64,000 nucleotides of DNA from a bacterium (GTDB taxonomy: Bacteria; RBG-13-61-14; DATKZS01): contig CAXXFL010000006.1 of NCBI GenBank assembly GCA_963674965.2, positions 608,001 to 672,000 on the forward strand. Reading direction: 5' to 3'. The translations under genes were made by a program, and so were the position numbers. How positions within the stretch are numbered: position 1 is the stretch's first letter; the number at the start of each line of letters is the position of its first letter. The notes under the pieces were generated by a model that did not search any database, was not told the origin of the DNA, and saw only the letters and a list, made by a program, of their open reading frames with translations. Shown here one piece after another: positions 1 to 64,000 of the stretch.

Positions 1-1
1 A

Positions 2-1477
2 CTTGGCAAGATCGAGGGCGTCCTTTTCCTTTTTCGCCGAGAACTCCTCCACCACCCCCATCAGCTCGTCTATCTTGTCAAAGGAAAATTCCCGCAGGTC
101 TATCTTGGAGGCGTCGCCCCCCGTAATCCCCGGCAGGATCGATTCCATCTTAAGGTTAAGGGCCTCGACGTCAGCGTCCGGCTTGGCGGGACCGGTATAT
201 TCCGCCAGCGTCTTTTGAAGGTCCATGCTCGTTCCATCGGGAACGTACTTCTGGGCGTCCTCTGGAAGCTCGACCGAGTCCATGTCCTTTTGGGCCCGGT
301 CCATGGCCTCCTGGATTTTCTCGTTGGCGAACTTCTCTATCCCCTCAGCCTTGGCGGAGATGTTTTTCTCCAGCTCGCTCTCCTCGCCGCCTTCCTGGCT
401 CATCTCCTGGAGAAGCTGCAAGGCCGTCTTATGCTCCGCCGGGATGAGGTCGCCCGTGACCAGGTTGTCCAGCATGGAGTCGTCGCTTTTTATCCGGAGT
501 TCAAGCGCCTTCAGGTAATGATCGTAAGTACGGCGCTCTCGCGACTTGTCCTCATAGCCGAGCAGGACGTGGCTGATCTTTTCCGCCTCGTCGTCCTCCA
601 CCTCGATGCCCTTGCGCCAGATCGTCAGCGCCATGAGCTTCTCCGGAAAGAACCAGAGGGTGTCGAGGTTCATCTCCAGCTCGACGAACTCGGGACAGCC
701 GCCGCTCGATTCCCGCTTTATGAAACAGCGAGGATAAAAAGGCGGCAGCCCGCCGCTTATCACCGGCAGTTCCGGATGCATGTTTAATATCTCGTAGGAC
801 TCGTCGCCTCGAAAGTATCCGTCAATCCACTGGTCCCTCGGCGCGCAGAGGAAATAGCGCCAGGAAAAGTCCTCGGGATAGCCGGGAAAGCACTTCTGCT
901 TGTAGGCGTCGTCGTATGTCCCCTGGTAGCGCCTCCGTTGCGGAAGAGAAGGCCCGAGTGGGGCCAGGCCGGCCGGCTCGGGCGTCTCGCCGGGGGAGGT
1001 CACCAGCTTGCGCGGGTCTTCCACCTGGGGAAGCCTTCCGTCACGATAGCCGATTCCATCCGGGTTCGCCTCGTACCCCTTGCCCCCGAAGGCGTGAGCG
1101 TAGTCGATGGGCGCGGACAATACCGCCTCGTGGCCCGCGGAAGTACCCATGTCCCACTTGCGGGGTCCGAAGACGTAGAGGTTTTTATCCTTCGACCCCA
1201 CCTTGATCCTGACCTCGCCGCCGGTCACCGCCTGCCCCCCCGGCGCGAAAAAGCTTCCCGAGACCAGGTATTCGCCGTTCGGCTTGGGCATGCCAGCGTC
1301 GGGCATGGCGGCCTCTCCCATCACCTCGAAGGAGTCCTTGATAAAATTGAAATCCAGGAGGGTCCCGCCGGTTTTAAGGTTTATTCCCAGCGTGGCCGAG
1401 GCGATAAAGTAAAACCTCCGGTTCTGCTCGAATACCCGGTGGAAAAAACCCACCTGAAGCGGTCGGTATATCTTCAT
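2..1477 (-). CDS. DUF2169 family type VI secretion adaptor protein (runs off left edge)
   Basis: Absent from the ORF track. Manual translation from ATG 1477 gives MKIYRPLQVGFFHRVFEQNRRFYF..PDAGMPKPNGEYLVSGSFFAPGG..AFGGKGYEANPDGIG..GTYDDAY..FPGYPEDFSWRYFLCAPRDQW..LDTLWFFPE, matching DUF2169 motifs. Lies 19 nt downstream of vgrG. Confidence 0.85.
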   Translation of the reverse strand, partial: MKIYRPLQVGFFHRVFEQNRRFYFIASATLGINLKTGGTLLDFNFIKDSFEVMGEAAMPDAGMPKPNGEYLVSGSFFAPGGQAVTGGEVRIKVGSKDKNLYVFGPRKWDMGTSAGHEAVLSAPIDYAHAFGGKGYEANPDGIGYRDGRLPQVEDPRKLVTSPGETPEPAGLAPLGPSLPQRRRYQGTYDDAYKQKCFPGYPEDFSWRYFLCAPRDQWIDGYFRGDESYEILNMHPELPVISGGLPPFYPRCFIKRESSGGCPEFVELEMNLDTLWFFPEKLMALTIWRKGIEVEDDEAEKISHVLLGYEDKSRERRTYDHYLKALELRIKSDDSMLDNLVTGDLIPAEHKTALQLLQEMSQEGGEESELEKNISAKAEGIEKFANEKIQEAMDRAQKDMDSVELPEDAQKYVPDGTSMDLQKTLAEYTGPAKPDADVEALNLKMESILPGITGGDASKIDLREFSFDKIDELMGVVEEFSAKKEKDALDLAK

Positions 1478-1496
1478 GACGCCCTTTCCAGGTCCA

Positions 1497-4283
1497 TCAC
1501 GCGAACAGCTTGATGTCGGCCTTCTCTATCCCCGCCACCTGCTTTTGCACGGCCAGGCTGAGATTGATAAGCTGCATCTCTCCCTTGGTCAGGTGCGTCA
1601 TCATCTTGCGAAGAGCGAACTTCTCCATGTCCGCCTTGACCGCCGCCTCCTTTTCAACCTTGGTGCCCGGACCGTTCCACCTGAACTTGCCGTTGGTCGA
1701 CTTGAAAGTAAGCGTCGACGGCTTGCCCTCGATCTCCATGCCGATGCCCGCGCCGGCCTTGATGGTGAAGAAAAGGCTCGCGTCAAGGTCGATCGCTATC
1801 TTGGCCGAGGCGTTGATGTTTACACCTATGGTCGTCGACGCCTCGATGGCTATCTTCGTGGTGTTGGTCGAGGCGCTGAGGGTGATGCTGACGTTAGGTA
1901 TACCCGCGGCGCTGGCCGTGAAATTGAACCAGGGAGGCCAGGTCGTGTAACTGAACGAGGCGACGGCCGTCTCCGGATGCGTGATTATAACGGTGTCGTT
2001 CCAGTCATTGTCCGTGGTGCTGTGTGAAGTCAAAGTGCCGCCGCTCGTCCACTTCTTTTCCTCTTCAATGTTAGTCGAGCCGCCCCGCATGCTGTAAGTC
2101 TTCTTGGAACCGTCCCCGCGATAGACCCATTCGACGTGCTTGCCGCCGCGCTCGATGCCTAGAGTGTCGCCCTCTTGGACCGACACGCTGCCGCCCTTGG
2201 CGAACTCGTAGGAGTTCCCGAATTTCTTCTCCACCCAGATATCGCCGTTGCCCCAGTCGCCGCTCGGCTCGCTGTCCTCGGGGGGCCAGTCGATGCTCGA
2301 CCAATTGGGACCGCCGGCGTCCATAAGGTCGTTGTCCTCCAATTTATTCAATTCGGCGTCCTGGGCGATGTGGTTCTCCACGTAGTTGTTTCCCAGGTTG
2401 TAGTTCCAGTAGCCGCCGAAGTCGTAGATGTTGCCCTCGTGCGTGATGAACTTGTCGCACTTCTGCAGCCGAACGTGTCCCCGGTCCACCAGGTACTTCC
2501 ACTTGTCCGCGTTCGAGCCGAGTCCGTCGAAATCGCTCGGGTTTCCATAGATGGTCTTTTCCTCGTCGCTGGGGGAGCCGCCGTGGACGAAGGTCTTCAT
2601 GCCCGTGGGCTTGAAGGACCCGTTGTAGTCGTACATCTTTTCCAGCAGGTTGGAAATGCCCCCGGGCGCGGCGTTAGCCTCGGTCCTCGCCCCCTTGAAC
2701 ACGACGTACTCGCCATAGGAGTTGTTCGAGTCGTACCAAAGGCTGCCCGGCGTATGTATGTGAATACGCTTGTTCCCAGCGTCGTCATTCATCTCGATGG
2801 AGTTGTCTCCCGAGGTCTTGATGAGGTTTCTGGTGAAGTTGATGTCGGTCACCACGTTGGGGTCCTCGGTCGAGGGGATCGGACCCGCGATAAAGGGACG
2901 GTCCGGGTCGCCGTGAGCGAAGGATAAAAGGACCTCCGCTCCTTTCCGAAGCGGGAAATGCATGCCCTCATTAGGCCCGGCCAAAGGCTGGATGGAACGC
3001 ATCCAACGAGAGGCCTTGTGACCGTCCAGGTCGCTCCGGTCAAAGGGCAGCTTGATTTTATACCTGCCGTATTGATCGAGCTCCGCGTATTGGCCCGTGC
3101 CCTCAGCCGAGACCTTGGCGTTAACCGGGCCGTGGAAACGGGGCTTGGGCGTCGTCCTCTCAGGCCGGAACTGAACGTCATAGGGAATCGCGACTATATT
3201 GTTGCGGTAATAAGCCCTTTTCTCCTCATCCGACAAAGACCTCCTGATCCCCGACGCCATAAGCGCCGCCTGGCTGCCCTCATGGTGGATCGAGGTCAAA
3301 AGATACTTCTGGTTGTAATCGCTCCGGTAATGGCGGTCAAGCTCGAAAAAGAAACCGACCCGGATGTAGGCCGCCTCCGTGTCGCCGTAGAACACCTGGC
3401 CCCGGCAAAGTATTTCCTCCGCCCTCACCTCCGCGTACTTGTTGGCCTCGTCAATGTTCTTGACGTGCTCGCCGTATAGGTAAACCTCGCCTCGCCCGCT
3501 CGCGGAAACCTCCGCCTCACCCTCGATGATGGGAGGTGATTTGCGATGGTTGAAGTCCTGCAGAACGACCTTTTGGGGAAGCGGCTTCCGCCTGCAAGTG
3601 ATCGAGGTCGCTATATTGTCCTGCTGACTCGTCTCCAGGCCCGACACCGGAGAAAAATGGACTTTCTTTCTGCCCGGAGGAAGTTCCGCGTGAATCATCT
3701 TGCTGTCGGTTATGACCAGAGTCTCCGATGAATCACCCTGCTCGAAAAAATAATAGATGCCCTCGCGCTCCATCCATCTTGAAATAAAATCGAAATAGGT
3801 CTCCTCGAACTGGCAGACGTAGCTCCAGCGACGGAATTGGAAAGGATGGGACTCGTTAAGACGGGACAACTCCAGCCGGTAGTCGTTAGTGCTAAGTCCC
3901 CCGTCCTGAAGCACCTGCTCCAGTATCTCGGGAAAAGTGCTTTGCAGATACACCTCAGACATGTAGTATTGAGTTAGTTGCCATAGCTTGGGAACCAGAA
4001 TCGCCCGGTAAAAAGCGTTCTGACCCACTTGGTTCATCTGCTCGAAGCTCGAGATAATGCCGTGTATGGGAAGTTTCTGGTTAGGCCGTAAATATAGTGT
4101 AGCGGGATGGGATAAAATCGCCTCCAAATCTATCTCGGGATCGCTCGATACAAGAGATATATCGAACTCATAGAGCCCGCTGAGAGCCTCGTCTCCCTTG
4201 AAGCTAACGACCGCGAAAGAGTCCGACGCGATCCCTGGAGCCGAAGATTCAAAGAAAAACTTCTTTTCTTCCAAATAGGTCAT
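1497..4283 (-). CDS. vgrG: Type VI secretion spike protein VgrG/TssI with C-terminal extension
   Basis: GDEALSGLYEFDISLVS, YVCQFEETYFDFISRWMEREGIYYFFE, FRPERTTPKP, DQYGRYKIKLPFD, GMHFPLRKGAEVLLSFAHGDPDRPFI. Confidence 0.95.
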   Translation of the reverse strand: MTYLEEKKFFFESSAPGIASDSFAVVSFKGDEALSGLYEFDISLVSSDPEIDLEAILSHPATLYLRPNQKLPIHGIISSFEQMNQVGQNAFYRAILVPKLWQLTQYYMSEVYLQSTFPEILEQVLQDGGLSTNDYRLELSRLNESHPFQFRRWSYVCQFEETYFDFISRWMEREGIYYFFEQGDSSETLVITDSKMIHAELPPGRKKVHFSPVSGLETSQQDNIATSITCRRKPLPQKVVLQDFNHRKSPPIIEGEAEVSASGRGEVYLYGEHVKNIDEANKYAEVRAEEILCRGQVFYGDTEAAYIRVGFFFELDRHYRSDYNQKYLLTSIHHEGSQAALMASGIRRSLSDEEKRAYYRNNIVAIPYDVQFRPERTTPKPRFHGPVNAKVSAEGTGQYAELDQYGRYKIKLPFDRSDLDGHKASRWMRSIQPLAGPNEGMHFPLRKGAEVLLSFAHGDPDRPFIAGPIPSTEDPNVVTDINFTRNLIKTSGDNSIEMNDDAGNKRIHIHTPGSLWYDSNNSYGEYVVFKGARTEANAAPGGISNLLEKMYDYNGSFKPTGMKTFVHGGSPSDEEKTIYGNPSDFDGLGSNADKWKYLVDRGHVRLQKCDKFITHEGNIYDFGGYWNYNLGNNYVENHIAQDAELNKLEDNDLMDAGGPNWSSIDWPPEDSEPSGDWGNGDIWVEKKFGNSYEFAKGGSVSVQEGDTLGIERGGKHVEWVYRGDGSKKTYSMRGGSTNIEEEKKWTSGGTLTSHSTTDNDWNDTVIITHPETAVASFSYTTWPPWFNFTASAAGIPNVSITLSASTNTTKIAIEASTTIGVNINASAKIAIDLDASLFFTIKAGAGIGMEIEGKPSTLTFKSTNGKFRWNGPGTKVEKEAAVKADMEKFALRKMMTHLTKGEMQLINLSLAVQKQVAGIEKADIKLFA

Positions 4284-4648
4284 GGCGAAACCCCTCTTAT
4301 TTCATCTTGCCTGCTTTTTACGTTCTAAATTCCTGAACGATTTCAGGACGCCCGCGTCCGTGGAATGTAAGTTAAATATCCATTTTTACAGGGTTAAATA
4401 CCATATTTTGTCTCTTCATTCCACTGTTTAGCGCCGCTCTTCCAAGGACGACGAAAATAATAGCGCCGCCGAGTTGACCTATGATTATACGGCAACATCA
4501 GCGGCACTTCCACTTCATTTAATAAAAAACCGGACTGGACCCAGCGCAAGACTGGACGGACATTTTTATTACAATACCATTTTTACAGTTTCCATGTGCT
4601 AAGCCCAGCCGCCTCTCGAGGGGAGACTGGGGATTTGTTCATTCTCCC

Positions 4649-7600
4649 CTACTCCACCGTTACCGTTACCAGGGGCTGTTTGATCAGCTCTTCGCAGTAG
4701 CGGCCTTTTCCGTCAACGCCGCATGGGGGGAGGTGGGCGTTGAGGAGGAGGGAGCCGGGGGCGGTGGGGAGGAGGACGATGGCGGAGCGGCCGCCGGTGG
4801 CGATGGGGCCGGTCACGTCGTAGCGGCCGCTCGAGGCCGCGCCGTCGCCGCCGAGGAGGGTGGCCGAGGCGGTCGAGGAGGGGTCGATGGTGAAGATGAT
4901 CCCCAGGCTCGATGTGTGCTTGCCGCCCTGGTTGAGGGCGCCCAGCTCGATCCGCACCGTGCTTCCCACCTCGGCCGTGACCGCCGTGTCGCCGTAAACC
5001 TCGAGGGCGACCGGACGGCTGGGGTTGCCGGAGGTGGAGAGGTTGGCAACCATCTGGCGCAGGACCGCCAGGTCGAGCGCCGAGATAATCTCGTCCATAT
5101 CGAGTTCCTGCGAGTCGCCGTTGGGTGGGAGCACGCCCGTGTAGGACGCGTCCTTCAGCGACGCGCGGGCGTTCAAGGCGCCGAGGTCCAGAGGCGAAAC
5201 CAGGCCGTCGGCGCTGACCGTGCTCCCCGAGTCCGCCCAGCTGAAGCAGGCCGAGCCGCCCGTCACGTTCTCCGACCAAATGTCCGTGCCGTTGTAATAC
5301 TCGTGGCAGTTGGCGTTGCCGTCGCCGTCAAAGTCAGACGCGCAGCCGTCGCCCGGGTCGAGCGGATCGAGGTTCAAGGCATGGCCGCTCGAGTTCGCCA
5401 CCTCGTAGCCGTCGGGAAGAGCGTCGCCGTCCGTGTCCCACTCGAGGGGATCCAGGCCCAGCCCCGGCTCCTCGTCGTCACCGAGCCCGTCCTCGTCGCT
5501 GTCCTCGAGGCAGGGGTTGGTCTCGCCCGGGTCCACCACGCCGTCGCCGTCCTTGTCCTCACCGAATATGGTCCCGTCGAGAAGGCCGTCGCCGTCGGTG
5601 TCCGCCTCCGTAGCGTCGAGACAGGCGCTCGAGACCGCCTCGACGTAGTCGCCGATCCCATCCGAATCAGTATCCTGCCTAAGCGGGTTGGTGCCGTAAG
5701 TCCCAAGCTCGAGCCCGTCGCCGATGCCGTCCGAGTCGCTGTCAAAGGCGCAGGGGTTGGTCTCGGTCGCGTCCACCACCCCGTCGCCGTCCTTGTCCTC
5801 CCCGCTCGGCGTGCCGTCCAGAAGCCCGTCACCGTCGCTGTCCTCGTCCGTGGGCGACGTGCACCAGGGGACCTCGAGCCCGTCGCTCAGGCCGTCCGAG
5901 TCCGTGTCAACCTCGAGCGGGTCCGTGCCGTATACCGTCACCTCGGCGCCGTCGCCCAGCGTATCCGTGTCCGTATCGAAAAGGCAAGGGCTCGTCTCCG
6001 TCGCGTCAACAACCCCGTCGCCGTCCTTGTCCTCGCCCTGGCTCGTGCCGTCCAGAAGACCGTCGTCGTCCGTGTCGTCGTCAGTCGGATCGAGGCAGCT
6101 TACGACCACCGCCTCGAGGCGGTCGCCGAGGCCGTCCGAGTCCGTGTCAACCTCGAGCGGGTCCGTGCCGTAAGTCAGCGCCTCGTCGCCGTCGCCGAGG
6201 AGGTCGCCGTCCGAGTCGTCGTCGCAAGGGTCGGTCTCCGAGGCCCCGACCTCGCCGTCAAGATCGAGGTCCTCGCCCGCCGAGCAGACGAGAGTCGCGC
6301 CGTCATACACCGCGGTATCGCCGTCGCATAAGCCGTCGCCGTCCGAGTCCGCCTCGGACTCGTCAGTGCAGCCCGAGGTCTCGATCCAGTCCGGAAGGCC
6401 GTCGCCGTCGGTGTCCACCGGCTCGAGCGACACCTCATGCACCGTGGTATCGCCGGCCACAACCATTAGCCCCTCCTCGAGGTACGGCTCGTAGCCCGGC
6501 CAGCTCGAATAAACGTAGGCCGCTCCGGGAGCAAGACGGATCGAGTAAAGGCCGCCCGCCTCGCTCACCACGGACTTGCCCGAGACCTCGAGCCCGACCC
6601 CCACCAGCGGCGCGCCGCCGTGACCGTAAACGTGGCCCATCAGCACGCCCGAGGTGCCGGTCTTCGCCGCCAGCACCACGTCCTTCCTGGTGGTCTGGTT
6701 CACGCCAACGTTCACCGTCCCCGACCAGGTGGTGAAGTTGGCCGCCTGCACCTGCATGGGATATCCCGAGCCCGCCAGAAGGCTCGAGAGCTTGTAGTAG
6801 CCGCCCGCCCCGGTGGTGGCCACGCGGGGAGGACCGCCAAGGATCACGATAACGTTCGCGCCCTGCACCCCGAAGCCCGTCACCGAGTCCGTCACGTAGC
6901 CCTCGACCGAGCCGTAGTCGCCCTCGTCGTGGCCCACCCTGAGGTCGTACTCCGTGTCCTGACCCCCGATGGTGTCGCCGTACTGATATACTTCAGCGTA
7001 ATAAAGACCCTCGGACAGGTACATGAAAATACGGCTCGAGCCGCCGCCGTCCTGGCCCGAGTCGTCGTCGAACGCGATGGGGACCACCGTCGAGCCGGCC
7101 ACCGAGTAGCCGTAAAGCTCGATCACCGTGTCGCAGCGGTCCGCCAGGTTCTCCGTATACACAGAGTAATATCCCGTGTCCCCAAAGGCCACGGAGAACT
7201 TCACCCAGTCACGGTCGCCCGAGTCGTGGAAGTTGTGGGCCTGCGCCGAGCTCGAGTTAACCTCGACGCTCGAGCCGGAGCTCCACCAGTCGTCGTCCTC
7301 GTAAGGGTCCGGGCCGAACACCGTGATCGAGAACTCCGCCGCCGCCGTCACCCGGCCCTCGAGATCGATCGCGTATAACGTGGCAGTATATCGGCCGTTG
7401 ACCGTGAACAGCTCGGCCAGCTCGGCCGAGTCCAGCCGACGCCGCCAGTCGTCCGTCGCGCTCGAGTACTCGAGGTAAACGCGAGGCAGGGGATTGCCCT
7501 CCTCGTCCTCCAGCCAGGGCGTGTCGAAGTTGCCCTCCGACTGGGGAGGTGAGAAGCCAGGCGGCGTCAAAATGGCGAACATGGCCGATATCTCGCTCGA

Positions 7601-10600
7601 GCTGGCGTAAAGTATGCCCGAGTAAATATCCAGGCTGTCGCCCTCGAGCAGCGCGTCGCCGCGAGGTGTCAGCTCGGGAAGCACCGCGCCGGTAACGAAG
7701 TCCGCGCCCACCACGAAAAGGTCCGCCGCGTCGCCGTCCTTGCCGTCGCCGGTGGCCGCGTAAGTCCCGCTCCCGTTGTCGTCCAGCCACGGCGTCTGCG
7801 TGGCCCAGGTGGCCAGCGCCGCCGCCGCGTCGTTGAAGGCCGACTTGAGAGTGGCGCCCGTCCGGACCCGCTGCCAGAAAAACTGGCTGAAGCTGATCGT
7901 GCCCGATACGCCAAAGTATGCGCTCTCCGAGGACGCCGAGCTGGTGATCACGATACGGTCGGAACCGCCGCCGCCCACCTCGTCCAGGAAGCTGCCCGAC
8001 CGGCAGGCGTCGTAAATCACCACCACGTCTACCCCGTTCGGGTTCGAGGTGTCGCCCCCCTGCACCGCGTCGATCCACGAGTCGAGCTGGGTGGGGGTCA
8101 CCTCCTGGCCCGCGCCCGCGGCCGTGAAGTTGATGAGGAACGAGTCGTCGCCCCCGTGGTCGACCATGTAGATAATGAGCGGCACGCCCGGACCCACGCC
8201 CGGGTTGTCCACCCCCAGGTCGGCGGTGGCCCAATCCAGGATGGCCGCCTGCAGAGCGGCCGGGGTGGGCGCGCCGTCCACGTCGTCCGCGTAGCCGTCG
8301 CCGTCGCCGTCGTAGGCCTGGGTCGCGTCGGGATTGAGGTACATGATCTGGTCCGGCTCGAAGCCGCGAGCCAAAAGGGTCTCGTAGGCGAGGTGGCCAA
8401 GGGAGTTCAGAGCCTCGACCTGACGGTTCGAGTCCACCAGGCCGCCGCCCACCACCACGATGGCCCGGCCCACCGGATCGGTGACGATCACGCGGCTGGT
8501 GAAGCTCTCGCCCGAGCCCGCCTGCGCCTTCACCGAGTACTGCCCGCTCGACTCGAAGGCCGTATACGAACACGTTTCATCACGGTCGGCCGACAATACG
8601 CAAGAGCCGCCGTTGACCGTCCAACTGAAGTCGCCGCTACCGCCCGAGGCGGTGAAGGTCGCCGCCGAGCCCGCGCTCAGGCGGACCACCGCCGGCGCCA
8701 CCTCGACCTCGCCCGAGATGATGATCGTCGCCTGCGCGCTCACCAGCTTGGCGTCAGAAACCGCCACCACGTAGGCCCCCGCCTCGGGGCCCGGCGTGAA
8801 GACAACCTCGGCCCCGGTGAAGGAATCGAGCGCCCCGCCAGTCGCCGCCCACCGGTACGCGCCGGTGCCGCCGTCGGCCACGAAGGTCGCGTCCCCGTCG
8901 CCCGGGGCCCATTCCACGTATACCGGATTGATTATCACCCGCCGCGGGTCCTCGACCACGAAGATGACGTTCCGGTTAAGACCGTTCCCCGCCAGGTCCG
9001 CGACCTGCACGTTCACCACGTGGTTGCCCAGGTCGAGGGCCAGCGCGTCGAAGCTCACCGTGTCCCCGTCCTGGCTGAAGCTCTGCACGGTGCTGAAGTC
9101 GAGCACCATCTCGAGGCTCGCCCAGTCGATCCCAGCCCCGCCCGGGTCCATGAAGTTTATACTGACCGGCAAGTCCACGGGCGGCATGTCGTCGTTCACG
9201 ATCTCCCGATGCGCCGGCGACGACCAGGCGATCTCCGGCCCCCTCGAGTCGACGAGTATCCCATCGGACCACCCCACGCTGGTCAGCCCCGCCCCGTTAA
9301 CGGCCCTCACCCCGATAAAGTAACTCGACCCGTCCTCGAGCTCGAGCCCGAACCTGGTCACCTCGGTCAGCGTCGCGTTGTCCGTCCACCCCACCACGTC
9401 CGTCGCCCCCGCCGACGAACCGATCGCGTAGTCATATCTAAAAATGCCGGACTCAGCGTCCGAAGCTCCGCTCCAAGTGGCGTGGAAACGATCCGTGTAA
9501 CCCGTGTAGGTTCCGTCATCGACAACAACCGGCGATGAAGGACCGGTGGAATCGACGACGATACCATCAGACGGCTGAGGCTGGCCAATATTGCCCGCGT
9601 GATCGACTGCCCGCACGGAGAAGAAGTACTCAGTGCCGCTGGAGTAGGACGCCGAATAGGATATTACGCCGTCGTAATCTATTATCCATGAGGTTACGGA
9701 GTTCCATCCGGAGTTTGGATACACGTCGGTGCCAATGGAGAAGTGATAATAGATAACTCCCGCCTGGCCCTGGTCGGTGGCGCCGGCCACGACTGAAAGG
9801 GTCGAGTCATTCGAGGTATAGTCTCCCTCGTCCACGACGGAGAGCATCTGCGGGTTGACTCGGTCCACGAAAATGGAATCATCGTACGTGGCGGGGGCCG
9901 TCTCGGTAAGCTGGGCTGATAAGGTGGCGATAGAGTAGAACCGGTACTCGCCGTCCTCGTCAACGGGGAAGGAATAATTGAACGATCCGGTTTCTCCGCT
10001 GAGCACCAGTCCGGTATAGATGAAGCTCTCCCCTTCCCTGCTCTTGTAGAGCTTGACCTCGGCGTAAGCGTCGGTGCAGGTGTATCCGATCAGGACGGAG
10101 TTTTGATTCGTTATGGCGCTTGTAATCCACGCGTGAGAAGTAGGCACGTCGTCGCAGTCCCGAGGATTTTTACCCTGCAGGTACTCGTCAATGTTTTTAA
10201 TGCCGTCAAGGTCGGCGTCCTCGGCTGAGTCTCCCTCGAGGGGATCGAGGTTATAGGTGAACTCCCATCCATCGGGCATTCCGTCGCCGTCGGAGTCCAG
10301 GTCGCACGGGTCGGTCCCGAGCCCGTACTCCTGGAGATTGGTCAGCTCGTCGGGCTCGAAATCGACGGTTGAGTCTCCCGAGGCGGGCAGGAGGCAGGCG
10401 TTCTCGGACTCGTATCCGTCGGGCATGCCGTCGCCGTCGGAATCGGGATCGTTGGGGTCGGTGCCCTCGATGGACTCTAGGTCGTCGCGCAGGCCGTCGT
10501 CGTCGGAGTCCGAATCGTTGGGATCGGTGGAATTGACTCCTCCATTGTACTCGGCGAGGTTGTTGAGATTGTCCGAGTCGGGATCGTCGGCGGCGTCGTT

Positions 10601-13600
10601 TCTCCTCGGGTTGAGCCGGTTATCGACCTCCCATCCGTCGGGCATGCCGTCGTCGTCGGTGTCGGAGTCGTGGGGGTCGGTATTGTTGCCGTACTCGCCC
10701 AGGTTATCCAGCCCGTCAGTGTCCGGGTCCAGGGCCGAGTCGTCGGCGAGCGGGTCCAATCCTTTCAGCACTTCCCAGGCGTCGTCCATAAGGTCGTCGT
10801 CGGTGTCGGGGTCGTGGGGATCGGTGCTCGCTCCGTACTCGTTGCCGTTGACCAGTCCATCTCCGTCGTAGTCGGCCAAGGCGTCGTTGACGAGGGGATC
10901 GGTATCGTAGAGGAACTCCCATCCGTCGGGCATGCCGTCGCCGTCGGAGTCGGGGTCCTGGGGATCGGTACCCTCGACGTACTCGATCAAATTGGCCAGG
11001 CCGTCGGCGTCGTCGTCGGCCCAGCTATCATAGAGGATGGGAATAAGGCCGTTCGCGACCTCCCATCCGTCGGGCATGTAGTCGCCGTCCGTGTCGTATT
11101 CGAAGGGATCGGTGTGGTTGAGGAACTCCTGGAAGTTAGTCAGTCCGTCTCCGTCGGGGTCGTTGGAGCCGTCGGCCACCAGTTCGTTGGTCCCCATGAG
11201 TATTTCCCACGTGTCCGGGACCAAATCGCCGTCGGTGTCGTAGAGCGTTGGATCGGTTGTTTCATAAAGGGCCTCCTCACGATCGCTCAAGCCGTCGCCG
11301 TCGGTGTCGAAGAGGGTTGGATCGGTAAGGTACTGTAACTCCTCGTAGTCGGTCAGGAGGTCGCCGTCGGTGTCGGCCAGGAAGGGGTCGGTCCCGAGAT
11401 AGAACTCCTGGAAGTTGGAAATTCCGTCACCGTCGTAGTCCTGGTACTGGCTTCTCTTGTACACTATGGTGGTCGTCTCGCTCATCTCATTCATGATGGT
11501 ATAGAGGACGTGGGCGTTGCCCTCCGAGTCGAGTTTGACGTCGACGTTGGTCACGGAAATGGCGGACCCCGGCGAGGCGGTGTACAAATTGAAGGGCGCG
11601 TACCATTTTCCCTGGTTATAGGGCAGTATAAACAAGTCCTCGAAGTATCCCTCGACGTGAGACGACAAGGACGTGGCCAGGAAGAAATTATTCCCTCCGA
11701 AGGCGATGGAGTTTATACCGGCGGCGTTGAGGTTGGCGTTCTCGTCTCCGAACGGTCTTTCCGGCAGCGACCACTGTTCGTCCTTGCCATAGGTGAAGTA
11801 AATCTGGGAATAGTAGCTGCTTCCGATGGCGTATTCCTCATAGGCCACGAAGGCCTGGCCGTCGTAAGCCCCCCTCACGGTGGGCCCGCCGCTGGTGGCG
11901 TAGGTCTCGGTGAGTCTAACGGGGCTGGACCATGACGATCCGTCCTTTTTCGCGTAGGCGACCTCGTAGTTGCCGTAAGAGTCGTCCGACCAGACGGCGT
12001 GCAATATTCCGTCCGGTCCGACGTCGATCCTCGGTCCCTCGGAGTGGGAGGTGGGGGCGTTGCTCAGATTGGTCTCGGCGGACCATCCGGAGCCGTCGTT
12101 GAATCTGTAAATCACGTCGCCGACCCCGTAGTCCGCCGCTCTTTTCTCGTAGACGAGGTGCAGGGTCCCGTCGGGTCCGACCACGGAATTTGGGTCCTTG
12201 CAGACGCTTGGGGCGCAGTTGGAGAGGTTAATCTCGGAGTTCCATCCCGAGGAGTCCCTGGTCCTGACGTAGACGTCCTTTTGCGTGCCTATCCAGACCT
12301 CATAGATGACGGAAACGGTTTCTCCCGGCCCCGCCTCGACGCGGGGGTTGGTAAAGTAATCTCCGGAGACGACTGGCACCTCGACGGAGGAAGTCCATGA
12401 GCCTCCCGGCTGTTTTTCCTTGAAATGCACGGTGGGGTTCCACATGTACTCCGGGTAGACGGCGTAAATGGCCCCGTCTCCGGCCACGGCCATCCTTCCC
12501 TGCCCTATGAACCAGGAGCCGGAGAACACGTTTTGATTCGCGCTCCATTCCAGGTCGTCTCCCGCGGAATCTGGGTCCCTTTCCACGAAAAGCTCGAGTC
12601 CGTCCTGTTCCTCCCCCTCGTCGGAGTCTGGTTCATTAGGGTCGATGCCGAGGGCAATTTCCGTCCCGTCATTAACACCGTCCCCGTCCGTGTCCTCAAA
12701 GAGGGGATTGGTAAGCTCGTCTTTAAGCTCGACCCCATCGCTCAGGCCATCGTCGTCGGTGTCGGGATCGAGATAGTCCGACCCGATAAAGAACTCGAGC
12801 CTGTCGTTAAGCTGGTCGGAATCGGAGTCGGGGTACTCGAGTCGCGAGCAGGTGTTTTCCGTGTCCGTCCCGTCCGTGTAAATTTCCCTATACAGCACGA
12901 AGAGGTCGCCGTTGCTTTTGCCGGCCATGGAAAAACGCCGGGGCGACGTACTGGTGACCTGGCCGGTCCCGACTTTAACGGGCTTAAGCCACTGGCCCTT
13001 ATAATTCATGGTCATATGGATGACGTTCTGATCGTTTGCCTGCTCGTTCCAGAAGAGGGCCAGGTTGCCGTAGAGGTCGGACTCGAGCTCGGGATATACG
13101 GAGTTGGACACGGTGTTGGAGACGTTTTCAGGCAGATACCATCCGGTGTTGTCCTTTTTCCTGACTTGAATTTCATTCCCCTGATTCCAGGCGGCGTAAA
13201 CGTTGCCGTTTCGGTCCACCTCGATTGACGGGTCGATTCCCTGTCCCAGGGCCGCGGCGCTCACGAAGGAAATTCCGTACTTAATGTACCTGTACTTAAT
13301 ATCGGTGGCCGTGCCCGCCGTTGTCCATACGACGTGAGGCAGGTCGTTTTTATCGACGGCGATCGATACTTTGTGGGCCGCCTGGGAAACGGGGCCCTCG
13401 AGAATCTGGTCGGCCGTGCAAGTGGCGCAGAACTGTTTATAGCGAACGTAGTAATCTCCCCCGTAGGTCTCGGTCCACACGGCGTGCCTTACGCCCTTGG
13501 AGTCGATGGCCACGTCATAGGCCATGAAGGCCTGAGCGGTGGTTGTAAACAGGGTCTCTCCGTATTGGAAGGTCGTTCCCACGAAGAGGGCCTGCATGAG

Positions 13601-16600
13601 GGAATAGCTTGGCCCACTCGAGTTGGAATCCTGCCAGAAGAGGAAAAGCGTATCGTCTTGCAGGTCCTTGCTCCTTCTCAGTTTGGGGTCGTGAGAGTTG
13701 GCGGTCGAATAGGCCAGGCTGGAGTAGCCGGACCAGGATGACCCTTGCCATCTCCGGTATTTAATGGCGGTGGCGGCCCCGGTGTATTCGAAGGCGAGGG
13801 TGACCGAGTCGGCCCCCGATACTCCTATGGTCGGGTTTTCATCCTCGTAGGAACTTGGATAAGCCCTTGCCGGCGTCGTCCATTTTCTATCGTCGCCGGG
13901 AGTCGAGTTGGGTTCCGTGCCGAGGTAGGCCTCGAGCCCGTCGAGTTCTCCGCCGTTGTCCGTGTCCGAGATGATGGGGCTGGAGCCGGTATGGGCTATA
14001 TCGACGAAGACGCCCGTGTTGTCCTCGCTCTCGTTGGGCAGGGCGTCCCGGTCGTTGTCGTTGTTGGGGTAGAGCGGGTCGGTCATGTTCCAGTACTCGA
14101 CGAGGCTCGTGATGCCGTCTTCATCGGCGTCGGAATAGGAGTCGAAGAAGAAGGGGTCCGTGCCGTACTCGATCTCCCATCCGTCGGGCACTCCGTCGCC
14201 GTCGGTATCGGCGTTATTGGGGTCGGTCAGGTAGAGGAAGACCTCGTCGTAGTCGGAGAGCCCGTCGCCGTCGGAGTCGGAGGCCCCCATCAAGGTGCCG
14301 TAGAAGAACTCCATCCAGTTGTTCATGCCGTCGCCGTCGCCGTCCAGCGCGCCGTCGGAAGGGTCGAGCGGGTCGAGTCCCTCGTCGATCTCCCAGCCGT
14401 CCTCCATACCGTCGCCGTCGGTGTCGGCCATCTGCGGGTCCGTGCCGCTCGAGTACTCGGAGTAGTTGTCAAGGCCGTCGCCGTCGCCGTCGGCCGCCGA
14501 GTCGTCCGCCGCGGGATCAAGGTTGTTATATACCTCGTAGTCGTCCTTCATTCCGTCGCCGTCAGTGTCGTAGGAATAGGGGTCCGTGCCGTATACGGCC
14601 TCCTTCTGGTTGGCTATCCCGTCGCCGTCGGGGTCGCCCGAGGCGTCGTTCGAGGCGGGATTGAAGCCGTAGGCCAGCTCGAAGTAGTCGTTCATGCCGT
14701 CGCCGTCGGTGTCGGCGTAGAAATAGCTCGAGGTGGAGAAGAGGTTCTCATAGGAGTCGGAGAGCCCGTCGCCGTCGCGGTCCGGCAGGATGCACCGGTC
14801 GTAAGGCTGGGAGACGACCTTTTGAGAGAAGGCGTTCAGGTTTGAGCTGATAGTGGCCGACTCGGGCATGGGATAACTCGTGCTGTAATGGGCGCCGTAC
14901 ACGGCCTGTCCGAACTCGGTGGCGACGGGCCATAAGCCCGAGGCCGATCGCCAATAGTTGGCGGTACTGGCTCTCCATCCCGCCAGGAGCGCGTAATATT
15001 TGCCGGGCTTGAGCCTGAAGTTAATGGGACCGCTGCTATAGTAACCGGCAGGGGCCGAGTCTCCGGCGTACTTTAAGCGCTCCCAGACAATAGTGTACGT
15101 TCCGTTAAGGGTCGAGGCCTCCATGACGATGAAATGGATAGAACCCCCGTCCTGCGGGTCGATCTTCTGCTGGAACTCGATAAGGAGACTGGGCTCGGAG
15201 GCCAGGTATTTCTCTCCCCGATAGGTGTTCGTGGCCGAGCCGGAGCTGGTGGTGTCGAATATGGTGGCGACGGTGGCCCCGCCGCAGGTGGTCGTCGGCT
15301 TGTACTCGTTAAGCAGCAGGTTCCGGTGGAGGTACTCTCCGGCTCCCAGCGGGTTATCGGGATCGGCGCCCTTCTCGACGGTGATGGTCGTGGCCACGGC
15401 GTCGCCCTGATAGTACTTGGAGTGATAGAGCACGGGCTCGTTGTCGCCGTTGTTGTTGATCACGTTGGTGACCGTTCCGGCCATGTCGGAGAATTCTCCG
15501 GTCGAGGAATAGGACCAGTTTTCTATTCCCGCGTTATCCACTCCCACCACCGCCCAATGGTCTTCCTCGATCACGTCGAGGTCGTTGTCATTGTATGTGG
15601 AAATTTCTATGCCTGGAGGGTAGACGCCGCTGAAAGACATGCTTGGCTCATGGCTGTAGTGCGCGGACATGTCGCCGCCCATCTCAAGCCATTCCTCGAT
15701 CTTGTCGGACTGGTTTTCGATTTCATCATAGAACATAAGGGGCTGGCTGGACTCGATGACCACCTTGTCGTAATCGAAAAGGTTGACCGACCCGATCCCG
15801 GTCCGGTTGGCTATATCATAGGAGATGCCGAATTCGTCGAGCAGGCTTGTATTGGCGTCGGAGTAGCTCTCGGCGTCCCTCATCAGGAGGACATTTTTGG
15901 GGAAACACCCCTCGGTGCAGGTCCTGATCCTTTGGTAATACCAGTAGGTCGTGCCCGTTCCAATGGCGTATGAGGCGGGCGGCGGGTAGGCGCTCCCGTT
16001 AATAAAGCCGTTGTATCTTACCTGTCCGAAATGGAAATCCACGGGGGCGGCCGCGTTGAGGTAAGCGTAGTAGGTGACTGAGTAAGACGAACTCCAGGAC
16101 ATACCAATAAAATAGGTCCTGCCCGGCAGCAGGATGACGCTGGTTTCACTGGACGAGTACCATCCGGCCCCTCCGGTCCCGGCGGACCTGTCTCTTTTCC
16201 AGATGAGGTTCATGGTCCCGCCGGGGGAATCGCCCTCATATATGACCGCCGCCAGCGTGGTCCCCGACGGCGGGTTCAGGTACATCTGGAACTCGGACAT
16301 GACCGTGGCCGTATCGACCTCGTAGAAGTTCCCTCTCATGCGGTCGGCGGAGGCCCAATTGCTCGAGGTACCGCCGATCGAGTTGAGTACGGAGGCGAAG
16401 TCGTCCAGGTTGGAGGAGCACTTGCGGCCGTTTTGCGCCTCGGCCCCGTCCAGTACTCCTCCCCCGTCCGAGTCGGTCCCGTCGGGATTGCACGATTGCA
16501 GGTACTCGCCAAGGTCGTAGAGGCCGTCCGAGTCGCTGTCGTACCTGTCGGAGTTAATCAGCTCGTCGCCCAGGCCGTTTAACAACTCCCATCCGTCGGG

Positions 16601-17359
16601 CATGCCGTCGGAGTCGGTGTCGGGATCGCAGGGAGAAGTGCCGGCCAAGTATTCGTTCTGACTGGACAACCCGTCCGAGTCGGGGTCCCTCAGTTCATCG
16701 GCCGTGTATGCCATGAGACAGCCGCTCGCCAGCTCGTAGTCGTCGGGCAGTCCGTCCAGGTCGTAGTCGTTCACGTTTATAATGACGTCGTCGCGGTCGT
16801 TATAAGTCCCGCTGAGACAGGATGAAGTGGTGTTGTTATAGGTAAAGGAGGCGCGGATGACCTTGACGCCCGAGTCGGGGCCCAGGTTGAAGTCCACGCT
16901 CAGGACGGCGGCCCCGGCCCCGGTGCAGCCGGCGTATCCCATCCGGGTCCAGGAGGGGGAATCAAGAGAATCGGACATGAAAACGTTAAGGTAGTCGGAC
17001 GAGTTGTAGCACCAGACGTTGGCCCGAAGCCGTAAAGTGTCTCCGGGCATGAAGGTGTCGCCCGAGAGGTCGTAGACGTTGAAGGAGTCGATCGACTCGT
17101 AGGGACCGTGATAGTATCCGCCGTCTCCGTCCGCGCAGGGACTGGTCGAGATGGTATTGGGCTCGTTGGGCTCGACTCCGTCCGTCATCTCCCCCCTTCC
17201 GTTTATAAGCGCCTGGGGGACTTGGCAGGGGGCCTGGCCGGTCTTGCAGCGGGGAGCAAAGTAGCCGTAGTCGAACTCGGCCGTCTCCAGGGCGAAAGCG
17301 CCCATGGAAAAACAAAAAGCGGTTATAAAAGCGAGAACGGGAAGCACAAACCTTTTCAT
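4649..17359 (-). CDS. Giant secreted/surface protein (4,236 aa): TSP3-like DxDxDG Ca-binding repeats, propeller-like, Fn3/Ig-like, C13 peptidase-like, CarboxypepD_reg-like and dockerin-like modules
   Basis: One uninterrupted ORF. ATG 17359 has a GGGGA RBS and signal peptide MKRFVLPVLAFITAFCFSMGAFA. Dozens of D(S/T)DGDGxxDGxE..GTDP repeats; YMVDHGG and IYDACRSGSF motifs. Confidence 0.85.
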   Translation of the reverse strand: MKRFVLPVLAFITAFCFSMGAFALETAEFDYGYFAPRCKTGQAPCQVPQALINGRGEMTDGVEPNEPNTISTSPCADGDGGYYHGPYESIDSFNVYDLSGDTFMPGDTLRLRANVWCYNSSDYLNVFMSDSLDSPSWTRMGYAGCTGAGAAVLSVDFNLGPDSGVKVIRASFTYNNTTSSCLSGTYNDRDDVIINVNDYDLDGLPDDYELASGCLMAYTADELRDPDSDGLSSQNEYLAGTSPCDPDTDSDGMPDGWELLNGLGDELINSDRYDSDSDGLYDLGEYLQSCNPDGTDSDGGGVLDGAEAQNGRKCSSNLDDFASVLNSIGGTSSNWASADRMRGNFYEVDTATVMSEFQMYLNPPSGTTLAAVIYEGDSPGGTMNLIWKRDRSAGTGGAGWYSSSETSVILLPGRTYFIGMSWSSSYSVTYYAYLNAAAPVDFHFGQVRYNGFINGSAYPPPASYAIGTGTTYWYYQRIRTCTEGCFPKNVLLMRDAESYSDANTSLLDEFGISYDIANRTGIGSVNLFDYDKVVIESSQPLMFYDEIENQSDKIEEWLEMGGDMSAHYSHEPSMSFSGVYPPGIEISTYNDNDLDVIEEDHWAVVGVDNAGIENWSYSSTGEFSDMAGTVTNVINNNGDNEPVLYHSKYYQGDAVATTITVEKGADPDNPLGAGEYLHRNLLLNEYKPTTTCGGATVATIFDTTSSGSATNTYRGEKYLASEPSLLIEFQQKIDPQDGGSIHFIVMEASTLNGTYTIVWERLKYAGDSAPAGYYSSGPINFRLKPGKYYALLAGWRASTANYWRSASGLWPVATEFGQAVYGAHYSTSYPMPESATISSNLNAFSQKVVSQPYDRCILPDRDGDGLSDSYENLFSTSSYFYADTDGDGMNDYFELAYGFNPASNDASGDPDGDGIANQKEAVYGTDPYSYDTDGDGMKDDYEVYNNLDPAADDSAADGDGDGLDNYSEYSSGTDPQMADTDGDGMEDGWEIDEGLDPLDPSDGALDGDGDGMNNWMEFFYGTLMGASDSDGDGLSDYDEVFLYLTDPNNADTDGDGVPDGWEIEYGTDPFFFDSYSDADEDGITSLVEYWNMTDPLYPNNDNDRDALPNESEDNTGVFVDIAHTGSSPIISDTDNGGELDGLEAYLGTEPNSTPGDDRKWTTPARAYPSSYEDENPTIGVSGADSVTLAFEYTGAATAIKYRRWQGSSWSGYSSLAYSTANSHDPKLRRSKDLQDDTLFLFWQDSNSSGPSYSLMQALFVGTTFQYGETLFTTTAQAFMAYDVAIDSKGVRHAVWTETYGGDYYVRYKQFCATCTADQILEGPVSQAAHKVSIAVDKNDLPHVVWTTAGTATDIKYRYIKYGISFVSAAALGQGIDPSIEVDRNGNVYAAWNQGNEIQVRKKDNTGWYLPENVSNTVSNSVYPELESDLYGNLALFWNEQANDQNVIHMTMNYKGQWLKPVKVGTGQVTSTSPRRFSMAGKSNGDLFVLYREIYTDGTDTENTCSRLEYPDSDSDQLNDRLEFFIGSDYLDPDTDDDGLSDGVELKDELTNPLFEDTDGDGVNDGTEIALGIDPNEPDSDEGEEQDGLELFVERDPDSAGDDLEWSANQNVFSGSWFIGQGRMAVAGDGAIYAVYPEYMWNPTVHFKEKQPGGSWTSSVEVPVVSGDYFTNPRVEAGPGETVSVIYEVWIGTQKDVYVRTRDSSGWNSEINLSNCAPSVCKDPNSVVGPDGTLHLVYEKRAADYGVGDVIYRFNDGSGWSAETNLSNAPTSHSEGPRIDVGPDGILHAVWSDDSYGNYEVAYAKKDGSSWSSPVRLTETYATSGGPTVRGAYDGQAFVAYEEYAIGSSYYSQIYFTYGKDEQWSLPERPFGDENANLNAAGINSIAFGGNNFFLATSLSSHVEGYFEDLFILPYNQGKWYAPFNLYTASPGSAISVTNVDVKLDSEGNAHVLYTIMNEMSETTTIVYKRSQYQDYDGDGISNFQEFYLGTDPFLADTDGDLLTDYEELQYLTDPTLFDTDGDGLSDREEALYETTDPTLYDTDGDLVPDTWEILMGTNELVADGSNDPDGDGLTNFQEFLNHTDPFEYDTDGDYMPDGWEVANGLIPILYDSWADDDADGLANLIEYVEGTDPQDPDSDGDGMPDGWEFLYDTDPLVNDALADYDGDGLVNGNEYGASTDPHDPDTDDDLMDDAWEVLKGLDPLADDSALDPDTDGLDNLGEYGNNTDPHDSDTDDDGMPDGWEVDNRLNPRRNDAADDPDSDNLNNLAEYNGGVNSTDPNDSDSDDDGLRDDLESIEGTDPNDPDSDGDGMPDGYESENACLLPASGDSTVDFEPDELTNLQEYGLGTDPCDLDSDGDGMPDGWEFTYNLDPLEGDSAEDADLDGIKNIDEYLQGKNPRDCDDVPTSHAWITSAITNQNSVLIGYTCTDAYAEVKLYKSREGESFIYTGLVLSGETGSFNYSFPVDEDGEYRFYSIATLSAQLTETAPATYDDSIFVDRVNPQMLSVVDEGDYTSNDSTLSVVAGATDQGQAGVIYYHFSIGTDVYPNSGWNSVTSWIIDYDGVISYSASYSSGTEYFFSVRAVDHAGNIGQPQPSDGIVVDSTGPSSPVVVDDGTYTGYTDRFHATWSGASDAESGIFRYDYAIGSSAGATDVVGWTDNATLTEVTRFGLELEDGSSYFIGVRAVNGAGLTSVGWSDGILVDSRGPEIAWSSPAHREIVNDDMPPVDLPVSINFMDPGGAGIDWASLEMVLDFSTVQSFSQDGDTVSFDALALDLGNHVVNVQVADLAGNGLNRNVIFVVEDPRRVIINPVYVEWAPGDGDATFVADGGTGAYRWAATGGALDSFTGAEVVFTPGPEAGAYVVAVSDAKLVSAQATIIISGEVEVAPAVVRLSAGSAATFTASGGSGDFSWTVNGGSCVLSADRDETCSYTAFESSGQYSVKAQAGSGESFTSRVIVTDPVGRAIVVVGGGLVDSNRQVEALNSLGHLAYETLLARGFEPDQIMYLNPDATQAYDGDGDGYADDVDGAPTPAALQAAILDWATADLGVDNPGVGPGVPLIIYMVDHGGDDSFLINFTAAGAGQEVTPTQLDSWIDAVQGGDTSNPNGVDVVVIYDACRSGSFLDEVGGGGSDRIVITSSASSESAYFGVSGTISFSQFFWQRVRTGATLKSAFNDAAAALATWATQTPWLDDNGSGTYAATGDGKDGDAADLFVVGADFVTGAVLPELTPRGDALLEGDSLDIYSGILYASSSEISAMFAILTPPGFSPPQSEGNFDTPWLEDEEGNPLPRVYLEYSSATDDWRRRLDSAELAELFTVNGRYTATLYAIDLEGRVTAAAEFSITVFGPDPYEDDDWWSSGSSVEVNSSSAQAHNFHDSGDRDWVKFSVAFGDTGYYSVYTENLADRCDTVIELYGYSVAGSTVVPIAFDDDSGQDGGGSSRIFMYLSEGLYYAEVYQYGDTIGGQDTEYDLRVGHDEGDYGSVEGYVTDSVTGFGVQGANVIVILGGPPRVATTGAGGYYKLSSLLAGSGYPMQVQAANFTTWSGTVNVGVNQTTRKDVVLAAKTGTSGVLMGHVYGHGGAPLVGVGLEVSGKSVVSEAGGLYSIRLAPGAAYVYSSWPGYEPYLEEGLMVVAGDTTVHEVSLEPVDTDGDGLPDWIETSGCTDESEADSDGDGLCDGDTAVYDGATLVCSAGEDLDLDGEVGASETDPCDDDSDGDLLGDGDEALTYGTDPLEVDTDSDGLGDRLEAVVVSCLDPTDDDTDDDGLLDGTSQGEDKDGDGVVDATETSPCLFDTDTDTLGDGAEVTVYGTDPLEVDTDSDGLSDGLEVPWCTSPTDEDSDGDGLLDGTPSGEDKDGDGVVDATETNPCAFDSDSDGIGDGLELGTYGTNPLRQDTDSDGIGDYVEAVSSACLDATEADTDGDGLLDGTIFGEDKDGDGVVDPGETNPCLEDSDEDGLGDDEEPGLGLDPLEWDTDGDALPDGYEVANSSGHALNLDPLDPGDGCASDFDGDGNANCHEYYNGTDIWSENVTGGSACFSWADSGSTVSADGLVSPLDLGALNARASLKDASYTGVLPPNGDSQELDMDEIISALDLAVLRQMVANLSTSGNPSRPVALEVYGDTAVTAEVGSTVRIELGALNQGGKHTSSLGIIFTIDPSSTASATLLGGDGAASSGRYDVTGPIATGGRSAIVLLPTAPGSLLLNAHLPPCGVDGKGRYCEELIKQPLVTVTVE
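5450..6420 (-). repeat. About four tandem ~80-aa (~240 bp) Asp-rich coding repeats within the giant gene
   Basis: Identical 44-bp segments at 5889-5932 and 6129-6172 (period 240); recurring GEDKDGDGVVDATETxPC. Confidence 0.85.
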
Positions 17360-17812
17360 GAAAATCCCCCTTGGAGCCAAAATCCAATTCATCCGTCTTT
17401 TCGCGCCACATTGCCGGACCCGCCGGGTCCTTAGCCGCTCCTGACTATCAGGTCCATTTCTCTGACCGGTAGGTTAAAGCGGTAAATCGACGCGTCTCTT
17501 CACAAGGCATATCTAAAATTCCGATATGGCCGATCGTTCATATCTCGCCATGGAGAAGTCACGTTTTGAAGATAATCAAATCCCATCAGGATAATAGATG
17601 TAAGAATTTCCGAGATTCCCCGCGATATCAGAAAGAAAATTACGATCGTGCCGGGTCCCCGGCTTTCCCAATTGCTTTTAAGATAGAGGATTCGGCGGTT
17701 TTAATCAAGTTAATAAGAGGTTAAAAATAGCGGTTTGTCAAGAATCGTACCCATCGGGAGTGGCATGCCGAACAAGTTTGCAGCCTGGAATCGATCCTTG
17801 AACCGATCATCG

Positions 17813-17841
17813 TTGACTTGCCAATCGTAAAATTGTATATT
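17813..17841 (+). promoter_or_regulatory. Putative sigma70 promoter for the START-domain gene
   Basis: TTGACT-17 nt-TATATT, 28 nt upstream of ATG 17870. Confidence 0.5.
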
Positions 17842-17869
17842 CACGGTGATCAATCAGCGAGGTGACTGA

Positions 17870-19156
17870 ATGAAAAAGACATTTTTTATTTTTGCGGCTT
17901 TATTTATCATGCTTTTCGCGCCATCTTCGGGCCAGGTGAAAGACGAGCCGGTCCCCCCTCCCTCGAACATGGACGAGTTGAAAAAGATGATGGAAATCAC
18001 CTATGACCAGAACGTCCTTCCTCAGGGGGCCTCGGCCGACACCCTCGAGCGTCTTCTCGAGAAGGGGCAGGTCGTACTTATGATCGACGATCCCCCCGGC
18101 GGCATCGCCTGGATGGCGGTGGCGGGCATATTGATAAACGCCCCGGTCGAGACCTCTTTTGGCGTGGCCACGGGCTTCAAGGATTACCCCGACGTGGTCC
18201 CCATGACGGCCAAGGCCGAGGCCGTGCCCATCGACACCATAGAAAACCTCTATCGGGTGGATTTCACCATCGAGCTTCTATTCAGTTGGCTTAAGGTGGA
18301 CTATTCGGTTTACCATTATCATCGTCCTCCTTTTCGCACCGACTGGTGTCACGCGGCGGGAGAGTTCGATATCAACTCCGGGTTCTGGCAGTTCATTCCC
18401 ACCAGCGACGGCAAGAGCACGATGGCCTTTTATTCGGTTTACTCCGAGCCTCGAATGGCAACGGTCAAGGCCATGTATCGCGACGAGCCGGCCCTCGAGC
18501 TCATGACCAACGTGGCCACGGCGACCATGGTGACCAGGGCGGTCAAGGATGAGGCCGAAAAAAGGAATGGAAAGAGCGCGAGCAAAAGGAAGAACTCGGA
18601 CAGCGTGGAAAAGATATTGACCGACGACCCGGCCACGCTGGGCCTGATGGCGGAAAAAGGCAAGATTCTGGTATTGGAAGACGGGCCCACCGTTTACATT
18701 ACGGCCGTTTCCGTGGTGGACCAAAGTCCCGAGAAAGCTTATGAAACCGTGGTAGACTTCGATAAATACACGGAGTTTCTGCCCGGCGTCAAGCAGGCAA
18801 GGGTGACGGGAAAAAGCGATAAGGGAATCACCGCCTACCAGGAGGTAACCATCAGACTATGGAAATTCGATTTCCGTTCAGAAAGCGAGAGGCTCTACGA
18901 GATCGAGCCAAATTCCTCGGTCAGATGGACCATCGAGCGGGAAAATGGGGGCCCCGTTCCCGGCTTCTGGAGCTTCACTCCCCTTGAGGGAGGAAAATGC
19001 CTCATGGTAAACGGGACCACCGAGGACCTCCGGGCCATGGGATTCATTCCCAAGACGGCCCTTAAGATGCAGCCCACTTTGGAGTACGGTCTGCTTGGCG
19101 CCATGGTAACGGCGGGAATCGATGCTTTCAAGGCGCGGATCGAGGGAAATAAATAG
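17870..19156 (+). CDS. Exported tandem SRPBCC/START (polyketide cyclase-like) domain protein
   Basis: Signal peptide; two homologous halves (INAPVETSFGVATGFKDYPDVVP / VDQSPEKAYETVVDFDKYTEFLP; GFWQFIP / GFWSFTP). Confidence 0.75.
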   Translation: MKKTFFIFAALFIMLFAPSSGQVKDEPVPPPSNMDELKKMMEITYDQNVLPQGASADTLERLLEKGQVVLMIDDPPGGIAWMAVAGILINAPVETSFGVATGFKDYPDVVPMTAKAEAVPIDTIENLYRVDFTIELLFSWLKVDYSVYHYHRPPFRTDWCHAAGEFDINSGFWQFIPTSDGKSTMAFYSVYSEPRMATVKAMYRDEPALELMTNVATATMVTRAVKDEAEKRNGKSASKRKNSDSVEKILTDDPATLGLMAEKGKILVLEDGPTVYITAVSVVDQSPEKAYETVVDFDKYTEFLPGVKQARVTGKSDKGITAYQEVTIRLWKFDFRSESERLYEIEPNSSVRWTIERENGGPVPGFWSFTPLEGGKCLMVNGTTEDLRAMGFIPKTALKMQPTLEYGLLGAMVTAGIDAFKARIEGNK

Positions 19157-19172
19157 CGCTCTACCTCATTCC

Positions 19173-19188
19173 CGGCACGATAATAGCT
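19173..19188 (+). promoter_or_regulatory. Distal sigma54 -24/-12-like element upstream of pilA
   Basis: CGGCACGATAATAGCT = GG-N10-GC. Confidence 0.45.
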
Positions 19189-19200
19189 TATATAACTGGA

Positions 19201-19238
19201 CTGACAAAAATTGTCAGCGAAAGTGACGCAGATTGTCA
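19201..19238. promoter_or_regulatory. Paired palindromic enhancer sites (likely for a PilR-type sigma54 activator)
   Basis: TGACA-AAAAT-TGTCA (19202-19216) and TGACG-CAGAT-TGTCA (19224-19238), 22 bp apart, about 130-170 bp upstream of the sigma54 promoter. Confidence 0.6.
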
Positions 19239-19368
19239 TTTCAAGTTTTTTTTACCGCGCAAAAAACAGACGAGCGGAGATTTCGCAAAATTTACATTCA
19301 TTATTTTTACTTGTAATAACTGATATTTAAACTTCATATTACATTTAAAGCCAGAAAATAAAGTGATC

Positions 19369-19384
19369 GGGCACGGCGCTTGCT
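19369..19384 (+). promoter_or_regulatory. sigma54 promoter of pilA
   Basis: GGGCACGGCGCTTGCT matches the TGGCAC-N5-TTGC(A/T) consensus; AT-rich tract upstream. Confidence 0.8.
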
Positions 19385-19540
19385 ATAAGGAAGTCACGAA
19401 ACGGGAACAAAAAACCTAGATCAATGAAAGGCACTCGAAAAGGAGGTGCTTCGACCAGGCGGGAAAATTAATTCAAGGATATTTTGAGGTGGGGTCCGTA
19501 CACCGAACAGTTTAAAAAGAAAAATTAAAAAAGGAGAATT

Positions 19541-19990
19541 ATGATGGAGAAAAAGAAAGGTTTTACGCTTATCGAGCTCATGATCGTCGTGGCGATCATC
19601 GGTATTCTCGCGGCTATCGCTATCCCGGACTTCCTTAAGTTCCAGGCGAAGGCCAAACAGTCCGAGGCCAAGACCAACCTCGGCGCCATCTTCACCACCC
19701 AGGTAGCTTACTTCGGCGAGGCCAACGAGTACGGCGGCGGCGCCGAGTGCTTCACCTATCTCCACTGGGAGCCCGAGGGGAGCGCCATGTACTCCTATTT
19801 CTGCGGTAGCCAGGAAATCGAGGCCACCAAGGGCGGAGGCGAGTGTCTTGGCGATACTCCGGCTGGTATTGACAGCGACTCCCAGTCCTTTACCGTTGGA
19901 GCTTCCGGCAACATCGATAATGACGATACGTGCGATCAGTGGACAATCAACGACGCCAAGACTCTGACGAACCTCCAGACCGACCTTTAA
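19541..19990 (+). CDS. pilA: Type IVa major pilin
   Basis: [26 protein letters not shown] prepilin motif, [20 protein letters not shown]. Confidence 0.92.
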
Positions 19991-20016
19991 TCCGACCTGA
20001 CCGGACCTTGCCCGTT

Positions 20017-20050
20017 AAAGAGGGGGGCCTTAATCGGCCTCCCTTTTTTT
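20017..20050 (+). terminator. Rho-independent terminator after pilA
   Basis: AAAGAGGGGGGCC-TTAATC-GGCCTCCC-TTTTTTT. Confidence 0.8.
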
Positions 20051-20227
20051 ACATCCCTATCGGCGGCTTCCTTTTTTCTCCCCCTTGCTTTTTCTCCTTG
20101 CCGCTCATATAATGCACTTCTCGGAAATCTTATCATTTCCATGGACATTTTTCGCCCGGGAAGGAGACGGAAATATCTTTTTCGCCGCCCGGGCGATATT
20201 ATAATCCCCAGGGAGGAATAACAAAGT

Positions 20228-22339
20228 ATGCTTTCATGGATGAGAAAAAGCGCGGGCAAGCGTTGGGTCAAGGTCATGATGGTAGTCCTGGCGGCCACCT
20301 TTTTCGCCGGCTTCGGCCTTCTGGGCTCGACCAAGGTGAAGAACTGTCTTGGCGTGGAGGACCAAAACGCCCCCGTCCCGCTCGTGATAATCGACAAGGA
20401 CCCGAGTCTGGTTGTCTCGGAAAACGAGTTCAGGAACAGGGTGAGCCAGCGGGAACAGCAGATACGCAACATGTACAGAAACAATTTCCCCGGCCAGAGC
20501 ATTCCCGACGGCGTTCTCAACGTCAACCGGATACACCGCGAGGTCATCGATCAGATGGTCCGCGAGCTCCTGGTTGAAAAGGAAGCGGAGAAACTGGGCC
20601 TCAAGGCGAGCAAGTCCGAGATACAAAACGAGATCGCGGGCATTCTGGCCAGAAACGGCCTCCAGTTCGACGGGCGGGCCTATCGTGATTTCCTAAGCCG
20701 CGTCCGCATGACCGACCAGGATTTCGAGGGCATGATCGCCCAGAACATCGTCATGGAAAAGGTCCAGGGGATAGTGGCCAGCGGCGTGACCGTTACCGAC
20801 GAGGAGGCAAGGGAGAGATACGCCTTCGAGAACGGCAAGGTCAAGCTCGACTGTATAGTAATTGACCCCGCCGTCATCGCCGCGGACGCGCTTCCCTCGG
20901 ACACGGCCGTGAAGGAATATTACGACGATAAGACCCAGGATTTCGAACTGGGAGAAACCAGGAGAGTCGAGTACGTGTCCTGGTCAGTGAAGGATATAAT
21001 GGATGAAATCCAGGTATCGGGCGATCAGGTCGAAGAATACTATGAGGGGAGCAAGGAAAGGTACATGATCAAGCCTCCCCTGGCCAGGGCGCGGCATATC
21101 ATCATCCAGGTGGACAAAATGGCGCCGGAAAACGACGTCGAGGCCGCCAGGATAAGGATCGAGGAAATCAAGAAGAAGGCCGACGAGCCCGGCGCGGACT
21201 TCGCCGAGTTGGCCAAACAGTTCTCCGAGGGACCCACCAAGGATAATGGAGGAGACCTGGGATGGTTTACCAAGGGCGATTACAGCGGACGCTTCAAGGA
21301 CGAGGAAGGAAATTCCTATTCCGCCATGGTTTCTGAGTTCGAGGAGGCGTCCTTCTCCCTCGAGCCCGGACAGATATCCGAGCCTTTCAGGTCCGACTTC
21401 GGGTTCCATATAGTCAAGCTGGAAGAGAAGAAAGACCCCCAATACATGGGGCTTGACCTGGTAAAGGACGAGGTGGCCGAAAGCGTGAAACACACCCTTG
21501 CCCTTTCCGCTTTGAACGAGAGGGCCCAGAGCTTCATGGCCATGGTCAAGGACCCGAGCCTGGCGGAGCCGGTCCCGGGCGACTCGGCGGACGCGGCCGA
21601 CGGAGACACGGCGGCCAAAGAGGAGGCCCCTCCCTCGGGCGACGATGACCCGTTCTTAAAGGCCGCCTCCCTGCAGGGCAAAGAGGTCAAGACCTCCAAC
21701 TGGTTCCAGGCCTTCGACGACGGCATATTCGGACTCGCGGACAGTAAAGCCATTATCGAGCCCGCCTTCAAACTCGAGGAAGGCCAGGTCTCCGAGCCGA
21801 TTTCGGGCGTGGACCACGTGTATATAGTCAGGGCCATAGACTTTAAATCCGAGCGGCAAGGCTCGCTCGAGGAAGTGCGGGACAGGATAGTAAAAATACT
21901 CAAGCCGCCGGTGGAGGTTGAAAAAACCATGGAGACGGCCTCCGGGTACGTCCAGGCCCTGAAAAAAGGCGAACTGGAGAAATCGGCGCTATTGGAGAAG
22001 GACGGCGTCGAGTTGGTCGAGGTGGACTTTACTCCCCGGGCGGAGCTTTTCATCGAGGGAGTCGGCTACTCGGATACCCTGATGAAGGAAGTGGGTCTCA
22101 TGTCGGAGTCGAGTCCCTGGCCGGAGGACCCGGTCGAGGTCGGCGGCAAGGTCGTGATCGCTCACCTTCTCGCTACCGAGCCGGCGGACATGAGCGAGTT
22201 CGCCGAGCGGGAGGAAGCGTTCAAATCCCAGATGCTTATGATGAAGCGAAAGGAAACCATCGAGTCCTGGCTGGACAACATGGCCAAAGGCGGGGTCGAA
22301 TACACCGACAAGCTGCGGGAAATTTCCAAGGCCTTCTGA
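20228..22339 (+). CDS. ppiD: PpiD/SurA-like membrane-anchored parvulin peptidyl-prolyl isomerase
   Basis: N-terminal TM, SurA_N-like region, rotamase motifs ARHIII, FAELAKQFSEG..GGDLGWF, GQISEPFRSDFGFHIVKL. Confidence 0.8.
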   Translation: MLSWMRKSAGKRWVKVMMVVLAATFFAGFGLLGSTKVKNCLGVEDQNAPVPLVIIDKDPSLVVSENEFRNRVSQREQQIRNMYRNNFPGQSIPDGVLNVNRIHREVIDQMVRELLVEKEAEKLGLKASKSEIQNEIAGILARNGLQFDGRAYRDFLSRVRMTDQDFEGMIAQNIVMEKVQGIVASGVTVTDEEARERYAFENGKVKLDCIVIDPAVIAADALPSDTAVKEYYDDKTQDFELGETRRVEYVSWSVKDIMDEIQVSGDQVEEYYEGSKERYMIKPPLARARHIIIQVDKMAPENDVEAARIRIEEIKKKADEPGADFAELAKQFSEGPTKDNGGDLGWFTKGDYSGRFKDEEGNSYSAMVSEFEEASFSLEPGQISEPFRSDFGFHIVKLEEKKDPQYMGLDLVKDEVAESVKHTLALSALNERAQSFMAMVKDPSLAEPVPGDSADAADGDTAAKEEAPPSGDDDPFLKAASLQGKEVKTSNWFQAFDDGIFGLADSKAIIEPAFKLEEGQVSEPISGVDHVYIVRAIDFKSERQGSLEEVRDRIVKILKPPVEVEKTMETASGYVQALKKGELEKSALLEKDGVELVEVDFTPRAELFIEGVGYSDTLMKEVGLMSESSPWPEDPVEVGGKVVIAHLLATEPADMSEFAEREEAFKSQMLMMKRKETIESWLDNMAKGGVEYTDKLREISKAF

Positions 22340-22498
22340 GTAAGCTTTGAATACTGAGACCGCTTTCAGGCCATGGAACAAATCGTCCCGGAACGCTCAT
22401 TATGGTTCCCGTTGATGATACCAATATTCCCAATATGCTTTCGCGTGGTATGATGCCTTGTATGTATGGCCGCGCGAAAGCAATGCGAGCAAGGCGCC

Positions 22499-23617
22499 AT
22501 GAGCAGGATCGACCTGTTATTTAAAACCGCGGCCGGGGCTTTTCGACCCCGTCATATTCAGTATCTAATCCTGTTCGTCACCTCCAAATGCAACGCGCGC
22601 TGTAAAATGTGCTTTAACTGGCGCGCTCTCGACGGACCTTCCTCCTCGCCCGATCTAGAGTTGGACGAAATCCGCCGCCTGAGCCGGTCCGTGCCCGACC
22701 TTATTCAACTGACCCTGTCCGGAGGAGAGCCTTTCCTCCGCGACGACCTGGTCCAGATCGTCGAGGCCTTTCACAATAACACCGGCGTAAGCCAGGTGAC
22801 CCTGCCCACGAACGGCGTCCTGACCGAGCGGATATCCGAGGCGGTGGAGACCATACTCGACCGTTTCCCCCGCCTGGCCGTTAACCTGGACCTAAGCGTT
22901 GACGGCGTCGGCCCGGAACACGACGATATAAGGGGGAGGCCCGGGACCTACGAAAAAGTTATCGAGACCTACCTGGCGGCGGCCGAGATCAGAAAAAGAA
23001 GGCCGGCGCTTCGGCTGGGCATGTCGGCGGTGCTATCCAGCTTTAACCGCGATAGGATACTGGATACCCTGGACGAGATGGCCAATAAGTTCTCTTTCGA
23101 CCGGCACGAGGTAATGCTGGCCAGGGGCTCGACGAGAGACCCGGCCGCGACGGCGGTCCCGATCGAGGTCTATGAAAAGGCCCACCGCTGGATCAAGGAG
23201 CATGACCGGGCGGGAAGCGGCTCACCTTTCGGACGACTCAACTACCAGTTGGCGCTTATGATGCGGGAGAAACTGGCCCGAACGGTCCGGGAAAAACGCA
23301 TGGTACTGCCCTGCCTGGCCGGGTCCAAGCTGGCGGTCGTCGAGGCCGACGGTACCGCTCGTCCCTGCGAGATACTCCACGTGCTCTACCCCGAGGGAAG
23401 GCCCGATCTTGGCCTTGCCGACTTCGAACTGGGCAACGTAAGGGACAACGACTACGACCTGGCCCGGATAGCCGGGTCCGACAAGACCCGCCTCGTAACC
23501 GACTTCATCCGGGATTCCCGCTGCTACTGCACCTTCGAGTGCGCCCTCTTCAACTCGATCGTCTTCAATCCCCGCCAATGGCCCGAGTTGGCCGCGCGGG
23601 TTATTCTCAACCCTTGA
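22499..23617 (+). CDS. Radical SAM protein with SPASM/twitch-like C-terminus (start 22466 or 22499)
   Basis: CNARCKMC (CxxxCxxC), SGGEPFLR, CLAG..DGTARPCE..CYCTFEC. Confidence 0.85.
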   Translation: MSRIDLLFKTAAGAFRPRHIQYLILFVTSKCNARCKMCFNWRALDGPSSSPDLELDEIRRLSRSVPDLIQLTLSGGEPFLRDDLVQIVEAFHNNTGVSQVTLPTNGVLTERISEAVETILDRFPRLAVNLDLSVDGVGPEHDDIRGRPGTYEKVIETYLAAAEIRKRRPALRLGMSAVLSSFNRDRILDTLDEMANKFSFDRHEVMLARGSTRDPAATAVPIEVYEKAHRWIKEHDRAGSGSPFGRLNYQLALMMREKLARTVREKRMVLPCLAGSKLAVVEADGTARPCEILHVLYPEGRPDLGLADFELGNVRDNDYDLARIAGSDKTRLVTDFIRDSRCYCTFECALFNSIVFNPRQWPELAARVILNP

Positions 23618-23815
23618 ATCAAAAAACCGATTTAAAGGAAAACGAGCTTTCCAACCACAATTTTCACTCAACAAGCCGTCGTTGAATTCTCTTCCCCCGC
23701 CGGCCGAAAAATGCTATGCTTATCCAGTTGACTGAAAAATGGCTCCTGCTCAATAAGACAAGGGGTTGGTCTATAGGAAAAAGGCGTCCAAGCACGATGT
23801 ACAGGGAGAATCGAC

Positions 23816-24340
23816 ATGAGCGGCGACGAAGGGGCGATGAGGGATTCAAGGTCCGCGTTGCGCGGCAAGACCAATGAGGAGCTTCTCTCGATCATGTCGG
23901 GACTAACGGAAGCGGAATCCGACCTCGAGGAGGAAATCCGAGATATTTTCATCGAGAGAAAAGTCGTCTTTCCGACCGATAAGCCCTCCGTTCAAAACCC
24001 AGGTCCAGGCCGGCCCGGATACTCCATCGCGGCGACCATTGGCGTCGCCGCTATAAACCTTCTATTTTGCGGCCCCCTTACGATGGTCATTATCTTCAAG
24101 GTGGCGTCTTCCTATATTCCCAGTGGAGGAGATTTCGTCGGTGCAGTACCCGCGTTGCTGGTAAGCTTTCCCGCCACCCTTCTTACTCTTACGCTCTCGA
24201 ACCTGGCCCTGTTTATTTATTCGAGAAAACGAATGAAGCTTTATAAGTTCGGCGGCGGTTTTTTAATCGCGGCCTGGATATGGGGACTGCTTCTGATCAT
24301 ATTCCTTATAAAATTCATTTCGATGCTCCCGTCTCGATGA
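23816..24340 (+). CDS. Hypothetical membrane protein (3 TM)
   Basis: GGGAGA RBS; three hydrophobic segments. Confidence 0.6.
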   Translation: MSGDEGAMRDSRSALRGKTNEELLSIMSGLTEAESDLEEEIRDIFIERKVVFPTDKPSVQNPGPGRPGYSIAATIGVAAINLLFCGPLTMVIIFKVASSYIPSGGDFVGAVPALLVSFPATLLTLTLSNLALFIYSRKRMKLYKFGGGFLIAAWIWGLLLIIFLIKFISMLPSR

Positions 24341-24500
24341 GGCTTAGGCTTAGCCGGGTGATTGATATTTCCGGCTTGGAGCCGTCTTTTTATCCCACCT
24401 TATTTCCTCCGTCCATCCCGGCCCCCCCCCCCCAAAAAATATTCTTCGCCAAGGTAAGTCTTTGTTAACATTACATAAACGCGATTTCACCGCGCTCCTC

Positions 24501-24528
24501 TTGACAACTTTTTACTCGTGCTTATTTT
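24501..24528 (+). promoter_or_regulatory. Putative sigma70 promoter of the hsp20 cluster
   Basis: TTGACA-16 nt-TATTTT. Confidence 0.45.
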
Positions 24529-24580
24529 TTAATTGGGCGATGGAAAAGCCCGAAGAAAGTTTAATCAGGAGGTGTCAGGT

Positions 24581-24991
24581 ATGAACTGGAACGTGTTCGA
24601 CGCGTGGGACGATCCCTTTGGATGGACTGGCTCGGTTGCCCGACGCTCCAGGTTGTCCGGCGCGGGTTTTCCGCGACTTAACGTTCACGGCAACGAGGAA
24701 GAGCTTCTCGTTGTAGGTGAAATACCCGGGCTGAACTCGGACGATCTGGACATAACGGTCAAAGGCCGGAGCCTGACCTTGAAGGGGTCCAGGAAAATCG
24801 TGGAGCTTGGGGAGGACGAAAACTACTCTCATCGGGAAAGGACGGGCGGCGAGTTCAGCCGGGCCCTTACCCTTCCTTTCGAGGTGGACCCGGACAAGGT
24901 CTCGGCCAACTATGAGAACGGTACGCTTTCCATTCACCTTCCCAGGACGGAGAAAGACAAGCCCCGCAAGATCGAGGTAAAGGTCGCCTGA
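24581..24991 (+). CDS. Hsp20/alpha-crystallin small heat shock protein
   Basis: GGAGGTG RBS; FPRLNV, ERTGGEFSRALTLP, ANYENGTLSIHLP, PRKIEV. Confidence 0.92.
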   Translation: MNWNVFDAWDDPFGWTGSVARRSRLSGAGFPRLNVHGNEEELLVVGEIPGLNSDDLDITVKGRSLTLKGSRKIVELGEDENYSHRERTGGEFSRALTLPFEVDPDKVSANYENGTLSIHLPRTEKDKPRKIEVKVA

Positions 24992-25025
24992 AGAGGGCGC
25001 GGGAATAATAAGGGGAGGATCGATC

Positions 25026-25385
25026 ATGAGCAATCACGATAAAGAAGTCGAGAAAATGGTATTCGTCCCTAAGGTGGACGTAATCGAGGGCAAAAACAAC
25101 TTCACTCTCAGGGCCGACTTGCCGGGAGTGGTATCTGAGGACGTGGATGTAAACCTTACCGGCGACCTTCTGACCATCGCGGCCAAGGTCAAGGAGTACG
25201 AAGCTCGCGGCCTGCCCATGCTCTACGGTGAGTTTGTAACGGGCGATTACGAGGTTTCCTTCAAGGTCTCGAACAAAGTGGACAAGGAAAAGATCGAGGC
25301 CGAGTTGAAGGACGGGGTGCTGACTCTGACCATGCCCAAGGCGGCGGAGGTCAAGCCGAGGCAAATAAAGGTAAAGGCGGCGTAA
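25026..25385 (+). CDS. Hsp20 small heat shock protein
   Basis: PKVDVIE, ADLPGV, AELKDGVLTLTMPK, PRQIKV. Confidence 0.92.
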   Translation: MSNHDKEVEKMVFVPKVDVIEGKNNFTLRADLPGVVSEDVDVNLTGDLLTIAAKVKEYEARGLPMLYGEFVTGDYEVSFKVSNKVDKEKIEAELKDGVLTLTMPKAAEVKPRQIKVKAA

Positions 25386-25420
25386 GCCGTCGGGACAATA
25401 GCTGAAAGGAGGTGTCCTAA

Positions 25421-25912
25421 ATGAGCTTTCGTGACATAGTGCCCTGGCGCGGGCTTAAAAAGAACGATAGTCTTTCCAGGAGAGACGAGTATGAGGACGC
25501 TTTCCTGGGCCTGCAAAAACACGTGAACGATCTGTTCGACAATTTCTTCTCGGGCTCCGGTTTTGGTATCGAGCCGCTGATGGGGAGGACGTTCACTCCC
25601 AAGGTGGACGTGGTCGAGACCGATGAGGCCATCATGGTCAAAGCCGAGCTTCCCGGGATGGACGAGAAGGAAATCGACGTAAGCGTGAATGACGACTCTC
25701 TCGTTCTCAAGGGCGAGAAGAAGGAAGAAAAGGAAGAGAAGAAAGGCGGGTTCCACCGCGTGGAAAGAAGCTATGGCTCCTTCTACAGGCGGATCGCCAT
25801 CCCGGCCGAGGTGGACGCGGAAAAAGTCGAGGCCTCCTATAAGAACGGAGTGCTCACCGTAAACCTCCCGAAGACCGGGACCGGGACCACCAAAAAGATC
25901 AAATTGAACTGA
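25421..25912 (+). CDS. Hsp20 small heat shock protein
   Basis: PKVDVVE, AELPGM, ERSYGSFYRRIAIP, ASYKNGVLTVNLPK. Confidence 0.93.
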   Translation: MSFRDIVPWRGLKKNDSLSRRDEYEDAFLGLQKHVNDLFDNFFSGSGFGIEPLMGRTFTPKVDVVETDEAIMVKAELPGMDEKEIDVSVNDDSLVLKGEKKEEKEEKKGGFHRVERSYGSFYRRIAIPAEVDAEKVEASYKNGVLTVNLPKTGTGTTKKIKLN

Positions 25913-25920
25913 CGCTCGAG

Positions 25921-25985
25921 AAAAGGGGGCGGCCCATATTAACGCCGCCCCCTGCCCTATGGTGGCAAGCCGATCGGGCTTGCCG
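25921..25985. terminator. Two hairpins between convergent hsp20 and PQQ-propeller genes
   Basis: AAAA-GGGGGCGGC..GCCGCCCCC and GGCAAGCC-GATCG-GGCTTGCC. Confidence 0.6.
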
Positions 25986-26017
25986 CTAAACGCCCTTTAA
26001 CTTTAAACTTGATTTCA

Positions 26018-28438
26018 TCATTCATTAGTGGACGCGATCCGCGCCCCGTCGATAAAAACCAAAGCCTCGACCCTTTCCTTCATCAGAGAGTACTTCCAGG
26101 GCAACTCGACCTCGGTGCGAAGCGCGTTTCCCTCCGAGTCCGAAATTTGCGCGGTGGCCCGGCCGTAATCGATTGTCAGCGGCTCCCTCGTCCCGGCGTC
26201 TATCAGCATGATACCCAGGTTATGCTCGCCGGTCTTGAGGCCGGAGGTGTTCTCGTACTCCGCCACCACCTTTCCCCCTTTGATCGATAGCGACTTGACC
26301 GAGATTCCTTCCGGCGCCTTGGGCGCCTCGGCTTTTTTGACGTGGAGGGTCCCCACGCAGGGCGTGCCGAAAACCGGGACCTCGTAAAAGGACTCGGCCA
26401 TGGATAACGACTTGCCCTCCGCGTAAAGACTGTTGATCGATATCTTGAGGTCGTCGTCTCCCTCCTCGATGACCCCGGCCCCCCGAAACAGACTGAAACC
26501 AAGGCGGTCGCCGGCGTGATCGAATTCCACGTCCTTGCCCTCCATGATGATCATGCCGTTGTCGTACTTGACCCGGGCCCCGAAGTTCACACGGTTGCCC
26601 GCCTCGGGATTGTACTTGCCTTGCTCGTCGGGTATAGCCACCATGACCCAGGCGTTCCAGGTGTCGGGCGCCACTTCCTCGGTGGGAACCACCAGGAAGT
26701 TCATGTCGTCCATCCCGATCTGGGCCACGCTGGGAAAGATGGTGGGCTGATAAAAGGACATGTGCGTATAGACGATGGGCTCGCCCGGCTCCGGCTCCGG
26801 AGCGCTGGGCATGGACGTTTTAAACTTGACCTCATCCTCGAACTCGCCCAGAAGCTTGCCCGAGGTTATCCAGATATGACCCAAAAGCGTGAAACCCTGC
26901 TCGCGATACCGGCCCTTGACCCGGACCGCGTACTCCCGGTCCGGCTCCACGTGTCCGTCGGGAACGATATTTATAAAACGATGGTCCAGCGACACCGTGA
27001 CGTGGTGGGGGAAGTAAGGCTCGACCTCGACCTCGAGGCCGCCCCGCTCGACGCCGGCCGCCCGGGTGTCGCCTCCTTCCCTGGCCAGGAGCCTGAGCGT
27101 GGCCACCGCCCCGGGCATTACGCCCTCCACCGTCTCCTCCATGGAGGTCGAGCTTCCGCCCGGCGTGACCCAGAAAAGGCTCACTCCCGAGTCGGGCAAT
27201 CCCTCGCCATGGTCGACCACGCAGCGGGGGTCCGTCCTGCCGGCCTCGAGGCAATAGTCGTAGGGAATCTGCACCACCCGGCCGTCCTGCATGGCCAGGT
27301 AAAAGGCCCTCTCGCCCAGGGCTATCGAGGCGTTCACGTCGTTCTCGTCGCTTTCGGTCAGGTTGATGGACCAGCGTCTCTTTCCGTCCGGGCCCAGCAC
27401 GAAGACCTCGCCGTTGCCGTTGCCGAAATAGATATTTCCGTCCCCGTCCACCGCCGGCGACGAGCGGATGGGATCGAGCGTGTCGTAGGTCCAGATAAGG
27501 CGCGGCTCGTCCCCCGCGTCCTGGAGGGCGTACATCGAGCCGTCGCAGCTCGGGATATAGATCATGCCGTTGGCCAGGGCCGCCGACGCGTAAACGTGGT
27601 CGCCCGTCTTGAAGCTCCATATCTTCTTGCCCGTCGCGGGATCGAGGGCGTAAAGCTTTCCGTCAAAACTGGCCACGTATACCCGGCCATTATCGCCGAT
27701 GGCCGGCGAGGCCGATACCACTCCCCAGGTCGAGGTCTTCCAAAGGCGGTCCCCCCCGGCGTCCACCCCGTAACAGGCGCGGTCAAGAGAGCAGAAAAAG
27801 TGGCGCCCCGCGTCGTCGGTCGGGATGGCGCTCCATACAATGCCGCCCGTGCAGGACTCGTACATCTTTTGCCCATCCCGGCTGACGCCGTATAAACAGA
27901 AGTCGTCGTTAGGCGCCAGGACCGTCCCGTCCGGACCGATCGTCACGTTGCCCTCGAACCAGTTTACCTTGGGCACGACCCCGGACTCGAGGTTGGTGGG
28001 AGAGAACTTCCAGATCGGCTCGCCCGTTTCGATATCCATGGCGTAAACGAAGCCGTCGCCGCCTGGTATATAAACGCGGCCGTCGTCGGATATTGCGGCG
28101 GCGCTGTCGATAAGCCGCTCGGTCCGGTAAGACCACTTCAGTTTTCCGTCCGGGCCGATGGCGTAGAAAACAAAGTCGGCCGATCCGATGTAGACCGTTC
28201 CATCCGCTCCCACCACGGGCGTCGAGAAAATGGGACCGTCCGTATGAAAGGTCCAGATCGGGACCTGGTCGCGATCGGCCAACTCGGAGGGCTTCACGTT
28301 CTCCGCCCACCCGGTGTTGCGGTAATCGCGGCGCATGCTCGGCCAGGGCGCCTCCTCGTCGTAACCGGCCGCAAAGCCGATCGTCGAGACCATCGAGATA
28401 GCCCACGCAAAAAACGCCATTAAAACAAACTTCTTCAT
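26018..28438 (-). CDS. Exported PQQ-like (BamB-type) beta-propeller repeat protein
   Basis: Signal peptide; repeats such as STPVVGADGTVYIGSAD..YAI.PDGKLKW, SSPAVDGDGNIYFG. Confidence 0.85.
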   Translation of the reverse strand: MKKFVLMAFFAWAISMVSTIGFAAGYDEEAPWPSMRRDYRNTGWAENVKPSELADRDQVPIWTFHTDGPIFSTPVVGADGTVYIGSADFVFYAIGPDGKLKWSYRTERLIDSAAAISDDGRVYIPGGDGFVYAMDIETGEPIWKFSPTNLESGVVPKVNWFEGNVTIGPDGTVLAPNDDFCLYGVSRDGQKMYESCTGGIVWSAIPTDDAGRHFFCSLDRACYGVDAGGDRLWKTSTWGVVSASPAIGDNGRVYVASFDGKLYALDPATGKKIWSFKTGDHVYASAALANGMIYIPSCDGSMYALQDAGDEPRLIWTYDTLDPIRSSPAVDGDGNIYFGNGNGEVFVLGPDGKRRWSINLTESDENDVNASIALGERAFYLAMQDGRVVQIPYDYCLEAGRTDPRCVVDHGEGLPDSGVSLFWVTPGGSSTSMEETVEGVMPGAVATLRLLAREGGDTRAAGVERGGLEVEVEPYFPHHVTVSLDHRFINIVPDGHVEPDREYAVRVKGRYREQGFTLLGHIWITSGKLLGEFEDEVKFKTSMPSAPEPEPGEPIVYTHMSFYQPTIFPSVAQIGMDDMNFLVVPTEEVAPDTWNAWVMVAIPDEQGKYNPEAGNRVNFGARVKYDNGMIIMEGKDVEFDHAGDRLGFSLFRGAGVIEEGDDDLKISINSLYAEGKSLSMAESFYEVPVFGTPCVGTLHVKKAEAPKAPEGISVKSLSIKGGKVVAEYENTSGLKTGEHNLGIMLIDAGTREPLTIDYGRATAQISDSEGNALRTEVELPWKYSLMKERVEALVFIDGARIASTNE

Positions 28439-28448
28439 GATGAATCCA

Positions 28449-29084
28449 TTATCCTCCCGGCCTTATGCCAAAATATATAAGCTCCGTGATCTGGGCGATA
28501 AGATAATCGATATCCACCTTATCCCGCTCGACGGCGTCCTCGACCACCTCCTTGATCATTCCTATCTGAGCCACCGCCGCCACTCGGCAGTCAAGGGAAC
28601 GCACCAGCCCGAGCCTCTGGCCCAACTCGAGGGCCTGGGCCTGGCGCTGGTAAACGTATTGGTAGAAATCGCGTATTTTCGCGCCAATTTCCTTGTCCGG
28701 ACCGTTGGTCTCGTTCTTCATAATCATGACTATATCATGGTTTTCATAAAGTAATATTGCCACGCTCCTGGCGAAGGCCTCGATGGTCTTGTTCGAGGCG
28801 TCCCTAGTTTCGGCCCAGAAATCAACCAGCACCTTCATGGCGCCGGTGAACTCATCGAGAATCTCAGTCAGAATAGCCTTCTTGTCCGCGTAGTGATAGT
28901 AGAAGGTGCCTTGCGATACTCCGGCATCAGCCACGATGTCAGACACGTTTGCCGCCGCGAACCCGTTTTGGGAGAAGGTCTTTCTCGCCGCCGCCATAAT
29001 CCTTTTTCTTGTGTCTATACCCCTGATTCTTTTGGATTTATACTGGAGAGAAATCTCTTCTGTTTGTTCTTTTTGTTTTTCCAT
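28449..29084 (-). CDS. TetR/AcrR family transcriptional regulator
   Basis: RKRIMAAARKTFSQNGF..VSDIVADAGVSQGTFYYHY.DK. Confidence 0.93.
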   Translation of the reverse strand: MEKQKEQTEEISLQYKSKRIRGIDTRKRIMAAARKTFSQNGFAAANVSDIVADAGVSQGTFYYHYADKKAILTEILDEFTGAMKVLVDFWAETRDASNKTIEAFARSVAILLYENHDIVMIMKNETNGPDKEIGAKIRDFYQYVYQRQAQALELGQRLGLVRSLDCRVAAVAQIGMIKEVVEDAVERDKVDIDYLIAQITELIYFGIRPGG

Positions 29085-29093
29085 GGCAACAAA

Positions 29094-29139
29094 TAACTGA
29101 CTGATCAGTTAATTTACTATAAGGAATGTTAAATGTCAA
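29094..29139 (-). promoter_or_regulatory. tetR promoter with overlapping palindromic operator
   Basis: Minus strand TTGACA (29139-29134)-17 nt-TAAATT (29116-29111); palindrome TAACTGA-CTGA-TCAGTTA at 29094-29111. Confidence 0.65.
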
Positions 29140-29631
29140 TAAAAAAATGTAAGATTACGAACTTCTTGCAAAAGTCCCTTTCTTAGCGGCATAGCCGCTT
29201 TGGAGCGCGGTCGCTTGATACCGCTTTCGCGATGCTTCGCTTGGTTGGCCTTGCGTTCTGCAATGACAAAATGAACTCATTGCCCCCGCCCAAGTGGAGA
29301 AAAAGGAGAAACCAAGGGCATCGACCCAGGATCTTATAAATCAGCTCCGCTCTGAGTTGTGGGGAAAAGAGATGGGACATGAGTTCGATGGCGAGAGTAA
29401 TTTTGAAGGCTTCAGGGAATCAAACCACCGGGCCGAAAACGTCGAGAACGTCATGAAATTACGGCCTCAATTGAAATCATCCGTTCTATATGCAAACCAC
29501 CCAAAACTTGTCGTCCGGTCCATATCTCATAATCGGCCTCCTTTCAGCAGGGGATGAGGGCATGGTTTCCAAGACAAATCAAGGAGACGGAAGCAAAATG
29601 TCCTGCAAATGTCCTTTCAAAATGGGCCTCG

Positions 29632-30792
29632 TCATGTTTTAGAGCACTTCACGATTGTAATGTCGTATATGGGAAGCCGACTGTCCGGTGATGAATTGAT
29701 CCTGCTCGTTATCGTTCTGGCTTCAATATGAGGATTCCCTTCATCTGCCTTGACTCGAGGCAATCTGACTCTGAGGTCGGCGTCGTTGGCGATCTCCAAC
29801 GCCCGCCTCCGGGCCCGCTCGGACAGGCCGCCCTCGGCCAGGGCCGCGAAAAGGTCGTCGGCCTTCCTGATCTCGACCTCGCGCATCGGGCCGCCCCAGT
29901 AATAATGGATTTCCCTGAGCTTCACCCACTCCATGCCGGCGACGTCCGTGCAAGCCGTCGAGGCCTCGCCGTCCACGAGGAGAGGAAGCAGCGAGTATTT
30001 GGCCTCCCCCGGGAAAAACGACTCGTCCCCAAAAAGGTGAAGACCGAACTTGACGCGATACATGCGCCTCTCGGCCTTGGTCCCCGCGTTGATCCTGACC
30101 TCCCCCAGGGCCGGATTGTAAATCAACAGGTCGTGCTTCTCCGGCCGAAAAAAAACCGACGACGACGAGCCATCCTCAACGCAGCCCTCGCGCCGGAAAG
30201 GATCGCCGTGACGAACGAAGAACCAGACCTCATCGGCGTGACAATGAACGATCACCTTGCAGCACCGGCCCCTGCCGCTCTGCTCGAACCAGTTGTCCAG
30301 GTCGCGCTCCAGATTGTCAAGGACCTCCCTGGAAGGCTCCTCGAACTCCGGGACCGGCGTCCGGTCGGTCTGATAGTATTCAAAGGAGCGCCGGCGAAGG
30401 CCGAGCCTCTCAGCGTGCCTGGTCTCGAGCGCCTCCGGGCATTTGAGCCACGCCTGGACCGCGACGTCGGCGGGCGTCGCGCCATGGCCGTCAATGGCTA
30501 TGCCCCGGCTCTCCATCTCCGCCAGCAGATCGTTCATGATCTCGGGAGTCGAAGTCTCGTGCACCATGTAAAGCGCGTTGGCCAGGTCCCTTGGCGTGTC
30601 CGGACCCGGACTCATGAACACGCCGGCCAGTCCCTCGTAATCGATCCCGCCGTCCGAGCAAGCGGGCGGCAGCGCGACTCCCCGCATGGCCAGGTAATCC
30701 TCGTGTGGACCGAGCAGGGCCAGAAGGCGCTCGCCGCTAATCGTCTTTAAAGCGTCCGGATTCAAAAACCTCCGAAGATTGAATATCGCCAT
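29632..30792 (-). pseudogene. Mobile-element hypothetical protein fused in frame to a DUF2924 fragment
   Basis: N-terminus MAIFNLRRF..; the last ~70 aa switch to AEGGLSERARRRALEIANDADLRVRLPR..DSRLP, a DUF2924 signature lacking its usual C-terminal half. Confidence 0.6.
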
Positions 30793-30922
30793 TTCCCACA
30801 CCCCCTTCTGAAATTGGCAAAAGTCATCCCTTATGGGCGCGACCGACGACCCATGGGAGATTCTCGATCAGGAGTGGATTAAACTCGTCGGCGCCCCCTG
30901 GCGGCGGGGGATTCGACGACTG

Positions 30923-31576
30923 TCAATCCTTGGCTTGCCTGATCGCCACTACTTTGCCGAGAATGCGCAGATCGTCATCTGGGCCGATGGGAATCGGTTG
31001 GTACTTGGGATTCTCCGGACGGAGTTCAATGCGAGCGTCACGAACGTAGAGCCTTTTCACGGTCGCTTCATCATCAAGAAGAGCCACGACTATATCCCCG
31101 CTCTCAGCCACCGGCTGTTGGCGGACGATGACGAGATCGCCTTCATTGATACCGGCGTCGGTCATGCTGTCCCCGGAAACGGAAAGCGCGAAACAGCGGC
31201 CCGACCGCGCGGCCTTGTCGTCAATCAATATCTCGCCGGTGATGTTCTCCACGGCCAGGATCGGCGCTCCCGCCGCGACCTTGCCAACAATGGGCACGGA
31301 GATGAGTTCGGTGATCTGGCTGTCCGGATCGCGGAGTATGGTGAGCCCGCGGGCCTTGCCCGGCTCGCGCTTCAGGTATCCCTTGCGGATGAGTTGCTCC
31401 ACCTGGGCGTGGACGCTCATCTGCGAGATGCCGAGAATCTCGGACAGTTCCTTGATGGAGGGCGGGAAACCCTTGGCCGCGAGGAAGTCACTGATCTCCG
31501 CCAGCGTGTTCCGCTGCGGCTCCGTGATCTCCTCGGTGGGCGGCCGGCCCCGACCCCGTGTCTTCATCTTCTTCAT
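30923..31576 (-). CDS. lexA: LexA family repressor (S24 peptidase)
   Basis: GFPPSIKEL HTH, VGKVAAG.PI (Ala-Gly cleavage site), GDSM, EATVKR. Confidence 0.9.
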   Translation of the reverse strand: MKKMKTRGRGRPPTEEITEPQRNTLAEISDFLAAKGFPPSIKELSEILGISQMSVHAQVEQLIRKGYLKREPGKARGLTILRDPDSQITELISVPIVGKVAAGAPILAVENITGEILIDDKAARSGRCFALSVSGDSMTDAGINEGDLVIVRQQPVAESGDIVVALLDDEATVKRLYVRDARIELRPENPKYQPIPIGPDDDLRILGKVVAIRQAKD

Positions 31577-31609
31577 CTTTTCATCGCCCTATTGCCAGAG
31601 GATGTACAC

Positions 31610-31637
31610 ATTATAGAACTTATTTCCGTAAGGTCAA
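31610..31637 (-). promoter_or_regulatory. lexA promoter with imperfect palindrome in the spacer
   Basis: Minus strand TTGACC-16 nt-TATAAT; CTTAC-GGAA-ATAAG across the spacer. Confidence 0.6.
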
Positions 31638-31762
31638 TTAAAAAATTTAAAATCTGGTCTAGCCTTTTAATATCAGCATGTTACATAAACATGCAGTTTA
31701 TTGTGGGAGCAACCAGTGTTTCCCTTTACATGTCAGTAACCCCAAAAACTTTTCGGATGACA

Positions 31763-31807
31763 TTGACATGGAGAAATTTTCTGTTACTATTTTACTAAAA
31801 GGTAAAA
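31763..31807 (+). promoter_or_regulatory. ars operon promoter and probable ArsR operator
   Basis: TTGACA-16 nt-TACTAT followed by inverted repeat TTTTAC-TAAAAG-GTAAAA (31790-31807). Confidence 0.6.
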
Positions 31808-31840
31808 CATTAACATTTGATCCAATCAGGGAGGATTCTC

Positions 31841-32215
31841 ATGACCCCCAGAAAAAAAGAAGACTCGAAAGTGAACGAAGCGTCGATGCGTTTAGCCGAG
31901 AAGAAGGCGAACATCTTCAAAGCGCTGGGACACCCGATAAGAATCACAGTGTTCGAAGCACTTGCCGAAGGTGAGAAGACCGTGGGTGAACTGGTGGAGC
32001 TTCTGGGACAAAAGGACGCCAACACCTCCCGGCATCTTTCCGTAATGAGAGCCGCCGGATTGGTGGAGACCCGGAAGGATGGACTCAATGTCTACTACTC
32101 AATCAAACTGCCCTGTCTGGTTTCCATGCTCTCGTGCCTCGACGACGGTGTCTGCAGGATAGCTGACGAACATAGCGAGATGGCCCGACTCTTAAGAGCG
32201 AAAGCTTCCCAATAA
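31841..32215 (+). CDS. arsR: ArsR/SmtB family repressor
   Basis: IFKALGHPIRITVFEAL, NTSRHLSVMRAAGLVETRKDG..VYYS; first gene of the ars cluster; GGGAGG RBS. Confidence 0.88.
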   Translation: MTPRKKEDSKVNEASMRLAEKKANIFKALGHPIRITVFEALAEGEKTVGELVELLGQKDANTSRHLSVMRAAGLVETRKDGLNVYYSIKLPCLVSMLSCLDDGVCRIADEHSEMARLLRAKASQ

Positions 32216-32221
32216 ACGCGT

Positions 32222-33331
32222 ATGGCGAAACATCGTAAAATGAATAAATCCGCTAAAGACACGACTGCCGCAACCAAGAGACTATCATTCCTGGATCGCT
32301 TTCTGACTCTCTGGATTTTCCTGGCGATGGCGATTGGCGTGGCCTGGGGATATCTCTCGCCGGGCGTGGCAGATTTTTGGGACCGCCTCAGTTCAGGCAC
32401 CACCAACATTCCCATCGCAATCGGCCTCATTCTGATGATGTACCCGCCGCTGGCCAAGGTGAGATACGAAGAGTTGGGCCGGGTGTTCAAGAACTACAAG
32501 GTGCTGGCCTTAAGCCTGATCCAGAACTGGGTGATCGGCCCTTTTCTCATGTTCTTCCTGGCCATCATTTTCCTGCGGGACATGCCCCAGTACATGGTCG
32601 GCTTGATCATGATCGGGCTGGCCCGCTGCATCGCGATGGTCATCGTGTGGAACGACCTGGCCGAGGGCGACCGCGAGTACGCCGCCGGGCTGGTGGCTTT
32701 TAATTCGGTGTTCCAGGTTTTGTTCTTCTCGGTCTTCGCCTGGTTCTTCATCAAGGTTTTGCCGCCGGTGTTCGGTCTTTCCGAGGCGGTGGCCGAAGTG
32801 AATCTCGATAAGATCACTATCGTCGAGATTGCCAAGAGCGTTTTTATCTATCTCGGCATCCCCTTTATTGCCGGTATTGTCACCCGCTTCGGCATGCTCC
32901 GGGTAAAAGGCCGGGAATGGTATGAGGAGAAGTTCATTCCCCGCATCAGCCCTCTGACCCTGATCGCCTTGCTCTTCACCATCGTTGTAATGTTCTCGCT
33001 CAAGGGCGAGTACATCGTCAAGATTCCAATGGACGTGGTGCGGATCGCCATCCCCCTGCTCATCTATTTCGTGGTCATGTTCGTGGTGAGCTTCTTTTTA
33101 TCGAAGGGAGCGAACGCCAATTACTGCCAGTCCTGCACCCTGAGCTTTACGGCGGCGTCCAACAACTTCGAGCTGGCCATCGCGGTGGCAGTGGCGGTTT
33201 TCGGGATCGAGTCCAAGGTTGCTTTCGCGGCGGTGATCGGGCCTCTGGTCGAGGTCCCGGTGATGATTGCGCTGGTGAATCTGGCGTTTTATTTTCGCCG
33301 CAAGTTATTTAACGAAGCTCCCTCCTGCTGA
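32222..33331 (+). CDS. acr3: Acr3 family arsenite efflux permease
   Basis: [56 protein letters not shown]. Confidence 0.96.
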
Positions 33332-33357
33332 TGGGAACTAATCCCGAGGAGAATGAA

Positions 33358-34158
33358 ATGAAAAAGGAAGATTTGATCCGCTTGAATGTAAAGGAACGCT
33401 ATGCCGGTATCGTGAATACCGGCGGTGGATGCGGGTGTGCGCCGTCTCCTGGATCGAGTTGTTGCGGGGGCGCTCCCGGCGGGGTCGGCGACCATGCCAT
33501 AAAGCTCGGTTATTCAGACAACGATGTCGCATCCGTCCCGGACGGGTCCAATTTGGGCTTGGGATGCGGCAACCCCGGTGCCATCGCAGCCTTGAAGCCA
33601 GGCGAGGTCGTGCTCGACCTCGGCGCGGGAGGCGGCTTCGATTGCTTCCTAGCCGCCGAGAAAGTGGGCGAGCATGGCCTCGTTGTCGGAGTAGACATGA
33701 CCCCCGAGATGGTTGCCCGCGCCCGGGAAAACGCGGAGCGGGAAGGTTTCGCCAACGTGGAATTTCGCATGGGAGAGATCGAGCATTTGCCGGTGGCCGA
33801 CGCATCGATTGACGTGATCATCTCCAATTGCGTCGTCAACCTCTCGCCGGACAAATCCCAGGTCTACCGCGACGCTTTTCGCGCTCTCAAGCCCGGAGGC
33901 CGGATAGCCCTTTCCGATACGGTCCGCCTCAAGGACTTTCCCCAAAGCTGGCTTGAAAACGAATCCATGCTTTGTTCGTGCGTGACCGGATCGGCGTCCC
34001 CCGCCGAAATCGAGCAGATGCTCGAAGAGGCAGGGTTCACGAAGGTTGAAGTGCGAATCAAGCCGGAGAGCCGGGAAGTCATCAAGGGGTGGGTCCCTGA
34101 TTCCGGGGTCGAGGATTACGTTGTCTCCGCCGATATTCTGGCTGAAAAACCTTTATGA
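33358..34158 (+). CDS. arsM: Arsenite S-adenosylmethionine methyltransferase
   Basis: LGLGCGNP, VLDLGAGGGFDCFLAA, VDMTPEM, IISNCVVNLSPDK, CSCVTG; GAGGAG RBS. Confidence 0.93.
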   Translation: MKKEDLIRLNVKERYAGIVNTGGGCGCAPSPGSSCCGGAPGGVGDHAIKLGYSDNDVASVPDGSNLGLGCGNPGAIAALKPGEVVLDLGAGGGFDCFLAAEKVGEHGLVVGVDMTPEMVARARENAEREGFANVEFRMGEIEHLPVADASIDVIISNCVVNLSPDKSQVYRDAFRALKPGGRIALSDTVRLKDFPQSWLENESMLCSCVTGSASPAEIEQMLEEAGFTKVEVRIKPESREVIKGWVPDSGVEDYVVSADILAEKPL

Positions 34159-34281
34159 GGGTGGCAAGATGAGTGGACAAAAACCGTTTGTTTGGCTGGT
34201 CACTGCATCGTGGACTGAAAATGTTTGCGAATTGCGTTCCGACATTTCACAAGACCTTAAGAACAAGCTGGGAGGGTAGTA

Positions 34282-35487
34282 ATGTCCGAAAGTAAATCAA
34301 ACGGGTGGAAAGGATTTGCTATCTTTTCCTTCTTGGCCCTGATAGCGGTAACATCGGCGGCCATAGTAACTAATCATTGGTTTCTAACTGCGATCCCTGT
34401 TGGATTCCTCTTCGGGTTCTTCCTGGAAAAAGCTGACCTGTGTGGAGCATCGGCCTTCAGCGAGGCGCTCATGTGGAAGGATTGGCGCAAGCTCCAGGGC
34501 ATCTGGATCATCGCGGTGATCAGCATGCTGGGCTTTGCCCTACTTTATGGACTGGATCTGATCAAGCTAAATCCAAAGCCGCTATTGTGGGCCAGCTACA
34601 TTGTCGGCGGACTGGTGTTCGGCGTCGGCATGGTCCTGGCTGGAGGATGCGTTAGCGGTAGTCTTTTCAAGACCGGCCAAGGTAATCTGAATTCGATGGC
34701 CGCACTGGTGGGCATCCCTCTTGGCGTGATGGCGGTCGAGTATGGGCCTGTGAACGGTTTTCATAAGACCCTGAAAACGTACGTCATAAAAAACGCGGAT
34801 GGCGGTCCGGTAACTTTCTTTTCCGTTGCCCACCTTCCTTACTGGCTGATGGCAATCATCATAGCGGGCGTCACCATCGGGGTCGCAATATATTTAAGGC
34901 AAAAGAAAGACAAGCCCAAAGAAGACCTGAAGCCATCAGAGCTGCCCTTCATGCAACGGGTACTTACGAGACCCTGGAAACCCTGGCAGGCCGGAGTAGC
35001 CATTGGGGTCCTCGCGGCCTTCGCCTACCTGTCCTCGGCGGCCAGCGGCAGGAACTATCCTCTCGGCGTGACTCACGGGGTCATGCACGCCGAGCTTCTG
35101 CTCACGGACGCTCCGCTTAAACACGTGTATGCGCCCAAACCGAGCCGGCCTCCTTCCGCCAGCGAAGCCCCCGCCGAACAGCCCATGAAAAAAGTCTCAT
35201 GGTGGCTGATCCTTGAAATCAGCGCGCTCGTGCTTGGGTCGTTCGTGAGTGCAAGGCTATCGGCACGAGCCAAGCTTCTGCCCAAGCCGCCTGAACAGAC
35301 GTTGACAGCCTTTTTCGGAGGCATACTGGTCGGGACAGGCGCGGCCGTTGCCGGGGGGTGTGTAGCAGGAAATATCATGAGCGGCCTAGCTCTCATGAGC
35401 GTGGGCAACCTGCTCTTCGCGATTGTCGTTTTGCTGGCCAATTGGGGCATGACTTATATCTACCTGATGGGAGGTCAAACCAGATGA
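34282..35487 (+). CDS. YeeE/YedE family sulfur-compound transporter
   Basis: GFLFGFFLEKADLCGASAF, GGLVFGVGMVLAGGCVSGSL, GGILVGTGAAVAGGCVAG (three conserved Cys loops). Confidence 0.88.
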   Translation: MSESKSNGWKGFAIFSFLALIAVTSAAIVTNHWFLTAIPVGFLFGFFLEKADLCGASAFSEALMWKDWRKLQGIWIIAVISMLGFALLYGLDLIKLNPKPLLWASYIVGGLVFGVGMVLAGGCVSGSLFKTGQGNLNSMAALVGIPLGVMAVEYGPVNGFHKTLKTYVIKNADGGPVTFFSVAHLPYWLMAIIIAGVTIGVAIYLRQKKDKPKEDLKPSELPFMQRVLTRPWKPWQAGVAIGVLAAFAYLSSAASGRNYPLGVTHGVMHAELLLTDAPLKHVYAPKPSRPPSASEAPAEQPMKKVSWWLILEISALVLGSFVSARLSARAKLLPKPPEQTLTAFFGGILVGTGAAVAGGCVAGNIMSGLALMSVGNLLFAIVVLLANWGMTYIYLMGGQTR

Positions 35488-35930
35488 GCGGAAAAGTAAA
35501 AATATTGTTTCTTTGCACCGGGAACTCGTGTCGGAGTCAGATGGCTGAAGGATGGGCCCAAAAACTCCGGGCAGATGATATAGAGGCATGGTCCGCCGGT
35601 GTAAAACCCAAGGGGATTGATCCCCGAGCGGTCATGGCAATGGAGGAAGCCGGGGTGGACATATCGAAACAGGGATCGAAGGATGTAAAGGACCTGATGG
35701 ACATCCCCTTCGATTACGTCATCACCCTCTGCGGCCATGCCCATGAGACTTGCCCCTTATTCCCCGGTAAGACTAAAGTCATCCATCATGGTTTCGAAGA
35801 CCCTCCTCAGTTGGCCGCGACCTCAAAGACAGAAGAAGAAGCCATGACACATTATCGTCGCGTTGGTCATGAGATCAAAGAATTTATGGGTCTTCCCAAG
35901 AATCTGTGGGTGTTCTTTGACATAGTTTAG
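35484..35930 (+). CDS. arsC: Thioredoxin-type (LMW-PTP fold) arsenate reductase; extreme C-terminus replaced by ISL3 end
   Basis: ATGA overlap with the yeeE stop; CTGNSCRSQMAEG, TLCGHAHETCP, GFEDP. Confidence 0.9.
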   Translation: MSGKVKILFLCTGNSCRSQMAEGWAQKLRADDIEAWSAGVKPKGIDPRAVMAMEEAGVDISKQGSKDVKDLMDIPFDYVITLCGHAHETCPLFPGKTKVIHHGFEDPPQLAATSKTEEEAMTHYRRVGHEIKEFMGLPKNLWVFFDIV

Positions 35931-36612
35931 TTGAAAAGCACGGTCGTTTCAGGCTAATAGGGTTATGCGAAAACAATCCTGAAGCCTGAAGGAGTCGACC
36001 GTGCTTGTAGAGAGTCTTGTACGAGAAACGCTTGGTGTCAAGGATCACAAGGTTAAGAGCGTCAGCGGAGACGCGGTGGGGCTTACGGTTCTCATGGATC
36101 GCAAGAAGCTTCGGAAGCTCACCTGCTCTTGTTGCGGCTCTCGATCTTGGGTTTACGACACGCTTGCCGAGAGGACCTGGCGTCATGTTCCGTTGTGGGG
36201 CATCCCCGTGACCATCGTTTACAGCCCGCGCCGGGTGAACTGCCCAAATTGCGGCGTCAAGGTCGAGCAGGTCCCGTGGGGGATGGGCAAAAGTCGGCTC
36301 TCCCTGCCGCTGATCATCGTGCTCGCCGCCTGGGCCAGGCTCCTGGCCGTCGGCGTCGTGGCCGACCTTTTCGGCTTGAGTTGGTCCACGGTGGGGGCGG
36401 CGGTCAAGCACGCGGTGGCTTACGGCCTCGAACACCGCGACGTTTCCGGCGTGCTTTACATCGGGATCGACGAGGTCTCTCGCAAAAAAGGCCGCGTCTA
36501 TCACACCCAGGTTTACGAGATCGGCAAGAGGCGGCGTCTTTTGTGGTCCGGAGAGGGGCGCAAGAAAGAGACGCTGGAACGTTTTTTCGATGAACTTGGC
36601 GAGGAGGGACGC
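35888..36612 (+). mobile_element. Truncated ISL3 family insertion sequence (transposase starts GTG 36001)
   Basis: Left end GGGTCTTCCCAAG.. after an AT-rich target; zf-ISL3 (CSCCG, RRVNCPNCG), IGIDEVSRKKG. Similarity ends at about ERFFDELGEEG; no right IR seen. Confidence 0.85.
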
Positions 36613-36696
36613 GTGAAAAGTAACCCGTACCAGAAGGCGAGGCGGCGCATATCAGAGTTGAGCTTTTTCCCGTTGCCCACGAGAGGGAATAACAAG

Positions 36697-37092
36697 ATGA
36701 AGAAAAGGTATATCATCGCAACAATTATATTGGCGGTTTTGGCAACTTTAGTTTTTATCCTGCCTTTATTGCTTTTACGATATGATGATAATGAAGACGG
36801 CGTCACTGACCTGGTGATTTATACCGATGGCTTTTCCATAATAAAGCGAATGGATTTTGATGGCGACGGGATTTTCGACTACAAGGAATATAATTATCTG
36901 ACTGGCGGCCAAATAAAATATTTCCTTGTTCTGAATGAGAAATTTAACAACCTTACTATTACCCAGCACTATGTGGACGGCCAAGTCTGTAGTATCAAAT
37001 CTGGACAGAGATGCCCAAAAAGAAAAGTGAAATTGAGAAAAACTACATGGGAACTTGATTCGGAAATAATTTTCGGAACGGGACGTTGGTAA
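36697..37092 (+). CDS. AT-rich hypothetical membrane-anchored protein with DxDxDG-like loops
   Basis: MKKRYIIATIILAVLATLVFILP; YDDNEDGVTD, MDFDGDGIFD; own RBS GAGAGGGA. Confidence 0.5.
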   Translation: MKKRYIIATIILAVLATLVFILPLLLLRYDDNEDGVTDLVIYTDGFSIIKRMDFDGDGIFDYKEYNYLTGGQIKYFLVLNEKFNNLTITQHYVDGQVCSIKSGQRCPKRKVKLRKTTWELDSEIIFGTGRW

Positions 37093-37427
37093 TCGAGCGC
37101 CTTGAAATCATCAGGGGCCGGCTGGTCGCTTTCGAACCTGGCCTCCATGCCGCGGCTGAACCTCTTTACTTATCGGGATTTGACGGAATGGCTGCACAAT
37201 CCCTTCGGCGTGGAGCCGATCGTCCCCAAACTCGAAGAACCATATCTTCCCATCAGCGGTCTTAGACGGCCGAGTCGAGACGGGAGGGGAAAACCTAAAC
37301 CAGGAGACCGGTAGTTTGACCATCTATCTCCTCATCTTATTAGGGGCAAAAGCAAGGTCCGTCATATTTTGGAGGGAAGTGGCGATATAATAAATCAAAA
37401 TGGCAACTACTCTCGCGTCAATCCATC

Positions 37428-39419
<1,992 letters not shown>

Positions 39420-39582
39420 GATCCTCCCCGGCCAACAATGATAACGCGGCCAGGCCCGGGAGGCCAACGCGCAAAGATGGGATGCCCATGCATCCTGCAT
39501 GGACGAGCTTGTCACTGTAACCCGTTTTTTCTTTGTGTTATGATCTTTTTGGTTTCGTTATCCGAGTCATGAAGGCCGGAAA

Positions 39583-40881
39583 ATGAAAAGTGGAATTATG
39601 GGCATGGGACTGATCGAGCCGTTTATAAAGATCCGGGACGTCGGCGTTCCCGATGACATGGCGCCTGAAGAGGCCAAATACATTCGGGCCCTCAATATCC
39701 TCGTGTTCCTGAGTTGGCTGCTTCATCTGACGTGGGGCGTCCAGGCCCTGGCGCGTGGACACAAGGTCAGCCTCGCCATTCACCTGGTCTGGGTGGCGCT
39801 CATCCTATCCAATTATTTTTTTATCGGCCGGCGGCGTTATCTCGCGGCCAAGGTCCTGCTGATCTTTTATCTCAATCTCCACTCCATCGCGTCGGCGGTG
39901 GTCGTTCACGGCCAATATTACGATAAATGGAACGTTTTATTCGCTGCCCTGGTCCCCTTTCTGTTTGCCAAAAAGGAGACCAGGTGGATGCTGGCCATGA
40001 TGTGCTTTTGCTTTATCGCCTATTTCGCCAAGCCGCTGATCGGCCAATATTTCGAGCCCTTGTACAAGGTCGAGAACGGCGGCGTGGAGTTCGGAGGCGA
40101 CTTGGCCTCGGTGATTGTTTTTTACCTGGCCCTGGTGGCTTCGCCCGCCATCTATCGCCGGATATCGATCTCGTCCGACGACCGGCTGAAGGAGGAAAAG
40201 CGAAAGGTCTCGGTCTTAAGCGAGAAGCTGCGGGTGTTTCTTCCCGCCCAGTTCGTCGAGTCCCTGGCCAGCGGCGACCGTGACACCGAGCCCGATTACA
40301 GGCGGCGGCGCCTGACCATTTTTTTCTCCGACGTTCAAGGCTTTACCAAGTGGACGGACAGGCTCGAGCCCGAGGAGGTCCGGGAAATCCTCAACCATTA
40401 CCTTACCGAGATGAGCGCCATCGCCGGGAAATGGGGGGGCACCATTGATAAATTCATCGGCGACGCTCTCATGATCTTCTTCGGCGACCCCGAGTTCACG
40501 AACGACAAGGACCACGCCCTTCGCTGCGTGAAGATGGCCGTCGAGATGCAGGCGAAAATGAGGGAGCTTCGGGAGGGCTGGCGCAAGATGGCCTATGACG
40601 AGCCCTTGAACATCCGGATCGGGATCAACACCGGCTGGGCCACGGTGGGCAACTTCGGCAGCAAGGACCGGCTCAACTACACGGCCCTGGGCTCGGCCGT
40701 GAACCTGGCCTCCCGGCTGGAGTCCGCCTGCGCGCCCGACAAAATCACGGTCAGTCATACCACGTGTCTTCTGGTCTCCGATGAGATCGAGTGCGAGTCC
40801 AAAGGCGAGATCGCGGTGAAAGGCTTTCCCGAGCCCGTGAAGATTTACGAGGTGGCGGGACTAAGGCCAAAGCGCGACTGA
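39583..40881 (+). CDS. Membrane-bound class III adenylate cyclase (CyaB-like, class IIIb)
   Basis: Multi-TM N-terminus; IFFSDVQGFT, IDKFIGDALM, RIGINTG, NYTALGSAVNLASRLE. Confidence 0.9.
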   Translation: MKSGIMGMGLIEPFIKIRDVGVPDDMAPEEAKYIRALNILVFLSWLLHLTWGVQALARGHKVSLAIHLVWVALILSNYFFIGRRRYLAAKVLLIFYLNLHSIASAVVVHGQYYDKWNVLFAALVPFLFAKKETRWMLAMMCFCFIAYFAKPLIGQYFEPLYKVENGGVEFGGDLASVIVFYLALVASPAIYRRISISSDDRLKEEKRKVSVLSEKLRVFLPAQFVESLASGDRDTEPDYRRRRLTIFFSDVQGFTKWTDRLEPEEVREILNHYLTEMSAIAGKWGGTIDKFIGDALMIFFGDPEFTNDKDHALRCVKMAVEMQAKMRELREGWRKMAYDEPLNIRIGINTGWATVGNFGSKDRLNYTALGSAVNLASRLESACAPDKITVSHTTCLLVSDEIECESKGEIAVKGFPEPVKIYEVAGLRPKRD

Positions 40882-41031
40882 CCACCGTTTTATTGCCTCC
40901 AACGCGAGTATTATAACGAAGCCTGATGGACGATTATCCCCGGGCTTGATATGATTGAAGCGAGGCTCGGTCGGAACGATTAGTCGCTCGATGGATCGGG
41001 CGTCCAAATCAAAAAAAGGCCCGTCAAACAA

Positions 41032-42264
41032 ATGGAAGATTCAAAGGAAATATCCGGCGTCAGGGTTTACCCTTACCGCTGGGCGGTGCTTGGCGCGTTC
41101 ATGTTCATCAACCTGACCATCCAGATACTATGGATATGCTTCGCGCCCATCTCCGTGCTCGCGGCCGAGCACTACGGCGTGTCCGACATGGACATAGGAA
41201 TACTGGCCATGACGTTCATGGTGGTCTATATCGTCGCCTTTATTCCCGCCTCATGGATCATCGACAGGTATGGCTTTCAAAAAGGCGTGGGCCTGGGAGC
41301 GGCGCTGCTCGGGATATTCGGACTGCTGCGGGGTTTTCTCGCCCACGACTACAACCTTGTCCTTGCCTCTACCGCGGGCGTGGCCCTGGCCCAGCCCCTG
41401 CTGCTCAACTCTTACACCACCTTGGCCGCCAAATGGTTCCCCATCCAGGAAAGAGCCACCGCCACCGGCCTGGCCATGGCCGCCAACTTTATCGGGACCG
41501 CCATCGGGCTGATGCTGACGCCCTACCTGGCCACGAAATACGGCATCGAAAAGACCCAGATGATTTACGGCGTCGTCACCGCGGCGTCCTGTGCGCTTTT
41601 CATCGTCCTGGCTCGCGAGAAACCGCCGACCCCGGCCAGCCCGCCCGGCTACGTCGAGAGGGCCCTCATGCTGGACGGACTAAAAATCATGATCAAGACG
41701 CTCGACTTCTGGATATGCATGTTCGTCTTCTTCGTGGGCTTCGGCGTTTTCAACGGATTGGCCACCTGGATCGAGAACATCGTCCGGCCCAAGGGCATGG
41801 ACGTCGGCCAGGCGGGGATGATCGGCGGCCTTCTTCTGATAGGCGGAATACTGGGGGCGTTCGTGATTCCAACCCTTTCGGACAAGCTCGGAAGGCGAAA
41901 GCCCTTCATGCTGGGAGGAATGATTTTGGCCACGCCCGGCCTCGTCGGCTTTACGATTTTCGACTCCTACTCCATGCTCCTGGTTTCGGCGGCGGCGCTG
42001 GGTTTTTTCATGATGGGACTCGGCCCCATCGGATATCAGTACGCGGCCGAGATAACCTATCCCGCTCCAGAGGGCACGTCCAACGGACTCCTGGTGCTGT
42101 CCGGCCAGGTCTCAGTGGTGTTCATCTTCGGCATGGAGGCCATGAACGGAGCCTTCGGCTCATTCACTCCGTCCCTTCTCCTGGGCGTGGCCATGATGGC
42201 GGTCAATTGCCTTCTTATCGCCCTGCTGAAGGAGTCCAAGCTGATCGGGGAATTGCGCGACTGA
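41032..42264 (+). CDS. MFS transporter
   Basis: About 12 TM; WIIDRYG, LSDKLGRRKP, KWFP..ERATATG. Confidence 0.9.
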   Translation: MEDSKEISGVRVYPYRWAVLGAFMFINLTIQILWICFAPISVLAAEHYGVSDMDIGILAMTFMVVYIVAFIPASWIIDRYGFQKGVGLGAALLGIFGLLRGFLAHDYNLVLASTAGVALAQPLLLNSYTTLAAKWFPIQERATATGLAMAANFIGTAIGLMLTPYLATKYGIEKTQMIYGVVTAASCALFIVLAREKPPTPASPPGYVERALMLDGLKIMIKTLDFWICMFVFFVGFGVFNGLATWIENIVRPKGMDVGQAGMIGGLLLIGGILGAFVIPTLSDKLGRRKPFMLGGMILATPGLVGFTIFDSYSMLLVSAAALGFFMMGLGPIGYQYAAEITYPAPEGTSNGLLVLSGQVSVVFIFGMEAMNGAFGSFTPSLLLGVAMMAVNCLLIALLKESKLIGELRD

Positions 42265-42377
42265 TAAAACGGGCCAGGGTAACGGACGCGCCGTTCGAGT
42301 TATCTGGAAGCCGCGGCCGACGGTCCCGTACGTCGCGGCATGAGTCGCCGCCGTCTCATTGCCATTTCATGAAAAAC

Positions 42378-42400
42378 CGGTTACAGTTCGTTTGTAACCG
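42378..42400. promoter_or_regulatory. Operator-like palindrome upstream of the carboxylesterase
   Basis: CGGTTACA-N7-TGTAACCG. Confidence 0.4.
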
Positions 42401-42491
42401 ACTTTATCGGCCGTCACCAATCACCATCCTTGTACTTTTCCATTTTCATTGCCGGCGGCCCGAACCGGTCGATCGCCATTTGGGAGGAACC

Positions 42492-44123
42492 ATGAAAAAA
42501 AGTCCGATGTATTCAATTATTTTCGTTATTATTTGCTCGCTATTTTCTATGCCCTCGATTGCCGGCCTCTGCGAGGACGAGGTGCAGACCAGTGAGGGCC
42601 GGGTCGTGGGCCTCGCCTCCGACGCGGCGGCGGCGTGCGCATGGAAAGGAATAAATTACGCGGCCGCGCCGGTTGGAGAGTTGCGGTTCCGTCCGGCCCA
42701 GGCCCCGGAGCCTCGCGATGAGACGTACCAGGCCTACGATTACGGCATGGCCTGCCCCCAGGTGGAGGGCATAACCTCGGGCGGCCACGCCAAGGGGTTT
42801 TCCGAGGACTGCCTGAACCTCAATATCTGGCGTCCCGAGAAGTCGGGCCAGTTCCCGGTCATGTTCTGGATTCACGGCGGCGGCTTCATGCAGGGCACGG
42901 GAAGCTACCAGATGTACGACGGCTCGCGCCTGGCCGCCGAGCGTGACGTGGTGGTGGTGACCATCAACTACCGGCTCGGCCATCTGGGCTGGCTGGCCCT
43001 GCCCGAACTCAAGGCCGAGGACCCGAATGGAGGCGTGGGCAACTACGGACTGACCGACCAGACGCGCGCGCTCGAGTGGGTTAGGCAAAACATCGGGGGC
43101 TTCGGCGGCGACCCGGACAACGTGACGGTCTTCGGCCAGTCGGCCGGGGGCATCAGCATATGCGCGCTGTTAGTAAGTCCACCCGCGAAGGGGCTCTTTG
43201 ACAAGGCCATCGTCATGTCGGGTCCCTGCGACATGATGCTTTCCGAGGAGGAGGCCTACAAGCGCGGGCAAAAGGCCGCGGCCGAGATGGGCTGCGAGGG
43301 TGAGGACCTTATCGAGTGCCTGCGCTCGAGGCCCTTCGAGGAATTCCTCTCGTCCGAGGCGCCCAACCTGCTCATGGAGGGCGGGCCCATCTATTCTCCC
43401 AATTTGGACGGCTACTATATTCCCGACTGGCCGCTAAAGCTGATGGCCGAGGGGAAGTACAGTAAAGTACCGGTAATGGAGGGCTCGACCAAGGAAGAGC
43501 TGAAGATATATACCATTACCAAGTTCGGGCTGGGCACGCTCAGCGAGAAACGGGTGACCAAAATGACCCGCGACCTGGCCGGTCCCTACTCGGACAAGAT
43601 ACTCTCGCTCTACGATTATGACGATTACCGCCGGCCCTTCGACTTGTTCATCGGCTTCGCCACCGACGCGGTGTTCACCTCCCGGGCCTACATGATGGCC
43701 GAGGCGATGGGCGGCCAGAGTGACCTTTACCTTTACCGGTTCGACTGGAACGAGACCCGCATGCCCCACAAGCTGGGGGCCTTCCACGCCCTCGACGTTC
43801 CGCTGGTCTTCAAGGCCCTGGACATGGACATGCCCCTGGCCAAGGTCATCGCCGGAAGAGGGGCCGTGCGGCGCGGGACCCCCCTCTCGGAGCAGATGAT
43901 GAGCTACTACGCCAACTTCGCCCGAACGGGAAACCCCAACGGCGAGGACCTGCCCGAATGGCCGGCCTACGATCGCGCGGCAAAACCCAGGCTCCACCTC
44001 GATACTCCCATCCACCTCGAGAAGATCGGCCCGGAAGAACTGGAGCGTTACGACTACTTCGCCGAGAACGCGCTATACGACATCACCAAGGGGATGCGGG
44101 AGGCCAACAAAAAGCCGTTCTGA
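42492..44123 (+). CDS. Exported type-B carboxylesterase/lipase
   Basis: GGGAGG RBS, signal peptide, SEDCLNLNIW, WIHGGGF, VTINYRLG, FGQSAGG, GAFHALD. Confidence 0.92.
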   Translation: MKKSPMYSIIFVIICSLFSMPSIAGLCEDEVQTSEGRVVGLASDAAAACAWKGINYAAAPVGELRFRPAQAPEPRDETYQAYDYGMACPQVEGITSGGHAKGFSEDCLNLNIWRPEKSGQFPVMFWIHGGGFMQGTGSYQMYDGSRLAAERDVVVVTINYRLGHLGWLALPELKAEDPNGGVGNYGLTDQTRALEWVRQNIGGFGGDPDNVTVFGQSAGGISICALLVSPPAKGLFDKAIVMSGPCDMMLSEEEAYKRGQKAAAEMGCEGEDLIECLRSRPFEEFLSSEAPNLLMEGGPIYSPNLDGYYIPDWPLKLMAEGKYSKVPVMEGSTKEELKIYTITKFGLGTLSEKRVTKMTRDLAGPYSDKILSLYDYDDYRRPFDLFIGFATDAVFTSRAYMMAEAMGGQSDLYLYRFDWNETRMPHKLGAFHALDVPLVFKALDMDMPLAKVIAGRGAVRRGTPLSEQMMSYYANFARTGNPNGEDLPEWPAYDRAAKPRLHLDTPIHLEKIGPEELERYDYFAENALYDITKGMREANKKPF

Positions 44124-44331
44124 GGGCCGGCGTTGCGGGCTTGTCCCGGCAGTGGGACATGTAAAGCGCTTGCGTGGACCGCGGAGTTTCCGAGGCCGCG
44201 GGAAGCGTCCGCCAGAGCAATGTTTCCCGTTCCCCGGATGGGAATTATCGCGCCGCGCTTCCAGCGCTCGATCCGATTTCTTCTCTCATACTCTGAATTT
44301 AGGCCGCGGCCAGCGGGCGCAGGATTCCCCA

Positions 44332-44416
44332 GCCCCAAAGGGGCGTCCGTCTAAAGCCCAGGGTGACAACCCTGGGGTAATAAGTATATAATATATCGCT
44401 ATAGCCCCACAGGGGC
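44332..44416. repeat. Left REP-like hairpin cluster
   Basis: GCCCC-AAA-GGGGC, CCCAGGG-TGACAA-CCCTGGG, GCCCC-ACA-GGGGC. Confidence 0.75.
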
Positions 44417-44433
44417 GGCGCAAAGGAAACAAT

Positions 44434-44876
44434 ATGGCCCAGTCCCTTACGCATAACGTCATTCATCTCGTCTTCAGCACCAAAGAAAGATACCCTTTTA
44501 TATCTAAAGACGTAAGAGAGGGCCTTAACGCCTATATCGTGGGCGTTATAAAAAGAACGAATGCCATTCAATTATTACGGGGTCCGTGGAAGACCATGTC
44601 CACGTCCTTTTCATCCTTTCCAAGAACCGGGCCTTGAAGGACGTGGTCAGAGAGATAAAAGCAGGCTCTTCAAGATGGATAAGAGAGAAAATCTAGAAGT
44701 TCAATTGGCAGGGAGGTTATAGCGCTTTCTCAGTTAGCCAGTCCAACGTGGAGGCGGTGAAAAATTACATACGGAACCAGGAGCAGCATCATAAAACCAT
44801 TTCCTTCAAGGAGGAATTAAAAAAACTTCTCGCCAAACACCGCGTCGAGTTCGATGAGAATTATCTGTGGGATTGA
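44434..44876 (+). pseudogene. tnpA: IS200/IS605-like Y1 HUH transposase (REP-associated), inactivated
   Basis: IHLVFSTKER, frameshift at ~44575 into EDHVHVL, in-frame TAG 44694-44696, then WQGGYSAFSVS, YIRNQEQHH, FDENYLWD. Confidence 0.88.
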
Positions 44877-44882
44877 AGCGCC

Positions 44883-44967
44883 GCCCTTACAGGGCCGGTG
44901 GGATTATTATTGATTATCCATCCCAGGGCTTCGCCCTGGGCTATAGACCTTGCGCCCTTGCAGGGCG
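44883..44967. repeat. Right REP-like hairpin cluster (mirror of the left)
   Basis: GCCCT-TAC-AGGGC, CCCAGGGC-TTC-GCCCTGGG, CGCCCT-TGC-AGGGCG. Confidence 0.75.
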
Positions 44968-45003
44968 TAAAGAATATCTTGCCATCTTCCCGAGGGGCCG
45001 TCC

Positions 45004-45810
45004 TTATTTTTTCTTCTTCCTGGCTTTTCTGGATTTCTTCTGTTGTTTGCGCTTGTTCTTTCTGGCCTTCTCGGCGTTTTGCCGTGGTCTTTTCGCGTGG
45101 CCGGACGGATTGAAGAACATGCCCATGTCGCCGCCGCTTTTCTTTTTAGGAGGAACGTCGGAAAGACCCATATTGAAAAGTACCGCGTCCAACTCTCCGC
45201 AGACGCCGGGAAAAACGTGGCCCGCCTCGTAGGCTTCCTTGATAAGTTGCTCCGCCTCGACGGCCTCGAGGTCCATCAAATACCAAACGAGGTGGCCGTT
45301 AAACTCGGGGTCGTTTTGCTCGTGCATGGAAAGGCGCCTTATGAAAATATCCTTTATTTTCGGGACGGTCTCGGGGTAGCGTTGGGTAAACCGCATTAAA
45401 ATCTCACCGGCCGAAAGCCTTGTAGAGAAGTTCGGGGCGTCGGTCATGAAGAATTCCATCGTGGGCTGAAGAGCGCCTTTTCCTATCAAGGTGAAGACCC
45501 GGGGAAAATCATCGCTCGCGTACTCGTCCATAATCTCGTCGAGGGGCGCTAAAAGCTCGAGAAGCGGCGCGATCGCCTCCTCGGCTTTCAGGACCGCGAG
45601 AGTTCTCCAGGCGTGGACGGGAGCCCAGACGGCGTCATCCTCGGGGTCTCCCTGGTGAAGCTCCATGTCCTGGGCCATGCGGATAAGCTCGGGAACGTGC
45701 TCCGAGGTGAAGCCGAAATCCAGGTATTCATACCAGTCGTCCATGTCCCCGGCGTCTCCAAAGGTCAACAACCTCGCGACGGGTTCTATATAATTGGAAC
45801 TTGACACCAT
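45004..45810 (-). CDS. DUF1186-like helical-repeat protein with basic tail
   Basis: WAPVHAWRTLAVLKAEEAIAPLL, FNGHLVWYLMDL; Lys/Arg-rich C-terminus. Confidence 0.65.
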   Translation of the reverse strand: MVSSSNYIEPVARLLTFGDAGDMDDWYEYLDFGFTSEHVPELIRMAQDMELHQGDPEDDAVWAPVHAWRTLAVLKAEEAIAPLLELLAPLDEIMDEYASDDFPRVFTLIGKGALQPTMEFFMTDAPNFSTRLSAGEILMRFTQRYPETVPKIKDIFIRRLSMHEQNDPEFNGHLVWYLMDLEAVEAEQLIKEAYEAGHVFPGVCGELDAVLFNMGLSDVPPKKKSGGDMGMFFNPSGHAKRPRQNAEKARKNKRKQQKKSRKARKKKK

Positions 45811-46017
45811 GCCTCCTTTGTTATCCGACGCGCGTCGAATAATTCCAGACCCAGAATTTTATCCGGTTTTCGGCAAAAATGAAACCGAGTCATGGCCCGC
45901 GACCTTTCCTCGAGGACGGGGACAACCAACCTCGTCTCGCGGTCCGAAATTATCCTCTCGTCCCGAATTGACGTTTGTTTATAGTTGCATTACTATCCGC
46001 TGGAAAGGAGGCGCGTT

Positions 46018-46602
46018 ATGAAAGGAAAAGAGAAAAAGTTCGAGAAGACACTCCCCGTGGAGGAGGCCTGTTCATTGGTGGCGACCCTGGCCTCTGGCCT
46101 CAGGGGCGAGGCGGCCGGGCAATTGGAGGGACTCGAGATCGACCTTAAGGACTTCACCAGCCTTAAGATGAGCCTGGAGAGAAAAAACGACCTTATCGCC
46201 ATCAAGCTTAAAGTGAAAACCGCCCAGGCGAAGGAGAAAAGCCATCGAGCCAAAAACGCTTCCCCGAAAGAGGAAAAATCGAAGGAGATCGGGGACAACT
46301 CCGACGGCAACGGCCTTCCCGATTACAAGAAGCTCAAGAAGCGCATGAAGAAGTCCTTCAAGGCCCTATCCTCAAGCGCCAGGGAAGGCTCCCTCCCGGA
46401 CGAGAAGGTGCTCGGCGCCTTTATCGAGGACTCGGGCATCATGGTCCAGTACCCCGACAAGGGCGAGGAATTCTACGAGGAGTACAAATCCTCCGTCACC
46501 GAGTTGGACCAGGCCTTCAAACAAAGCGACCTAATAAAATTCCAGGCGGCCGTGGACGCCCTCAACAAGATACAAAAGAAAAGCCACGAGAAGTACAAGT
46601 GA
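46018..46602 (+). CDS. GAK-system XXXCH domain-like protein
   Basis: AAGGAGG RBS; DYKKLKKRMKKSFK, LP..FIEDS..MVQYPDKGEEFY, C-terminal KKSHEKYK. Confidence 0.7.
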   Translation: MKGKEKKFEKTLPVEEACSLVATLASGLRGEAAGQLEGLEIDLKDFTSLKMSLERKNDLIAIKLKVKTAQAKEKSHRAKNASPKEEKSKEIGDNSDGNGLPDYKKLKKRMKKSFKALSSSAREGSLPDEKVLGAFIEDSGIMVQYPDKGEEFYEEYKSSVTELDQAFKQSDLIKFQAAVDALNKIQKKSHEKYK

Positions 46603-46618
46603 TTCAGATATCGATCAA

Positions 46619-48391
46619 TTAATATAATGCTCCCCCATGTCGGCGGATAAGGTCGGCGGTCTGGTCTTTTTCAAGGTCCGGGACCATCTTGAGTGGAGTA
46701 TTAAGTTCATTATCTCCGGCGTTGACTTTTGCTCCACTGGATATAAGAAAAGCGGCAAGGTCCGTATCATCGATTAACGCCGCGTAATGCAGGGGAGTCT
46801 CTCCGCGTTTGTCCTTGGCGTTTACGTCGGCCCCTTTGGCGATTAATGCCTTGGCCGCTTCCACGTCCCCTTGCAAAGAGGCAACATGCAGAGGAGTCAA
46901 CCCACCATCATCGGCCGCGTTTACCCTGGCTCCTCTCTTGATGAGCATGGCCATTATTTCATGGCCGTTGGAGCCGCGCGCTTTGTGTAATGGCGTCTGG
47001 CCTCTATTGTTTTGCGCGTTCACGTCCGAGCCCCGTGATATGAGGAAATCAACCAATTCCGCGTTCCCAAAGTAAGCGGCCATATGGAGTAAAGTGTTTC
47101 CCGAGAGGTCTCGCGTCTTGATTCTTTTTGGAGAGCGCTCAATAAACTTCTTGACTTTGTTTGCCCTCCCCTTCGCAATTTCCGAAAAAACGCCGCCGCC
47201 GGCTCCAGCCGATTCAATAAGTTCAATTATATCATCGGCATAAGCGTCCGCCGCGATATCCATGGCGTCACTTCCATTATCGTTCTTGGCTTTAATATCC
47301 GCCCCATGTTCAATGAGGATTCTAACCACTTCTTTTCGACCCTCAAAATTGGTCAGATGGAAAGTGAATGACCGATGAATATAGATAAGGGGCGTGTCTC
47401 CATCATTATTTCTCGCGTTGATATCAGCCCCCGCTCTCAGAATGAGTTCCACCGCCGTCGGATGGCCCTCATTGGATGCCAGGTGTAATGGCCTGTTCCC
47501 ATCATTATCTTGAGCTTCGATTTCAGCGCCATTTCCTATTAATATTCTGACCACCTCGATATGCCCAAACATGGCGGCAATATGAAGTGGAGTCTCCCCT
47601 AATTCATTCTTTACGTCCAAATCGATATTATTGTTAATTAGAATTTTCGCGACGCGCGGCGCGTTACCCCATGCACACGCGTGCAGCGCGGTATTGCCCT
47701 TATTATCCTTGCGGTTAACGTCAGCTCCATGAGACAATAAATATCTCAATGATTCTAAATATCCATTATACGCCGCAATACCGAGAGCCGACGCCGCGTT
47801 TTCGCCATGAGGATTAACGCGGGCTCCATTGTCAATAAGGAACTTCATTATTGCCACGTGATTGTTTAGTACCGCCAGCGTCAAAGCTGTATGACCTCCT
47901 TTATCCGTCGCGTCGAGAAAAGCATCATTGTTTAGCAAGACTTTTACCGTGTCCAAATGCCCCATTTCGGACGCCAATTGCAGTGCCGTTTGACCAGTAT
48001 CGTTTTTCGCGTCAACCTCAGCCCCGTTTTCCAAAAGGAATCTGACTATGTCCGTCTGACCCGACCGCGCCGCTACTCCCAGCAAATTATTGCCGCTTTT
48101 ACAATCACCCTCATCCTTGAAGTTAATGAGTTCGGGGTGGTCTTTGGTAAGTTCTTTTGCAAGAGATGAATCTCCATCCTCGGCGGCTTGAATCATCATT
48201 TCCCCAAATCGTGAAAATTGTGATTTTGCGGCTTCTTGCAAGTAATCGGGCTTTGATTTATCCCTTCCCGTCAGCCGAGAAGCTCGATCACCTTTTTTTT
48301 CGGCGGCTTTTTCTTCAGGACCTTGAATTTTGCAGGATGAAGTCGCGATTAATGAAGAAGCCATTAGGAACATCGCGAAAAGGACTTTCAT
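46619..48391 (-). CDS. Ankyrin-repeat lipoprotein
   Basis: Lipobox-like ATSSC; more than 12 G.TPLH.A...G...V..L...GA.VN repeats; low GC. Confidence 0.88.
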   Translation of the reverse strand: MKVLFAMFLMASSLIATSSCKIQGPEEKAAEKKGDRASRLTGRDKSKPDYLQEAAKSQFSRFGEMMIQAAEDGDSSLAKELTKDHPELINFKDEGDCKSGNNLLGVAARSGQTDIVRFLLENGAEVDAKNDTGQTALQLASEMGHLDTVKVLLNNDAFLDATDKGGHTALTLAVLNNHVAIMKFLIDNGARVNPHGENAASALGIAAYNGYLESLRYLLSHGADVNRKDNKGNTALHACAWGNAPRVAKILINNNIDLDVKNELGETPLHIAAMFGHIEVVRILIGNGAEIEAQDNDGNRPLHLASNEGHPTAVELILRAGADINARNNDGDTPLIYIHRSFTFHLTNFEGRKEVVRILIEHGADIKAKNDNGSDAMDIAADAYADDIIELIESAGAGGGVFSEIAKGRANKVKKFIERSPKRIKTRDLSGNTLLHMAAYFGNAELVDFLISRGSDVNAQNNRGQTPLHKARGSNGHEIMAMLIKRGARVNAADDGGLTPLHVASLQGDVEAAKALIAKGADVNAKDKRGETPLHYAALIDDTDLAAFLISSGAKVNAGDNELNTPLKMVPDLEKDQTADLIRRHGGALY

Positions 48392-48583
48392 ATTTGCCCC
48401 AATAATTGCTCTTTGGTCCATCGTCAATGCTTTTCTCTCCATGAGATATAAAAAGTATCGACTAATACAAATGAAAAATGAATAAGCCATCCTACCCATC
48501 AACCGGAAATTCTAATTGTGAGTTCATATAGCCGTTAATTGTTCCAAGCTTACTGGATAACGAGAGGCAAACATATCGGCGAT

Positions 48584-50557
48584 TTATTCCTTCACCGCAA
48601 ACCCCATTCGCCTCAGGACGGTTGCGCCCTGGGGGACGAGGGTGACTTGGCGGGCTTTGCCGCGGGCGTTTACCATCTCCCCCTCCAGGGCGACGGGAGG
48701 GTCGCGCCAGGGCAAGGCGCGTTCCTCGGGCGCCACGCGGGTGAACTCGAACTCGGCCTGATGGGGGACGCGGTATTCCCAGCCGGCTTGGTCGGTACAG
48801 GTGATGACCTTGTCGTAAAAACCGGAATCGCCATGCTCCCGGCCGTTTTCGACCTCGATAGGAAAGCGGAGCCCGTAGAGGAGAGGGCCGCGCTGGAAGC
48901 AGACGCCTTTCCTCCTTCCCTTCCATGAAACGAGGATGGGGACCTTGAGGACCTCGAGTTCCATCTTCAACCGCACCCGCTCGCCGGGGGACCAGGGTCG
49001 TTCAAGCTCGATAAAGCCGTCCCTCTCGGCGGTCCGCGTTCCCGGCGGGGTATCCAGCTTGAGTTCCCGGGCGAAGGCCGGCTTCCTGAGGAAGAGGGAG
49101 AACCGGGCGGCCTTTTCCGGCTCGATCTCGAAGAGTATCTCATCGGAGAAGGGGTAGGAGGTTTCCTCCTTGATCCTTACCTGTATTCCGTTAATTATCG
49201 TCTCCAGGACGCACGGCCCGTACATGCAGGCGGCCACTCCCTCGTCCTTCCACTTCATCCACATGCCCTCGACGTAATAAGGCATGAGCCTGCCCGCGTT
49301 GAGGGTGCAGCAGGCGGCGGCCGAGTGGGAGGGGCTGTATATCTGCCTTCCCAAATGGCCGTGGGGATTGATCTGCTCGCGGTTGTCGGACGTGAGGTAC
49401 GAACACGAGTCGAGCAGGGGGAACCTCGCCCCCTGGCCCCCGTTGAAGGTCATCTTCTCGACCAGGTCGAAGGCCTCGAGGGAATGGCCGTACTGCGCCA
49501 CCCTGTTCATGCCGATGGCCAGCTCGGTAATGCAGCAGTACTCGTAAAAGGAGTCGGCCGCTCCCGGCCTCCCGTTCACGTTCTCCGAGCTGACGAGGCA
49601 TCCGCTGGGGGTGAGGTGGCGGCGGAGCTTTCTGATGGCGTTATTCGCCGCGACCAGGAATTCCTCCTTGCCCGTCTCGCCGCCCAGGAAAAAGGGGACC
49701 ATGAAGTGCTCGCAAACGTGCGGCCCGTGGAGCATGAACCTGGTCCGGGCCTTGCGCAGCTTGCGAAGGGACATATCGTCGTTAAAGCGGCAATGGTCGA
49801 AATCCCGGTAGAGGAACTCGGCGTAGTTAAGGAAGTCCTCGTCCCGCGTCTTTCGATGCATCCACTCGAGTACGTCGCAAAAAGCCAGCCCGTGACTGAG
49901 GCCCCCGCTGTGGGTGGTGGGCCCGGCCGACTTGAAATATCCGCGGCCGGACGGATACTTGGACATGGTGAGACGGACGGCCCTGTCCACCGCCTCGAGG
50001 ACGTCCTTGTCCCCCGTGTACTCGTGATAGGCGAGCATGGCCACGAACAGGCGGCTCTGGGTCCAGAGTTCCCCATTCTCCCGCTTGTGGTTATAGCGGT
50101 TGTCGGGCGGGTAAATCCCGATGTATCCGTCGGGCGACTGGTACTCGAGGACCCGCTCCATCCATCCCCGGACCGTGTCCATATATTCCTTTTGCCGCGT
50201 CAGGAAAGCGGCCCGGGTGACGGCGTCCTTCCAGTAGCCCTCGTGCTCGCCGCTCCACCATGGCTTTTTGCCGGCGACGAAGAACTGGTCGCTCGATCTT
50301 TCCTTGTTGGCCCCGAACAGGTCCCGGTCAACGGTGTCGTTGATCTCGTCGTAATGCCCGGTAATGCCGTGGATGAGGTCGTTCTCGAGCTGCTCCCGAA
50401 TCCACCCGCCCGGGATGACCGACCCGGCGGGAGGTATTCTCAGTTCTCCGTCAAGGGCGGGGTGCGATTTTTTGCCCAACGCCGACCCGGCCGGCAGTGA
50501 GGCTACGGCCGCCGCGGTCAAGGTCCGGCCGAAACGGCGCCTGTCCATTTTTTCCAT
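48584..50557 (-). CDS. Tat-exported GH127-like beta-L-arabinofuranosidase
   Basis: MDRRRF twin-Arg signal, QSPDGYIG, YEYCCITE, ACCTLN, ETSYPFS, QRGPLLY. Confidence 0.8.
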   Translation of the reverse strand: MEKMDRRRFGRTLTAAAVASLPAGSALGKKSHPALDGELRIPPAGSVIPGGWIREQLENDLIHGITGHYDEINDTVDRDLFGANKERSSDQFFVAGKKPWWSGEHEGYWKDAVTRAAFLTRQKEYMDTVRGWMERVLEYQSPDGYIGIYPPDNRYNHKRENGELWTQSRLFVAMLAYHEYTGDKDVLEAVDRAVRLTMSKYPSGRGYFKSAGPTTHSGGLSHGLAFCDVLEWMHRKTRDEDFLNYAEFLYRDFDHCRFNDDMSLRKLRKARTRFMLHGPHVCEHFMVPFFLGGETGKEEFLVAANNAIRKLRRHLTPSGCLVSSENVNGRPGAADSFYEYCCITELAIGMNRVAQYGHSLEAFDLVEKMTFNGGQGARFPLLDSCSYLTSDNREQINPHGHLGRQIYSPSHSAAACCTLNAGRLMPYYVEGMWMKWKDEGVAACMYGPCVLETIINGIQVRIKEETSYPFSDEILFEIEPEKAARFSLFLRKPAFARELKLDTPPGTRTAERDGFIELERPWSPGERVRLKMELEVLKVPILVSWKGRRKGVCFQRGPLLYGLRFPIEVENGREHGDSGFYDKVITCTDQAGWEYRVPHQAEFEFTRVAPEERALPWRDPPVALEGEMVNARGKARQVTLVPQGATVLRRMGFAVKE

Positions 50558-50822
50558 CCAACACCTCCGGCTACAGTTTACCGGATATTGTAGCACGCGA
50601 GGAGTGCTTTTTCGGGGCGGACCCGCGACAACCGCCTTTCACCGCGAAAACGCCGCCGGCCGCGACGACAAGTTCCGCTACTTCCGGATCAACCCGCCCA
50701 GGTAGTACTATTCCTTGCCCCTGGATTCTCCGTTTTCCCAAAAACCCAGTATGAGTGCTCCCGCGAGGTCATCTTCGAAGCTTTGGTTTTCAAGCCTTCC
50801 AAGCTAAGATAATTTCGAGACG

Positions 50823-52076
50823 ATGGGACCACCAGGCAAATCCGGCCGCCTTCGCGAGGCGATCAAGGGCAACGTTCTAGCTCTCGGTCTCGTCAGTTTT
50901 TTCACCGACGTCTCGAGCGAGATGATCTACCCTCTCCTTCCCGTTTTCATGACCGGCCTGGTCTCCGCGTCCGCGGCCGCGATATACGTGGGCCTGATGG
51001 ACGGCGTGGCGGAGAGCGCCTCGAGTCTTCTCAAGATTTTCTCGGGCGGTCTGAGCGACCGCATGGGCAAGAGGAAGCCCCTGATAACGGCGGGATATTT
51101 AGTATCCGCGATCAGCCGCCCGCTTATGGCGCTTGCCGCGGCCGGGTGGCAGGTCATCGCCCTCCGGTTCATGGACCGCCTGGGCAAGGGCACGCGGACC
51201 TCGGCCAGGGACGCCCTTATAGCCGAGTGCACAAAGGAGGATTGCCGCGGCGTGGCCTTCAGCTTTCACCGCATGATGGACCACGCCGGCGCGGTGACGG
51301 GTCCTATCGCGGCGGCGGCTGTTCTGTACGCTTTTCTCGGTTACGGCTTGTGGCGCGGGCGCTCCTCGGCGGCTAGCGCGGAAGAGATGGAGGCCATGCG
51401 TATTCTCTTCGCATTGGCCCTCATTCCCGGCGCGGCGGCCATGGCGGCCATATTCTTGATGGTCAAGGAGACCGGGGGGGAAGAAGCCCCAGATGATGAT
51501 TCTCTCGAGGTCTTGGAGGCATCCTCGGCGAAGCCTTCTCGACGGTTTTATCATTACCTCCTGGCCGTGACCGTTTTCACCCTTGGCAACAGCTCGGACC
51601 TTTTTCTGGTGTTTCTCGGCCGAACGCGCTTCGACCTGGGCCTTGGCCAGACGCTTTTTCTCTGGCTCGGGCTTCACGTCTCTAAAATCATCTTCAGCCT
51701 GCCGGGCGGAAGGCTGGCCGACGACCGCGGACGAAAAACCGCCATCCTGGCGGGCTGGTCGATCTACGCCGCCGTTTACGCCGGGCTGGCTTTTTCCTCC
51801 AGCCTTTTCTCCTTCCTTGTCCTTGTCTTTATTTACGGGGCCTATTACGGAATGACCGAGGGCGCCGAGCGGGCCTTCGTGGCCGACCTGGTTCCCAGAA
51901 AACAACTGGGAAAAGCCTACGGACTCTACCACGGGGCCGTCGGCATAGCCGCCTTGCCCGCCAGCCTCGTGTTCGGACTTTTCTGGGCCAGCCTTGGCCC
52001 GACCGCGGCCTTCTCCATAGGAGCGGCCCTGGCCCTGGCCGCCTTTATTATCCTTGCCGCTTTAAGGCGGGCTTGA
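50823..52076 (+). CDS. MFS transporter
   Basis: GLVSFFTDVSSEMIYP, LSDRMGKRKP, DRLGKGTRTSARDALI. Confidence 0.9.
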   Translation: MGPPGKSGRLREAIKGNVLALGLVSFFTDVSSEMIYPLLPVFMTGLVSASAAAIYVGLMDGVAESASSLLKIFSGGLSDRMGKRKPLITAGYLVSAISRPLMALAAAGWQVIALRFMDRLGKGTRTSARDALIAECTKEDCRGVAFSFHRMMDHAGAVTGPIAAAAVLYAFLGYGLWRGRSSAASAEEMEAMRILFALALIPGAAAMAAIFLMVKETGGEEAPDDDSLEVLEASSAKPSRRFYHYLLAVTVFTLGNSSDLFLVFLGRTRFDLGLGQTLFLWLGLHVSKIIFSLPGGRLADDRGRKTAILAGWSIYAAVYAGLAFSSSLFSFLVLVFIYGAYYGMTEGAERAFVADLVPRKQLGKAYGLYHGAVGIAALPASLVFGLFWASLGPTAAFSIGAALALAAFIILAALRRA

Positions 52077-52475
52077 ACCTTCACTTCGATTCTTGCCGTT
52101 GTCCTCTTTGATTTTTTACCGAGGCCAGATACAAAGCATGGGAGTCAAAGTCGCTCGGGAATCCGTTCGGAACATTGGACGCGCGATGCATTATGAGCGT
52201 CCGGGCATTTACCCGAGACATGGTCATAACGTCCGTTATAATCATAACGGATAAAGCTTAAGCGCGGATATTTTGTCGCATTCTTGCATCCTTATTCACC
52301 TGGAGGAAATTGGCGGGCAAAGGGGGGATCAAAGATTTAATTCCTGCATATTACGTCGGCACGACTTACAGTTTATTATCCTTTTTATACGGTTATTTAC
52401 ATTATTTTCAAGTTGGTTTTAATTACTATATAGGTTAATACAATTATATTTTTCCAATAACCTATAAAAATATCC

Positions 52476-52504
52476 TTGACATCATTATCAAGTTGATGTA
52501 TATA
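52476..52504 (+). promoter_or_regulatory. Putative sigma70 promoter with overlapping inverted repeat
   Basis: TTGACA-17 nt-TATATA; ACATCA-N9-TGATGT at 52479-52499. Confidence 0.45.
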
Positions 52505-52796
52505 GATTATCAGTATCAGTAAAATATATCAAAATTTTATCAATTATAATCCATCTTAACAAAACCGCTATATAATTTCTTTGAATCTTTTATCGGTTAT
52601 CCGCGGCGGATACGGCAGAAGCGCTTTGGTTTAACGTCACACGCCCTGACACGCTATGAAAGTCTCCGGCTGGCCATGTTCGGAGGAAGGGAAGGTTGCG
52701 CCCCAAGGGCCTTGTAACAATCGACGTCGTCAACATGTAAATTGGAAAAAGACTTAGGAGCGATTTCACAAAACTCATGAAGAAAGGGGATTTATC

Positions 52797-53888
52797 ATGA
52801 AGAAACAAAAAGTCAGCAAGTATTTTTCTCTCGCGGCCCTGCTATTTTTGGCCGTAGTATTCTCGTCAGCCTGCGCGCCTCCGTTTTTCGTCAGTACCTC
52901 GGCTGAATCTCCCGTGGAAGTGGGACCCGGCGCGGCGTTTTTAGCCGGATTATTTGGCGACATGACCAGTAAGTATCAAGTTGACGGCACGATGAACCAA
53001 GGCGCGCAAAAAACGGGCGAAGATTTCTGCCTGTACATCGATATCGGAGGCAGCGGAGAGCGCGACCTATTGGTCTGGGACGGAACGGACTGGCAGAACG
53101 TGACCGACGACGACGACGCGGCTGAGGCCCTCGACGCGATCGTGGACAACGGATATATCCATTTCAAGCCCGACCTGGACCTCTCAAGCGTGTACATTTA
53201 CTGGGCCGATTACTCGACCTCGACTCCCGAACTCTGCATCGACGTCTCCGACATTGACGAGATCGCCGGCTACGAGGAAACCCTCTACACGGTCATAGTC
53301 GAAAGCAAGGACGCTAGCGACCATGATATCTGGAGAGTGGATACCGGCTCCAATAACTTTTACATGGCCCCGGATCGGAGGTTCTATTTCAGGGCCGGAA
53401 AAAACTCGGACACTTCCTTACCCGTGGTGAAAGACCTGAACTTCGAGTGCGACGACAGCGAAAGAGTAGATATAAATTTTTCCCCTCAAATCACCTTTGG
53501 CGAAACCATGGGAGCCCTGTACGCCTTTCTGGTGGATGAGAATGGAAAAGGTTTTACTCTCGCCAATTCAGGCCATTCGATTTCCAGCGGAGACCATACT
53601 TACTGGTGGGCCCTTCCCGCCGACAGAGATTTCAACCAGATACTGCTTGAATACGACACTCAATACAAGTTCGTCATTTGGGATAAAAACAACAGCACAA
53701 CCTTGGACCCGAGTCTCATTCCGCCAAACCTGCCGCTTTCCCAGGACATGAACGGGAACGTCATATACGATCAATACAACCTCCTCGAGGGCCCCATTGA
53801 TATTAACGACATTGATGGGCCGGAACACGACGATATCGGCATTCTCGTCTACTACCAGTGCTTCTATACTATAGAGGAGCCTGAGTAG
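52797..53888 (+). CDS. Acidic hypothetical lipoprotein
   Basis: MKKQK..AVVFSSAC lipobox; Asp-rich mature part. Confidence 0.7.
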   Translation: MKKQKVSKYFSLAALLFLAVVFSSACAPPFFVSTSAESPVEVGPGAAFLAGLFGDMTSKYQVDGTMNQGAQKTGEDFCLYIDIGGSGERDLLVWDGTDWQNVTDDDDAAEALDAIVDNGYIHFKPDLDLSSVYIYWADYSTSTPELCIDVSDIDEIAGYEETLYTVIVESKDASDHDIWRVDTGSNNFYMAPDRRFYFRAGKNSDTSLPVVKDLNFECDDSERVDINFSPQITFGETMGALYAFLVDENGKGFTLANSGHSISSGDHTYWWALPADRDFNQILLEYDTQYKFVIWDKNNSTTLDPSLIPPNLPLSQDMNGNVIYDQYNLLEGPIDINDIDGPEHDDIGILVYYQCFYTIEEPE

Positions 53889-53916
53889 CGACCGGCAATA
53901 GAATAAAATATCCTTT

Positions 53917-53952
53917 GAAAGGGGCGGACCAAAGCGTTCGCCCCTTTCTTTC
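53917..53952 (+). terminator. Rho-independent terminator
   Basis: GAAAGGGGCGGAC-CAAAGC-GTTCGCCCCTTTC-TTT. Confidence 0.8.
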
Positions 53953-54076
53953 GACCTCACGCGTGAAGGGACCTAACTTCCCTTGGAAATCTCCGAGTTT
54001 AGGTGGTATATCTAAATATTATCCTCATATTCCAATTCCGCGAAGGCGGAAAGTTCGGTTTTGTCGGGAGAATTAC

Positions 54077-55402
54077 ATGGCCCTGAGAAATATTTTCAAG
54101 AAGAAGAAAAAAAACGCTTCCTTTGTCATCGGGCTTGACGGGGTACCCCACACCCTGGTGCAAAGGTTCGTCAAGGACGGGACCTGGCCCTTCATGGCCA
54201 AACTGGCCGAGGCGGGCTCCCTCCATAAAATGAAGGTGACCCTGCCCGAGATAAGCGCCGTGAGCTGGCCCAGCTTCATGACCGGCTCCAACCCCGGCGT
54301 TCACGGTATCTTCGGTTTTACCGAGCTTGACGGCGGCTACGGCATGCGCTTTACCAACTTCACCGACCTCAAGGCGCCGACCATTTGGGACAAGCTGGGG
54401 GAGAGAGGCAAAAAGAGCGTCGTAATCAACCAGCCCGGCACCTATCCGGCCCGGGACATCCCCGGGGTCCTTATCAGCGGCTTCGTGGCCATCGAGCTTC
54501 ACAAGTCCTTGAAGCCCCTCAAATACCTGGCCCTTCTCCGCCGCTTGAACTACGAGATCGACATTGACACCCAAAGGTGCAGGCGCGACCACAACCAGTT
54601 GTTTATCGAGCTTAATAAAACCCTGACAAGCAGGAGGAAAGTCATCGAGGAGCTGTGGAAGTCCGAGGAATGGGACTTCTTCCAGGCCGTGGTCACGGGC
54701 ACGGACCGGCTCCAGCATTACATCTTCAGCGCCATCGAGGACCCGGGCCACGAAAGACACGGCCAAGTCATGGACTACTATCGCAAGATAGACGACTTTA
54801 TCAAGGAAAACTGGGAGAGGCACAACTCGACCATCGACGTCAGCCGGGAGGGCGAGGGCTTCTTCCTCCTTTCCGACCACGGGTTCTGCGCCATCAAGAC
54901 CGAGGTTTACTTAAACGCGTGGCTTAAAGAACAAGGATACCTGGCGTTCGAGAACGACGACCCCAAAAGCATGGAAGATATCACCGCCGACTCGAGGGCC
55001 TTTGTCCTGGACCCGGGCCGCATATACCTCCACCTGGAGGGAAAGTATCCCAAGGGAAACGTCAAGGGGTCCGAGGCCGGCCCTCTTCTTAAGGAGCTGA
55101 AAGAAAAACTCCTTTCCCTGTGCTACGATAATAACGGGATACTCGAGGACGTGAAGACCAGGGAGGAGGCCTATTCGGGACCGGAGGCCGCGAACGGTCC
55201 CGACCTCGTGTGCGTTCCCAACCACGGCTACGACCTTAAAGCGGCCGTCGGAGCCAAGGAGGTCTTTTTCAGGACCGACCTGACGGGCATGCACACCTGG
55301 GACGACGCCTTCTTCTGGGCCCTTGACGACCACGGCCAGGACATGGAAATAACCCGGCTGGCCAATATTGTTACGAAACCTCTTGGGGTGGGGGAACTCT
55401 AA
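54077..55402 (+). CDS. AlkP-superfamily phosphodiesterase/nucleotide pyrophosphatase (COG3379-like), no signal peptide
   Basis: VIGLDG, PEISAVSWPSFMTG.NPG.HGIFGF, TDRLQH, SDHGF, GMH. Confidence 0.88.
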   Translation: MALRNIFKKKKKNASFVIGLDGVPHTLVQRFVKDGTWPFMAKLAEAGSLHKMKVTLPEISAVSWPSFMTGSNPGVHGIFGFTELDGGYGMRFTNFTDLKAPTIWDKLGERGKKSVVINQPGTYPARDIPGVLISGFVAIELHKSLKPLKYLALLRRLNYEIDIDTQRCRRDHNQLFIELNKTLTSRRKVIEELWKSEEWDFFQAVVTGTDRLQHYIFSAIEDPGHERHGQVMDYYRKIDDFIKENWERHNSTIDVSREGEGFFLLSDHGFCAIKTEVYLNAWLKEQGYLAFENDDPKSMEDITADSRAFVLDPGRIYLHLEGKYPKGNVKGSEAGPLLKELKEKLLSLCYDNNGILEDVKTREEAYSGPEAANGPDLVCVPNHGYDLKAAVGAKEVFFRTDLTGMHTWDDAFFWALDDHGQDMEITRLANIVTKPLGVGEL

Positions 55403-55484
55403 AATACTAAGGACTTTAGCGAGAAAGCCTTGAGCCCTCTCGCGAGGAAGCTAATATCATTCGGCATTAATAGGGGAGATAGGT

Positions 55485-57719
55485 TTGCCTTCCAAATTCT
55501 TATTTTATAGGCCGAGATTTATCCTGGCCGCGCTGGTATTGCTAGCGGTCCTTTTCCAGGCCTCTTTGGCCGGCGCCTATATCGGACCAGGGGCCGGGTT
55601 TGCCGTGGTCGGGTCCTTCATGGCCTTTTTCTTTGCCTTTTTATCGGCCCTTCTTTCCATGCTGGTATGGCCGGCTCGGGCGCTTTACATTTTTATCCGG
55701 CGCAAACTTCTCAAGCTACGGCCCCAGGTCAAAAGGGTAATAGTCCTGGGCCTTGACGGCCTGGACCCCAGGACCGTGCATAAGATGTTCCAGGAAGACA
55801 AGCTGCCTAACCTGAAAAAGCTGAAAGAAGAAGGATACTTCAGGCCCCTGAAAAGCACGACCCCATCCATCTCCCCCGTGGCCTGGTCGACCTTCATGAC
55901 CGGAGTCAATCCGGGAAAGCACGCCATCTTCGACTTTTTGGCCCCGGACAGAAAAGCCTATCTCCCGGTCCTCAGTTCCTCCAAGATCGGCAACGTGGAA
56001 AGGACAGTGAAAATCGGCAAGTACGTCATCCCCCTGGGAAGCCCCGAGATAAGGCTCCTCAGAAAAAGCGCGCCCTTTTGGAAAATACTGGGGGACAACT
56101 TTATCTTCTCCCAGATTCTGAGGGTCCCCATTACCTTCCCGCCCGAGAAACATTACGGGACCAACCTGGCCGCCATGTGCGTGCCCGACCTTCGAGGCTC
56201 CCAGGGCAGCTTCACCTATTTCACCAGCGCCAAGGGCGAGAACGCCAGACATACCGGCGGCATCCAGGTCACCCTCGAGTCCGACGGCAACGGGGGCTTT
56301 GTCTGCGACCTGCCCGGCCCGGATAACCCTCTGGTTCCCGGCGTTGGCGAGATGAAGATTCCCCTCAAGCTGAAAAAGGAAAAGGACGACTGGAAGCTGA
56401 TCCTTCCCGACGCCGAGGTCGCCCTGGCCAAGGACAAATATACGGACTACGTCGATCTCACGTTCAAAGCGGGCCTGGGAGTGGCGGCCAGGGGCATCGG
56501 GCGCTTTCGGCTGCTGGCGACCGAGCCGGACCTCGAGCTGTACCTTACGCCCATCAACATCGATCCCAGAAGCCCGGCCATGCCCATATCTCATCCGTCC
56601 TTTTTCTCCAGCTATATCGCCAAGCTGCAAGGTCCCTACGCTACCCTGGGGCTCAACGAGGACACCTGGAGCCTGAACGAAAGGGTACTCGAGGAAGGCG
56701 CTTTCCTCGAACAGGTATGGGACATACATGAGGAACGGGAAAAGATGTTCCTCCGCGCCATCGACACCACCAGCAAGGGATGCGTGGTATGCGTGTTCGA
56801 CGCAACTGACCGCGTCCAGCATATGTTCATGCGCTACGAGCACCCGGACCACCCGGCCAACGCGGGCAAGGACACGCAAAAGTACAAGAACGCCATACCG
56901 GAGCTTTACGAAAGGGCCGACGAGCTGGTGGGCAAGGTCATGGCGAAAAGGAGAAAGGGCGACGTCCTGATCGTGATGAGCGATCACGGGTTTACCAGCT
57001 TCAAGCGGGGCATGAACCTTAACTCGTGGCTGTGGAAGGAAGGATACCTGGCCACCAGGGACGGAAAGCCCTCGGGCGAGCTTTACGAGAACGTGGACTG
57101 GGAAAATACGCGGGCCTACGCTCTGGGCCTGGCCGGAATGTTCCTCAACCTGAAAGGCCGGGAGGCCAGGGGCGTGGTGGAAAAGGACGAGGCCCAGGCC
57201 CTTAGGGCCGAGATAGCGGCCAAGCTCGAGGGGATCGAGGACAAGGAAGGCGGCGGCGTGGCCATCGAGAAGGTCCACCTGTCGGGCGACGCCTACTGGG
57301 GGCCCTACGCCGGGCAGGGGCCCGACCTGGTCCCCGGCTTCCGGCCGGGATGGCGGGTAAGCTGGGACGGGGCCATGGGCGTGGTCAACGACGTGGTCTT
57401 CGAGGACAACTTAAAGGCCTGGAGCGGCGACCACTGCGTGGACGAGAGGTTCGTGCCCGGAGTGCTCTTCTGCGACCGCGACCTCGAGTGCAAGACCCCC
57501 TGGATAGGGGACGTGGCCCCCACTATCCTCGAGTGGTTCGGAGTGCCCATCCCGGCCCATATGGACGGCAAGTCGCTTCTTCATCCTCGCCATGAAGAAA
57601 CAAAGTCCGACAGTATAAAAGAAAAAGCGGGGGAAAACCTCGAAATAAATCAAGACAACGGAGAAGACGCGCCCGCGGCCGCCATATCGAGCGCGTCAAT
57701 AAAAGACGAGGCCATCTAA
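55485..57719 (+). CDS. COG3379-like phosphodiesterase with N-terminal signal, AYIGPGAG motif and TM anchor
   Basis: TTG start with GGGGAG RBS; VLGLDG, PSISPVAWSTFMTG, TDRVQH, SDHGF, WSGDHC. Confidence 0.88.
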   Translation: MPSKFLFYRPRFILAALVLLAVLFQASLAGAYIGPGAGFAVVGSFMAFFFAFLSALLSMLVWPARALYIFIRRKLLKLRPQVKRVIVLGLDGLDPRTVHKMFQEDKLPNLKKLKEEGYFRPLKSTTPSISPVAWSTFMTGVNPGKHAIFDFLAPDRKAYLPVLSSSKIGNVERTVKIGKYVIPLGSPEIRLLRKSAPFWKILGDNFIFSQILRVPITFPPEKHYGTNLAAMCVPDLRGSQGSFTYFTSAKGENARHTGGIQVTLESDGNGGFVCDLPGPDNPLVPGVGEMKIPLKLKKEKDDWKLILPDAEVALAKDKYTDYVDLTFKAGLGVAARGIGRFRLLATEPDLELYLTPINIDPRSPAMPISHPSFFSSYIAKLQGPYATLGLNEDTWSLNERVLEEGAFLEQVWDIHEEREKMFLRAIDTTSKGCVVCVFDATDRVQHMFMRYEHPDHPANAGKDTQKYKNAIPELYERADELVGKVMAKRRKGDVLIVMSDHGFTSFKRGMNLNSWLWKEGYLATRDGKPSGELYENVDWENTRAYALGLAGMFLNLKGREARGVVEKDEAQALRAEIAAKLEGIEDKEGGGVAIEKVHLSGDAYWGPYAGQGPDLVPGFRPGWRVSWDGAMGVVNDVVFEDNLKAWSGDHCVDERFVPGVLFCDRDLECKTPWIGDVAPTILEWFGVPIPAHMDGKSLLHPRHEETKSDSIKEKAGENLEINQDNGEDAPAAAISSASIKDEAI

Positions 57720-57736
57720 TAAAAGAGGTATTTATC

Positions 57737-59803
57737 ATGTCCAATAAAAAAAGCTTCTCCTCATTTGGCCGCTTTATCCCGCCTCCGGCGTTCGTGATGG
57801 CAGGCCTTCTGCTGGCCCTGTCGCTGGTCGCCTCGTGCGGGACCAAGACCAAACCCACGGGCAAGAAGGTATTGATCGTGGGCATCGACGGCATGGACCC
57901 CCGCTTGGTGGACGAGTTCATGAGCCGTGGACTTCTGCCCAACTTCGAGAAGCTCATGAGCATGGGCGACTTTAAGCCCCTTACCAGCTCGATCCCGCCT
58001 CAAAGCCCCGTGGCCTGGGCCAACTTCATTACCGGCACCAACCCGGGAAAGCACGGAATATTCGATTTCATCCACAGGGACCCGGACACTTATATGCCCT
58101 ACCTCTCCACCAGCAAGACCGAGGGCGCCCCGGAGGACGACTCGATCGCGCTGGGAAAACGCGTGATCTGGCTAAAGGGAGGCGTGGCCGAGAACAAGGT
58201 CGCGGGCACGCCCTTCTGGGAATACCTGGCCGAGAACGGCATATGGGAGCGCGTGTTTAAGATACCCTCGAACTTCCCGCCCGCCGGGGGCGTGGGATGG
58301 TCCGGCTCGGGCATGGGCACTCCCGACATCCTTGGCACCTACGGCACCTTCACCTATTTCACCGACAACCCGCCCGAGCACCCGGACTCGATCGGCGGCG
58401 GCACCATCACTCCCGTGTACATGGTCGAGGAAAACGTGTTCAGGACCAAGTTCGTTGGTCCCACCAACACCTGGGCCCTCGACGAGAAAAGACCATATCT
58501 GGGAGGCGATAAAAGGAACTACGCCGACTCCGAGGTCCCCCTTACCATCTACGTGGACCCCGAGAACCCGGCCGTCAAGATCGAGTTCCAGGATAATGAG
58601 CTGGTCCTCAGTCAGGGCGAATGGAGCGGATGGCTACCCATCAAGTTCGACATGTTCCCCCCCTTCCTCGGCGCCAGGGGAATAGTCAGGTTCTACCTCA
58701 AAGAGGTCAGGCCCGACTTCAAGCTCTACGCCAGCCCCATTAACATGGACCCCCTCGAGCCACCCATGCCCGTCACCAACCCGCCCGAGTACGCGGTCGA
58801 GGTGGCCGAGAACTGCGGCTACTACTACACCCAGGGCATGCCCGAGGACACCAAGGCCAGGCAGGCGGACCTCGACATACTCAACGACGGAGAACTCTTC
58901 CAGCAGATGATGCTGATCCATGATGAAGATAAAAAGATATTCAAGTGGCACCTGGACCAGTTCAAGGACGGACTGCTCTATTATTATTTCGGCTCTCTCG
59001 ATCTTGGCACTCACATGTTCTGGCGGCTTCACGACCCGAGCCACCCGGCTTATGACCCCAAGTGGGCTAAAAAAATGGGGGACCCCGTCGAGAAGCTCTA
59101 CGTCATGATGGACAAGATCATAGGGACGGCCCTGGAGAGGACCGGACCCAACGACGTCCTGATAGTGATGAGCGATCACGGCTTCGCCTCCTGGGACAAG
59201 ACCTTCCAGGTCAACTCCTGGCTGCTCGAGAACGGATACCTTCGGCTCGAAAAGGGCGTGGACCGGGAAAAGGTCGCCTATTTCAGGGACCTCGATTCCG
59301 GCAAGTTCGGCGTCGACTGGTCCCGTACCATGGCCTACGGCATGGGAATCAACGGGGTGTACATAAACAAGCTGGGAAGAGAAGCCTACGGCGCCGTCTC
59401 GCCCGTCGAGTATCGAGAGTACGTGGACGAGATAGCCGAAAAACTCATGGACTACGTGGACCCGGCAACGGGAGAGAAGCCCATACTGGTGGCAGCCAAA
59501 AGCTACGAGACCTATAAGGGAGACGGCCTCGAACACGCGCCCGACATAGTACTGGGATTCAAACGCGGATACAGGGGTGGAGACGAGAGCGCCCTGGGCA
59601 AGTTCCCCAAGGAAATCGTAAGCCTAAATAAAAGCTCATGGTCGGGCGACCATTGCGTGGCCACCAGGGAAGTCCCGGGAATTATCGTGACCAACCAAAA
59701 GATAAGGAAACAAGACCCCGCCCTTATTGACGTGGGTCCCACGGTGCTGTCCATATTCGGGATTGAAAAACCCGCGCAAATGGACGGAGAGCCGCTTTTC
59801 TAA
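57737..59803 (+). CDS. COG3379-like phosphodiesterase, lipoprotein
   Basis: LVASC lipobox; VGIDG, PQSPVAWANFITG, SDHGF, WSGDHC. Confidence 0.88.
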   Translation: MSNKKSFSSFGRFIPPPAFVMAGLLLALSLVASCGTKTKPTGKKVLIVGIDGMDPRLVDEFMSRGLLPNFEKLMSMGDFKPLTSSIPPQSPVAWANFITGTNPGKHGIFDFIHRDPDTYMPYLSTSKTEGAPEDDSIALGKRVIWLKGGVAENKVAGTPFWEYLAENGIWERVFKIPSNFPPAGGVGWSGSGMGTPDILGTYGTFTYFTDNPPEHPDSIGGGTITPVYMVEENVFRTKFVGPTNTWALDEKRPYLGGDKRNYADSEVPLTIYVDPENPAVKIEFQDNELVLSQGEWSGWLPIKFDMFPPFLGARGIVRFYLKEVRPDFKLYASPINMDPLEPPMPVTNPPEYAVEVAENCGYYYTQGMPEDTKARQADLDILNDGELFQQMMLIHDEDKKIFKWHLDQFKDGLLYYYFGSLDLGTHMFWRLHDPSHPAYDPKWAKKMGDPVEKLYVMMDKIIGTALERTGPNDVLIVMSDHGFASWDKTFQVNSWLLENGYLRLEKGVDREKVAYFRDLDSGKFGVDWSRTMAYGMGINGVYINKLGREAYGAVSPVEYREYVDEIAEKLMDYVDPATGEKPILVAAKSYETYKGDGLEHAPDIVLGFKRGYRGGDESALGKFPKEIVSLNKSSWSGDHCVATREVPGIIVTNQKIRKQDPALIDVGPTVLSIFGIEKPAQMDGEPLF

Positions 59804-59827
59804 GGCGGGAACAAAGGGGAGGTATTA

Positions 59828-60013
59828 ATGCCTAAGGTAAAGATTTCCAAGGAGCTTTTCGCTCGGGTCAAGAAGTTCGCCGGCATGGCGGGCTACAGCT
59901 CGGTGGACGAGTTTGTCTCTCACGCCCTCGAGAAGGAAGTGAGCCAGCTCGAGGGGGCCGACTCGGAGGAAGAGATCAAGAAGAAGCTGCAAGGACTGGG
60001 TTATATTTCCTGA
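59828..60013 (+). CDS. Small ribbon-helix-helix (CopG-like) protein with C-terminal LxxLGY motif
   Basis: GGGGAGG RBS; KVKISKELFARVKK..GYSSVDEFVSHALE; EEEIKKKLQGLGYIS. Confidence 0.75.
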   Translation: MPKVKISKELFARVKKFAGMAGYSSVDEFVSHALEKEVSQLEGADSEEEIKKKLQGLGYIS

Positions 60014-60022
60014 GGTCACCAG

Positions 60023-60892
60023 ATGGTAAACCTTTACGTCATGATCAACCGGCTGATCGACTCCCTCATGGGTCCCCTCGAGGGAGTCAGCCCGATATGG
60101 CCCCTGGCCATCTGGTCCATTGTCGTGGGCGTCGTGGCCATGATTATTTACAAGTACACCTCCAAGCAGGACGGCATCAAGGACGCCAAGGACAAGATCA
60201 AGGGCCATTTCTACGAGGTCTGGCTCTATATCGACGACGCGCCGGTTATCGCCAAGGCCCAGCTCAAGGTCATGTTTAACGCCTTCCGGTACATGGCCTA
60301 CGCGGCCCCTCCCCTGGCCATCATGATCGTCCTGTTCTTTCCTCTTTTCGCCAACCTCGAGACCCGCTACGCCATGAAGCCGGTCCCCGTGGGTGACGAG
60401 ACCCTGGTCAAGCTGCGCCTGGCCCGGGAGTTCGACGGGTGGCAAAACCAGGTCAAGCTCGACCTTCCGCCCGGCGTCGAGCTGGTGGGAAACCCCGTCA
60501 GGTTTTCCCGCCGCGTGTTCGAGTCGGACTCGAGCAAAAAGGTCGTCCGCGTGGACCATGAGGTCAACTACAAGCTGAAGGCGACCGAACCGGGCCGCCA
60601 CGACCTGGCCTTTACGGTCAAGGGCAAATCCTTCACCGTGCCCTTCCTGGCCGGACCGGACTACGGCAAAAGGGCCACGCCCCTGGCGGCGACCACCAGC
60701 CTGGGAGAGGCCCTGCTTTTCCCGCCAACCGCCAAGGTCCCGGCCGAGGCCGACGTCGAGCGGGTCGAGATCAAGTACCCCGAGGCCGACTTCCCCTTCC
60801 TGGGATGGAACGCCTGGTGGATATGGCCGTTCCTTATAATCTCGATGATCGCGGCCTACGCCGTCAAGGGCGTCTTCAAGGTCGAGATATAA
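60023..60892 (+). CDS. EMC3/TMCO1 (DUF106, Oxa1-superfamily)-like membrane protein with soluble beta-rich insert
   Basis: TM1-YKYTSKQ-amphipathic helices-RYM..PLAIMIVLFFP (TM2)-~140-aa insert-FLGW..WW.W.FLIIS (TM3)-KGVFKV. Confidence 0.6.
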   Translation: MVNLYVMINRLIDSLMGPLEGVSPIWPLAIWSIVVGVVAMIIYKYTSKQDGIKDAKDKIKGHFYEVWLYIDDAPVIAKAQLKVMFNAFRYMAYAAPPLAIMIVLFFPLFANLETRYAMKPVPVGDETLVKLRLAREFDGWQNQVKLDLPPGVELVGNPVRFSRRVFESDSSKKVVRVDHEVNYKLKATEPGRHDLAFTVKGKSFTVPFLAGPDYGKRATPLAATTSLGEALLFPPTAKVPAEADVERVEIKYPEADFPFLGWNAWWIWPFLIISMIAAYAVKGVFKVEI

Positions 60893-60928
60893 TTCGCCAA
60901 AGCCGGCGATAAGGCCCCTCGGACAAAA

Positions 60929-60966
60929 AAATCGCGCCCGGACCTTTTCCGCCCGGACGCGATTTC
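60929..60966. terminator. Bidirectional hairpin between convergent genes
   Basis: AAATCGCG.CCGG..CCGG.CGCGATTT. Confidence 0.55.
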
Positions 60967-60979
60967 GCGTTTTAAGATT

Positions 60980-61450
60980 TTACTCGGCCTTGATCACGAA
61001 GGTCTTGGCGATCTTATCGTGCCAGCCCTGGTTGTTGGCGTCAATGAATATCCAGATGAAGCCGAGATATATTACAAGGCTAGAAACGGCGTATCCCACC
61101 AGTCTCAATATAGCGTCAACCGGACCCAGGTCCGCGCCGTCCGCTTTAATCGCCTTGATCTTCATCACCTTCTTGCCGAACGTCTGTCCCCTCCCCGTAA
61201 GCGGATTGTCCATGCCTACAAGGTAAATAAAGTAGCCGATCACAACGACAAGATTCAGAAGGCTTGCAACAAGCGCCAAAATGCCGCTTATTTTACCAAG
61301 GATAGCCCCGAGTATCCCGAAAACGATCCCTATCACGAAAAGGATACCCCAATCGATAAGGAAAGCGATAAACCTTGGTCCGTAATCCGCCAATTGTCCG
61401 GGTACGCCCGCTCCCGCCGCCGGCTGTCCGCCAGGAACCTGTTCCGTCAT
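60980..61450 (-). CDS. RDD family membrane protein
   Basis: RFIAFLID, GQTFGKKVMKIK, QGWHDKIAKTFV. Confidence 0.92.
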   Translation of the reverse strand: MTEQVPGGQPAAGAGVPGQLADYGPRFIAFLIDWGILFVIGIVFGILGAILGKISGILALVASLLNLVVVIGYFIYLVGMDNPLTGRGQTFGKKVMKIKAIKADGADLGPVDAILRLVGYAVSSLVIYLGFIWIFIDANNQGWHDKIAKTFVIKAE

Positions 61451-61583
61451 TTTCTCCTCCTTTTCATTGTTACCTTTTTAATCCATAGAACCGAAAGCGG
61501 CAAAGGCCGCTTGTGAACGCCCGTGTTATGAGAATAATACAACGCCGCGCTCGGATGTCAAGAGCGCCATGAAAACCTAATAT

Positions 61584-63224
61584 TTATTCCACCTCCTCCC
61601 TGGCCTTATTTGGGCCCGCGTTCCTCACGAAAACGCTGGCCCGCAGACCCTCGAGGTCGGGCCATATTCTCCCGTAAAATGACGACCCGAAACTGGTTCC
61701 CACCCACCGGTCCTTTTCCGTGTAGCCCAGTCCGCCCAGCCTCAGCTCGAGATAGGTCTTCCTCATCCGCGCCACCTTTGCATTATCCATCAGCTCGGGG
61801 TTGTCCTTGTAGGCGTTGTAATAGGCCTGATGGATCATGATCCGGTCCGCGTCCCTGGCCGCCAGGGTCTCCCGCGAGAGAGCGAACTGGGGCAGGAACT
61901 CCATGGTCCAGTTTATCTCCGGGTTAGGATAATAGGGCACAAAAGCCAGGTCCTTTTCGCCCGGCTCGTGGGAAAGGGCCATGGCCGCCGTGGGCGCCCG
62001 AAGGATGTAGTCCTCCAGCTTCGTAAACCCGTGGAACAAAAATAGGTTATAGGCCGCCGCGGCGCCCACGACGATTACCGCTCCCGCCCTCTTCAAGCGG
62101 GACTCGGCCCTCAGCCAGGGCTCGAGAAGAAGCGCCGCCAGAAGCGCGAAAAAAGGAGCGGCCGAGGCGTACAAATGGGGAACGCCCAACTCGCTCATGA
62201 AAATCATGAAGAGCAGGAACCCGGCCGGGTAGCTGAAAAAGAGGAGCCGTCGCCAATCTTTTAAATTCAGGCGAAACCATGCCCCCAATAGGGCCATTAA
62301 GCAAACGGGCGCTCCCATGGCCAGGGGCAGGGCTGAGGAAAACTGGAACAGCACCGGCTTTTGCCACCAAAGCTCGGGGGACCGCCGAAAAAGCGGGTTC
62401 AGCTTGTTCTGGAGGGCCCACTCGATGGGCGCCTGGCGAAGCGCCCCGTGCCAGTCGATAAAGGTCCACGGTGACAGGAGCATGAACGTCCCCATCGCGC
62501 CCAGGCCCACGATCAGCCAGCTATAGAGCTCGTCTTTGCCCGTCTCCTTTTTCCAGTGGCGCCTGGCCAGTATGATCAAGAAGGGCGCGGCCGCGACGGC
62601 GTGGTACTTCGCGGCCAGGGCAAAGCCGATGGAGACGCCGGCCAGGACGTAGTCCCTTATTGCTCCCCGGTCCACGATCCTGAGCGCGGCGTGGGTCGCG
62701 GCCAGGGCCGCGATGGCCACCAGGGGATCGTTCTTGATGAGGTTGGTGGTAAAGAGGAAAGTCGGGGTGGTGGCGCATAAAAAGGTCGCCGCCAGGGCCG
62801 CTCCCTCCCCGAACTCCCGCCGGGCGACGAGGTAAAGGAGCCACAAGGCCAATGCCCCGAGGATGGCGCCAAGGAGCCGCCCGAAAACGATGGTCTCCTC
62901 AAAGGGGAAGTGATAATGCCGAATGTGCCACTTGAAGGAGTCGAAGCTCTCGAAGCCGGGAAGGGCCGAAAAGTTGGCCGCCGCGTAAACGAGGCCGTAA
63001 GCCCCGGCCGTCAGGGTGAACTCGAGTTGCGGATACTTGTGCGTGCCGGGGCTGACGCTCAGGTTCTGGAGCATCTCGAGGGCCCCGTCCCTTACCCACC
63101 TCTCGTCCTCCACGCAGTATTGGGGCAGGAAAAGGCCGATGGACAAGGCGCGGTCCAAAAGGAAAAAGGCGATTATGGCCAGGGCCGGCGCCCATTGGCC
63201 CGGTGTTTTCCACCTGAGTTTCAT
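61584..63224 (-). CDS. GT-C fold (GT39/ArnT-like) lipid-carrier-dependent glycosyltransferase
   Basis: Acidic EDE after TM1, GRLLGAILG, KNDP, GFALAAKY; multi-TM. Confidence 0.78.
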   Translation of the reverse strand: MKLRWKTPGQWAPALAIIAFFLLDRALSIGLFLPQYCVEDERWVRDGALEMLQNLSVSPGTHKYPQLEFTLTAGAYGLVYAAANFSALPGFESFDSFKWHIRHYHFPFEETIVFGRLLGAILGALALWLLYLVARREFGEGAALAATFLCATTPTFLFTTNLIKNDPLVAIAALAATHAALRIVDRGAIRDYVLAGVSIGFALAAKYHAVAAAPFLIILARRHWKKETGKDELYSWLIVGLGAMGTFMLLSPWTFIDWHGALRQAPIEWALQNKLNPLFRRSPELWWQKPVLFQFSSALPLAMGAPVCLMALLGAWFRLNLKDWRRLLFFSYPAGFLLFMIFMSELGVPHLYASAAPFFALLAALLLEPWLRAESRLKRAGAVIVVGAAAAYNLFLFHGFTKLEDYILRAPTAAMALSHEPGEKDLAFVPYYPNPEINWTMEFLPQFALSRETLAARDADRIMIHQAYYNAYKDNPELMDNAKVARMRKTYLELRLGGLGYTEKDRWVGTSFGSSFYGRIWPDLEGLRASVFVRNAGPNKAREEVE

Positions 63225-63273
63225 GGCCCTATCTTACGCCAGGACCGCTCCCATGAAAACCCGGACGCTCGGG

Positions 63274-63999
63274 TCAAAGGCCCGGCGCAAGGATATCCCG
63301 CCAGGTCCGGCCGAACTCGACGCCCCTGCCCTCCATGTCCTTTCGGATCGGCGCGAGCCTCTTGATGAAGCTTCCATAGTCCCGCGACTCGGCCGGGGTC
63401 CACATAACCTCGGAGTGCGCGATCAGGCGGGGAAAGACCTTCGAGTCCATGTTGTCAAGCGTCACCCACTCGCCCCACAGGTTGACCTCCCCTCCCAGCA
63501 CCATGGGGTAAAGGGAAGGATCGAGGCCTCCGGGAATCGGCTCGAACCCGTAGAGGCCCTTGAGCGTGAAAAGCTTCTGAGAATAATCGATATAGCAGTG
63601 GGTCACGGGCGAGATGATGGTTTGCCGCCCGTTCTCGGCGGCGACCCGGCCGAACTCCTGTCTTCGCCACGCCTGCACCACCGAGCCCTCGGGCGCGTAG
63701 TCGGTGACCTCGTCCCAGGCGATCATGGTCTTCCCGCGTTTCGCCAGTATCTCGCTCACCCTCTCCACGAAGTAGCTTTGCAGGCCGTGATTGTCCGTAT
63801 ACCCGCGCTCCTCCATCAGCGCCCGGTTGGGCGGGTAGTCCTGCCAGTCGGAGGCCATCACCTCGTCGCTCCCGATATGAACGTACCTCGAGGGAAATAT
63901 CTCGGCTATCTCCCCGAACAGCTCGTCGAGAAACTCGTAGACCTCCTCCTTGCCCGGGCAAAGGGCCGACCTGTAGATGCCCGGACCCGAGCGCACGGG
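63274..63999 (-). CDS. GH20 beta-N-acetylhexosaminidase (C-terminal part; runs off right edge)
   Basis: YVHIGSDE, MIAWDE, YIDY, GGEVNLWGE, FPRLIAHSEVMW. Confidence 0.92.
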   Translation of the reverse strand, partial: PVRSGPGIYRSALCPGKEEVYEFLDELFGEIAEIFPSRYVHIGSDEVMASDWQDYPPNRALMEERGYTDNHGLQSYFVERVSEILAKRGKTMIAWDEVTDYAPEGSVVQAWRRQEFGRVAAENGRQTIISPVTHCYIDYSQKLFTLKGLYGFEPIPGGLDPSLYPMVLGGEVNLWGEWVTLDNMDSKVFPRLIAHSEVMWTPAESRDYGSFIKRLAPIRKDMEGRGVEFGRTWRDILAPGL

Positions 64000-64000
64000 C

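Follow-up and report, generated by a model that had tools for sequence, protein, structure and literature searches.

Transferases of the LtaS/EptA/OpgB type are AlkP-superfamily enzymes that decorate envelope polymers, and they carry a multi-TM domain and an extracytoplasmic PF00884 domain fused in one protein. A genetic tie between this superfamily and sulfation is described for Halobacterium salinarum, in which deletion of the sulfatase-like Agl30 (VNG1056C) or Agl31 (VNG1057C) affects N-glycan sulfation (PMC11980604). In the available text of that study, these proteins are linked to sulfation in place of canonical sulfotransferases; they are archaeal, of the PF00884 type, and encoded in an N-glycosylation cluster, and no DUF106-like or LGY protein is reported there. 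The solved relatives of NPPs include Xanthomonas NPP (2gsn/7n1s), PhnA (1ei6), PafA (5tj3), and ENPP1/3. With regard to membrane proteins, the closest described systems are MJ0480/Ylp1 (archaeal DUF106, 5c8j) and EMC3/TMCO1/Get1, and the accessible portions of two publications describe DUF106 from archaea and eukaryotes (PMC5868721, PMC8887752).

In the present study, we analyzed a window of 64,000 nucleotides (the whole stretch of DNA under analysis) that contains a cassette of three PF01663 paralogs (PDE1, PDE2, and PDE3), a small protein with an LGY tail (small), and a membrane protein (memb). Like the LtaS/EptA/OpgB proteins, the paralogs are AlkP-fold enzymes at the membrane with a proposed role in anionic substituents; in contrast to them, the PF01663 enzymes are separate proteins, one of which is predicted to have its catalytic domain on the cytoplasmic side. 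Neither Pfam nor hydrophobic segments revealed an LtaS/EptA-type fusion of an N-terminal multi-TM region with PF00884 in PDE1-3. The connection to sulfation, which is genetic for Agl30/Agl31 (PMC11980604), is one of linkage to an APS kinase for the cassette, whose enzymes are of the PF01663 type. The AlkP core fold, PF01663, the two-metal ligands, and a Ser/Thr nucleophile are shared with the NPPs and their relatives, whereas the beta insert of about 140 aa in PDE2 and PDE3 and the predicted placement of paralogs on both membrane sides within one operon set the cassette apart. Memb resembles MJ0480/Ylp1 and EMC3/TMCO1/Get1 in its three-TM core, its K/R-rich hairpin between TM1 and TM2, and its predicted N-out/C-in orientation. 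Unlike MJ0480/EMC3/TMCO1, it is bacterial, carries a beta-sandwich of about 145 aa between TM2 and TM3, and is encoded in an enzyme operon, and its insertase role is putative. Since an ordinary YidC is encoded elsewhere in this genome, memb appears to be an extra, specialised copy. Literature searches returned no description of the cassette, in line with the original prediction, which put it forward as a candidate undescribed system.

Table 1. Coordinates of the cassette genes, their domains, and the flanking hairpins within the window.
Feature	Position	Strand	Description
Terminator-like GC hairpin with T-run	53919..53950	+	Read by eye; 3' of the preceding 363-aa ORF; upstream edge of the operon
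PDE1	54077..55402	+	441 aa; PF01663 E 2e-37; ATG start with GGGAGA 5'
PDE2	55485..57719	+	744 aa; PF01663 E 8e-31; TTG start with GGGGAGA 5'
PDE2 residues 1-71	55485..55697	+	Two hydrophobic segments, the first signal-like; AxA-type site and invariant YIGPGAGF turn between them
PDE3	57737..59803	+	688 aa; PF01663 E 2e-31; lipobox
Beta-rich insert of PDE3, residues ~205-346	58349..58774	+	Also in PDE2, not in PDE1 (alignment)
small	59828..60013	+	61 aa; ends in LGYIS; no Pfam/NCBIfam match
LGY tail of small, residues 54-61 (LQGLGYIS)	59987..60010	+	Tail also on APS kinase and PF00884 proteins
memb	60023..60892	+	289 aa; three TM; DUF106/EMC3/TMCO1-type Oxa1 superfamily (family-level similarity)
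Beta-sandwich of memb, residues ~120-264	60380..60814	+	Predicted periplasmic, between TM2 and TM3; strands 126-264 in model
Hairpin between A-run and T-run	60923..60975	.	Read by eye; lies where memb and the RDD gene converge; probable bidirectional terminator

The open reading frames and their spacing (gaps of 82, 17, 24, and 9 nt) agreed with the five co-directional genes proposed originally. The accompanying claim that they are bounded by terminators held in part: hairpins were readable by eye on both sides, but a consensus terminator scan listed neither of them, and its 14 sites in total were not above the shuffle mean of 12.2. The ORF preceding PDE1 matched no family model and had no counterpart in related loci. 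The genes flanking the cassette varied from locus to locus, with rhamnosidase, PPDK-like, RNase R, OmpH, aminotransferase, and other genes among the 80 of 131 listed neighbor ORFs that were scanned; thus, the neighborhood indicated no pathway.

The five-gene set recurred in the same order in both metagenome and genome loci, as anticipated by the original prediction, with PDE1 as an accessory member. A metagenome scan with alignment A3 provided 80 loci, for which distant relatives of memb at about 28% identity served as anchors. Small was located directly upstream of memb in 68 of 70 metagenome loci, PDE3 was in place in 39 of 40, and PDE2 in 27 of 28, while PDE1 was found in 15 of the 25 loci that reached far enough upstream. 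Six genome loci had the same order, of which one was cut inside PDE1 (L003), one started at PDE2 (L005), and one was without PDE1 within 5 kb upstream (L006). Memb was encoded in 12 of 13 genomes of the phylum; its relatives amounted to 2568 cluster representatives (50% identity) at E<=1e-3, and PDE3-type proteins numbered at least 6897. The identity to small was 57-74% in most loci and 43-74% overall, compared with 41-53% for the enzymes and 24-35% for memb. Collectively, PDE2, PDE3, small, and memb formed the constant core, and PDE1 and PDE0 (a fourth PF01663 paralog described below), both taken to be soluble and cytoplasmic, and the APS kinase were frequent add-ons.

All three PDE proteins exceeded the Pfam cut-off for PF01663 (NPP-like AlkP superfamily). 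We aligned 17 PDE1, 27 PDE2, and 38 PDE3 sequences and found that D51, D422, H426, D480, H481, and H639 (PDE3 numbering) were invariant in 17/17, 27/27, and 38/38 sequences. The nucleophile was Ser throughout, except for Thr in six of the 38 PDE3 sequences, and the auxiliary D638 was replaced by Met in PDE1. The alignment agreed with the earlier statement that the metal ligands and the Ser nucleophile are kept in the three paralogs. It also agreed with a large beta-rich insert common to PDE2 and PDE3, which was in addition visible in the AF2 model of PDE3 (pLDDT 92.3), where residues ~205-332 were all-beta. A Foldseek search with this model gave PhnA, Xac NPP, PafA, and ENPP1/3 as the nearest solved folds, with 10-12% identity and E values of ~1e-9 to 1e-8. 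No PDB chain was matched by sequence by the PF01663 paralogs of the cassette, and NCBIfam yielded PhnA matches only, far below threshold. The sulfatase-type PF00884 domain was absent from PDE1-3 according to Pfam, with only a marginal SGSH_C match in PDE2.

The three paralogs differed in their predicted targeting. No hydrophobic or membrane segment was present in any of the 17 PDE1 sequences, and PDE1 is by this measure a soluble cytoplasmic enzyme and an accessory cassette member. The lipobox of PDE3 (VASC, Cys34) marks it as a likely lipoprotein in this genome; among 38 unique sequences (37 orthologs and the window's own), 25 had a Tat-type RR signal and 13 a lipobox or Sec-type signal, and PDE3 is predicted to be the exported, periplasmic paralog. 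These two assignments followed the original prediction, but its reading of PDE2 as 'signal plus TM anchor' calls for correction. The motif Y[IV]GPGAGF was found in 27/27 PDE2 sequences, and the 25 residues past the second hydrophobic segment averaged 7.8 K/R versus 0.6 D/E. Because of this K/R-rich stretch, the positive-inside rule places the catalytic domain of PDE2 at the cytoplasmic face as a prediction. Segment and signal analysis thus predicted enzymes at the cytoplasmic as well as the periplasmic face of the inner membrane, which is consistent with the proposed distribution of the system across the envelope.

The assignment of memb as an Oxa1-superfamily-like protein was borne out by family comparisons. 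The family profile A2 (51 sequences) matched archaeal MJ0480 (5c8j) with an E value of 8.3e-8 across TM1, the hairpin, and TM2, while the TM3 match was weak. P0158, a memb relative that matched the A1 profile with an E value of 5e-64, scored 28.6 bits against the PF01956 cut-off of 27.1, and two further relatives were sub-threshold. The window's own memb gave no PF01956 match in the Pfam scan or in the PF01956 search of its own genome, and its assignment to the DUF106/EMC3/TMCO1 branch is one of family-level similarity. The AF2 model of memb (pLDDT 88.5) contained helices at residues 25-46, 49-68, 73-116, and 267-285; hydrophobic segments were located at 25-43, 91-109, and 267-285, and residues 44-92 included nine K/R. 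The model predicted a layout of TM1, a cytosolic helical hairpin, TM2, and TM3. Foldseek with this model returned weak look-alikes of the beta-domain only, with a best E value of 2.4e-3 (PmoB-type, Ig-like). In a wide VIA search, the longest memb alignment was to chain 8 of 7tut, a multipass translocon (Z 7.9, rmsd 4.5, 136 residues), which we take to be TMCO1; its Z was tied with generic helical matches, and Oxa1-type chains were not set apart from the rest by their Z scores.

In a 34-sequence alignment of small, G22, Y23, S25, E28, F29, L54, G56, L57, G58, and Y59 were invariant, and an acidic linker was followed by an invariant C-terminal L-x-G-L-G-Y. The original prediction of an RHH fold found no Pfam or NCBIfam model match, and its support came from the automatic 'CopG family' names of Atlas clusters of 61-63 aa look-alikes; in the nearest Pfam-bearing cluster, RHH_1 was present in 27% of members with a score of 0.85, which served as a lead only. 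From its sequence, small is probably ribbon-helix-helix-like. The LGY tail also ends one APS kinase and five of about 24 PF00884 (sulfatase-family) proteins in this genome. In L057, the sole locus with memb but without PDEs, the region directly upstream instead contained four ORFs in tandem, each of about 650 aa and each ending in an LGY tail. The tail could possibly act as a membrane-binding (MinD-like amphipathic) element, but its strict conservation favors specific recognition. A complex prediction for memb and small (alignments A2 and A5), run without controls, gave a score of 0.01, which speaks neither for nor against an interaction. We also obtained 19 matches to apparently fused forms of small. 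The five that were inspected kept the start of small behind an out-of-frame or truncated PDE3 and were therefore read as frameshift or assembly artefacts.

A further component was the recurrent link to sulfate activation. PDE0 and an LGY-tailed APS kinase were paired in 13/13 genomes of the phylum, with the APS kinase, which ends in LGYI, 3' of PDE0. In three genomes (G001, G002, and G011), the pair abutted the cassette, and PDE1 directly followed the APS kinase. The APS kinase was present in six of 86 loci (861 kb in all), and one metagenome locus (L054) contained the seven-gene array. The genome of the window has its PDE0 and its APS kinase on a different contig from the cassette. Because of the recurrent link to the LGY-tailed APS kinase, sulfate- or PAPS-related chemistry is at least as likely as the phospho-substituent of the original prediction. 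Canonical PAPS-dependent sulfotransferases were also encoded in this genome (three PF13469 and two PF00685 matches), indicating that PAPS has other users and that the AlkP enzymes need not be sulfotransferases.

Taken together, we tentatively favor, at somewhat short of an even chance, a widespread uncharacterised bacterial membrane module that works as a two-sided, PAPS-linked system for the transfer or processing of an anionic envelope substituent. The conserved order, intact active sites, predicted sidedness, DUF106 homology, APS-kinase link, and LGY tails support this reading, together with the Agl30/Agl31 precedent; the physical complex, the substrate, the chemical direction, and the functions of memb and small are inferred. 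The module would handle an anionic ester group (sulfate or one that contains phosphate) that comes from PAPS metabolism or is coupled to it, with a lipid or glycan of the envelope as the target. The steps would be divided among the cytoplasm, the inner leaflet, and the periplasm, with PDE2 held at the cytoplasmic face by its N-terminal hairpin and PDE3 performing the periplasmic steps. Memb would most likely insert and hold the procoat-like hairpin of PDE2 and organise the enzymes, with the LGY tail as a possible docking tag for gathering small, the APS kinase, and some sulfatase-family enzymes at one site. Several observations speak against this reading: the APS kinase is adjacent in a minority of loci and on another contig here, the window's memb itself is below PF01956, and the variable flanking genes point to no pathway. 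In addition, PF01663 enzymes with such an active site are typically phosphodiesterases, and Agl30/31 are of the PF00884 type.

The hydrolase character of the nearest solved folds (PhnA, Xac NPP, PafA, and the ENPPs) and the assignment of PF01663 to the NPP family would also fit ordinary phosphoester turnover, in which the paralogs, on whichever membrane side they are located, hydrolyse organophosphates, nucleotides, or PAP/PAPS, while memb does no more than serve as a private insertase for the PDE2 hairpin and small has a regulatory role. YidC-like insertases classically act on hairpins whose outside loop is very short, which further suits this explanation. We nevertheless consider it rather unlikely: scavenging leaves two to three cytoplasmic copies unexplained, as it does the strict four-gene order across distant lineages, the LGY tail in common with the APS kinase, and a second Oxa1-type protein with a periplasmic domain beside YidC. 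The predicted occurrence of paralogs with intact sites on both membrane faces could instead reflect a lipid-carrier relay, in which PDE0/1/2 load a sulfuryl or phospho-group onto a carrier at the inner leaflet, a hydrophilic groove of memb acts as a scramblase or flippase, and PDE3 passes the group to an extracytoplasmic acceptor. Such a relay is favored by the position of memb as the sole polytopic membrane protein of the core, by the linkage between an exported paralog and a donor-forming enzyme of the cytoplasm, the APS kinase, and by the ability of Oxa1-family proteins to scramble lipids; however, no lipid-carrier synthesis gene was conserved beside the cassette among the neighbor ORFs scanned, and described Oxa1-superfamily members are protein insertases in the available text of PMC5868721, so we regard it as unlikely. 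A similarly doubtful, fuller form would be a trans-membrane group-relay machine: cytoplasmic AlkP-fold enzymes would take a sulfuryl group from PAPS or a phosphoryl group, the hairpin-anchored paralog would load a membrane carrier, a repurposed DUF106/Oxa1-type protein would pass it over, and the exported paralog would deliver it to an envelope acceptor, with the LGY tail as a shared address tag by which small, the APS kinase, and the sulfatase-family enzymes would be assembled on the machine.

Another explanation concerns small, which could be a CopG/RHH-type repressor of the operon rather than a structural component, with the LGY tail serving in ligand sensing or oligomerisation. By the general rule for the RHH motif layout, its short basic N-terminal strand, helix, G-Y-S-S, and second helix fit, and its Atlas look-alikes carry the CopG name. 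This role is quite improbable in our view, as no RHH model matched, no conserved repeat suggestive of an operator was detected when the 200 nt that precede PDE1 were compared among four loci of the phylum (46% column identity), the tail also occurs on enzymes, and the identity of small exceeds that of the enzymes and memb, a level unusual for a regulator. The APS kinase linkage could also be taken to mean that the paralogs are strict AlkP-fold sulfotransferases that form a Ser/Thr-sulfo-enzyme intermediate from PAPS, for which Agl30/Agl31 offer a genetic precedent as far as the available text describes them (PMC11980604). This alternative appears very improbable, given that the exported PDE3 would have no access to PAPS, that Agl30/31 belong to the sulfatase (PF00884) branch, and that canonical sulfotransferases exist in this genome.

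Under the preferred reading of a two-sided, PAPS-linked system, and if the module acts as a unit, the cassette would represent a widespread envelope pathway without a described counterpart. It would also represent a large bacterial branch of DUF106/EMC3/TMCO1 that is tied to enzymes and not to protein biogenesis at large. Such a bacterial DUF106 branch bears on the evolution of insertases and on the further cargo of their groove. The LGY tail is a possible new docking signal of short length, and the APS-kinase link offers a testable way into how bacteria sulfate molecules, or add other anionic groups to them, beyond the cytoplasm and hence without access to PAPS.

The operon was read as five same-strand ORFs, encoding three AlkP-superfamily paralogs (PDE1, PDE2 and PDE3), a 61-aa protein (small) and a 289-aa membrane protein of the Oxa1 superfamily (memb). 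The ORF reading of the window gave intergenic gaps of 82, 17, 24 and 9 nt, which agreed with the original prediction of a co-directional set. Terminators had also been reported at both ends; hairpins were indeed seen at the two edges, but a consensus terminator scan of the window listed neither, and its count was not above that of shuffled sequences. The two genes converging on the operon downstream formed a pair that was not generally conserved beside the cassette; a weak PMT-like match was observed downstream in one related locus (L004). The GH127-like protein and MFS transporter upstream were not conserved neighbours of the cassette. A dip in G+C (0.44-0.50 vs ~0.55-0.62 around it) spanned intergenic DNA and the first part of a 363-aa ORF, which matched no Pfam or NCBIfam family and had no counterpart among the related loci.

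Positions of the operon, its neighbours and related genes (window coordinates unless a locus, L, or a contig, C, of the window's genome is named)
Feature	Position	Strand	Remarks
GH127-like beta-L-arabinofuranosidase-family protein and MFS transporter	48584-52076	- (GH127-like)	upstream of operon
G+C dip	52000-53500		
363-aa ORF	52797-53888		
GC hairpin with T-run	~53919-53950		upstream edge, by eye
Operon	54077-60892		
PDE1			441 aa; ATG preceded by GGGAGA
PDE2			744 aa; TTG preceded by GGGGAGA
Hairpin flanked by A-run and T-run	~60923-60975		downstream edge, by eye
RDD-family membrane protein	60980-61450	-	converges on operon
PMT_2/ArnT-like GT-C glycosyltransferase	61584-63224	-	converges on operon
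PDE0 and APS kinase	C7:89465-91698 (L108:7465-9699)		18 nt between genes
LGY-tailed PF00884 protein L102	C1:360570-361913		
LGY-tailed PF00884 protein L103	C3:334066-336180		
LGY-tailed PF00884 protein L104	C5:754271-756337		
LGY-tailed PF00884 protein L105	C6:581288-582940		
LGY-tailed PF00884 protein L106	C6:186601-188754		
Locus with memb, without PDEs or small	L057:116-10828		
Second ORF, ~139 aa	L006:254-670		ends ...KRKLKNLGYL

The co-occurrence of these genes elsewhere was checked, and the same order was found in both genomes and metagenomes. Among six species-genome loci anchored on memb, three (L001, L002, L004) contained all five genes, one was cut within PDE1 (L003), one started at PDE2 (L005), and the Planctomycetota locus (L006) carried PDE2-PDE3-small-memb with no PDE1 in the 5 kb upstream. 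Within the phylum, memb was present in 12 of the 13 species genomes, and in the remaining one (G011) the contig ends in PDE1. A distant subfamily of memb served as the anchor for a further 80 loci from metagenomes, of which we counted those that reached far enough. The gene directly upstream of memb was small in 68/70, followed further upstream by PDE3 (39/40), PDE2 (27/28) and PDE1 (15/25); L057 and L071 were the exceptions. These counts indicated that the conserved core is PDE2-PDE3-small-memb.

All three large proteins passed the Pfam model PF01663 (E 2e-37, 8e-31 and 2e-31), and PhnA matches in NCBIfam were only far sub-threshold. Alignment of the window proteins with orthologs from related loci (17 PDE1, 27 PDE2 and 38 PDE3 in all) revealed that the AlkP ligands D51, D422, H426, D480, H481 and H639 (PDE3 numbering) were invariant, and that the nucleophile was Ser except for Thr in 6/38 PDE3; PDE1 has Met at the position of D638. 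The AF2 model of PDE3 (pLDDT 92.3) showed an AlkP core with an all-beta insert at ~205-332, and the alignment confirmed that PDE2 shares this insert and PDE1 lacks it. PDE3-type proteins of ~660-690 aa were abundant: at least 6897 were found, whose names go no further than "alkaline phosphatase family protein" or the like, and whose sources include Aminicenantia, Schekmanbacteria, Thermodesulfobacteriota and Acidobacteria.

The enzymes were predicted to lie on different sides of the membrane. No hydrophobic segment was found in any of 17 PDE1 sequences. The PDE2 N-terminus has a signal-like segment, mostly ending in an AxA-type site, followed by Y[IV]GPGAGF (invariant, 27/27) and a second hydrophobic segment, past which 25 residues carry a mean of 7.8 K/R vs 0.6 D/E. 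Applying the positive-inside rule to this K/R-rich stretch, we predict a cytoplasmic catalytic domain irrespective of cleavage of the first segment, which corrects the external location implied earlier. Among 38 unique PDE3 (37 orthologs and the window's own), 25 had a twin-arginine signal and 13 a lipobox or Sec-type signal, the window's protein being a lipoprotein (lipobox VASC, Cys34); on these signals PDE3 is predicted to be exported.

Neither memb nor small matched a Pfam or NCBIfam model. The close family of memb at first seemed small (31 matches by word search); a profile search of 1.84 billion representatives yielded 2568 at E<=1e-3, of which 628 reached E<=1e-30; most were ~274 aa long. 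Its AF2 model (pLDDT 88.5) comprised an N-terminal helix, TM1, a helical hairpin, TM2, a ~145-aa beta domain and TM3. Archaeal MJ0480 (5c8j) was the first match of the close-family profile (E 0.042), and a broader profile of 51 sequences matched it at E 8.3e-8 across TM1, hairpin and TM2, with a second, weak match at TM3. One relative (P0158) reached PF01956 EMC3_TMCO1 at 28.6 bits (cut-off 27.1), two further relatives were sub-threshold, and the window's memb by itself did not reach the model. One Atlas cluster carried PF01956 in 17% of members, and one relative bears the source name "DUF106 family". In a wide structural search, memb gave its longest alignment (136 residues spanning 18..289, rmsd 4.5) with chain 8 of 7tut, a multipass-translocon entry, at a Z of 7.9 tied with generic helical matches. 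PMC5868721 and PMC8887752 describe DUF106 as archaeal and eukaryotic, whereas memb is bacterial.

A fourth PF01663 paralog, PDE0, has a Thr nucleophile and no signal, and its true start is probably Met at residue 79. The APS kinase downstream carries a 50-aa extension ending ...KQRLKDLGYI; the same arrangement, with an ...LGYI end, was found in 13/13 genomes of the phylum, and an APS kinase in 6/86 loci. In G001, G002 and G011, PDE1 directly follows the kinase, giving an array PDE0-APSK-PDE1-PDE2-PDE3-small-memb that recurs in a metagenome locus (L054) and links the cassette to PAPS. In the window's genome this array is split, with PDE0 and the APS kinase on a different contig from the other five genes.

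This LGY tail closes every small ortholog (L-x-G-L-G-Y-[IL]-x). A six-frame scan of the genome gave 10 C-terminal matches, 7 within real proteins: small, the APS kinase and five of ~24 PF00884 sulfatase-family proteins, three of the five with long N-terminal membrane regions. Because Thr and His replace the sulfatase Cys/Ser-x-P-x-Arg signature in L103, L104 and L106, their sequences suggest a transferase-like reaction and not sulfatase activity. In L022 and L077 the genes flanking the cassette include LGY-tailed members of the sulfatase family, and a 630-aa LGY-tailed ORF lies between small and memb in L050. In L057, the only locus with memb and no PDEs, four tandem ~650-aa ORFs ending ...KLKALGYI[QE] lie upstream of memb. 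Three PDE3 orthologs (L037, L053, L074) have an internal ...L-x-S-LGYV... just past the lipobox; thus the motif is also found on the exported side. The second ORF upstream of the APS kinase in the Planctomycetota locus may encode another LGY-tailed small protein.

Several readings were weighed. The closest solved folds to PDE3 were PhnA, Xanthomonas NPP, PafA and ENPP1/3 (E ~1e-9 to 1e-8, identity 10-12%), and a sequence search against the PDB matched no chain. A reading in which the paralogs are simple phosphoesterases served by an insertase of their own appears unlikely, and an ordinary YidC is also encoded in the genome. We regard a flippase role for memb within a lipid-carrier relay as rather improbable. 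The best-conserved part of the cassette was small (identity 57-74% in most loci, 43-74% overall, vs 24-35% for memb), and its action as a CopG-type repressor seems more doubtful still. Strict AlkP-fold sulfotransferases, suggested by analogy with Agl30/Agl31 of Halobacterium (PMC11980604), would be the least probable case; ATP sulfurylase and canonical sulfotransferases are present in the genome.

Searches of the main text of openly available papers yielded no description of the cassette, a bacterial DUF106 family or the LGY tail. The analysis establishes homology, gene order, intact active sites, predicted sidedness and the link to PAPS. Complex formation, the substrate and the roles of memb and small are what we infer, and we tentatively favour a two-sided system as one possible account. 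An anionic envelope substituent would be processed or transferred on both sides of the membrane, coupled to PAPS; memb would organise the enzymes as well as insert and hold the procoat-like hairpin of PDE2, with the LGY tail as a putative docking tag.
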